Shown one piece after another: positions 1 through 64,000 of a DNA stretch of 64,000 bases. How positions within the stretch are numbered: the first letter of the stretch is position 1; every line of letters begins with the position of its first letter. The stretch is taken from the NCBI RefSeq assembly GCF_020745735.1, contig NC_083418.1:5677374-5741373 (forward strand), written 5' to 3'. The notes beneath the pieces were generated by a model that searched no databases, was not told where the DNA came from, and saw only the letters and a program-made list of their open reading frames with translations. The DNA is from Hemiscyllium ocellatum. Its lineage: Eukaryota. The position numbers and the translations under genes are program-made.

Positions 1-11776: not shown

Positions 11777-13011
11777 ACAGTGGGGCCACAAACTCGATCG
11801 ATCTGTCCCGCCAGCGGAGATTGCATTGTTCAAAGCAGATTGGGTTTGCCGTGCGGGACAGATACTGAACTCAGTCATGCACAGAGACGGTGTAACAGGT
11901 TGCAAGTACATGAGGGGTGGGCCGGATTCGGACACACGCTACGATAGAGACTGAATTATAAATGCAGGGTAACAAGTGTTATGGGGAGAATTCTGGAGAA
12001 CGGGGTTGAGAACCATATCAGCCATGATCGAATGGCGGAGCAGACTAAATGGGCTAAATGTACTCTTCGACTTCCTCCACATTCTGGCCTATCAGGCCAT
12101 CTGGCACACAAGGACATAGAAACAGAATTTTTTTTCAGTTCCAAAACTTCCCGTCAGAGCTGGTGAAACTGCTGTGATGGAACATGTTGGAAACAAATTT
12201 AGGGACTGGGAAAATGGCAGGAGAGGAAATAATAAAAGGGAAACTCAGTTTCAAGTGGGAAGCCAGGAGATATCAATGAAAAAGGGAGGGTGTAGAAAGG
12301 CGGAGGGAGATAGTTATGGAAATAAAAGCATGAATGGCCCTGAAATATTAACTCTGCTTTCCCTTCCCAGATGTTGCCAACATTGCTGACATTTTCCAGC
12401 AATTTCTGTTTTTGTTACAGAAAGAGACGATCAGTGAATAATCTTCGACCAATCATCTCTCCCTGCTCTGGGAATATTTCACTTCCCGTTTCACTAGATT
12501 ACTTCGGTCCAACAATGTAAGGTCACAACCCTGCCCCAGCCGAATTCTCCCCACCCCCACTTCCACTTCTGGTCCCAGGCCCATTATCAAGAAGAAACTG
12601 TGTGTTGCAGAAAACCACGTGGGCAGACAAGAAGATAGTTTTCCATGTGAATTGGGAAACATTCAGGGAGTTTCCTTAGGTTTCAATCAAATCCTTCAGA
12701 ATCTGTTAATTCTGGATCAGGATCATTAGACATGGACCTGACACTGACAGTGCCCCCCACCCCCGGCAAGTGGGCATTTTCGTTTTGCAACTGTGAGCAG
12801 ATTATTTGGTTCACGGTTGGAGTGGAACCCACAGCTTTGAAATGGGGCATCATTCATCATATAATCTCCTGCTTGGATATATTGTATCCGCCACTTCTCA
12901 TGAAGTAAAAACGGTTTTTAATCCAAAAATTGACTTATGAATGAAAGCAATGGGAGCTAATAAGTGTGGTCCTGAATCAACACAGAAAGGGGAATGGAGA
13001 GGTGAGATCCA

Positions 13012-13084
13012 ATTCAAAAGTGGGTCTTGAGCCCACGACCCAGAGATTTAGAGTGTTATGCTCTACCGACTGAGCTAACCTGGT
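13012..13084 (-). pseudogene. tRNA-Lys(CTT)-derived pseudogene; anticodon position now reads CTA
   Basis: Minus strand accaggttagctcagtcggtagagcataacactctaaatctctgggtcgtgggctcaagacccacttttg. D arm/A box is perfect; anticodon and acceptor stems are mismatched. Confidence 0.85.
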
Positions 13085-13134
13085 TGAAATAGCTGAGATG
13101 CATAATTGTGTTTGTTTTAAACGACTGAAAATGT

Positions 13135-14200
13135 TACAAAGACGATTGATGAGGGCAGAGCGGTGAACGAGATCTATGAGGATATCAGGGAGGGTGTTGA
13201 CGAGGTTTCAAATGGGACACTGCTTAGGAAGGTTAGATCACATGGACTAGTATTTGAAGGGCTTATGCTCGAAACGTCGAATTCTCTATTCCTGAGATGC
13301 TGCCTAACCTGCTGTGCTTTGACCAGCAACACATTTGCAGCTAGATCACATGGACATCAATCGAAATAACTAGTTGGAGACAGAACTGGCGAGATGGTAG
13401 TAGACAGACGGTTGTGGTGGAGTGTTTCTTTTTTAGACTGGAGTTCTGTGACCAATGCTGTACCACAAGGATATTTGCTGGGCCCACGACTTTTCATTAT
13501 GAACATAAATTATTTGAATATGAACGTAGGCCGTACAGTTTAAAAAAGGTGGAGATGACACCATAATTGTAGGCGTAGTGGACAGGAAGAGGATTACCTC
13601 CGATTACATTGTGATTTTGATTGTAAAGTCCAATGAGCCGAGGAGTGGCGGATGAAGATGAAAATTGAGATGCTACTTTTGGAAAAACAAATCAGAGCAG
13701 GAGTTTTACATTTAATATTAAGCTCCTTGGCAGTGTTGCTGAAAAAAAGAGACCTTGGAGTGAGGATTCATAGTACCTTGGAAGGCGATTAACAGGTAAA
13801 TAGAATAGTGAAGAAAGGGATTATTATGCTTGTCTGAATTGTTCAAAATATTGGGCTTAGATATTCGGAAGTCCTGTTGCAGCTGTAAAAGCCACTGGTT
13901 CGGTACTTTTAGAATACTGTGTGCATTTATGATGTCCCTGCAACCGAAATATGTTCAGAATATTGAATTGTACCATAGATTCTTGACAATCATGGTGCCC
14001 CGACTGAAGGGTTTGATATACAGTGAGTGGCTAAAAAGATTCGTGATATTTCCAGTCAAGGTCTGATGCTGAGAGGTGACCTTGTTGAGGTTTATAAAGT
14101 CACGAGGAGTGGATAGGAAATATAGATAAGGTCTTTTCTCGGAGTGGGCATGCCCAAGACTTCACAGCGTAAATTTACGGTGAGATGGGAAAATCTTCCA
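13135..14200 (+). mobile_element. Old CR1 RT/3' fragment
   Basis: Degenerate VPQG (gtaccacaagga), DDT (gatgacacc) and gagaggtgaccttgttgaggtttataaa motifs. Confidence 0.8.
13248..13341 (+). mobile_element. 94-bp PLE-tail insertion flanked by a 14-bp direct repeat
   Basis: tagatcacatggac at 13234-13247 and 13342-13355; the insert reads tgaagggcttatgctcgaaacgtcgaattc..gatgctgcctaacctgctgtgc. Confidence 0.85.
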
Positions 14201-14504
14201 CCACATTTCCTTTGGTGATTATATGATGAATGATATTAATATTAGTGAATGTAACAGACCACGCGTCAGGAGATACATCTGAGTTTGCAGTTGACTGAAT
14301 GAGCTGCAATTGTTCCGGGCCCTTAGACACTCGAATATCTGAACTGCTACAATGCCTGATTGAAGATTTCTGATTCTTACCTCCACACATTCGGAAACGG
14401 CAGATAGCATCCCAATGAGACCTTTCAGAGCCTGCTTTGGGAAACATTTGAGCAAAAGCCATAAGCAGGAATTCGATATTCACCGTGACAGTGGAAAAAT
14501 GAGG

Positions 14505-14572
14505 GTTCTCCTTGTCCCTGAAACGGCCCGCCATGACAGAGAAAGCAAATGCAGCACTACCTTTACAGAAAG
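14505..14572 (-). pseudogene. tRNA-Val pseudogene (module paralog)
   Basis: Minus strand ctttctgtaaaggtagtgctgcatttgc..gtttcagggacaaggagaac. Confidence 0.35.
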
Positions 14573-15388
14573 GATAAGTGTATGGTAACTACAGTCTTAA
14601 ACAGGGTGGCCACCGGTGCAGTACACATTGGCGGATATTCAGGAGCAGCGAGGAGAGAAACATCACAAAGTTAGCACGTAGTCTGAATTATATTCATTTT
14701 CACCACTGCAGCAGATAGGGATGAGCAAATTCAAAGTAGATCAATGTCGCCCAGGGTTATTGGCATTGTTGGAAACGAATGAAAATCTCGTGAAATTTTT
14801 ACAAGGATGATGCTAGGTTTAGACTGTAGGATGAGGTTAAATAGGATGCAACAACTTTCCCTGGAGGCTGATGAAAATTCGTAATTGCACTCTGGAATAG
14901 GATGGCCATCGGTATTGTACACATCGGCGCTAAGTCAGGATCAAAAATGACAGAAATTTTAAAAGCAGTTCACACAGCAATTGAATTCGAATTGTATTCA
15001 TTTTCAACACGGCAGCAGTGATGAGGGGTAAAGTTAAAACAAGGTTTGCTGCTGGGAACTGCAAGAAAGCCCAGTGTACGACAATCCTGAAGCCTGTCGC
15101 TGGTAAAAAGGGAGCACCAATCTTTCTTTTGCACAAAAAGCAAACGGGTACTTCTGCTCTACAGAAAGAATTGGGTCTGCCAACTGTCCTGCTAGAAAAT
15201 AGCAGGTTTTAGAAACGTGCGCATATCCAACATCTTGAAGAAGGAAAATCTGACGAAATCACGCACAACAATTAACTGGATTTGCATTCTTTTTCATCAC
15301 AACAGCAGGCATGAGCAGGGACATGAAAAGCAAGGTTTGCTGGCAACAACAGCAAACAGCAAGCTCTAAACATGTCAACACACTTCTT

Positions 15389-15462
15389 TTTCTCCACGGC
15401 CATTTGAAGCAGCGATCCATTCTATGGGAGGTGAACATGATAGTCACGCCTCCCACAAATAC
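15389..15462 (-). pseudogene. tRNA-Val pseudogene (third paralog of 5211 and 11703)
   Basis: Minus strand gtgactatcatgttcacctcccatag..gcttcaaat versus GTGGTTATCACGTTCGCCTCACAC. Confidence 0.5.
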
Positions 15463-16112
15463 AACAAATACAATTTGGGTAGACATGGATAGAAGAAGTG
15501 TCTCTGCCACCGCAATTTAACTCTGCTTTCCTTTCCCAGATGCTGCAGACCTTCTGAAATTTTCCAGGAATTCATGTTGTGCTACGGAAGCAGAAGATGG
15601 GAGTGCCTGGATGAATCTAGGCTCTGGTAATGTAATGATTTCCCATTCCCCCAGATGTCTTCTGTCCAATACTGAAATCTCACATTCTTGACCAATCACG
15701 ACACCCGCTACTAAGAATAAACTCTCTGTTGTGTAAACACACATCAGCACATAAGAAAAACATTTTCCATATGAGTTGGGAAACGTTCAGGGAGAGTTTC
15801 TTTCGTTTTCCATCAGAACATTCTGAATTGACATGGGGCCGTCACTGACTCCAGAAAATGGGCATTCTCACTCCGTGATTTGAGTGGTTTGATGAGTGCA
15901 CTGTTGGATTGTAACCATTGGGAGAGTCATCATTCATCGTATATGTGGCTGCACTAATAAACATACTCTGACACTTCCACTAAAGTTGAGACAAATTTCA
16001 CTCAGAAACCGACGTGTGAAGAAAAGCAGGATGGAAGAGCACGCACGCCCCTATGATGCATGGTGATACTAAACGTGAAACAGAGAACTGGGATCCGATT
16101 AAAAAGTCAAAG

Positions 16113-16185
16113 GTACCAGCATGGGGCTCGAAACCTCGAGATTGAAAGTAAAAACCGCATGCTGTAACGACTGAGCTAGATTCAC
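16113..16185 (-). pseudogene. tRNA-Lys pseudogene followed by a Pol III T5 terminator
   Basis: Minus strand ctagctcagtcgttacagcatgcggtttttac..gtttcgagccccatgctgg, then ttttt (plus-strand aaaaa at 16101-16105). Confidence 0.7.
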
Positions 16186-16892
16186 CATGGTAGCAGCTCA
16201 TTCCATTCCCATCTCATTCTGAGGATAATCCAACTGGGAACTCAGTTTCCAAGGATCCATTTCAACCTCCCAAACACAAGTGTCATCATTCACACCTTCC
16301 ACTCATCAGCTGTTATTCCTTCAGAATATTACAGACTATGTCAGTTCACGTTTCGAAATTTATGATTCGATATGACATTTGAATATTTTTTCCCTCATCT
16401 TTAAGCCACAAATCGGATTCTCTGTCACTCTGGGAGATGGTGAATCCCGTCATTTCTCTTTCAGCCTGCAGAGAATCCAGTCTTCCTGAAAGTCCTCACT
16501 ATCCACACTTCCTTTGTTCTACCTCTACCTGCCTACAAATTTTACTATAGCAGACAGACGTTTGGTTGAAAAAAACTTTCCAAGAACTAAAATATTTTTC
16601 TGCAGCCGGTACCAAATTAAAGTGGAACATTTGCCCCTTTCACACGGGGAGCGCGGTCCATAACGAAAGAGTTTGTATAAAGTGAGTCGAGGATTGGGCA
16701 GGAAGCCGATAATTGAAGCTGCAGTGGCTGTTTTCTGCTGGCAACGGGGGATTGGAGAGAATGAGGTCACACCCTGCTTAGCCTCCCAGTCTCATTGCCT
16801 GTGGAATCAGCGTGAAACGTAGATGAGTTCTCGGGAGTGGAATATCAGTACGTGGCTGGTCTCAATGCTTCATCTGAAATATTTGACGGTAT

Positions 16893-16958
16893 TTACCGGG
16901 GTTGACTCAAATTACGAATCTTTCGGTCAAATATTTTGACCAATTGAGTCACAGAAAC
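16893..16958 (-). pseudogene. tRNA-Asn pseudogene (paralog of 7639)
   Basis: Minus strand gtttctgtgactcaattggtc..gaccgaaagattcgtaatttgagtcaaccc, with a similar internal deletion. Confidence 0.55.
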
Positions 16959-18049
16959 TGTCATCAAAAGGAGCCATGTAAATTCCGCTCAAGCACGGTG
17001 GCGACGACGTGTTGGACAGAAGGAGCTCTCACTGTTTTCTGCGTCTGTCACTAATTTGACCACTTTCATCACTGAGTGACTCCGAAGCCTAAGGAGACGC
17101 AAACACCGCAGCCTGCATATGTCTTTGCTGGCTATTGCCTCGAATATTTCACCCGCAGTTTTGGTAGTGGAGGAATTCGAAACTATGACGTGATATAAAT
17201 TGGAGCTTAAATCCAGCACCTGGAAATGCTCACCCACTCTGCCACACAAAGCTCCAGTATGAAATTCGTCATGGCTAGTTTTCCATCATCACTTCACTTC
17301 AGACACTCAACCTTCCTATTTTTTCAGTTTGCAGGATATGGACTGCAGCGCGAAGCTGAGTCGGCTGCAATAATTTTCCCTGCCGACTCGAGCTGTAGGA
17401 TGGCCTTACACTGAAGTTTGTAACATCATGAGGGAGACGGATCGAGTGAAATGTCAATGAGTCTTTTTTTTTCACAAGGCAGGCGAGTTCAAAACTTGAG
17501 AGCACGGGTTAAAAGTGCGACCCATAAATTTTAAACGGGATCTGAAGGGCATTTGTTTTTCAGACAGAAGGTTTTGAGTGTGTGGAAAAAATTTCCAAAG
17601 AAAGCGTCAGGGTCTCGATGACGCGAAACTTCAAAAGCATCTTGATAGGTATCTCAACAGGATGGATTTAGAGGGATAAATGACAGATGTTGTCAAATAG
17701 TGCGAGATTAATTTCGGATATCTGTTCAGCAGGGATGAGTTGGAATGGGAGTTCTATTTCAGTGGTCAGCACCTCTGAGATCCAGTCCTTCAGGTTTCCT
17801 TCCGCGCCCACATCTCCGGTACTTCTTGTGAAGGTGACTTCTACAGCCTTCCAAAGAGGCACAAAGCCAACATACCAGGAAATTTCATTGTATGAAGCAT
17901 TGGGACCTGAAGTGTGATACTGACTGGCTCTGTCGAATGCACCTTAAAACGCCCAGCTTCTGCTACCAGAACAATGGGACACAGACAGACTTTTGCCTAC
18001 TGCAGTATATGAGCTGAAATAGCACCTCTTGTAAAAGTTAACCTGAGAA

Positions 18050-18350
18050 TTTAAGTTTAAAAATTTCTGAGGTTTACATAGGAAATTGCCAAAACTCACT
18101 TGGTCATTGTAAAGATGAACGACTTAACAGACAATCCAGTTTGTTCCAATCTATCATTTCAGTGGCATCACACTGTAATCGTTTGTTATTAATTCTGTGT
18201 CATATGATCTTATATTCCATAACCACCTGATGAAGAAGCAGCGCTCTGAACGTTAGTGCTTTTTGAATGAAGGTGTTGGATGATAACCTTACGTCCCCTT
18301 TATTTTTCATTTTGTCTGCCTCAACTCAACGCCAGCACCTCCAAATTGTT
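18050..18350 (+). mobile_element. PLE 3' tail with a degenerate hammerhead motif
   Basis: ccacctgatgaagaagcagcgctctgaacgttagtgc at about 18224-18260 (CTGATGA-stem-GAA layout). Confidence 0.6.
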
Positions 18351-18714
18351 ATTACACAAACCTGACTCACAAACCCTCCTGTTCAATTCGCCAGAATGAC
18401 CCTAATCCTTTGAAGTTAGGTTTCCTGATTTTATTAACACAGTTAATGTGCCCCGATAGGATGATCACATCCTCTTTATCCTGTTTCTTGAAACAGCTGA
18501 AAATATCAGTATGAGGCCAATGGAAGAGGAGGTTATTTTACTCTGTCCGTTTTGAGTGGACACTATTCATCGTGAATACTCTGTTTTTCCAAAAGTTGGT
18601 TTAAAAGCAAGTCTGACTGAGCAACATTGATACATAGAACATAGAACATAGAAAAATACAGCGCAGTACAAGCCCTTCGGCCCTCGATGTTGCGCCGACC
18701 GAAGCATACCTAAC

Positions 18715-21580
18715 CTACACTAGCCCAATAACCTCCATATGCTTATCCAATTCCCGCTCAAATGACCATAAAGAGGGAGAGTCCACCACTGCTACTGGCA
18801 GGGCCTTCCAAGAACTCACAACCCGCTGAGTAAATAATCTACCCCTAACACCCCTTAATTTAAAGCTGTGCCTCCTAATAACAGCTGACTCCATTATTGG
18901 AAAAAGATTCTCACTGTCAACCCCATCTAAACGTCTAATCATCTTGTACAGCTCTATCAAATCTCCCCGAAACCTTCTTTTCTCCAATGAGAACAGCCCC
19001 AAGTGCCTCAGCCTTTCCTCATACGATCTTCCTACCATGCCACGCAACATCCTGGTAAACCTCCTCTGCACCCGTTCCAATGGCTCCACATCCGTCCTAC
19101 AGTATGGCGACCAAAACGGCACACAACACTCCAGATGAGGCCGCACCAGAGTCTTATAAAACTGCAACATGACCTCAGGACTCCGGAACTCAATTCCTCT
19201 ACCAATAAAGCCCAGCACACCATATGCCTTCTTCACAGCACTATTACCATGGGTGGCAACTTTCAGAGATCTGTGTACATGGACACCAAGATCCCTCTGC
19301 TCATCCACACTACCAAGTAGTATACCATTAGCCCAGTAATCCATCTTCTTGTTACTCCTACCAAAGTGAATGACTTCACACTTAGCTACATTGAACTCCA
19401 TTTGCCACCTTTCTGCCCAGTTCTTCAATTTATCTATATCCCGCTGTAACCTGCCACATCCTTCTTCGCTGTCCACAACTCCACCGACTTTCGTATCATC
19501 CGCAAACGTGCTCACCCAGCCTTCACGCCCCTCCTCCAGGTCATTTATAAAAATGACTAACAGCAATGGTCCCAAATCAGATCCTTGTGAAACATCGCTA
19601 GTAAGTGCACTCCAAGATGAACCTATACCATCAACTACTACCCTCTGTCTCCTTCCAGCCAGCCAATTCCTAATCCAAACCTCTATTGCACCCGCAGTGC
19701 CATACCCCCGTAATTTTTGCAGTAGCCTACCGTGGGGTACCTTATCGAACGCCTTGCAAAAATCCACATACAGCACATCTACTGCTTTACCCTCGTCCAC
19801 TTCCTTGGTCACCTTCTCAAAGAACTCAACAAGGTTTGTGAGGCACAACCTGCCCTTCACAAAACCATGCTGACTATCCTTGATCATATTATACCTATCC
19901 AGATGTTCACAAATCCTATCCCTTACAATTCTCTCTAAGACTTGGCCACAACAGAAGTGAGACTCAATGGCCTATAGTTACTAAGGCTATGCCTCCTCCC
20001 CTTCTTGAACAAGGGTACCACATTCGCTATACTGCAGTCTTCTGGCACTATTCCTGTAGACAACGATGACATAAAAATCAAGGCCTATGGCTCCACTATC
20101 TCCTCCCTAGCTTCCCAGAGGATCCTTGGATAAATGCCATCGGGCCCAGGGGACTTATCTATTTTCATCCTTTCCAGTATTCCCCAGACCTCTTCCCTAC
20201 ATACCTCAAGGCCATCCATTCTAATCACTTGTGACTCAATACTCACATCAGCAACAATGTCCTGTTCCTGAGTGAATACTGACGAAAAGTATTCATTTAG
20301 TGTCTCTCCAATCTCCTCTGCCTCCACGCACAACTTCCCACTACGATCCTTGACTGGACCGATACCTACCCTCGTCATCCTTTTTTTCCTGACATACCTA
20401 TAGAAAGCCTTTGGGTTTTCCCAAATCCTACCAACTAAGGAATTTTCATGTCCCCTTCTCGCTGCTCTTAGCTCTCTCTTTAGATCCTTCCTGGCTACCT
20501 TTTCACTCTCAATCGCCCCAACTGAATCTTCACACCTCCACTTTACATAGGCCGCCCAATTCCCTTTCACAAGGGATTCCAATTCCTTATTAAACCACGG
20601 CTCCCTCACAAGACCCTTTCCTCCTGGCCTGACTGGTACATACTTATCAAGGACACCCAATACCTGCTCCTTGAACAAGCTCCACATATCATTTGTGTGC
20701 TTTACTTGAAGCCTATTTTTCCAATCAACGCATCCTAAGTCATGCCTCACCGCATCATAACTTCCCTGCCCCCAGCTATAACTCTTGCTCTGCAGTGCGC
20801 ACTTATCCCTCTCCATCACTAGAGTAAAAGTCACCGAGTTGTGGTCACTGTACCCGAAGTGCTCACCTACCTCCAAGTCTAACACCTGGCCTGGTTCATT
20901 ACCTAGAACCAAATCCAGTGTAGCCTCACCTCTTGTTGGCCTGTCTACATATTGTGTCAGGAAACCCTCCTGCACACATTGGACAAACACCGACCCATCT
21001 AATGAACTCGAGCTACAGTTCTCCCAGTCAATATCTGGGAAGTTAAAGTCCCCCATAACAACCACCCTGCTACCTTCACTCTTTTCCTGAATCATCCTCG
21101 CAATATTATCCTCTACTTCTCTAGGACTATTAGGAGGCCTGTAGAAAACACCTAACAGGGTGACCTCACCTTTCCTATTTCTAACCTCAGCCCAAACTAC
21201 CTCAGATGGCAAGTCCTCTTCCATAGTCCATTCCACTGCTGTAATACTATCTTTGACAAGTAATGCCACACCTCCCCCTTTTTTACCCCCATGTCTGATC
21301 CTACTAAAACATTTAAACCCTGGAACCTGCAACAGCCATTCTTGTCCCTGTTCTACCCACGTCTCTGTAATGGCCACAACATCGAACTCCCAGGTACCAA
21401 CTCACGCTGCAAGTTCACCTACCTTATTTCTTATACTTCTGGCATTGAAGTATACACACTTCAATCCACCCTTCTGTTTACAGGCACCCTCCTTCGAGAT
21501 CGCTGCATTATTCATAACCTCCCTACACTCAAGGTCCTGTACCCTGAAGCTACAGTCCAGGTTCCCATGCCCCAGCGGAG
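18715..21580 (-). pseudogene. CR1 ORF2 (APE endonuclease plus reverse transcriptase), disabled
   Basis: YFNARS, ITETW, YRPP, MGDFN, SDHN, KSPGPDG, QHGF, AFDKV, QGS, FADDTK. In-frame stops at 21402 and 20085, plus a frameshift between 20084 and 19888. Confidence 0.95.
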
Positions 21581-22507
21581 TTAGTTTAAACCCTCCCAAA
21601 GAGCACTAGCAAACCTCCCCCCAAGGATACTGGTGCCCCTCAGGTTCAGGTGTAGACCATCCTTTTTATAGAGGTCCCACCTTCCCCAGAAAGAACCCCA
21701 GTTGTCCAGAAACCGGAATCCCTCCCTCCTGCACCATCCCTGTAGCCACTCATTTAACTGCTCTCTCTCCCTATTCCTCGACTCTCTATCACGTGGCACG
21801 GGTAACAAACCAGAGACTACAACTCTGTTTGTTCTAACTCTGAGCTTCCAACCTAGCTCCCTGAAAGCCTGTCTGACATCCTCACACCTCTTCTTACCTA
21901 TATCGTTGGTGCCAACGTGGACCACGATCTGGGGCTGCTCCCCCTCCCCCTTAAGGATCCGGAAAACACGATCAGCGACATCACGTACCCTTGCACCTGG
22001 GAGGCAACATACCAAACGTGATTCACTGTTGCCCCCACAAAACCGTCTGTCTGTACCCCTCACTATCGAGTCCCCAAGAACTATCGCTCTACCTTTCTCC
22101 ACCCTTCCCTTCTGAGCAACGGGGCCAGGCTCCGTGCCAGAGGCCTGAACCTCGTTGCTTGCCCCTGGTAAGTCATCCCCCCCACAAGTATCCAAAATGG
22201 TATACTTGTTCTTGAGGTGAATGACCGCAGGGGGTCCCTGCACTGGCTTCCTCCTCCCACTCCCCCTCACTGTCACCCATCTATCTTGAACTTTCGGAGT
22301 AACTACTTCCCTAAAGCTCTGATCTATGACCCTCTCTGCCTCCCGAATGATCCGAAGTTCATCCAAATCCAGCTCCAGTTCCCTAACACGGGCTTGGAGG
22401 AGCTGGAGATGGGTGCACTTCTTGCAAGTGTACTCAGCAGGGACGCTAATGGCTTCCCTCACCTCATACATGTTGCAAGAGGAACATTGCACTGCCTGCA
22501 CTGCCAT
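21581..22507 (-). CDS. CR1 ORF1p: Zn finger, leucine zipper and SGNH esterase; open 308 aa
   Basis: CSSC..CKKC; LQLLQARVRELELDLDEL; IVLGDSIVRG, VVHVGTND, DGLHLN. Confidence 0.93.
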   Translation of the reverse strand: MAVQAVQCSSCNMYEVREAISVPAEYTCKKCTHLQLLQARVRELELDLDELRIIREAERVIDQSFREVVTPKVQDRWVTVRGSGRRKPVQGPPAVIHLKNKYTILDTCGGDDLPGASNEVQASGTEPGPVAQKGRVEKGRAIVLGDSIVRGTDRRFCGGNSESRLVCCLPGARVRDVADRVFRILKGEGEQPQIVVHVGTNDIGKKRCEDVRQAFRELGWKLRVRTNRVVVSGLLPVPRDRESRNREREQLNEWLQGWCRREGFRFLDNWGSFWGRWDLYKKDGLHLNLRGTSILGGRFASALWEGLN

Positions 22508-22957
22508 CCCTCTAAAAAGCTAGCTTTCTTTAAAAAAAACTAAATGTAAAGAAACCAAACAAGCAAAACGCAGCTCTTACCTGCTTGCCGCAACGGGTCT
22601 TATTATTTAGGTTAGAGGAGGAGGGCGGGTGGGAGGCTCTTCTGCCAAAGTGCCTCGGGTTACTCGCCTGCGCGTTTAAATAGAGAAAAAACCCTACCCA
22701 GGTAACCTAGCAACACAAGCCTCCGGGTCTACCCGGCGTTATTTTTAAAAAAAACTTTTTAAATTTTTAGTTTAAAAAAGTTTAAAAAAAGTTAAGTACT
22801 GGAACTTACAACTTAAATTTTTAGTTTTTAAAACAAAATAAGAAAAACTAAGAACTGGAACTCACCCTGGACTTCGAACCGGACAAACAGCCGTCACGTG
22901 ATCCTCCGAGAAACTGAGGCCTACAGCTCGCCTGCGCGTTTAAATAGAGAAAAAAAT

Positions 22958-23150
22958 GAGATGTGCAGATTAGGTGAATTGGTGATGCTAATTTGCACAG
23001 GATCTTCCGGGTGCACAAGTTTATAAAGTTTAGTCGGGGTAAATGCAAAATAATACGCTAGTGAAGTGAGTCCGGGTTGGTTTGCTCTTTGGAGAGTCAG
23101 TGTGAACTTTTTGGACGAAGCAGCCTGCTTCAACACTGTTGGGATTCTCT
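22958..23150 (+). mobile_element. HE1-type SINE, 3' portion
   Basis: gatgtgcagattaggtgaattgg..gctaatttg..gtcagtgtgaac..gcctgcttcaacactgttgggattct. Confidence 0.7.
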
Positions 23151-23729
23151 GAAGACTTCCCTGTCCCTTTTAAATGGAAAAAAGTCTTGAAATCCCCCTC
23201 ACAGGAAAGGCCAAAATTCCATCTGTTGCTTTAATTATTTTCTGCACCTGAATGCTGAAGGTTTGAGCTTCATACATAAAAATACCCACACCCATTTGTG
23301 CTCTACTATTTTTGGAGTCTGCCTTCATTTAAATAACAAACAAGATTTTTGATTCCTCTGACAACATGATGACACTTTCTTCTCACATATAACTCCCATC
23401 ATCAAAGATGCTTCCCTCTCATTCAATCTATGTGTATATCATTACAAATGATTTCTGATCTTATCACAACACACATTACCCACTTTTTCTTTGCGGCTAA
23501 AATGAATACATTGCATTCTGCCCCTGCAAGCCACTCGTATAAATTGTGAATAATTGAAGATCTAGAGCTAATTCTGTTATACTCCAATGACTACTCCTTT
23601 CTAAATTGATAAAACGACATATTGTTTCCAATTCTGATTGTTAATCAAGTTTTATTCAATTCTCATATATTACTCGCTAAATTGACAGCTTCTTAAATAA
23701 TCTATAATTGACAATTTTGCGAATGTCTG

Positions 23730-25530
23730 AGGAAATGCTGGAGTAATTGTGCCATTGCAAGCCACGGGTGAGGTGCTGGAAATCTGGATAGAGGCTAAAG
23801 TGGTGCCATTAATTAATTATTATGGTAAGGAAAAAAAACAGGGAAAGATTGCTCGTTGAACGTAAATCAGGAGTGGTCAAGATGCTCGAGGGAACTTTGA
23901 GGCAAAGGTTTACATGTGTTTGGAAAGGTAAGAAATGACCAGCAATGACCAACATGGCCTTGTGCATGTGAAATCGTATCTCACTATCTTGCTAGTATTG
24001 TTTGAAGAAATGATGAAGAAGATTGGTGAGGACACTGCCTTGGATATTGCGGATAGGAACTCCAGCTAAGCTTTAAATATTGTTCTGCACAGTAGGCTGA
24101 TTAGTAAGATTAGATCACATGGAATCCAGGGAGACCAAACCTTTTCAACATGAAATTGACTTGAAGATAGGAGCCAGCGCGTGATGGTGGAGGTTTGATT
24201 TATGGGTTGAACGCCTGTGACCAGCGGTGTGCCGCAGAGATTGGTGCGGGATCCACTGTACTTTTGTTTTGTCGATGGTGTTACTGATTTGGATTTGAAT
24301 ATTTTTGGAGAAGTTAATACGTTCGCAAATAATACGAAAATTTGTGGGAAAGTAAACAATGACATAAATTATCCCCAAGTACAACTGTATATTTTTCACA
24401 AGGTCCAATGGGCCGGGGAGTAAAAGGTGAAGTTTGTTTTAGAGAAATGTCAGGTTTTGCATTTTGGAAACACAAATCAAGGCAGAACTTTAAGACTTAA
24501 TGGTAGAGTCGGGGTCAATGTTGCAAAACAAATAGACGATTTTCAAGTCGTTGAATCTCAGCAGTGTGGAAACAGGCCATACTGCAAATCGAGTCCACAC
24601 TGACTCTCCAAAGACCATTCCACCAGACACAGTTGTATTCTGTTCCCATAATCAACCTAGCCTGCACATCTTTGGATTCCAGGAGAAAACTACAGCACTG
24701 GGAGCAAACATACACAGACACAGGGCGAATGTGCAAACTCCACACTCAGTCGTTCGAGGCTGGAAACACACCCTCACCCTGGCACTGTAAGGTAGCAGTT
24801 CTAACCACTGACAAACCATGTCGCCTGTGTGCATGTTCACAGTTCCTCAAAGGTGAAGTCACAAGTAGACAGGGTGTTGAAGAAGACATGTTCTCCGCTT
24901 GCTTTTGCTGATCAGTCGATTGAATGTCGAATTTGGATGACATATTGAGTCTGTGCAGGTCATTGGTTGGACCACTATTCAAGCCACATTTGGAATATTG
25001 CGTTCAATTCTAGTCTCGTTGCCAGATGAAGTATGTTGTTAAAATGTAAACGGGTGTAGAAAAGGTTTCTAAGTATGTTTCTGGAGCTGAAAGATTTGAT
25101 CTACAGTGAGAGGCTAGACAGATCGTGGTTTAATTTAACCAGGGTCATCATGGTTAGACCTGATAAACGTCAATAAAATAATGATTCACATGGATAATGT
25201 GAGTTGCCAAATGTTTTCCAGGGTAAAGGAATCCGAAACTAGAGGGCATAAGTTTAAGTTGAGAGGGGAAAGATACTAAAGTGACAAAAGGTGCAACTTT
25301 TAACGCGGAGCTTTTGCATGTCTGGAAAGAGCTGGGAGAGGAACTGGTGGAGGCTGGTGCAATGCATCATTTAAAAGGAATTTGATGGGAACATGACCAT
25401 GAAGTGTACAGCGGATCGACGGCCAAATATTGGCAAATGGATCTACATAAACCAAGGGTGTTTGTTTGGCTTGGACGAAGAGGATCGAAGGAACACTTTC
25501 CGTGCGGTGTATCCCTGTGACTCGATAATG
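23730..25530 (+). mobile_element. Old CR1 ORF2 RT-to-3' fragment
   Basis: ORF 24217..24423 TSGVPQ..FANNTKICG; 3' region ctagagggcataagtttaag. Confidence 0.8.
24550..24820 (-). mobile_element. HE1-type SINE nested in CR1
   Basis: cctgcacatctttgga..gtgcaaactccacac..cctggcactgtaaggtagcagttctaaccactg. Confidence 0.85.
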
Positions 25531-25539
25531 GCAAAATGA

Positions 25540-27382
25540 ATAAAAGGGTAAATCCATGGATTACAAAGGCACTTTAAGAGAGTATCCGAGCCAAAGACGA
25601 AACACACAGATTGGCCAGGAAAAATAAAAGGTCTCAGCATTGCCAGTAGTTCAAAATCCAACAAGGAAGAATCAAGGGATTGATTAAGAAGGGGAAAATA
25701 CAGAACGAAAATAAGCTTGCAGGGAACTTAAAAACTGGCACTACTAATTTCTATGGAGACACGGAGAGAAAATGATTTGTGATGGCTAATATAGTTCCCC
25801 ACAGACAGAAACGGGAAAAAGTACAATAGGGAAAAAATAAATGGCTGAGAAACTGAGGACATACCTTAGTCTGTCTTCACAAAGAGGACACAAATCAGAT
25901 ACCAAAAATATTGCCGAATGCAAGGTTCATTCAGGGGAATGAACTGAAGGAGATAAATATTAGCACTTAAATGGTGCTGGGAAAATTGAGGGCACTGAAG
26001 GAGAATAAATCCGCGGAGCCTCGAAACTACTTTCCAGAGTACATAATGAATTGGCTTTAGTAAGAACGGATGCACTGGAGGTCATCTTCCAGGATTCTAT
26101 AGGCTGAGGGAAAGTCCCTGCAGATCGGAGGATACCTAATGTTCCTCCAACATTCCAAGCGGGAGATACAAAGATACCAGCGAAATATATACTATTAAGT
26201 GGGGAAAATTCTCGAAACATAATCAAGGACTTAATGGATAAGCATTTCGAAAGGAATGGCTGGATTAGACAGAGTCAGCGCGCATTTATGAAGGGGAAGT
26301 CATGTTTGAAAAGTCTGTCGGAATTCTCGGAAGAAACAGCTAGTAGTTTTGATAAAGGGGAGGTATTCGACGTGGTATATTTGGAATTTCAGAATACATT
26401 TGATAAAGTCCTTCAAAAGAGATTAATTTGCAAGATTAAAGTGCACAGAATTGGGGGAAATGCATTGAGATGACTAGGAAACTAATTGGCATCACAAATT
26501 CTGCAGATGACACCGAGTTGCGTAGGTGTTTGAAATGTAATCCTCCAGCATTATCTGGCCAAGTTGGGTGAGTGGACAAACCAATGGCAGATGCAGCATA
26601 ACTTAGATAAACGCGATGTTATTGATTTTGGAAGCACAAACACGAAGGTAGATTGCAACATGAATGTGTGCAATCGGGAGGTACCGGGGAGTCTTTGTGC
26701 ACCAATCACGAAATTAAAAATGCAGATCCAGCTGGCGGTAAAGAAGGCAAATAATATGAAGGCCTTCATTGCGAGAGATTGCGAGAAGAATATTATGGAT
26801 GTGTTATTGCACTAATACAGGATCTTGATGAGGCCACAACTCGAATACTCTGCGCAGTTTTGTTCTCGTTTTTTGAGGAAGACAGCTCTTGCGCTCGACT
26901 GAGTGTAGCAAATGTTTACCAGATTGAATCCAGGTATGACGGGAATTACAGAAGAGAAGGCATTGACAAGATTAGGATTTATTTCGCTGGGCTTCAGATT
27001 AATGAAGGCGGAATCTCATGGAGACTCATAGAATTCTCGTAGAACTATACAGGACAGACACAATGAGGATTCTCCCACCAGTGATGAAATATGAGTGACA
27101 GTCTGAGGATTCGGTTTATCCATTTGAATTGGAGATGAAGAGACATTTCTTCGCGGAAAGAGTGGTGAACCTGTGGATTTCATATCACAGGAAGACGTTA
27201 ATATCAAAATATTGATATTATTTGGGACGGCTAGAAATAGCAGTTGGGTCAGATTGGATGAAAGGTGATGGGGAGAAAGCAGGATTTAGGATATTGAGGA
27301 GGACGTGATGATTGGTGGAACAGCCTCGAAGTGTCAGAAGGCCTCATCCTGCTCCTGTCTTCTATGATCTATGCTTCTATGT
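25540..27382 (+). mobile_element. Old CR1 ORF2 fragment with tail
   Basis: ORF 26234..26473 SQRAFMKGKSCL..FQNTFDKV; ends ctgctcctgtcttctatgatctatgcttctatg. Confidence 0.85.
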
Positions 27383-27384
27383 AT

Positions 27385-27855
27385 CACTGGAGGAAATCAA
27401 CTGGCCTGTTGACTCTGTTTTACAGGAAGAGGAGGAGGCCAGTCAGGTTTTTGAGTCTGCTAGAGAGGAACAGTAAGATACCATTCCGACAAGAGGAGGC
27501 CAATTAGACTCATGGGTCAGTAACAGAGGAAGAGGAAGAGACCATTCATCCTCCTACATTTTTTAGAGACTAAAAGGAGGAGGCCATCAGACTCCCAAGA
27601 CTGTTGCACGGGAAGAGGAGGAAGCCATTCACCTTCTCGCAGCTGCGGCAGATATTCAGCAGGAAGTATTTGAGCATCCTTCGGCTGTGACATAGAACAG
27701 CAGGACACCATTTAATACCTCGTGTTTATAACAGAAGCAAAGGGGAGGCACAATTTACCTCTCTAATATGCTACCAGGAACACGAGGAGGTCATTCAACC
27801 ACTTGACTCTGTTCATACGAAAAGAAGGAGGCCGTTAACCATCAAGACAGATTCA
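27385..27855. repeat. Degenerate ~40-bp tandem array (~12 units) resembling the CR1 3'-terminal motif
   Basis: Recurring acaggaagaggaggaggcca(t/g)tca....gagtctg at about 40-42 bp spacing. Confidence 0.75.
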
Positions 27856-28029
27856 GAAGAAGCTGGAAGGAATGTGTGGAGAAGATGCTCCCACTAGTGT
27901 TTAATCTACAACTCAGCCACTGAGTTAGTGAAGAGAAGGATTGTTTTAAGGACTTGAGATCAGAGCAAGTTCTACTCAGTCAATGGTGCATATGGCTTTC
28001 ACAGTTCTCTTTCAATATTCTGCAGCCGA

Positions 28030-28800
28030 TCGGTGTCATCCGTGAGCCAAGCACCTGGGAAGTAACATACCATCCGGGGGTCTCGTTGTCGACCACAGAA
28101 CCGCCTGTATAATCCCCTTACAATAGATTCACGTATGACTAAGGCCTAACAAGTCTTTTTTCCGCAGTTCCGAACTGCAGTGTCCATTTCGGTGCCATGA
28201 TCCTGGCAACTGATTCCCTCCCTTGCGAGCCATCTCTCCCAACAATATCCAAAATAGCACACCTGTTTTGAAAGGAGATGAACGCAGGGGACACCTGAAC
28301 TGCCTTACTACTTTTTCTCTGCCTTTTAGTCACCCAATCACTGTGTCCCTCAGCAATTCTCACCTGTGGTGTGACCACTTCACGAAACGTGTTATCCACG
28401 ACCTCCAGAGCATTGCAGATGCTCCACAGTGAGTCCATCCGCAGCTGCAGAGCTGTCATGTTGTCAAAGAAGAGCTGCAGCTGGACACACTTCTTACTAG
28501 TCTAAGAGTTAGTGATGTCAGGCACTTCCCTGAGCTTCCACATCTAGTCTGAGGGCCCCTGTCATTGTAAGCCTTAGCTTTATCTCAACTCACTAAAACC
28601 AAACAATGCACTTAAGTACATGGAGGGAAAGAAAGAAAAAAAAATAACCCTGACCTTAAAGAGTCATTTTTCTTCGAGTTGGTGGAGGGTGGGCGGGAGG
28701 GAGATACTACACATATCGTATCTTGGGTTGAGCCACTGCCCAAATTTGTATTAAGTCATTACCTTCCCGTTAACCTCCTGGACTTCAGCGTCACCTCTGC
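28030..28800 (-). mobile_element. CR1 5' UTR plus ORF1 fragment
   Basis: ORF 28139..28459 FREVVTPQV..WVT..ISFQNRCAILDIVG aligns to ORF1 at 21581-22507; the UTR motif ggagggtgggcgggaggg is shared with 22620. Confidence 0.85.
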
Positions 28801-29399
28801 TCTGTCTACCACTGCTCTTGGACAGGAAAAAAAGTTGTGGGATGAGGCTTGGGACTGGACTCTCAGACGGTAGGCAATTCAGCATGGGGAAATACAGGAA
28901 TAGCGTTGTATGTCAGTGGTTGGTCATCTAGCACAGGGCCAACGCGAGGTCCACTCGAAGGACATTTTCACACTGAGGTGCAATGGGCCGAGGTGCCGTC
29001 ACCGGGGCATTGGACGCGATTTGGACTGTCACTAATTAAGAGCACAAGGGGACACATGCATGTGTATGGTCCGCCGGTGCTTATTCTTTCCCCAGATCTT
29101 CTTCCCAACCTCCAAACCGACAGAGCCCGACATAACTGAAACCTTCAGCTTATGTCCCACTAGCGGGGCTCCCATTGTGACTCTTCACAGGCGGGCAGCA
29201 GCCATGAGTGTGCATTGTGAGAACGTCAGGATTGGCAGTGTTCCCTTATGTGCCCCAGGAGTGGGTTTCGGGGAGAGTACAAAGACGAGTGCAAAAAGCA
29301 TTTCTCATGACCAAAGACTGATGTGTTGCTCTATCCCGTAAACTTGTAGGTTCCTGACGTGGCTCCTCTTAGCCTATGTGAGTGAACATTACCCTCACA

Positions 29400-30720
29400 A
29401 ATAAATTATTCGGAGAGATCTTTCTCAACCATGCTCCAACCAGCGTGTACGTTCGGGTTCAGCCTTTTAGCTCCCATTGTGCTGTTATGCAACACATCAA
29501 CGGAAATCACTGGTTTCGTCTTCGACCCACATCCATCTTTCCAATGCCTTTTCTAAAGTGCCAAGGCTATCACAACATGCAGTGAGAACACTTGAACGTT
29601 TGTCCTTCAGCTTGCTTCATTGCTTTCCCTTTTACCCAAATGTAAACTTGCCCTTACCAAATGATGAGTTCTCTCTTCTCCTCGTTATATCTCCCACAAA
29701 TTGAAATTGATGTCGGAAGTTGGACTTTGATTGATGAAACAACTCGTTATCATCAGCCTTTTCAACTACCACGGTAACACTTTGCGCTCTCTAGTCTTAC
29801 AAAATTTGTCATTATATCACGAAGGAAACTTCTGAAATCCTCCAAAATAATCGGTTTTGTCCGAGTTTCAACTGCTCGATCTATTTTCTATGCCCTTATC
29901 CACGTGCCAACGTTACTTTGATTCTTTCAAAATCAGTGTATGGTTGATCAGGGTCCCTCCTTAGATTACCAAAACCTCGTCTGCACGCTTGTGGTGCTAA
30001 CTCATCTGCACTTAAGATGGAATTCTTTGCCTCCTCATTTTCCCCACATACATCCCCTGACAGTGATGCAAGTAACTCGAGAATTGTATCTACAAACTTT
30101 GTTTGGATCAACAAATCACATATGGTTACCATTCGCGTAATTTGTTTAACTACTTTCTGAAATCACATGAGAATACATTTACCTGCTTCTCATCGAACGT
30201 TGCAATGCTTGCACAAATTTAAACAGACATCCCTGGGGCTTAGCCTACGATAGATTTGCTCGTCATCACTTTCCTGCTCACTAAGGTGACAGTGTTACAT
30301 GTCCTTTAAACTCGACTTCGATGCTAACTTCTGAAGATCAAACTCTTTCTACTTTTCTTCTGTGTAGTTCTCATTTCTTCTGTCTCTTTCTCTTTTAATA
30401 ATACATAGACATCCCTATTCACTTTTCCTTTACTTTTAAACGTACTTCAAATAGTTTCATTTCCTTTTCTAGTTTCTCCTTTGCGTGCCTCGCGAAATCT
30501 CACTACTCCAATATTGCAGTGTTTACATGCACAAGGCATTTAGTGAATACCCATTTTCCCGGCAGCAGCCAGTCTCCCCATTCAGAAAAAGTCAACCTTT
30601 CCCATCGTCTTCGGCTCAAAATTAAAAAAGATGATATGACTTCCTGGATAATGGCGACATTTGCGATACACAGCTCAAAACACCCTCCTGCTCACAACAC
30701 ACCCCTTTAAAAAGAAACAC
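29400..30720 (-). mobile_element. Gypsy (Gmr1-type) gag relic with SCAN-related capsid
   Basis: LLIQTK..ASLSGDV..EEAKNSILSADELAPQACRRGFGNLRR..YTDFERIK, then across frameshifts WIRA*KI..IILEDFRS and EKADDNELFH. Confidence 0.75.
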
Positions 30721-31949
30721 TTCAAATATCCGATGTGTATTGACGGCAATGGGTCCACTGAGAACATCAGGGAGCACAAGCAACAGTTACAATGTCTGAA
30801 CCGGTCAGTGAACCCCACAGTACACACTGTATCATGATGTCCTATAATCGCTCTCCTTTTATGTGATATGCTGCCTACTTTCCATTCGTGTTACAAAGTG
30901 CACATGTTTACATTTATCGACACTGTGTTCAATTCATTAAATTGTTCACATGTCTACATTCATTTGCAGACTCTCCATCTGCTCTTGCTAATGTAACTCT
31001 TTGCCTATAATGATGTCATCACTACATTTAGATACACTGAAATTTTGAGACATCATCAAAATCAGGAAAATCGACATTTCGGGCAAGGGTTTTAATCTGC
31101 TCCTCGGATGTTGCCTGACCTGGTGTGCTTTTTCCAGCACTGCACTCTCGATTCCTTCAGCCAGGCAACAAATGATGGATCAAAGGATCTGCTTCAAAAA
31201 TGCTTAGGAATTATATGTTCTTGCTCTTTAGGGAGTGCAGCGAAGGTTTACCAGGCTGATTCAGGGGATGTTGGGACGAAGATATGCAGAGATTGACTTG
31301 GTGAGGATTGTTACACCAGAGTTCAGAAGAATGATTTGAGGGGTGGGGGGGGGGGCGGGCTGTTGGGTGGTGGAGATCAAATTGAACCTTAAAATATTCT
31401 AACAGGAATAGACAGAGTAGGTGACAAATTTCTCTGATAATGAGAACAAAACTGCACACAGCATTTAAAATGTCACGTCACCAAGGCACAATGCATTCCT
31501 GCTCCTGTACTCAACCTCTCACAATGAAGGCCAATATGCCATCCTTTGGTAACATACTAACGTTACATTGGTTGAAAATACATAATCTAGTCTACATTTG
31601 CGAAAACTTTACAGACAAATCACGCTGATGACCTCTGAGAACCAACGTGGTTTCAAGGAAATATGATGTGCTTCACGTGGACACAGGCACAGAAATATAT
31701 ATGCAGTTACACAAATGAACACACACATACACGCATAAACAAATGAACAAACACTATACAGGATGGCATCATGTGTTTAAGAATATGCAAATCCGCACTT
31801 TGCCAATTACGTCTTGAATCGTGGAGTTGATTTGCAATGGAGATTTGAGAGATCATGTGTCCACTTTCAAGTGGGCCCTATTCTGAGGTAAATCGGAAAA
31901 TACTACTTTTGGACAACAGTTCTCTGTACAATTTCTTCTTGAACATAAA

Positions 31950-34900
31950 TTGTATAAGATAGGAACGGAAGAGACTAATCAGCCTTTCAAGTCTACTCCG
32001 CCATTCATCATCATCATGGCTGACCATCCAGCTCAGTATTCTAATCCTGCTTTCTCAACATAACCTTTTTCCCATTTTCCCAAACGCTATAGCTTGACGC
32101 CTCTTGTGTACATTCCAATTTTGGCATCAACTACTTCATCTGGTAATGGATACCATAGGCTCAAAAGTCTTTGTGGTGAATAAATGTCTCCTTGTCTTTG
32201 TCCTAAATGGTCTACCTTGATTTTTTAGACAGTGACCACTGGTTCTGTACATAACCGCCATCGGGAATATTTCCGTTAATCTACACTTTCTTGTCCTGTT
32301 AAAATTATATAACCTCTTTGAAACTCGTCCACCCTCCATTAGTCTGAAGTCCGGTGGAAACAATTCCAAAGCAGTCAATCTCCTCATATGACAATCCCTC
32401 CATCCCCGGAATCAGCCTGGTAAACGTTCACTGTATTTCCTCGAGAGCAAAAGCATTCTTTTTCAGAAAAGGAGACTAAACAAAACTCAATATTCGAGGT
32501 ATGGCCTCATCAAGGCTCTGAATAACTCTAATGCACATTCCGACTCATATGCTCGAAAGCTCTCTCAATGAAGGCTAATATGTCATTTGCCTTCTTTACC
32601 ACCACCTGCACTTGCATTCTTCCTCCAGCGACTGGTGCACAAAGCCATCCATATCCCACCGTGGACAATTCTCTCCCAATACACAGCCAGTCAGATAGTA
32701 TTCTACCGTCTTGTTTTTGCTTCCAAAGTGAATGTTTATCCAAATTGTATCTGCCAATGGTTTGCACAGTTACCAAACCTGTAGAGATCATGCTGAAGAA
32801 TGTACAAGTGCACATTACAGTTCAGCCTCCCATCTAACTTGATATGATCTGAAAACGCTGTGATGTTACAGTGAGTCCCTTCATCTAAATCGTTAATATA
32901 TATTGCGAGGAGCTGGGGGTCCCAGCAATGATTCCTATGGCACGCATTTGCGAACTGCCTGTCAATGTGACAAGGACTCATAAATTCCTCCTTTTTTTTC
33001 CTCTCTAACAGTCAGTTTCTATCCAACTTATTATACTTCCCGCAATCCAATGAACTTTAACTTTGTACAGCAAAATATGCAGCACGGTGACTCAGTGGTT
33101 GGTGCTGTTTCCCAAACCAGCAGGAACCCGGGTTCGATTACAGCCTCTGGCAACTGTCTATGTGGAGTTTTCACGTTCTCCCCGTGACTCAGTGGGCTTC
33201 CTCTGGGTGCTCCTGTTTCCGCTACAATCCAAAGATGTGCAGGTCAGGTGGATTGGCCATGCTAAATGGTTCAGATTGTTCAGGGGTTGGGCAGGGTAGT
33301 TACATTAATTGGGTGTAAATATAGGATGACATGTTGGGCAATGGATCTGGTTAGGTTACTCTGAATTTGTTGAGTGTGGACATGTTGAGCCGAAGGGCTT
33401 TATCCACATTGTAGGGATACTAATTCTAATCTCTTATGTGGGACTTTGTCAAATGCTTGCTGAAAATCCAAATATACCATATCAACTGACTCCCACTTGC
33501 CAGCTCTACGAGGTGCATCGTCATAGAATTCCAACAGATTCGTCAAGCATGACTTCCCCTTCATTAATCCATGCCCATTCTCTATGATCTTGCTGTTAAT
33601 TCCTAAATGTTTCGCTTTAAAGTCCTTGATAGTGGATTTGAAATTGTTTCACCACAACCGATGTCAGGTGTACCGGTCTATAATTCCTGGTTTTTGTCTG
33701 TCTCCCTTTTTGAATACTGGAGGGACATTCGCTTTTCTTAACTTCGCATGGATTGTACCGGAATGTATAGAATACTGACAACCAGTGCATCCACTCGTTC
33801 AAGAATCACTTCATGAATTACTCTGGCACATAGAATATCAGGCCCTGGGGGTTTCTCCACCTTTACTCACATCAATTTTCCCTGCACCAGTTCTGGACCA
33901 ATGTTGATCACTCCCTGTTCTTCCCTCTCACTAAAAATTGCATTCTACAATATTTCTGGTATCTGATTTGTCTACTGTAGTAAGAGATTCCCACAGCACA
34001 GACAGTCCTTTTCCCAAATTGGTCCATGTGAACCAAAATGGCAATCCATTCTGAACTGATTGATCATTTAAGGTTATGCCAGAACAAGTATGGAATTGTT
34101 TTCTCCGGAGATGGACGTCAGATATGAATTGTTGACATTTCCCCCTGCCATCTTAAACTGATACCCTCAACTCCTCAATTCCTCAACGCTGGGAAACTGC
34201 TGAGTGCATGCCTCTCATCGTCTGCTACATTTTTCACAGATTCCATTTCTGTCTCCTACCCAGTAAATTGTAAGTTCCTGGCTCGTACAAACACTCTGAC
34301 GAGTCCTGGCATTAACCAATTAAATTTCTACTGCACTCTTTTCAGTCGAATAACATCTGTTCTATTGCGATGTATTTAAAAATGAACGCAATAGACCAAG
34401 TGGAACAGTTGTTGCAATTTTCAAATGCATTCCTTGATTTGTTTCCCCATTGTCTATGCCCTGTCATCCCTTGAATTAACTCTCACCAATCCATCAAGTC
34501 CAATTCATGCCTCATATCGTCATAATTTTATTCATTAAGATTCAACACCATTGTCTCAGAATCTACTCCCTCAATCTCTATCTTGATTTTTAAAAGTTCC
34601 ATCATGTCATTGTTGCTCTTCCCCAAGGGATCTTGCACAGCTACTTTGGAAATTATTCGCTTCTCATTATAGAGAATCCAATCCAAGATGGCCTGCTCTT
34701 TAGTTGGTTTCTCCACGTATTGGTAAAGTAAACCATCCCATATACAATCCAGGAATTCCTCCTGTACCCCATTATGATTAATTGTTTAGCAGATTAAAAT
34801 CGTCACTGATATTCCTATATCACCTGCACCCCTAATTTCCTTTTTAGCGCCATTGCTGACATCACTGCCGCATTGTGGGGGTCTGAATATTAATCCCACT

Positions 34901-34960
34901 TATATTTTTGCCCCTTGTTTTTCTTAACTCTAACCATATCGACTGCATATTTTCAGAGCT
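31950..34960 (-). mobile_element. Old CR1 ORF2 (EN to 3' end) with internal insertions
   Basis: EKPTKEQAILDWIL..LGKSNN (34528), NYRPVHLTSVV (33617), IYINDLDEG..FSDHIKL (32736), YRTSGHCLK (32136). Confidence 0.88.
33079..33430 (+). mobile_element. HE1-type V-SINE nested in CR1
   Basis: gcagcacggtgactcagtggtt A box, cccgggttcgatt B box, V-domain tgtggagttttcacgttctccccgtg. Confidence 0.9.
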
Positions 34961-35814
34961 GATCTCCCCAAAAGAGATGAATGAAAATACATGACCAGCA
35001 GTTGACATATTTTGCAATAACGATGACGTTGAGTTGAAGTTAATTAATCTTTTCCGCGTCCAACGAGTTTTTTTTTCATAATACTGCAGCTAAAACCTTA
35101 ATATGATGAGATGAAATAAGTGTGGAATTGCTTTCTCAGTAAATGGACGTCCGATATGAGTTGTTGATATTTTCATCGTAAATGTAATAGCAGTGCTTCT
35201 CCAGGAGGTGGAAGTGAGGACTGATAGTCGACATATTCAAGACTGTTGTGAAACACTGCGAGAATAATTGCAAATTAATTCCCAGTTTTCTTAGTAAGGT
35301 CAATACTCTTGCCCATAACAGCATAACATGTTGTTGGTAGACGTGGCATAATGTAAGTAAGCTTAACTATAACTCAGACATAGGCTTCATCATTAATAGA
35401 TGTAGAGTCCATACAGACAGAGGCCAGAAATACTAAAGGAACGATGACGCTGCTGGAATAATTTTTCGATCATGAAATGATTTATAAAGCATGACAGAGA
35501 TCAGTGGATAATGGTGCATGGAAAGAAAGGCAGCATATTAATCAGTGGCAAATTAATCTTCAAATCAATTGACAGTCCGTTTGGCAAAGGTGATCACAAA
35601 GAAGAATTCATATAGCTTCCTCGAACAATATGTTGTGGATCCAACCTAGAATTCCGATGTTTTGGATCAGATAATATTCAATCAGTCAGATTTTATACAT
35701 GGTGACAGACTGAAAGATTGACTTGGAATTTCAAAATTATAGCAATTCGTTGAGGGGAAGGATCTTACATCAGAAACAAACGTGCTCAGCTAATATTAGA
35801 ACAGACCAGTTTCC

Positions 35815-36020
35815 CGACAGTGTAGAAATAGGCCCTTCGGCCCATTTAGTCAACACCGAACCTTGAAAGAATAACCCACCCAAACCCATTCCCCTCAACC
35901 GACAATCAACCGGCCCATCCCTGACCACAATGGACAACTTTGCGCAGTCACTTCTCCAGACATACACAACCTCAGATCGTGAGGTGACACCCACAGAGAC
36001 AGAGGGACAATGGGAAAATT
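35815..36020 (-). mobile_element. HE1-type SINE, 3' portion
   Basis: acagtgtagaaataggcccttcggccc..cccacccaaacccattcccc..cacagagacagagggac. Confidence 0.7.
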
Positions 36021-36789
36021 TCATTTAAGGAAACAACCAAAAGACAATTCTGAGAGGGGAAGACCTCCAGCTTTCACCTACAGCATAACAGATGTGGCAG
36101 CTTTTCACCAACCTAGCAGCTTCTGCTGAAAGCGAAACTAAATATCCTGGTTCTTTGGGTGGGAGTTTGACCGCACCTATTCAGGGTGCTTCTATTGTTT
36201 CAACTTCAATTTTAAAAAAAACAATGCTTCATAAGTTGTTTATTTTCTCATGAGTTGCTCGGCACTTGTTCCATAATCTCTGTCTCCAAAGAAGCCAAGA
36301 CAAAACACACCTCACAAAGCTACGATATCGTCACACTTTTGAGGTAACTGTTACTTTTAATTATTGGTTTGAAAAGCTCTCACTGCCACTGAAACATTCC
36401 TGTTGTTATCCTGTGTACTATCCATTAACTGGGACTGTTAGATTAGTACACCATTCCATTACAATGGTGCCAAGTGAGAACCAGTGTGGCAGGAAGAAAT
36501 CTCAATTGACCTTGGTCCTTCTGTCTGGAAATGTCTATCTACCTCATGACAAACACCAATCATTAAGAAACAAGAGAACTTGGGTCATGGTGAGTGTAAG
36601 GGAGTGGGAGCTGAGAAGGCAACAGCTGAGCACTGAAGAGAAGGAGGGATGAGAAATGGCGAGAGGGAATGAAACATTATGGGTGGGGATAAGAAGTTCG
36701 AATCCTCTCTGAACCTGAGCAGTGTCACCAACCTGTTAGTTTATACTTCACCATGGTGTTTCACTGGACAGACTCCAACTTTGCATTCC

Positions 36790-37700
36790 ACATATGTGAG
36801 GAAGGGAGCCCTCAGGCACATAAGCCCAGTGGAGGGGTCCTAGACAAATCTACAAATTGATTTGTGGATCCCCTTCTCCCAACTATGAGAGGATATCAGT
36901 AGATCCTGATGATAGGAAATTCGTTCAGTAAATGGGTACAGGGGTTTGCCACTCAAACAGATACCGCTAAGATCACAGCGAAAGTCCTGTTAGGAAAGGT
37001 CTTTACTCATTTGGGTTTACCAAAGCGTATTGAACCATATTAAGGGATGCATTTATGCTCAGGCGATGCAGAATGTCATGACACTGCTCGGGGTTAAACA
37101 AAGGTGCCACATACTCTACAGACACTACCTAGTGGGATAATCAAAAGGATGAATCGATCTTTTGAACAATATGCTGGCCATAATGGTGCAGCAACACCAG
37201 CCCACTTGGCTGATGATTCTCCCTCATATCCTGATGATATTAAGAAACACTATAGCTTCCTGTACAGGACTTAATCCTTATAGAATGATGATAGGCTTGA
37301 AAACTGCATGGCTCAGAACCACTGCTGGGCGTCAAAGTAAGGACCATAAGTGGATGGTATACTAAAAGACAAATAGATACAATAGTTAGTTGACAGCATG
37401 AAAGAAGCAAATTACGTAGCGGTTAATAATATGGAACATAAAATGCAACAGAACAAAAGCTATTTTGACTCAAAAACAGCACTGACAGAATCACAGGTCG
37501 GTCAGCCGGCCTTGATATCCACACATCGAACCACACCATTCTTGACCCCTCGATTTGCCAGACCGTATGACATTATCGATAAAGCCAACCCATCAATATA
37601 CAAGGTGCTAACAGCCCCCAATAAGAGAGAGAGGGACCGCATTAACCCGTTAAAACGATTCATCAAGGAGTGCAGAATGACTATCGTAATAGACACATAA
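36790..37700 (+). pseudogene. Retroviral-type integrase core and C-terminus, disabled
   Basis: GALRHISPVEGS*TNLQID / GYQ*ILMIGNSFSKWVQGF..TAKITAKVLL..GLPKRIE / NNMLAIMV..W..ILPHILM.LRNT..TGLNPY / SYFD..FLTPRFARPYDIIDK (GPY/F motif). Confidence 0.9.
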
Positions 37701-38079
37701 TGGAAGGAGAGTATGATGCTCTGGAGATAGGGGATTTGCAGTGGGAATGGTTTTGGAACCCAGAACGGGGAACTATAGGACCAAACCGAACTGAACAAAA
37801 TATAGATCCAATAGTCGTACCACGACCTCTGAAGCCCTAAGGGATCAGATGGACTCCTCAGGCTCACAACCGAAATTAAAAAGAAGGAAAAAGAAAAAGG
37901 GAATCTAACGGATAAAACACCCATTTCCCAACTGAAGGGGAGGGATGAATGGCTGGACCCAAACCCAGATGTACATGAAGAGACCAATGATGTGGACAGA
38001 CGGAGTCTGGAATAAAACTGGAAAAAAGAGCTGAAATTACACTTGTTTTGCAGAGGGTCAAGTTAATGAGTTAGAAATA

Positions 38080-38984
38080 ATGGGAACACTATTGATTAAG
38101 GAGGCAATATTGGTGATTAGCATCACCCTCCTCCAATAGAATTCAGGAAATGCGTCAGCAGAGGTGTGTCATATAAAGAGAAGGGCTTATAATGATTAGG
38201 CCCCGGGATTTGTATTGTGAGGGAAATGAGTTGGCGATGATCATGTTGGAGCAGTAATCCTTAAGCATTTTGAAAATACCACATTTTCGTATGAGGTACA
38301 AGCCAGCCTATGAGATGAGAAACGCAGCCATCGAGTCCTCCTGCAGGTTAATCCCAAAGGGACGGGCCCCATGATGGCGGCTCCATTCCTTACATGGTCT
38401 GTGGGATTAGTAGGCCGTATACTCTCACCTGGTGGGTGGTGCTCATCCCCTGTGAAATCTGATGGCTTGGTCGAGTGGACCAGACAAGAGTGGAAGCTTG
38501 AGCCTGACTTTTCAGACACAGAGTCATTTCTACTCAGGGTGAACGAGTGGGTGCATGACCTTCCATACTGTACAGAGCTGAACCACTAAGGGCCATTACT
38601 ATGATCCCACAAACTACCCCAGAACCACAGATAGTGAATCTCAGAGAAACCCGGGGTGGGGTTGAATTGTTTTACAAGAAACAGAAGTTACACTGTTGCG
38701 AGGGTATCAACAGGACCAAGTAGTGTTTAACCTGTCAGACATATGGGGGCAGTCTGGTGTATCCAAAAAACCCGGCAGCTCTTTGATGATTTGCTCCAGA
38801 GACCACTCAGTCGTAGTGACTTTACATCGGTATAGAAAAGGAGGATTCGGTGCAGACAAATAACAGGAACCAGCTGTGCAGGAATGGCAAATTTTAACAC
38901 CCTCGATAAAGCAGAAATCGGAGATCATCAGCTACAATCCTTCCAGGAAAAAGTTGAGGATAATTATAGAACAGGGGTATCAGG
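38080..38984 (+). pseudogene. Envelope-like glycoprotein relic, N-terminal part
   Basis: Acceptor cttgttttgcag (38042-38053), then ATG MGTLLIKEAILVISITLL. NAS, NTT and NLS sequons; IVLQET..VVFNLS; a basic cluster followed by ITGTSCAGMANFNTLD and a helical segment. Confidence 0.55.
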
Positions 38985-41822
38985 ATCTGGATCGGTCTAG
39001 TAATAATGGAAAGTGCAGGTGTCGCTGATCACCATCAAAATGTTGAGGTCCCTCTAGAATATCATCAGCCAGGTCATAGACAGAATTGCTCTGAGCACGG
39101 CATGCAATAAGCACACAGCATTTTACAGCACATGTACTAGCTGGCTTCTGTCTTGGTTTGACATGAATATGTCGCAATGAGGCGCCCATAGAGTTCTGGT
39201 GTCAGATAAGGAATTGAATACATGCGTGGAGGAGACGATATTCTTATGCCACTTCAGAAACCTCAGTCTGACCGATCAGGTATTGAGTAACTGTGACCCG
39301 AAGGGGTCATCGGAAGGAGGGGGAGTCCTGGTTGTGAAAGCAAGTTCGGAGGCGGCGGCGGCAGAAGAATTGCTCGACGTCACGGCATCTATTAAATTAC
39401 TTGATGCGTGGACGAAGGGGGATGAAGGTTAATCCTTTGCTGAGCACTGATCGTTCGGCCTCAGTGAGGGGAAGGTCTGAAGGGATGGTGAAAACTCGGC
39501 AGGACCGGGAGCTGGGATCTGGGATGGGTGTGGAGTGGGAGTGGTGGTGGAGCCTTCAACAGGAGTGGGTGTGGTGGTGGTAGTAGAGGGTTGGAGTCAT
39601 GAGCAGGGGTAGTGTTCCCCTCAGCGTTCTGGTAGGCTGGGATGGTGGCAGTAGGATCTGTGGGGGGGAGCGTTTCAGCAGAATGCAGGTTTGTGGCGTT
39701 CGTGTGGGCAGAAGTTGTGGCAAACACGGCAGTGGCGTGGGCAGAAGTCACTGACGGTGTGACATCAGCGATGATGTGAGGGGCGGAAGTGTTGTCAATT
39801 GTGGTGTAAGAGGAATTGTGAGGGGCGGAAGTGGCTGTGGGAGTGACCATGATTGGGGCGGAAGTTACACCATCAATCAGTTTGGCTAATGGCGTCCGAG
39901 CAGTTCCAGAGGCCAGCGTAATGTACTGGAATGTTTGAGGAGTGCTGGTTATGGTGGTAGATAGATAAAAGTTTGTTGTACTTACAGTTTTTGATGTTTG
40001 AGATGGAATTGAAATGCTGTTTGTTGAGAGTATGAATTCTCCTGATGATGTAGCACAGAATGAATCCTTTGCAATTCTGAGAGTGTGGCCCTCAGCTGAG
40101 GCAGGGCTGACTGTGGAGAGGTTGGGTGCTGGCGCATTGCTGGGAGCATGGAGTGACAGATCTTGAAGGAGAACCATTGCTGGTGTTTATGAATCTGAGG
40201 TATGACCTGTTTGTCCTGTTCGGGTCAGAACTCTGCTGGTTGAAAGATGGTCCAGAGTCCGTGTGGGATCAGTTGGTTCCGGAGGCAGGCACTGAGGAAG
40301 CAAATGGGCTGTGGTCACGAGTTTATTTCAGGACATGGTTGAAGAGCTTCAGGGCAGAGGAAATGACCTACGAGTTGCAGTGCTAGAGGGACTCCCTGAG
40401 ATTCTTTTGGAGAGAGGAGGAAATCTTCGACAAGGCAGGCATCCTTGCAAGAGGATTCCCAGTAGGGTTAATATCAGCTAGGTAAAAACAATGGCTGCAG
40501 ATGCTGGAAACCAGATTCTGGATTACTGATGCTGGAAGAGCACAGCAGTTCCACAGCATCCGAGGAGCAGTAACATCGATGTTTCGGGCAAAGGCCCTTC
40601 ATCAGGAATACAGGCAGAGAGCATGAAGGGTGGAGAGATAAGTGAGAGGAGGATGGGGGTGGGCAGAAAGTAGCATAGAGTACAATAGGTGAGTGGAGAT
40701 GGGGATGAAGGTGATAGGTCGGGGGTGGAGTAGATATGTGGAAAAGAAGATAAGCAAGTAGGACAAGTCAGGATAAGTCATGGGGACATGCTGAGCTGGA
40801 AGTTTGGAACTGGGGTGTGGTGGAGTAAGGGGAAATGAGGAAACTGTTGAAGTCCATATTGATGCCCTGGGGTTGAAGTGTTCCGAGGCAGAAGATGAAA
40901 CGCTCTTCCTCCTTGTGGTGAGGGAGCGGCGATGCAGGAGGCCCAGGACCTCCATGTCCTCGGCAGTGTTGGGGGGGACAGTTGAAATGTGGGGCCACAG
41001 GGCGGTGTGGTTGATTAGTGTGGGTGTCCCGGAGATGTTCCCTAAAGCGCTCTGCTGGGAAGCGTCGAGTCTCCCCAATGTAGAGAAGAACGCATCGGGA
41101 GCAACGGATACGATAAATGATATTGTTGGATGTGCAGGTAAAACGTTGAAGGGTGTGGAAGGCTCCATTAGGGCTTTGGATGGCGGTGAGGGAGGTGGTG
41201 TGGGCGCAGGTTTTACAATTCCTGGGGTGGCAGGGGAAGGGGCAAGGATGGGAGAGTGGGTTGAAGGGGGCGTGGACCTGACCAGGTAGTCAGGAAGGAA
41301 ACAGTCTTTGCAGAAGGCGGGAAGTGTTGGGGAGGGAAATATATCCCTGGTGGTGGGGCCTGTTTGGATGTGGAGAAAATGTCGGTGGATGATTTGGTTT
41401 AGACGAAGGTTGGTGGGGTGGAAGGTGAGCACCAGGGGCGTTCTGTCCTTGTTACGGTTGAAGTGGTGGAGTCTGAGGGCGGAGGTGCGGGATGTGGACG
41501 AGGTGCGTGGCGGGGCATCTTTAACCAAGTGGGAAGGGAAATTGAGATATCTAAAGAAGGAGGCCATCTGGTTTGTTCTGTGGTGGAACTGGTCCTCCTG
41601 GGAGCAGATACGGCGGAGGCGGCGGAATTGGGAATACGGGTTGGCATTTATCGAGAAGGTAAGGTGGGAAGAGATGTAATCCAGGTAGCTGTGGGAGTCA
41701 GTGGGTTTGTAAAAAAAAAAATCTGTTTCAAGTCGGTCATCATTAATGGAGATGGTGAGGTCCAGGAAGGAGAGGAAGGTGTCAGAGGTGGTCCAGTTAA
41801 ATTTAAGGTCAGGGTGGAATAT
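38985..41822 (-). mobile_element. Penelope-like element (Neptune-type), partial tandem: RT thumb plus GIY-YIG, hammerhead pseudo-LTR, then the next copy's 5' ORF
   Basis: RTPLVLTFHPTNL; TCTSNNIIYRIRCSRCVLLYIGET..ERFREH; IFCLGTLQPQGIN; CTGATGA core at 40578-40605; Thr/Pro-rich N-terminal ORF 39461..40177. Confidence 0.9.
40578..40605 (-). ncRNA. Minimal hammerhead ribozyme motif
   Basis: CTGATGA A GGGC cttt GCCC GAAA c ATC: intact core, 4-bp stem II, NUH triplet. Confidence 0.65.
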
Positions 41823-42050
41823 GGAAAATCTTGAAACGTGGAACTAAGGACTGAACATTCAGGTTCACACATGGATCAGGATTCGTTCTCACGTGAGTGC
41901 TATAACACAATTTGTTGTTCTTGTAATAATAGTGCTTTATGTTTATTAAATTGGAAAGTTAGGAAATGGAAGGGACTGACAACAGGGATTGATATTGGAG
42001 GCCCAACAGTAGAGGCTTTGTCAAGGTTGTTTACTAGAGGAATGGAATAA
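41823..42050 (+). pseudogene. Envelope-like relic, transmembrane segment and cytoplasmic tail
   Basis: 41848-41949 GLNIQVHTWIRIRSHVSAITQFVVLVIIVLYVY; after a frameshift CLLNWKVRKWKGL..RGME*. Confidence 0.5.
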
Positions 42051-42329
42051 CACGGATAGATTGTTTATAGGATTCATTGCTACTCGTTTATTGGTATTTA
42101 TATTAATATTGTGCTTATTTTGTGAGCTGTGGAAAGCATAAAGCAATGTATTTCCACTGACCAAATGGAAAATGACAGGGGTATTTGAACCCACCTCTGA
42201 AACTGTTGGGCCTCTGAACCCAGGCATTCCGACTCAAAGATCGGGTAACTTCCAGAGTGTCACGTGATCCCAATTAAGAATATTCGTGGTCTGTCTCAAA
42301 TGACACTTGTGCAGAAATTGAATTTAGTT

Positions 42330-42420
42330 GTTGAGAATGTGGTGCTGGAAAGGCGCAGCAGGTCTGGCAGCATCCGAGGAGCAGGAGAATCAACATTTCG
42401 GGTATAAGCCCTTCATCAGG
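42330..42420 (-). mobile_element. Solo PLE tail with hammerhead motif
   Basis: Minus strand cctgatgaagggcttatacccgaaatgttgattctcctgctcctcggatgctgcc. Confidence 0.8.
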
Positions 42421-42487
42421 GATGAGACCAACAAATTGAAGTGAGATTAATTATATTAATCAATCTGTTTAGACGCTACTATACCCT

Positions 42488-42562
42488 TCTGGAGTAGTTG
42501 GGACTTGAACCCTGGCCTCTTATCTCAGAGACAGGGAGACTATCACTGTACCACAGAGAACC
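42488..42562 (-). mobile_element. tRNA-derived SINE head
   Basis: Minus strand gtggtacagtgatag (A box) .. gggttcaagtccca (B box). Confidence 0.55.
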
Positions 42563-42749
42563 CAACTCATAAAATCCCATTTCAATGTGTACCATCGACT
42601 CTCATTCGATCCTCCTGAGGGAAATGTGGACTTTCCTGTTTCCCCCAGAATTGTTTCATTCATTATGAGAGCCAAGTGTTGCTTTTCCTGGAGCTGAGAA
42701 GGTTCTTGTAGCTATTAGGCAAAGTAAAATTGGGCAGCCAGTCCACACA

Positions 42750-42935
42750 GTAAAAGCCCCATAGAAAATGGATTCTCTCAGCAATGAGTTGGGGAGCTGA
42801 TAGTTTGTCCTTTGGTGCTGTTGATGCAGATTATCAGACAGAGGACCCCAGTTCTTCAAAATAGTACATTGGAATCGATTATATCACACTGATAAGGTTA
42901 ACAGAACCTCGGTTTAATATCGTGTCGAAATGACA
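42750..42935 (-). mobile_element. Deu-domain SINE fragment (SacSINE1/AmnSINE1-like)
   Basis: Minus strand atttcgacacgatattaaaccgagg..gattccaatgtactattttgaagaac resembles the remembered Deu core gagacgttaaaccgagg..gatcccatggcactattttgaagaa. Confidence 0.6.
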
Positions 42936-43303
42936 TGAGGCCTCAAACATTATAACTCTTGCTCAAAACTGGACTGATGGCCTAGATTAATGGAAACGGT
43001 GAAATCTGCCCATGCTGAACTGGACATATGCTGTGGTTCTGGTCACTGGAACTATCTGAAATGCTTTGTTGTGGTTTGCTGCGACCAATTGTTCTGATTA
43101 TTGTTAGTCTATAGTATTGATACCGAGTGGGGGCGGGGAGCCACAGAAGGACGGCTCAGTCTTGATAAACAGAATTAGCTTAATATAAAACACTTGATGT
43201 CTAGTTATGTTGCATTTGAGTTATTGTCCCTGGCGTGATATGAGGTTCAATTAAAGAGTAAGATCGCATTACCATTAGCTGCATGGACTTAGCATTGGAA
43301 TAA

Positions 43304-43607
43304 CGGTGGCACAGTGGTTAGCACTGCTGCCTCACAGCGCCTGAGACCCGGGTTCAATTCCCAACTCAGGCGACTGACTGTGTGGAGTTTGCATGTTCTT
43401 CCCGTGTCCGTGTGGGTTTCCTCCGGGTGCTCCGGTTTCCTCCCACAGTCCAAAGATGTGCGGGTCAGGTGAATTGGCCGTGCTAAATTGCCCGTAGTGC
43501 TAGGTAAGGTGTAAATGTAGGGGTATGGGTGGGTTGTGGTTCGGCGGGTCAGTGTGGACTTATTGGGCCGAGGGGCCTGTTTGCACACTGTAAGTAATCT
43601 AATCTAA
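43304..43607 (+). mobile_element. HE1 V-SINE, well preserved
   Basis: ggtggcacagtggttagcactgctgcctcacagcgcc..gggttcaattccc; V domain; CR1-like tail ending taatctaatctaa. Confidence 0.95.
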
Positions 43608-43989
43608 AAACGATATTAGAGAATACACAAACACACTCGTTGCCTCCTCCCAGCATCAGACCTTCATATCCAGATCAGCAGACCTTACCCTGTGGTATTT
43701 CAGGTGCGAACTTAGATTGCTACTCAATTTTCTAGAGTGGGACTTAACCTAACAGCCTTCTGAATCAGAACATACTACCCATTTGAGCCATGGTTAACAA
43801 CAAAAAAACAATAAATATTAAAAATAAACAGTGAAATTGCTTGAACTTATTTGATATTACTACCTAATACATAATTACCAGACGCTACTGCTGTTTTCTC
43901 ATAGAATCGGAGAGATGTGATGTTTGTTCTTGAGCTGGCTGAGTGAGGACAACCTAATCAAGTCCTCCCCCCACACACCAGACTTTGCT

Positions 43990-44400
43990 ATCACAGTCTT
44001 CAATGACACCCAACCCATTATTAGCCACGAATAGTTACCATTAGCAGCTATGCATTCTCCTCGGCTCATTGTTATGCACTCCTTTGTCTGTCCAACTGAC
44101 AAAGGGTCAGTTAGACTCGAAACGTCAGCTCTTTTCTCTTCTTACAGATGCTGCCAAACCTGCTGTGATTTTCCAGCAGTTTCTCTTCTGTTCTTCTCTC
44201 GCTTTGGCGTTTATCCCCATCTATCTTTTTGTCCTTACCCCCTCCCCACATTCTATCTTCTGTATAAAAAAACAACATTTTCCGAGCTATCGTAAGTTCT
44301 GAGGAATGGTCACCCGACCTGAAACATTATCTCTGATTCCTCTTCACAGTTGCTGCCAAACCTGCTAAGGATTCCGAGCAATTTCTGTTTTGATTTCCAA
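43990..44400 (+). mobile_element. PLE tails with two degenerate hammerhead motifs in tandem
   Basis: ctgacaaagggtcagttagactcgaaacgtc (about 44096) and ctgaggaatggtcacccgacctgaaaca (about 44299), each followed by tgctgccaaacctgct. Confidence 0.65.
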
Positions 44401-44409
44401 GTTCACTCA

Positions 44410-44960
44410 CAGAACATAGAACATCACAATGCAGTACATTTCCTTCGGCCCTCAATGTTGCACTAACTTGTGACACCAGTCTGAAGCCCATCTAACCTAC
44501 ACTATTCCATTTTTATCCATATGTTCATCCAATTACCATTTAAATAACCTTAAAGTTGGCGGTTCTACTACTGTTGCGCAGTACTGTTCCAGACCCCGAT
44601 TACTCTCTGAGTAAACAACCGACCTCTGACATCTGAACTACAACGATCACCCCTTACTTTAAAGTGAAGTCCCCTCGTGCTAGCCATCACCATCCAAGGA
44701 AAAGGGGTCTCACTGTCCACCCTATTTAACCCTCTGATTATCTTATATGTCTCAATTAAGTCACCTCTCAAACTTTTTCTCTCTAATGAAAACGGCCTCA
44801 GGTCTCCCAGACTTTCCTCATAAGACTTTCCCTCCATGCCAGGCAGCATTCTGAGAAATCTCCTCTAAACCCTTTCCAAAGCTTCCACATCCTTTCTATA
44901 ATGTGGATTCAATACTCCATTTGCAGCAATACCAATTTCGTACGGCTGCAGCATGGCTGC
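44410..44960 (-). mobile_element. CR1 3' end
   Basis: ORF 44568..44849 MLPGMEGKSYEE..LRGDLIETYKI; agaacatagaac tail. Confidence 0.9.
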
Positions 44961-45199
44961 GTGGCTGGGAGACCATTTTATTCTTCTCTGCCTCTCCTCA
45001 CTGGCCTTAACCATTATGCTCAGCGACCAGCACTTTCCAAGCAAGACTGGCAGAGAAAAAAACCCCGCCCCCACACCCCCTCCCCCCCTCCACTCCGTCT
45101 TGGCACATGGGCATAAATTTGTGATCTGACAGATAGCGCCCTTGCTCTTTCTGTATTGTACTTTATTTAGTTCATGTCTTTGTGCAATTCTCCTTAGAA

Positions 45200-45730
45200 C
45201 ATAAAAAGGAAAGCAACATATTTTGGATGTTGTCGAAAAGTGCAAGTCGGCCAGCACTCAAGGAGCAGGACAGTCGACGTTTAAGACATAAGCTCTTCAT
45301 CAGTATGGATGCTGGAAATCTAAAACAAACACAGGAATTGTTGGAGAGATCCAGTACGTTGGGCAGCATCTGTGGAGTGAGAAATAGAATTAACATTTCA
45401 GTCCAATACGTCTCATCTTCATAACTTCGGTAAACTCCCCAGCTCCAAGATCCACAGTTCAACCAGCCATGAATGAGATAGCATGCTCAGGGGGCAGAAT
45501 AGTGTTGAAAAGTATGGTTTTGGAAAAACACAACTAGTCAGGCAGCATCTGAGGAGCAGGAGATTCAGCGGTTCAAGCATAATATCTTCATCAGAAATGG
45601 TTGCTGATGAAGATCTCATGTTTGAAACGTGGACTCTCTGGCTCCTCAGATGCTGCCTGACCTGTTATGCTTTTCTAGTTCCACACCTTTTTCCTCTGAC
45701 CTCCAACATCTGCAGTCTTCACATTCTCCT
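45200..45730. mobile_element. Cluster of four PLE tails, the last two forming an inverted pair
   Basis: ctcttcatcag (about 45300) and tcttcataac (about 45420) on the minus strand; arms 45505-45594 and 45604-45695 with tcttcatcag..ctgatgaaga back to back. Confidence 0.75.
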
Positions 45731-46089
45731 GCAGGGGCTGAAAAACCCAATTTTGATCCTCGTTCTTGTCTCTTCTTTGCCTGTGCGGTAACTTCCTTTT
45801 ACACCTTTCCAAGCACGTCTTTGAAACGTCTGGGTCCTACAACTGGAAAAGAATATTACGGGTTCTAACCTGTGGGTTCAGCATAACTTATATTCATAAA
45901 GCCAAGGCCCCAGCTTGCAATGTTTCAATATCTTAATTAGCCTGTCCTGCATCCTCAGTTTGTGCAGGAACACTCTAGATCTCTCTTCCTGCATCATTCC
46001 ATTTCCACTCCTCATTCTTCAATTAAATGTATCATTTCAGCCATCTCAGCTGATCACACCAGTCTGTCTCTGTACATTGAATTCCGACA

Positions 46090-46350
46090 TTGTAGAAGCA
46101 GTCCATTTGACCCATTGATTCCACACTAATCCTCTGCAGAGCATCCCACCCAGACACAACCTCCTACCCGATCCCTGAAAACTTGCATTTCCCATGTATG
46201 ATCCACCTTGCCTGCACATCTTTGGACTGTGTGTGGAAAGACAGAACATCCACGGGAAGCTATACAAACTCACGTAAACAGCTGTCCGAGAGTGGAATCG
46301 AATCCTGGTCCCTGGCATTGTGAGACAAGAGTGCGAACCACTGGATATCC
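46090..46350 (-). mobile_element. HE1-type SINE
   Basis: gcctgcacatctttggactgtg..ggaatcgaatcctggtccctggcattgtgagac. Confidence 0.85.
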
Positions 46351-46559
46351 AAACTGCCAGATATTTCCCCAAAGTTGTTTTTTGAAGTACTTATTGCTGA
46401 CTGTATTCTGTTGGGACATACTGAAGGCAGTAGGTGGGAAGGGGTGGTGGTGGTGGTGGCATTTGAGAAGCAGGTGAGGGCTGAACATATGTCTGAAGTT
46501 TCAGTATGAACCAGAAGGGGAGTAAACCCTGTTCATCCTCACTTCATATTTACACAGAT

Positions 46560-46800
46560 CATTTCCCAGTTATGACAGTTGAAATAACTCCAGAGAGGTC
46601 AATAGCCGCCACCAAATCACCCCTTATTTACATGTGCAAAGTTCTGACTCTGGTACAGCATCTTCAAAGTCAGCTATCACAAGGCCATAAATCTCTTATG
46701 TGCTGCTGTTTATCTGTCAGCTAGGGCTCCCTGATTGAAGCAGATTAATAGTTCCAAAAAGGGAACTCATCTTTATCGAAATCCAGCTAGCTGCCAATCA
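46560..46800. repeat. Dispersed repeat, probably an LTR fragment; second copy at 61252-61500
   Basis: Shared blocks ttatttacatgtg / ttatttacacgtg, tatctgtcagctagggctccctgattg / tatctgtcagccaaggctccccgattg, and agggaactca. Confidence 0.55.
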
Positions 46801-46894
46801 CCACACTCTCCAGCAGCTCCGTTAAATATCATTAACCTGGCAGTGAAACAACTAACCGGATGCCCACTCTCTACTGTAGTTACTCCCAATCCAT

Positions 46895-47872
46895 TTGAGA
46901 AGTCGAAACAGGACTCACGCACCATTTTGCAAGGACACAGGCCTAAGCCCCGCCCCTTTAACCACCATCAGGACAGAACCCCACTGGTTCTCACCTACCA
47001 ACGCAACAACCTCCATATACAGCGTACAATCCGCCGTCATTTCAGCCACATCCAAACGGACCGCACCACCAGGACATATTTCCCTCCGCTCCCCTTTCAG
47101 CATTCCGAAAACTTCCTCCATGACTCCCTCGTCAGGTCCACACACCCCACCAACCCAACGTCCACTCCCAGCACCTTCCCCTGAAATCGCAACAAATGCA
47201 AAACTTGCGCCCATACCTCCCCACTTACTTCCCTCCAAGGTCTCAAGGGATACTTCCATATCCGCCACAAATTCACCTGCACCTCCACACACATCATTTA
47301 TTGCATCCACTGCACCCGATGTGGCCTCCTCTATATTGGGGAGACAGGCCACCTACTTGCGGAACGTTTCAGAGAACACCTCTGGGACACCCGGCCCAAC
47401 CAACCCGTGGCTCAACACTTTAACTCCCGCTCCCACTCCACCAAGGACATGCAGGTCCTTGGACTCCTCCATCGCCAGACCATAGCAACACGACGGTTGG
47501 AGGAAGAGCGCCTCATCTTCCGCCTAGGAACCCTCCAACCACAAAGGATGAACTCAGATTTCTCCAATTTCCTCATTTCCCCCCCACACCTCGTCTCAGT
47601 CAAATCCCTCGAACTCAGCACCGCCTTCCTAACCTGCAATCTTCTTCCTGAACTCTCTGCCCCCATCCCACTCCGGCCGATCACCCTCACCTTGACCTCC
47701 TTCCACCTATCGCATCTCCAAAGCCCCGCGCCCAAGTCCCCCCTCCCTGCCTTTATCTTTGTCTGCTGGACACACTTTCCTCATTCCTGAAGAAGAACGA
47801 ATGCCCGAAACGTCGATTCTCCTGTTCCTTGGATGCTGCCTGACCTGCTGCACTTTTCCAGCATCACATTTT
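46895..47872 (+). mobile_element. Penelope-like element 3' part (GIY-YIG plus hammerhead tail)
   Basis: DRTPLVLTY; KCKTC linker; from 47272 FTCTSTHIIYCIHCTRCGLLYIGETG..ERFREH; RRLEEERLIFRLGTLQP; ctgaaga..gcccgaaacgtc. Confidence 0.93.
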
Positions 47873-48014
47873 CTGTTAAGGCCTATTTCAGTGGGTGATT
47901 ATGGAGCATACTAAGCATGAGAAAGTGAGGACTGCAGATGCTGGAGATCAAAGTTGAGAGTGTGGTGCTGGAAAAGCACAGAGAGTCAAGCAGCATCCGA
48001 GGACCAGGAAAATC

Positions 48015-48042
48015 GACATTTCGGGCATAAGCCCTTCATCAG
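48015..48042 (-). ncRNA. Minimal hammerhead ribozyme motif in a solo PLE tail (47918-48045)
   Basis: CTGATGA A GGGC ttat GCCC GAAA t GTC. Confidence 0.65.
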
Positions 48043-48591
48043 GAACCTGATCGTCCTGAGTAACCTGACATGAAGCCCACAGCAATCCGGATTGTTTAGG
48101 TACCCACAGATCATACTGGACCAATCAGCGATCAAATTGGAAAACCTCAATTATTGGCCTGCATGGTTAAATTTCAAGGAGATAATTTGAAGAGAATTCC
48201 AGGGGGGCACGGACACCAGTGTTCTTTTGTGTTTGGAAAAAGTGACAAGTATCAAGGGTAAACCTACCTCTGAAGATTTGACAATGAATCAGCTCAGGGA
48301 GCGGCATTCCTAACTTTGGAGCCAGGTTAGTCCTTACCCTCTCTTATGCCCACAAATACTTGTTGTAAAGATATCTCCCTTGTCTTTATATCTGAATTCC
48401 AGTTTCTACAGGACTAGGAACCAGAGGTCTCTCTCACTCTCAGCAACTATTGGGCCTATGTATCAAGCCCGTGAGAAACTCACTGAAATAGACAGCAGGA
48501 GGCAAAATAGACCATTCACGCAACGATGCAAATAGGACAATGAATGGAAAGGCCTCCAACAGGTAAGGTGCACTTCATTCACAAGAGGCAC

Positions 48592-49950
48592 ACAAAGAAC
48601 AAAGAACAAAGAAAATTTGCAGCCCAGCAACAGGCCCATTGTCCCTCCACGCCTGAGCCGATCCAACTTCATTGTCTGAACCTATTGCCCAATTCCTCAA
48701 CATCTGTATCACTCTGCACCCCACCTATGCATGCATCTGTCCAGGCGCACCTAAAATAAATCTACCGTGCCTGCCTCTACTATCTCGGCTGGCAACGCGT
48801 TTCAGGCACCTACCACCGTCTGTGTGAAATACATGCCACGTGTATCCCCCTTAAATTTTTCATCTCTTTCCTTGAACTCGTGAACTCTCATTATTGAATC
48901 CTTTGCCCTGGGAATAAGCTTATATCTATCCATCCTGTCTCTGCCCTTCATGATTTAATCGACCTCAATCCCCTTTTTCTTCTTATAAAAACAATCCTAT
49001 CCTACTCAACCTGTCTTCATAGCTCGCATCCTCCATACCTGGAAACATCCTCGTAAGCCTTCTCTGCACCTTCACCAAAGTGTCCACATCCTTTTGGTAA
49101 TGTGGTGACCAGAACTGTCCACAGTGTTCTAAATGCGGCCGAACCAACGTCTTGTACAATTTTAGCGTGACCTGCCAGCTCTTATGCTCAATACTGCATC
49201 CAATGAAGGCAAGCAGACAAAATGCCTTCTTGTCCACTCTATCCATCTATTCAGCCACCGTCAGAGTACAATGGTCCTGAATTCCCAGACCTCTCTGCTC
49301 ATCAATTTTTCAACAAGATCTTCCGTTTACAGTGTAAGTTGCTCTAGAATTGGACTTCCAAAAATGCATCACCTCACATTTGCCTGGATTGAACGTCATC
49401 TGCCACTTCCCCGCCCAATTCTCCAATCTATCAATATTTTTGACAGTCCCTACGCTTTCTGATATTCCACCAATTTTCATGTCATCTGCAAACTTACTTA
49501 TCAGACAAACAATATCCTCTTCCATATCATTTATGTCTATCACAGAAAATTGTGGCCCCAGTACTGATCCCTGTGGAATTCCACTGGTCACCTTTCTCCA
49601 CTTCGAGAAACTCACTTCAACTGCTACTCTCTGTCTCTTGTTGGTCAACCAGTTCTTTATCCACCTCGCTAGAACACTCTGCATACCATGTCACTTGACT
49701 TTATCCATTAGTTTTCCATGGGAAACATCACCAAACGCCCTACTAAATTCCATGTATATGACATCTGCAATCGTTCCTCAATCTACCAACTTGATTACTT
49801 CCTCAAATAACTCTCTTAAGTTGGTAAGGCTCGATCTCCCCCACAGAAAGCCATGTTGCCTATCACTGATAAGCCCATTATTTTCCAAATATAAGTAAAT
49901 TTTATCTCTCAGTATATTCTCCAGCACATTTCCCATTACTGACGTCAAGC
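48592..49950 (-). mobile_element. CR1 RT-to-3' fragment with (TTCTTTG)n tail
   Basis: QHGFLWGRS, GIPQGSVLGP, KFADDMKIGG, LYKTLVRPHLE; acaaagaacaaagaacaaagaa. Confidence 0.93.
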
Positions 49951-50013
49951 TCACACTCAAAGCTATTAGTGAACTACCACTTGCAGCACCAATGAGTAGG
50001 AAGCATGGTGAAT

Positions 50014-50156
50014 CGTGTGTGTTTGTGTGTGTGTGCGCGCGTGCGTGTGTACACATGCATGTGCATATAAATGCACTTATATTAGGATTGTGTGTATGTA
50101 TTAAGTGCATGTTTGTGTATGTGTGTCTATTACTGTGTGTGTATGCGTATATAGTT

Positions 50157-50202
<46 letters not shown>
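50014..50202. repeat. (GT)n microsatellite and GT-rich tract
   Basis: Perfect (GT) run at about 50162-50201, with a degenerate upstream part. Confidence 0.95.
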
Positions 50203-50203
<1 letters not shown>

Positions 50204-50934
50204 TCGGTGCATGCTTGTGCTTATTATCAGGTCATTTTTTAAATGACCTGATGGTGTTCGCACTGACTGCAAGGCTGTTTTGTCTCCCCAGAGTCTGGAT
50301 GAGGTGAACTGACATGATTCTTGACTGAGGCACAGAAGTTTTCTCATGAGAAGAGTTGATATGAACAGATATGATTAATAGCTTGTAGTCAGAGACTGCT
50401 TTAATGAGATATCTTTCATATTATTAGTATTAAAGCAACTCCAAACCTCCCTGTCATTTGAGATAGTGGACTCCTTAGAATTGAGACTCTCTTTTCACAG
50501 CACCACTTTTCAGAATAAATCAGCCTTTTTCCAACCTTTAAATTTAGCCCTGAAATGTTGCGACTTTGGAGTCATCCCAAAAAGAATGAATTTATCATCT
50601 CACCTAAGAATGGTAACTGGTGACTTGGTCTTATATAACTGAATGTGACACTCTGCTACTAATACTCTCAAATGATCCGTTATCTGCAGTCTGGTATTAT
50701 TCGTGTGAACAACTACTGGTTGCCATCCAGATGCACGCTCCAGGTAGAAGGTCTAAGCATAGATGGCTGGTCTGCTGACCGACTCACTTCCAGCATGAAA
50801 CTTGCAAAGATTTGGACCAATTTTCATCAGGTCTTCATAAAATCATTACCTGGACATTTAATGTGGTGGACAGGCTATCTGGTCATGTTCCAATGTAATT
50901 CTTTGGTATTGATACAATATCCATGTTGTGGGTT

Positions 50935-51245
50935 TCACGGTGGCACAATGCAGTGCTGCTCCCTCACAGTGCCAGGGATCCAGGGTGGATTCCACTATAG
51001 AGTGAGTGCCTGTGTGTAGTTTGCACATTGTCTGTGTGAGTCTCTTCTGGGTGCTCCAATTTCCTTCCACAGTCAAAAGATGTGCAGATTAGATGAATTG
51101 GCTATGCTGTAATGTCCAGCGATGTGCAATGCATAGTTATGGGAATAGGTAGGGGGCTGTGCTGTTGATGGGATATCCATCACTGCGTTGGAGCAGGTTT
51201 TATGGGCCAAATGATCTCTTTCTGCGCTTTAGGGATTCTATGACA
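50935..51245 (+). mobile_element. HE1-type SINE
   Basis: cacggtggcacaatg..cctcacagtgccagggatccagg..aaagatgtgcagattag..tagggattctatga. Confidence 0.85.
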
Positions 51246-51746
51246 CAGAACTGCTAATGAAATATTCATCGCCACACTGTATATGTTGGTAAGGCTGAGA
51301 AGCGAAGTCCAATCACTTCCTGGAACTCAAGGTCACTATGATGCCACACTTCCCTCTGAGGCCCATTTGCATCTTCATCAAGACCTATCAGGTCACAGTC
51401 ATTGCTTTCACTCATCTTCAACTCTGACACACTCTCTGTTGCATCCTTTAGGATGACCTGTGGTTGGCGGTAAAGAAATGTAAGGACTTCCTGGTTCGTC
51501 AGGGTCCAATTCTGAGATTAAGGTCTGACTTTCACATGGAAATAAGCCTCTAAAAGAGTTTTCAGAAAATTATGTGGTTTTCTGGTTCCCATATAGTAGT
51601 GTGTTCCGGCAGAAAGCTATTGCTTCACTGCATGAAACCTTCAAGTAACTACAAAAGAACAAACCTCCCTCAGTTTGACTGTGATTATTTTTCTGCCCTG
51701 ATTCAGTTTGATGTGAATGAAATGTATATAACTCTCCAGCTTGAAA

Positions 51747-52190
51747 TAGATAGATAGATAGATAGATAGATAGGTGGATAGATAGACATATGTATGTCTG
51801 TCTTTGTGTGTCTTTCTACGTATGTGTGTGTGTGTATGTGTGTGTGTGTCTATGTGGGTCTGTAAATGTGTGTGTGCGTCTACTTGTGTATAAAAGTATG
51901 CTTGTGTGTTTCTCTGTGTGTCTGTTTCTCTCTCTCAGTCTTTGTATCGTGTGTGTGCGTGTGTGTGTGAGAGAGAGAATGTTTGGGTGTATGTTACTGT
52001 ATCTCTTTTTTCTGTGCGTCAATATCTGCATTTGTATGCTTTTTTGTGTGTGCATCAATGTCATCTCTACGTAGTTATATTAGTATTTGTGTGGGTTTGT
52101 CTGTACGTGTGGGTATAACAGTGCCTGTGAATCAGTATCCATGTGTGTGTCAATCTGAGCCTAAAGATCTGAGTGTGTATCAGCATCTAT
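51747..52190. repeat. (GATA)n followed by a degenerate GT-rich tract
   Basis: tagatagatagatagatagatagatagg, then TG-rich low complexity. Confidence 0.9.
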
Positions 52191-52199
52191 TGCATGTGG

Positions 52200-52470
52200 T
52201 ATAGTTGCTCAGTGGTTAGCAATGCTGCTCGCAGTGCTAGGGACTCAGGTTTGTTTGTGTCTTCCTGTTACCTCCCACAGTCCAGGTATGTGCATGTTAC
52301 GTGGATTGGCCATGTTAAATTGTCCACAGTGTCCAGGGATGTGTAGGTTAGGAGGGTCATCCTTGTGAAATGCAGGATTACGTTTTAGTGTGGGGAATGG
52401 TAGTGGGATGCTCTTGAAGGGTCAGTGTGGACTTGAAGGGCCGAATGGCCTGCTTCCATAACGTAGGAAT
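52200..52470 (+). mobile_element. HE1-type SINE with internal deletion
   Basis: gctcagtggttagcaatgctgc..ctcccacagtcc..gggtcagtgtggacttgaagggccgaatggcctg. Confidence 0.8.
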
Positions 52471-52494
52471 TGTCTCTGCCAGTGTGTGTGCGTG

Positions 52495-54858
52495 TTTGTC
52501 ATCATCTCTAGTCCGAGGTACAGACAGACTTTTCCGTGGCCAGCAGCGAAAAATCAGAATGGTGTGCTGCTTCCCTGTTGCCAGGATCAAGGATGTCTCA
52601 GAGAGGGTGCAAAATGTTCTCGAGAGAGAGGGGTCAGCAGGAGGCCATTGTATATATTGGAACTAATGATATAGGAAGGGAAAAGGATGAAATTCTGAAG
52701 GGACATTACAGAGTTAGGCAGGAATTTAAAAAGGAGGTCATTGAGGGTGGTAATATCTGGATTACTCACTGTGTTAAGAGCCAGTAAGGGCAGGAATAGG
52801 AGGATAGAGCAGATGAATGTATGGCTAAGGAGCTGGTGTACGGGAAAAAAATTCACATTTTTGGATCATTTGATTATCTTTTGGGGCAGAAGTGACCTGT
52901 ACAAGAAGGACAGATTGCATATAAATTGTAAGTGGACTAATATACTGCACGGAGATTTGCCAGAGCTGCTCAGGAGGATTTAAACTAGTAAGCTGGAGGT
53001 GGGGGTGGGGGACCCAGGGAGATACTGAGGGAAGAGATCGATCTGATACGGGTGCAGTTCAGAACACATGTGATTCACACAGTCGGGGCAGGCAGGGATA
53101 AGATAGGACTAATAAATTAAACTGCATTTATTTCAATGCAAAGGGCCTAACAGGCAAGGCAGATGAACTCAGGGCATGGTTAGGAACATGGGACTGAGAT
53201 ATCTCAGCAATTACAGAAACATGGCTCAGGGATGGGCAGGACTGTCAGTTTTATGCTGCAGGAAGGTTACAAAGAAAGGCAAGAGAGGAGGGAGAGTGGC
53301 GTTTTTGATAAGGGATAGCATTACAGCTATGCTGAGGGAAGATATTCCCGGACATACATCCAGGGAAGATATTTGGGTGGAACTGGGAAATAAGAAAGGG
53401 ATAATCACTTCATTGGGATTGTATTATAGACACCCCAATAGTCAGAGGGAAATTGAGAAACAAATTTGTCTGGAGATCTCAGCTGTCTGTCGGAATAATA
53501 GGTGGTTATGGTAGGGAATTTTAACTTTCCAAACATAGACTGCAACTGCCATAGTGTTAAAGGTTTAGAGTCATAGAGATGTACAACATGGAAATAGACC
53601 TTTTCACCCTAACAGGAATATACTTTCTCTGGATTCTTGTTATCTCATTTCTGAAGGCTTCCCATTTTCCATCCGTCCCTTTACCTGTGAATAACTGCGC
53701 CAAATGAGGTTTTGAAAGTTTTTGCCTAATACATCAAAATTGGCCTTCCTCCGATTTAGAACTTCAACTTTTAGAGCCATTTGGATACATAACTGGCTCA
53801 AATGTCGAAGACAGAAGGAGGCAATATAGGTTTGATTTCAGATTGGAGGCTGTGACCAGTGCAGTGCCGCAAGGATCTGTGCTAGGTCCACTACTTTTCC
53901 TCATTTATATAAATGATTTGAATGTGAGCGTAAGAGTATAGTTAGTACGTTTGAAGATGACACCAATATTGGAGGTGTAGTGTACAGGGTTACCTCAGAT
54001 TACAACAGGTTCTGGACCAGATGGGCCAGTGGGCTGAGAAGTGGCAGATTGAGTTTAATTTCGATAAATGTGAGGTGCTGCATTTTGGAAAAGCAAATCT
54101 TAGCAGGACTTATACACTTAACAGTATGGTCCTAGGGATGTTACTGAACAAAGATACCTTGGAGAGCAGGTTCATAGCTCCGTTAAAGTGGATTGGCAGG
54201 TAAATAGGATAGTGAAGAAGGCGTTTGGAATGTTTTCCTTTATTGGTCAGAGTATTGAGTAGAGATGTTGGGACATCATGTTGCAGCCGTACAAGACATT
54301 GGTTAGGCCAGTGTTGGAATATTGCGTGCAATTCTGGTCTCCTTCCAATCAGAAAGATGTTGTGAATCTTGAAAGGGTTCAGAAAAGATTTACAAGGATG
54401 TTGCCAGGTTTGTTCCCTCTCTACAGGGAGAGGCTAAACAGGCTGGGGCTGTTTTCCATGAAGCGTTGAAGGCTGAGGGCTGACCTAAGAAAGGTTTACA
54501 AAATCATGAGGGGTATGGATAGTATAAATAGTCAAAGTCTTTTCCCTGGGGTGGTGGAGTCCAGAACAAGAGGCACAGATTTAGGGAGAGAGGGGAAAGC
54601 TATAAAAGAAAACTAAGGGACAACTTTTACATGCAGAGAGAGGTACGTGTATGGTACGAGATACCAGAGGAAGTGGTGGAGGCTGGTAAAATTACAACAC
54701 TTAAGAGGCATTAGGATGCGTATATGAAAAGGAAGGGTTTGGAGCGATATCAGCTGGGTGCTGGCAGGTGGGTTTACATTCTATTGGGATATCTGGTCGG
54801 CATGGACGGGTTGGACCGAAGGGTCTGTTTCCATTTTGTACATCTCTATGACTCTATT
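52495..54858 (+). mobile_element. CR1 with ORF1 esterase, EN start, an inverted internal block, and RT to 3' end
   Basis: SSLVRGTDRLF, YIGTNDIG, VVISGLL..DLYKKDRLHIN, RGGRVAFLIRDSI, KWQIEFNFDKCEVLHFG; tail ctctatgactctat. Confidence 0.9.
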
Positions 54859-55824
54859 TTTGTTGGTATTCTCTGGTGCATGTGTGTGCATCTGTTAAAA
54901 GATAACCAGATTTCTGTGGGTCTGGAATCAGAAATAGGCCAGATCTGTTGAGTTGAATATGGTAATGGTCCAGAAAGTGTTAATATTTCAGTGTTACTGA
55001 GCTCAGTCTCTTGATAAAAGCATGTGTATCCTCTTCCTCTCTTGTCAGCATTAGTTAATTTCTGTGAGAATGAATGGAACATGTCTCCAATTACAATGAT
55101 ATAATAAATTGCATCTTCTCATCCAAGGCCAGAGTCTGTTCTGCAGAGACCTATTAATGGGTCCATTTTCCGTTACAGAGTAGTGTACCGCCTCTAAGTC
55201 TCGAAGACAGAGGAGGAGTGATGGCAGCTCTCGACTGCAGCCACCAATGGGTTGGTACCCAGGCTTGTTCTAACCTTTCATCAATATTATAACAGTGAGG
55301 ATGACATTCCCTCTGGGGCAACAATGAACTAAATCAATTTAAATGAAATTAATTATAGTTTAATAGTACCAATACTGGGATCGCTTTTCAAACCTACAAT
55401 CAAAAATTCATGGAACTTCAGTGCCACCAGCTTCCATGGTGGGATTTGAAACCAGTCCCCGAGAACGATTAACTAGGATACCAAGGGTTGGTTGCAGAAA
55501 GCCCTTCAGGAGATTGCTGGAGCCTTTGACTCCAGTCAACTAGCAGCCTCTCGATGTGAAAGAGAAGTGCTCGTTTCTTTTGTAAATTCTCCAGAAAACC
55601 ATGCAAACTTGTCCATCCACTTCCCCGGGAAAGACACTCGCTCCCAGCTCTCAACACTGAGGGCTTTGAATGGTGTCAGTCAGCTAACGTCGCACTGATC
55701 CTTGCGATCCTTGCCAGGCCCGTTCTCACCTCTCCCAACAATAACACTGAATATCTATGACCAGAACAGGGAGCCATTGCTGTTCATTTACTTGTCTGAC
55801 CATTTCCATACATTTTCATTGATT

Positions 55825-56130
55825 CACCACATAAATATTGTGTCTCCAAGGTCAGGTCAGAATGTAGGAATATTGCGGCAAGTAAGTCACCTGCTGACTC
55901 TTCAAAGCCTGTCCCTATCTATTAGGTACCAGCTCAGAATGGAATACTCCCCATTTGCTTGGGTGAGTGCAGCTCCATCAATACTCAAGGAGCCAAATCC
56001 CATCACAGGACAAAGCAACCTACTTGATGGGCTCCACATCTACAAACATCTGCTCCCTGTCTAACAGCATTGTGGTAATTGACTCGACTGGTTCAAGAAG
56101 GCAGCTCACAATCACCTTCTCAAGTGTAAT
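55825..56130 (+). mobile_element. CR1-group LINE RT C-terminal fragment of a different family
   Basis: GQNVGILRQVSHLLTLQSLS..MEYSPFAWVSAAP in ORF 55702..56064. Confidence 0.7.
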
Positions 56131-58319
56131 TAGCTATCAATGGATCGATGAATAACACAAAACTGTTTACATGGGTATTCAAAGATCTAACAGATCTATT
56201 ATTCCAGTGAGCTATTAAAGCAAGCACTACATTCACAGGTACGTCAGTATCTGAGCAAGTATTAAGCTATTCAGTTACAAAAGGCACTGTTTCTTCATCA
56301 GGATGCCATGCTTCATGTATCTCAAGTTTAAGTGGAGCTTGTGGCCTTAATACCTTCAGACACATGCAATGATGACAGTGACGGTGTGAAGAATATTTCT
56401 CTTTGTGTACCACTCATGATAGGTGTAACCAGAATCTATTATAAGTTTGCACAATCCAGTCTGACACAGCTGAGACTGAACTGAACTGGATTACACATCA
56501 GGGATTAATCCCAGAACACTTTCCAAGTACGGATAACTGCTTCAATGGAAGACAGATGAAAACGTACACACCTGATCATTTCACTGCTTCCTCTCCAAAG
56601 ACAGACTATTGCTTCTGGTGAAGGAATGGTTCTTTTACTTGTTTTATGTGTCAGCTAGCTGAAGTCTGTCTAATACGTCAAGCCTTGTCATTGGTGAATG
56701 GGGAGCAAATATGCTCATAAACTTTTACAATTGTTCTGAACTTCAAATAGGTGGGCAAGACTGTTTTCATGACGATCTTTTCTTCAGGACTAATTTGGAT
56801 GAAGAGCACAATTTTGTGACAAGCTGGATGTGCAGATAATTAGATCGCCTCAGGCAACGTAAATACACAAAAAGTAACAACTGTATTTATCTGGTTACTT
56901 TAATGTTGCAAAACAGATTCCAAGTCTCATGATCCTTACTAATAGAGTCGTAGAGGCATTGAGCACAGAAACAGGCACGTCGGCCTAACTCCTCCATTAT
57001 TTTTGTTTTAGCATTAGAATAGCTTTCTTCAGATAATGGTAAAGGGAGAATGTCGTTCGGCCTCTCAAGCATGTTCTATCATTCACTTAATCATAGCTAA
57101 TCGGTATTTGAAATTATATTTTCTCACCGTTTATCAACAGCTACCTGCATCTTGAACAATTCAGATGAGGCCATTCTGATCGCCCTCTCATTCTGTACAC
57201 TCTGAAAACCTTAATTCATCCAAATAATTCCACCATTTCCTGTTCTATACAGAGTCTCTTGAATGGCCATCATTGACTTTGACAGCAACCTTTGCAAGCA
57301 TTTAATGTTGGAATCTTCACCAACGTTCAGAATACTCTGGAAGAGTGAATAACTATAGCCCCAAAGACCGCCAACTTTGGAAATTGCATCCACAAGGGCA
57401 ACCAATCAGAGACCTGATTGGAGAGAAATGAGGAGGAGCTGCTCCTCCAATCACAGGTCTGGCCCTCCCTGTTGGCTGCTCAGAGGTTCATAATGAATCT
57501 TTTCATAGCAAATGTGGCTGAAAAGTAGCGTGTGAATGTCAGACTAGTAAACAGTTAAGAATATCGGTTAAAGCAGTGAGAGAATCACCAAAATATTTTG
57601 ACTCAACTAGAATCAGTGTTCACTATTTGCCAATGTTCACTCTGAAACTGCAGTACTCGGGGGAAAATATGTATTGGATCCTATTGTAATGAGCAGTCTC
57701 TTATTTGTTAACTTTAATTTTATGATTAAGATCTAAATTGCACCAACAGGGGTAGTAGATAGTTGAGTTCGGGTCATACAGTTTTATGCATTTTCAATAG
57801 AAAAACATTTTCAATGTCTATAGAAGGCATGTTTGGGGGAATGTATTTTTTTAAAATGTAAAGTATGTATCAATTATTTTGCAAATATATTGTTGCCAAC
57901 TGTTGCCTGTTGTCTTGTATCAATTTAAATCCTATGGTGTGTGTGAAATGTATACATTCACTGTATGTTGTGGCTGAAGATAAGGTGGAGATATTGATGA
58001 ATTCTTCTAAATCTGTTTATGTGTGTGTCCAAAAATTCTATCTATCAACATAAACACTGAAGATATTGTTACCAGGTGAATAATCATCTCATAAATGAAT
58101 TAGTGAGAGTGAAAATATAGCTCCTGAAAACCAAAATGTAGACCACAAAATAAAAATGCTTCTTGAGAAAGTCTCAATAGGACCCATTGAAAGAAATGTA
58201 TTTCAACTCCAGATCCTCACATACGCGTTTAACTCCCTTCATGTCCTCACTCTTATCTGTATTTCTGTCAAACTCCCGGGAAACAACTCTCCTCTCCACA
58301 AACAATTAATTGGCATAAC

Positions 58320-60140
58320 TATTAAGAGAAATTAAAAGGGCAAGATGGAGTCATGAAATATCTTAAGCAAACAGAGTTAAGGAAAGTCCGAAAGCCTTTT
58401 ATTCATATATAAGGAGCAACAGGGTAACTAGAGAAAAGGTTGACCCACTCAATGATAAAGAAGGGAAGTTATGCGTGGAGTCAGATAAAATGGGTGAGTG
58501 TCTCAATGAGTACTTTGCTTCCGTATTCGCCAAGGAGAAAGACATTATGAATGTTGAGGTTAGGGATGGATGTTTGCTTACTCTGGGTCAAGTCAGCATA
58601 AGGAAGGAGGAACTGTCGGGCATTGTAAAAGGCATTAAGGTGGACAGGTCCTCAGGTCCTGATTGGATCTATCACAGGTTACTGAGGAAAGAGAAAGAAG
58701 AGATAGCTGGGGCCTTAACAGATATCTTTGCCACATCCTTCAACACGGGTGTGCTCCTGGAGATCTGGAGAGTTGCTACTGTTATCCTCTTGTTTTAGAA
58801 GCGTAGCAGGGATAATCCAAGTAATTATAGACAAGTGTGCCTGACATCAATGGTAGGGAAGCTACTGGAGAAGACACTGAAGGATAAGATCTATTTGCAT
58901 TTGGAAGAAAGCGGGCTTAGCAATTATAGGCAGCATGGTTTTGTGCAGGGAAGGTCAAATAGATTTATTTAAGACAGAAAAGAAATTGTGAGGGAAGGCT
59001 GTAGATGTCATATGGACTTCAGCAAAGTGCTTGATAATGTTCTCCATGATAGGCAGATGGAGAAAGTGAAGTCATATGGGGTCCAAGATGTGCTGGCTAG
59101 ATGGATAGAGAACTGCTTGGGGAACAGGTGACATAGAGTAGTAGTGGAATGGAATTTCTCAAAATGTAGAACTGTGCACTGTTGTTTGTGATATACATAA
59201 ATGATTTGGAGGGTGGAATAGGTGATGTGATGAACAAATTTGCAGATGACACTGGCATTGGTGGAATAACAGATAGTGAAGGGAACTGTAAGAGAATGCA
59301 GCAGAATATTGATAGTTTGGAGCGTAGGGCAGCGAAATGGCAGATGGAGTTCGATCCGAGCAAATGCGAAGTGACACATTTCGTAAGACCCAATTCAAGA
59401 GGGAAGTATAAATGGAAAAGCCTTGGTAAAATTGATGCCCAGAAAGATCTGTGTGTTCACGTCCATTGTGCTCTGTAGGTGGCAATGCAGATTGATAGAG
59501 TGGTCCAAAAGGTATACGGCATTGTTTCCTTCATTGGAGGAAGTATTGGGTCCAAGGTTTGGCAAGTCAAGTTAAAATTGTATAAGACTTTTGTTTGGCC
59601 AAGTTTGGAATACCATGTTCAGTTCTGATCATCACATTTTCAAAAGGATGTGAATGCTTTAGAGAGGGTGCAGAGGAATTTTACCAGAATGTTGTATGTA
59701 GGGCCCTAGCTACGATGAGAGGTTGAGTAGATTGGGATTATTTTCATTAGAAGGACAGAGGTTGAGGGGGGACCTGATTGAGATGTACAAAATCATGAGA
59801 GGTGTAGACAATGTGGGTAGCAAGAACCTTATTCCCCAGAGTGGGGCGACTCAAATACTAGGTTTCACAAGTTCAAGGTGAGAGGGGGAACGTTTAAGGG
59901 ATATATGTGTGGAAAGTTCTTTACACATAGTTTGGTGGAATGTGTTGCCAGTGGAGGTGGTTGGGGTAGGAACGCAAGCATCATTTAAAGTGTATCTAGA
60001 CAGATAAATGAATTGTCAGGGAGCAGAACCATACAGATACTTAGAAAATAAGCGACAGATTTAGATAGAGGATCTGGATTGGCACAGGCGAGGGCTGAAA
60101 GGCATGGTCCTTCTCTGTAATGTTCTTTGTTCATTGTTCA
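58320..60140 (+). mobile_element. CR1 ORF2 fragment to 3' end
   Basis: LNEYFASVF..SSGPDWIY, IYINDLE..KFADDTGIGG; tail gttctttgttcattgttc. Confidence 0.92.
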
Positions 60141-60454
60141 GCGACCTAAGTCCTACCAGTGATGTTACAATGAGGGATAGATGGAGTCAGAGGACAGGAA
60201 AACTCTACAGATGTCTATCTCCAACTCTGAATGTAGTTCTCTCTGTTCCATGTGTACCAGTTATTCATCATTCATTGCCTCTTCCCTATCTTTCTCTGTC
60301 CCTCTGTCAATGAGGTGGAATAATTTTTTTTTGCTTTCCTTATGGGATGCAGGCCTGCTGGTAAGGTCAGCATTTGTTGCTCATCTTGAATCGCTTTGAA
60401 CTTGCTTTTATGCGAGGCCAGTTAACATTCAACCATACTGTGATGGGTCTGGAA

Positions 60455-60730
60455 AACATAAAAAAAACACAACAGGAGCAAGAGTAGGTCGTCTGGCTCG
60501 TTGAACCTGCCCCAACAATCAAACAGATCATATTTGATATTTTCATGGACTCAGCTCCACTTACCCGCCAGCTGACCATAATCCTTAATTCCTTTACTGT
60601 TGAAAAACCTATCTGTCTTCGCCTTAAGAACATTCAACGAGGTAGTCTCAACTGCTTCATTAGCCAGAGAATTCCACAGATTCACAATTCATTGGGTGAA
60701 GTATTTCCTCCTCAACTTAGTCCTGATTAG
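60455..60730 (-). mobile_element. CR1 3' UTR fragment
   Basis: ggagcaagagtaggtc..agagaattccacagattcac..gtgaagtatttcctcctc. Confidence 0.75.
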
Positions 60731-61499
60731 TAAATCAGATGGACTTTATTTGATGTTAGTTGTCATAGTTTCTTTTACTGAGACTAGATTTCAACTCTAG
60801 ATAAGTTACTTAATTAATTAAAATCTTACCAGTTGTCTTGATATGATTTCAATTCCTGACCCCAGAGTATTTGCCCTGGGCCTCGAATTGGTTCGTCCAG
60901 TGACAGCTAATATTTTACCATGATCTCCACTTCTGGAATGACTCAAAAGAATAAATCATTCTTGAATATGAAGTTCAGGGAGAAGCAGGAACCAATTGCG
61001 GCCGGTGAGGTGAAGAGTAATGGACAATTTTAGTTTGTAGAGTCCTTTCAGTGAACTGAGACTACTGCAGGATGGAACATGTACATCAGAAACGATGACT
61101 CTGGACATCCCGAAGTTGTGAATGAGGCTATCAATGGCAGATCGGCAGGCATGGGGCTGCTGAAAGAGACCTGAAATGAATGGCAAAAGGTGGTGATGAT
61201 TAAACAAAAATGGGATCACTCGTCTAGATTAGACAAAAAGTGGACAGATTTGTCAGCCCTGTGCTGTGTGGTAGGAATTTGGAGATGGTGATTAAAATAA
61301 GTCCAAGAAGGCTGAGATCCCATCACTAAGCCACCCTTTTATTTACACGTGAACAATACATGGACTGTGACCAGCTAGCTCAGAGCCAGTCCCTAGCGTG
61401 AGAAGAATCCACGGACTCCTATTTCTATCTGTCAGCCAAGGCTCCCCGATTGGCCCAGGTTAACAGTCCCAGTCAGGGAACTCAAACTCAATGAGAGCT

Positions 61500-64000
61500 G
61501 TTTATCTCTCTACAGCCCTTCCTCCCCACATTCTCTACGGCCATCCAACTCTTTCTCTCCCTGTCCCACTCATTCTCTTTCTATACCCTCACCCATTCTG
61601 TATCGGTATTTATTTTCTGCCCCCACTCTCACTCTTCCTATCCTCCTCACTCTCTCCGTCTCTCTTTCATGCTCCACCTTCTCTGTCTTCGTCTACGCAC
61701 TGCCACGCACTCTGTCTACAGCCTTCCATTTCCGTCTCCCTCTACCTCTCTCCCATTCCCTCTCCACACCCTCAGCCGCAGTATCTCTCCACTCCCGTCC
61801 CACTCTCTCTGTATACAACTCCCCGATTCCAATCCCATGCTCTCTCACACTCTATAGTCTCCACTCTTACTCTCTACACACTCCGCACAGTCCCTTCTCT
61901 GTATTCCCTCACACTCTATTTCTCCCTCCATTCACCTATTTCTGTGCCTCTACACCAAACTCTCTCCCATTCTCTCCCTCTCTATTCGTCCCGGTCACAC
62001 TCTCTGTGTCTCTCTCTCAATCTCATCCCCAATCCACCCTCTCTCTATCTTCCACCGCCTTCTGTCTGTCTACATCCACATTCTCTCTCTCTGTGTCTAG
62101 CCCCTTCCCTCTCTCGCGCTCTATCCAACTCACACTCCGTCTCTGTCCTCTTCCAACTCTCTCTCCCTTATACACCACCCAAACTCTCGCTCCCTCTATC
62201 CCTCTCTACCTATCCCTCGAACTTTTGTGCACTCCCTCTCTCTGTCTCTACCAACCCCTCTCTGTCGACACCACTCCCACTCTATCGCTCTACTCCCTCG
62301 TAGCTCTCGCTGTCTGTTGCTCTATTCCGCACTCGAATGCTCTCTCACTATTGCCTTCTCATTCTTTCTCTACCCTCTCCCCAACTCTCTCTGTAGTCCC
62401 TCAGAATCACTCTCTCTACCACATCCCTCTTTCTCTCTGTCTCTATTCCCTCTGTCCCACTCGCTCTGTCTCCCCCCGCACTGTCTCTCTGTCTGTGTCT
62501 CTTTATCATCTGCCACTCTCTCTATCCCTTCCTCTCTCTACCCCACTCTCACTCTCCATCTCTCTTTACCCACTTCCTTTCTCTCTGTCTAACGCCTTCC
62601 AATCTCTCTCTACCCCCTCCGCCACAATCTGTCTTTCTCTCTAACGGCTTCCCTGTCTCCGCACTACCACACACACTTGAAGCTCTCTCTCTACCCACAC
62701 CCTCTGTCTGTCCCTCTGCGTCCTCCAACACTCTCTTTACCCTCACTGTCTGTATTTCTCTAACTCCTCCCACACTCTCTTTACCATCCTCCCACTCTCG
62801 CTCCATTTCTTCCTCTATGGTCCTCCAATTGTCTCTCTCAACCCCTTTCCACACTCTCCCTGCCACTTCCTCTCTTTTACTCTCTGTGTATCTATACAAC
62901 CATTCGACACTCTCTCTTTACTACATTCTCTATCTGCAACAATCCCGCGATCTCCCTCTCAATCTCGTTGTCTGCTTCACCCCACGCACTCTCTCTCCAC
63001 CATACCACCGTCTCTCTCTATCTGTCCAACTCTACATCTACTCTTACTCCCCCTCACTCTCGCTGTCTCTTGGTAATCCCTCCCACTATCTCCCCATAAA
63101 CCCCTCCCTTTATCTCAATGTTTGCACTCTCTCACTCTCTCTCTCGTTACCCCACACTTTGTCTGTTTCCTTACCGTCTCCCAATGTCTGTCTATCGCTA
63201 TCTTTACACACCACACTCACGCTCTCGCTCAACGCCTCTCCTATTGTCTCTCAACTCCCTCCCACACACTCTCTCTCTTTCTTTATCCTGCTCTCACTCT
63301 GTCCCTATTCCACACCCCACTCCACTCCCACAGAGTCTGTCACTCTACAACCCCTCTCTCTCTGTCTCTAATCCCTCCCCACATCGCGCTCTCTACTCAC
63401 TCGTAGTCACTCTCTCTTTACCCACTCCCACACTCTTCTTCCCTTTGCCTTTTCCCATTCTCTCTCTACATCCCCGCGTTCTCTCTGTCCAACACCCTCT
63501 CATTCTCTCTCTCTGTCTAGCCCTCCCACTCTCTCTAGATATCCTACCGATTGTCTCACTTTGTCTCCCCCACTCTCTCAACTCCCACTGTCTCTACCAG
63601 CCGCCACTCTCTCTCGAACTCTCTCCGTCAAGCCACTACCTCTCTATATATCCTTCTCCCTCTCTCTCTACCTCTTCCCACTCTATTCTTGCCACCCTGT
63701 ATTCCTCTCTCTCTCTTTCTACCCCCTGTCAATCTCGATCTACATACGGCAATACCATTCTCTCTCCATATTTCTCTCTCTCACTATCTCAATATCCCCA
63801 CACTCTCTCTCTCCACCCATCTCGCACTCGCTCTCTCCACCTTCTCCCTCTCTGTCTCTAACTTCTCCCACAATGTCTCTCACTCTACACACCCACTATC
63901 TCTACCCTCCTCACCTTGCTCTCTCTCTACCCTTCTCGATCTCACTCTCTCTTTCTGCCACCTCCCTCTTTCTCCCTGCAATTATTTCTCTCTTCGACCC
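61500..64000. repeat. CT-rich low-complexity tract (degenerate ctctct/ctaccc satellite) running off the window
   Basis: Strongly pyrimidine-skewed plus strand; its ORFs are S/L/P/H low-complexity artefacts. Confidence 0.92.

Follow-up and report, generated by a model that had tools for sequence, protein, structure and literature searches.

Within the window, i.e. the whole stretch of 64,000 nucleotides of Hemiscyllium ocellatum DNA analysed here, lies a dead integrase-env fragment, truncated at both its 5' and its 3' end. It very probably derives from an old endogenous retrovirus (ERV) family whose reverse transcriptase (RT) falls among snakehead-retrovirus-like elements (SnRV-like; class III, 'Huo' clade) and whose Env likely adopts a class I fold of the paramyxovirus F type (Table 1). 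No host gene is recognised in the window, none of its 100 unmasked open reading frames (168 listed) matching Pfam.

Table 1. Features of the integrase-env fragment and its insert (positions refer to the window).
Feature	Position	Strand	Support
Disabled integrase (core and C-terminal SH3-like part), 5'-truncated	36794..37700	+	homology to independent copies begins 36794-36930
pol-env intergenic stretch	37700..38041	+	common to family copies, blastn 65-79% vs independent copies
Likely env splice acceptor (putative), cttgttttgcag	38042..38053	+	YAG at homologous column in 9/15 aligned copies and one doubtful row
Env leader and N-terminal variable (surface) region, interrupted by stops and shifts of frame	38080..38665	+	
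Env core: F2-like strand and helix, degenerate cleavage site, fusion peptide, heptad, conserved Cys segment; broken	38666..39296	+	profile match 38755-39312, E 7e-5; alignments A2, A8
Penelope-like element remnant (RT C-terminal part and GIY-YIG)	39297..41823	-	adjoins window-specific deletion of env
Env membrane-proximal region, transmembrane anchor, basic tail (frameshifted)	41824..41990	+	profile match E 6e-7
Post-env untranslated stretch; copy ends before polypurine tract and 3' LTR	41991..42176	+	

The integrase motifs named in the preliminary description are present at 36790-37700, distributed over two frames with stops, except that the alleged GPY/F tail reads RPY. This integrase matches the Pol protein P0005 (tblastn E 3e-13), its SH3_Tf2-1 match being weak (E 0.007), and neither RT nor RNase H is found in the window copy. 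The proposed likeness to NYNRIN is upheld because 'protein NYNRIN-like' is the NCBI name of the nearest full Pol proteins and a lokiretrovirus (Loki) integrase groups with these (93/93). The acceptor-like cttgttttgcag is indeed found where it had been placed and, judged by its sequence, is likely to be the env splice acceptor.

The ATG at 38080 is followed, as described, by a hydrophobic leader (best 15-residue Kyte-Doolittle mean 2.3) which is broken by a stop; this ATG is conserved in three of 15 copies, and the alignment reveals three 5' sub-types of env. The scattered stops (six in the 170-codon frame 38080-38589, the terminal one included), the NAS and NTT sequons and the stretches starting with IVLQETEV at 38666 and WCIQKT at 38755 were all found again. 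From the furin site suggested earlier the basic cluster is present, while the site itself is a degenerate RRIR; intact RRKR-G was read by eye in four of 19 aligned rows. The anchor beginning with HTWIRIR is likewise verified (hydrophobicity mean 2.8), its KVRKWK tail lying in another frame, and 41824-41990 matches the W-D-WGLNVNIHPW-R motif which precedes the anchor of the intact shark Env P0026. A profile built from 14 relatives, none of them from the family itself, matches two of the window's 324 six-frame pieces, namely 41815-41940 (E 6e-7) and 38755-39312 (E 7e-5). With the next-best piece at E 0.63, the Env remnants are beyond chance. The polypurine tract assumed at 42163 has to be abandoned: family homology breaks off around 42172-42176, and gacagggg already belongs to the flanking DNA. 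In six independent copies the match reaches 42174-42176, beyond which these copies share several hundred further nucleotides absent from the window, purine run and LTR start following about 200 nt further on in fuller copies.

Within the insert, RT is followed by GIY-YIG (E 0.0025, below the Pfam cut-off), and Penelope RT motifs were read by eye in it as well as in one duplicate. Its start, formerly set at 38985, has to be moved to about 39297 because env continues to 39296: the segment 38985-39296 lies in the 38755 frame and matches independent copies throughout. Nor does excising the insert restore a continuous env, for at this point env is 611-697 nt longer in five uninterrupted copies, a deletion of about 610-700 nt being particular to the window copy. 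In the near duplicates the middle of env is retained, and Penelope is longer and in tandem. Tens of kb of common flank rule out that the five closest 'copies' and the one on C108 are independent insertions; hence all six are segmental duplicates. The history of the locus would have started with integration and the loss of both ends, followed by segmental duplication (the copy on C108 carries no Penelope at the site), insertion of Penelope just ahead of the anchor, further duplications (C53, C194, C195) and, last, the deletion found in the window copy alone. Retention of the locus in six duplicates might be taken to indicate a host-co-opted env gene. The duplicates, however, include the extended flank and decay alike, and the stops and frame changes throughout, the Penelope insertion and the deletion leave a broken frame which refutes co-option, the probability of which we regard as negligible. 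The locus is an ordinary dead provirus fragment from which no protein is made now; a search of sequencing runs gave matches in eight DNA-type runs (one organism label, two studies), with no RNA run among the matches listed.

The genome contains 39 integrase matches. Twenty-four other loci were examined, 23 of which have the integrase, and in 19 of these 23 env or the anchor lies downstream (both in 12), so that integrase copies are followed by env elsewhere, too; for loci selected by integrase alone the count is 12 of 16. The window copy, itself without RT, is tied to this family by 65-79% DNA identity. Fuller copies, in which the tether and a second RNase H are present, display the order LTR - PBS(tRNA-Asn) - PR/RT - tether - RNase H - IN - env - LTR, and in one locus Pfam recognises RT_RNaseH_2 (E 1e-11), RNase_H (E 2e-5) and rve together. 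Gag, which Pfam does not confirm, is presumably present, judged by position. Coiled-coil ORF pieces upstream in copies yield weak Pfam matches only, and no smc-like gene, which some lokiretroviruses carry, was seen. Paired LTRs, which the preliminary description proposed to look for in fuller copies, are found in five of them, with TG..CA ends (K2P 0.18-0.34). The 18-nt PBS of one copy matches genomic tRNA-Asn(GTT) genes at their 3' end, ARAGORN calling three of four fetched loci Asn, and purine runs precede the 3' LTR in fuller copies; neither LTR nor PBS nor PPT is left in the window copy. The integrase, the pieces of env and the membrane anchor genuinely belong to one LTR retrovirus family. 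The ancestral virus would prime on tRNA-Asn and express Env from spliced RNA, furin would cut this Env at RRKR, and membrane fusion would use the peptide after this site and the heptads.

An Env profile search of 1.84 billion proteins gave nine matches, of which the eight named ones are without exception from sharks or rays, and Env relatives are present in several other shark and ray genera. The profile of the relatives aligns with SnRV Env at E 3e-6 over 197 columns (hhalign), compared with E 0.017 for foamy and 0.068 for gamma Env; the family-only profile matches SnRV Env weakly (E 0.023), and hmmsearch ranks SnRV Env (E 1.7) behind foamy Envs (0.03-2.3). In the ESM Atlas the best match of P0015, at 0.95, is Fusion_gly, a label carried by 47% of the members of the cluster concerned, Baculo_F/Gypsy env clusters being returned at 0.93-0.95. 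We modelled P0026, a distant intact relative reached via a profile match of E 9e-4 (P0023); with this model Foldseek retrieves Sunshine Coast virus F0 (E 9e-6) and, with RSV F as the best match (E 8e-4), Langya F, foamy Env (E 0.011) and hPIV3 F, at a mean pLDDT of 47.6, TM-scores below 0.2 and high rmsd. No Pfam fusion family is detected in the Env pieces of window and copies, the nine profile matches or 28 aligned relatives, and a PDB sequence search with two Env profiles gave nothing under E 0.4. Signal peptide, RXKR, fusion peptide, coiled coil, anchor and relatedness to F are found through relatives and a low-confidence model, which supports the class I layout put forward originally; the family Env likely belongs to the F-type fold class of RSV and measles-type fusion proteins. 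The Baculo_F/Gypsy clusters, as well as the wide occurrence of F-type env among Ty3/gypsy elements described in the accessible part of 10.1101/2023.10.26.564294, would be in accordance with an env-bearing Ty3/gypsy (errantivirus-like) element; alternatively, a captured mononegavirus F gene might lie by chance beside an integrase. Both readings are extremely unlikely, being refuted by the family structure: instead of a Metaviridae RT with a single RNase H we find dual RNase H, a retroviral RT clade and the IN-env-LTR order repeated at many loci. Nor is the element an env-less Gypsy.

In the RT tree (44 rows, calculated without Loki RT core, ERV-L/S and lentiviruses) nine family rows group together (100/98) and are joined by P0025, P0005 and two G000 relatives (98/94). 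The family is nested, with moderate support (90/89), in a clade with SnRV, which forms a long branch, and frog and coelacanth Pols, separate from foamy, gamma, epsilon, alpha, beta, delta and gypsy. The IN, RNase H and tether trees, which show long-branch joins, do not group SnRV with the family; the IN tree, calculated without the NYNRIN gene, places the family in an unresolved fork that also includes Loki, and assigns SnRV IN to the foamy viruses and Loki IN to frog and coelacanth Pols. Short or low-identity single-frame stretches were left out of the trees (RT 7 of 16 loci, IN 15 of 23 including the window row, tether 10 of 17, RNase H 12 of 16).

The preliminary description likened the element to lokiretroviruses; a true lokiretrovirus in a shark would extend that lineage to cartilaginous fish. 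This would agree with the dual RNase H, the W-x-x-LQID integrase start and, by eye, the motif order of the Loki Env rows available (GP-x-G-I-VL, RXKR, L-x-I/L-P, NVG, CP), and the record would be new, as the accessible text of Wang and Han gives none of six chondrichthyan genomes with Loki (PMC7947760). Tether and RNase H, however, are common to all retroviruses and therefore not diagnostic of Loki. Loki RTs form a clade that is sister to all other retroviruses, and the Loki integrase is sister to CGIN1/NYNRIN. The family RT nests among SnRV-like elements and carries a retroviral LPQGF-type motif, while the Loki RT rows seen in the supplement of Wang and Han have PFG; on thumb/tether, an AU test with a single natural Loki locus (L083) and some 210 columns rejects grouping the family with Loki (p=2.4e-5). 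Moreover, tether and RNase H fragments of the family score 1.5-4 times higher against SnRV-like Pols than against Loki, family IN has LQIDF where the Loki rows available have LQIDW, and the best matches of Loki IN in the shark genome are 43% identical, those fetched representing other retrovirus lineages. Viral contigs searched with Loki Pol gave nothing, and a word-based search with a natural RNase H fragment gave no match. Loki identity is largely refuted and hence very unlikely, and the new host range falls with it. It is also very unlikely that the family, two other shark lineages and the frog and coelacanth 'NYNRIN-like' Pols form a separate unnamed deep retrovirus lineage with a Loki/CGIN1-type integrase and SnRV as a loose neighbour. 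A 20-row group without SnRV (94/72 in the RT tree) and the above-mentioned placements of SnRV IN and Loki IN point this way, but SnRV has the same Env type and RT motifs, the Huo clade is described as wide and in all vertebrate groups (PMC6001957, accessible part), and integrase swaps are known among retroviruses (PMC7947760, accessible part). The family is a new member of the already known SnRV-like clade, since SnRV-like ERVs of cartilaginous fish have been published (PMC4422223).

The value of the locus is that of a pointer: an F-like Env is no marker of lokiretroviruses, and therefore 'Loki' calls that rest on Env in fish genomes should be checked by RT. Our literature search found no paper stating an F-type Env in SnRV-like viruses; Calcraft et al. 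(2024, Cell), outside its scope, may do so. As far as their text was accessible, Wang and Han report Loki Env to be without overall similarity to retroviral Env and leave open four scenarios of Env origin (PMC7947760). That a shark clade combines a retrovirus-proper RT with a Loki/F-like Env, and that this Env is linked to SnRV Env at the sequence level, speaks for an F-type Env in their common ancestor. We tentatively consider it possible that an F-type (class Ib) fusogen was the ancestral retroviral Env, inherited by Loki, foamy, SnRV-like class III and perhaps walleye epsilonretroviruses, gamma- and beta-type Envs being later replacements; of the SnRV-like class III viruses, this shark genome would hold at least three lineages. 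If true, shark ERVs would be the missing orthoretrovirus-side branch which decides among the four scenarios.

SnRV has a spliced env RNA and accessory ORFs. With SnRV and Huo-clade ERVs the family shares RT clade and motifs and dual RNase H, and homology between the Envs of SnRV and the family runs from the cleavage site up to and including the Cys-rich part. In contrast, the SnRV integrase is of another type, and the family is a distinct one with a tRNA-Asn primer site and a shorter Env N-terminus. CmiERV lineage I of the elephant shark is SnRV-like class III (PMC4422223). Lokiretroviruses, in the portion of PMC7947760 available, resemble the family in F-like Env layout, tether and RNase H and NYNRIN/CGIN1-like integrase neighbourhood, whereas the family RT is of the LPQGF type, inside Retroviridae, and shark Envs carry an extra variable N-terminal region ahead of the F core compared with the Loki Env rows available. 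Foamy virus Env, according to the accessible part of PMC11468914 a class Ib fusogen related to paramyxo/pneumovirus F, is among the top Foldseek PDB matches and gives a weak hmmsearch signal at one common region. The family Pol, however, is not foamy, the Env sequence similarity is not significant, and the variable module lies N-terminal to the F core in the family Env but, in the same portion of that source, between the subunits in foamy Env. Gamma-type Env is covered in the accessible part of bioRxiv 2021.11.23.469661. Ty3/gypsy errantivirus env and baculovirus F likely belong to the same fold family, while the Pol of the shark family is retroviral with dual RNase H.

The element in the window is a real but dead fragment of a new family of endogenous retroviruses within a known clade; the decay of this copy and the architecture of its family are both established. 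Upon re-reading, the integrase and env motifs quoted in the preliminary description were all found in place. We examined 24 loci of 18-20 kb each (the segmental duplicate C108 and 23 independent ones). The integrase is present in 23 of them and, as had been expected of other integrase copies, leads into env or its anchor downstream on the same strand in 19 of these 23 (both in 12); among loci picked by the integrase alone this holds for 12 of 16. In fuller copies, RT is followed by the tether (matched as RT_RNaseH_2, E 1e-11), then by RNase H (E 2e-5 and 3e-8) and finally by rve. Paired LTRs, anticipated for such copies, are found in five; they measure up to about 590 nt, with TG start and CA end where preserved, and their K2P distances range from 0.175 to 0.337. 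Dated with the mammalian rate that Wang and Han (PMC7947760) applied, these copies are about 40-77 million years old; a slower rate in sharks, which Han assumed, would make them older. An 18-nt primer site in one copy matches tRNA-Asn(GTT) genes of the same genome. Nine of 15 copies retain an acceptor-like YAG, and three sub-types can be distinguished among the env 5' ends. The cleavage site RRKR-G, degenerate in the window, is present in 4 of 19 rows. About 200 nt past the point where the window copy stops, the 3' LTR of fuller copies is preceded by purine runs; the stretch at 42163, previously taken as a possible polypurine tract, straddles the element end, its second half being flank.

The Penelope insert had been placed too far upstream, from 38985 onwards. 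Since the frame starting at 38755 extends as far as 39296, with independent genomic copies matching up to the same point, 38985-39296 belongs to env, and the insert, which shows RT motifs and a weak GIY-YIG match on the minus strand, spans about 39297-41823. Excising it does not rejoin env as had been proposed, because 611-697 nt of env lying between the two junctions in five uninterrupted copies are missing in the window. A profile built from 14 relatives outside the family matched 2 of 324 six-frame window pieces, one at the anchor (E 6e-7), the other at the core (E 7e-5); hence, the pieces on either side of Penelope are indeed parts of one env. The window copy is unable to encode a product.

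Further features of the window
Feature	Position	Strand	Pfam evidence
LINE, largely open: GDSL-esterase ORF1, endonuclease, RT	18715-22519	-	
Second Penelope-like remnant	46880-47790	+	GIY-YIG, E 7.5e-4
Block of long overlapping ORFs	61397-64000	+	no Pfam match

DNA searches of the genome yielded at least 15 matches to the env 5' part and at least 39 to the integrase. Six matches, five at 92-93% and a sixth at 86-87%, share their flanks with the window and are therefore segmental duplicates. Since C108 (85-87%) shares the truncated ends without Penelope at this site (a LINE sits elsewhere in its env), and the duplicates C53, C194 and C195 (88-91%) retain the env middle plus a Penelope insert that is longer and, where covered in full, tandem, truncation would have been followed by duplication, Penelope insertion, further duplication and, in the window alone, a deletion. 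Where Penelope is tandem (L017:941-3477; C194a row), about 92 nt of anchor-adjacent env occur twice, once after each unit. The duplication covers window positions 30000-43300 and beyond, with at least seven occurrences (C53 three times, C194 twice, C195, C108); none of 100 unmasked ORFs checked matched Pfam.

A lokiretrovirus lineage, as suggested initially, has to be rejected. The family's RT fragments share the motifs LDISNGFWS and W-T-x-LPQGF with the SnRV row in the supplement of Wang and Han (PMC7947760), whereas the Loki RT rows viewed there show PFG instead of LPQGF. In an RT tree of 44 rows, whose reference labels were inferred from motifs, nine family rows form one clade (100/98), sister to the related Pol P0025 (99/97); next outward follow P0005, another such Pol, and two younger elements of this genome (98/94), all within a group containing SnRV (90/89) and apart from foamy, gamma, epsilon, alpha, beta, delta and gypsy rows. 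The 14 proteins retrieved with a Pol profile comprise SnRV Pol, unnamed Pols, and frog and coelacanth Pols annotated as 'NYNRIN-like' or 'Gypsy integrase-like'. A single natural Loki locus (L083), identified as such by its resemblance to the supplement rows, has no RT palm; in the thumb-plus-tether analysis it groups with the gypsy row, and a clade uniting it with the family is rejected (AU p=2.4e-5). In the integrase tree, which is not diagnostic, Loki joins the frog and coelacanth Pols (93/93), SnRV joins foamy viruses and the family lies in an open fork, a pattern that explains the first impression of a NYNRIN- or Loki-like integrase. The best genomic matches to Loki integrase are 43% identical, and 12 loci fetched from among them all represent other retrovirus lineages. 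The placement of the family outside Loki agrees with the screen reported in PMC7947760, where lokiretroviruses were detected in none of six chondrichthyan genomes, of which three are from Orectolobiformes.

When 1.84 billion proteins were searched with a profile of 16 natural Env fragments, nine matched; eight of these are named, from Scyliorhinus, Heterodontus, Pristiophorus, Pristis and Mustelus, and one is an unnamed long protein. A horn-shark protein shares 50% identity with a family fragment. Among 23 proteins from a second search is an unbroken 714-residue Mustelus Env (P0026) with leader, RSKR-G site, heptads and anchor, which has in common with the window a W-x-WGLN motif before the anchor. 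Two further lineages of the same genome carry this Env type behind SnRV-like Pols, one being up to 74-99% identical to Chiloscyllium proteins, an indication of a carpet-shark-like host. Shark-type Envs align with SnRV Env over 197 columns at E 3e-6, compared with 0.017 for foamy and 0.068 for gamma Env in control alignments; the family profile matches SnRV Env directly only weakly (E 0.023). Env pieces and relatives gave no match to a fusion family among Pfam and PDB sequences. The ESM Atlas, counted as one source of evidence, ranks Fusion_gly first for the Env relative P0015 and Baculo_F/Gypsy env for P0023. The AlphaFold model of P0026 is poor (pLDDT 47.6; 162 residues at 70 or more); its leading Foldseek matches are RSV F, Langya F, foamy Env, hPIV3 F and hMPV F at TM-scores below 0.2, and in a second list Sunshine Coast virus F0 comes first; the Envs of foamy and walleye dermal sarcoma viruses appear in it at E 0.003-0.004. 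The latter virus is represented by the BFVD match A4GTG3 (E 0.004, prob 0.72), which hints that the Env of fish epsilonretroviruses may also be class Ib.

Among the other elements of this genome, one much younger SnRV-like lineage (L149:2406-4835 on C8, L151:2247-4259 on C6, L153 on C15, L154:2182-4614 on C106, L156 on C1, L160 on C5) has a Pol about 70% identical to P0005 and env frames of this F-type that are long and open; their N-terminal part gives a weak Ig_3 match (E 0.005). A third lineage with this Env type (L158 on C2, L159 on C109, L161 on C9, L162 on C6) has Envs 60-70% identical to P0026, and its RNase H groups with SnRV and gamma/epsilon, not with the window's family. L163 (C17) and L164 (C112) represent an abundant ERV of the epsilon/gamma side with open pol, whose env, about 810 codons long, gave no match with the F-type queries. 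P0020, a Pristis TRP-pyrexia-like gene model, opens with about 75 residues of the window's env family; this stretch is probably a piece of an ERV, either exonised or mis-annotated.

By analogy with retroviral biology, the ancestral virus would have been primed by tRNA-Asn and inserted by its integrase. Its Env would have been translated from a spliced env RNA, cleaved by furin at RRKR-G and would have fused membranes via a class I hairpin, the variable N-terminal region being the likely attachment part.

SnRV-like ERVs have been described in elephant shark (PMC4422223), and the Huo clade is reported from all vertebrate groups (PMC6001957, available part). In the literature searched, whose coverage is incomplete and which included part of PMC12583693, we found no statement that SnRV-like Env is F-type. 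The value of the window's dead fragment lies in what its Env says about envelope origins. Foamy Env is related to F (PMC11468914), and many Ty3/gypsy elements carry an env of F type, which is widespread among them (10.1101/2023.10.26.564294). By eye, the Loki Env rows share their motif order with the shark Envs.
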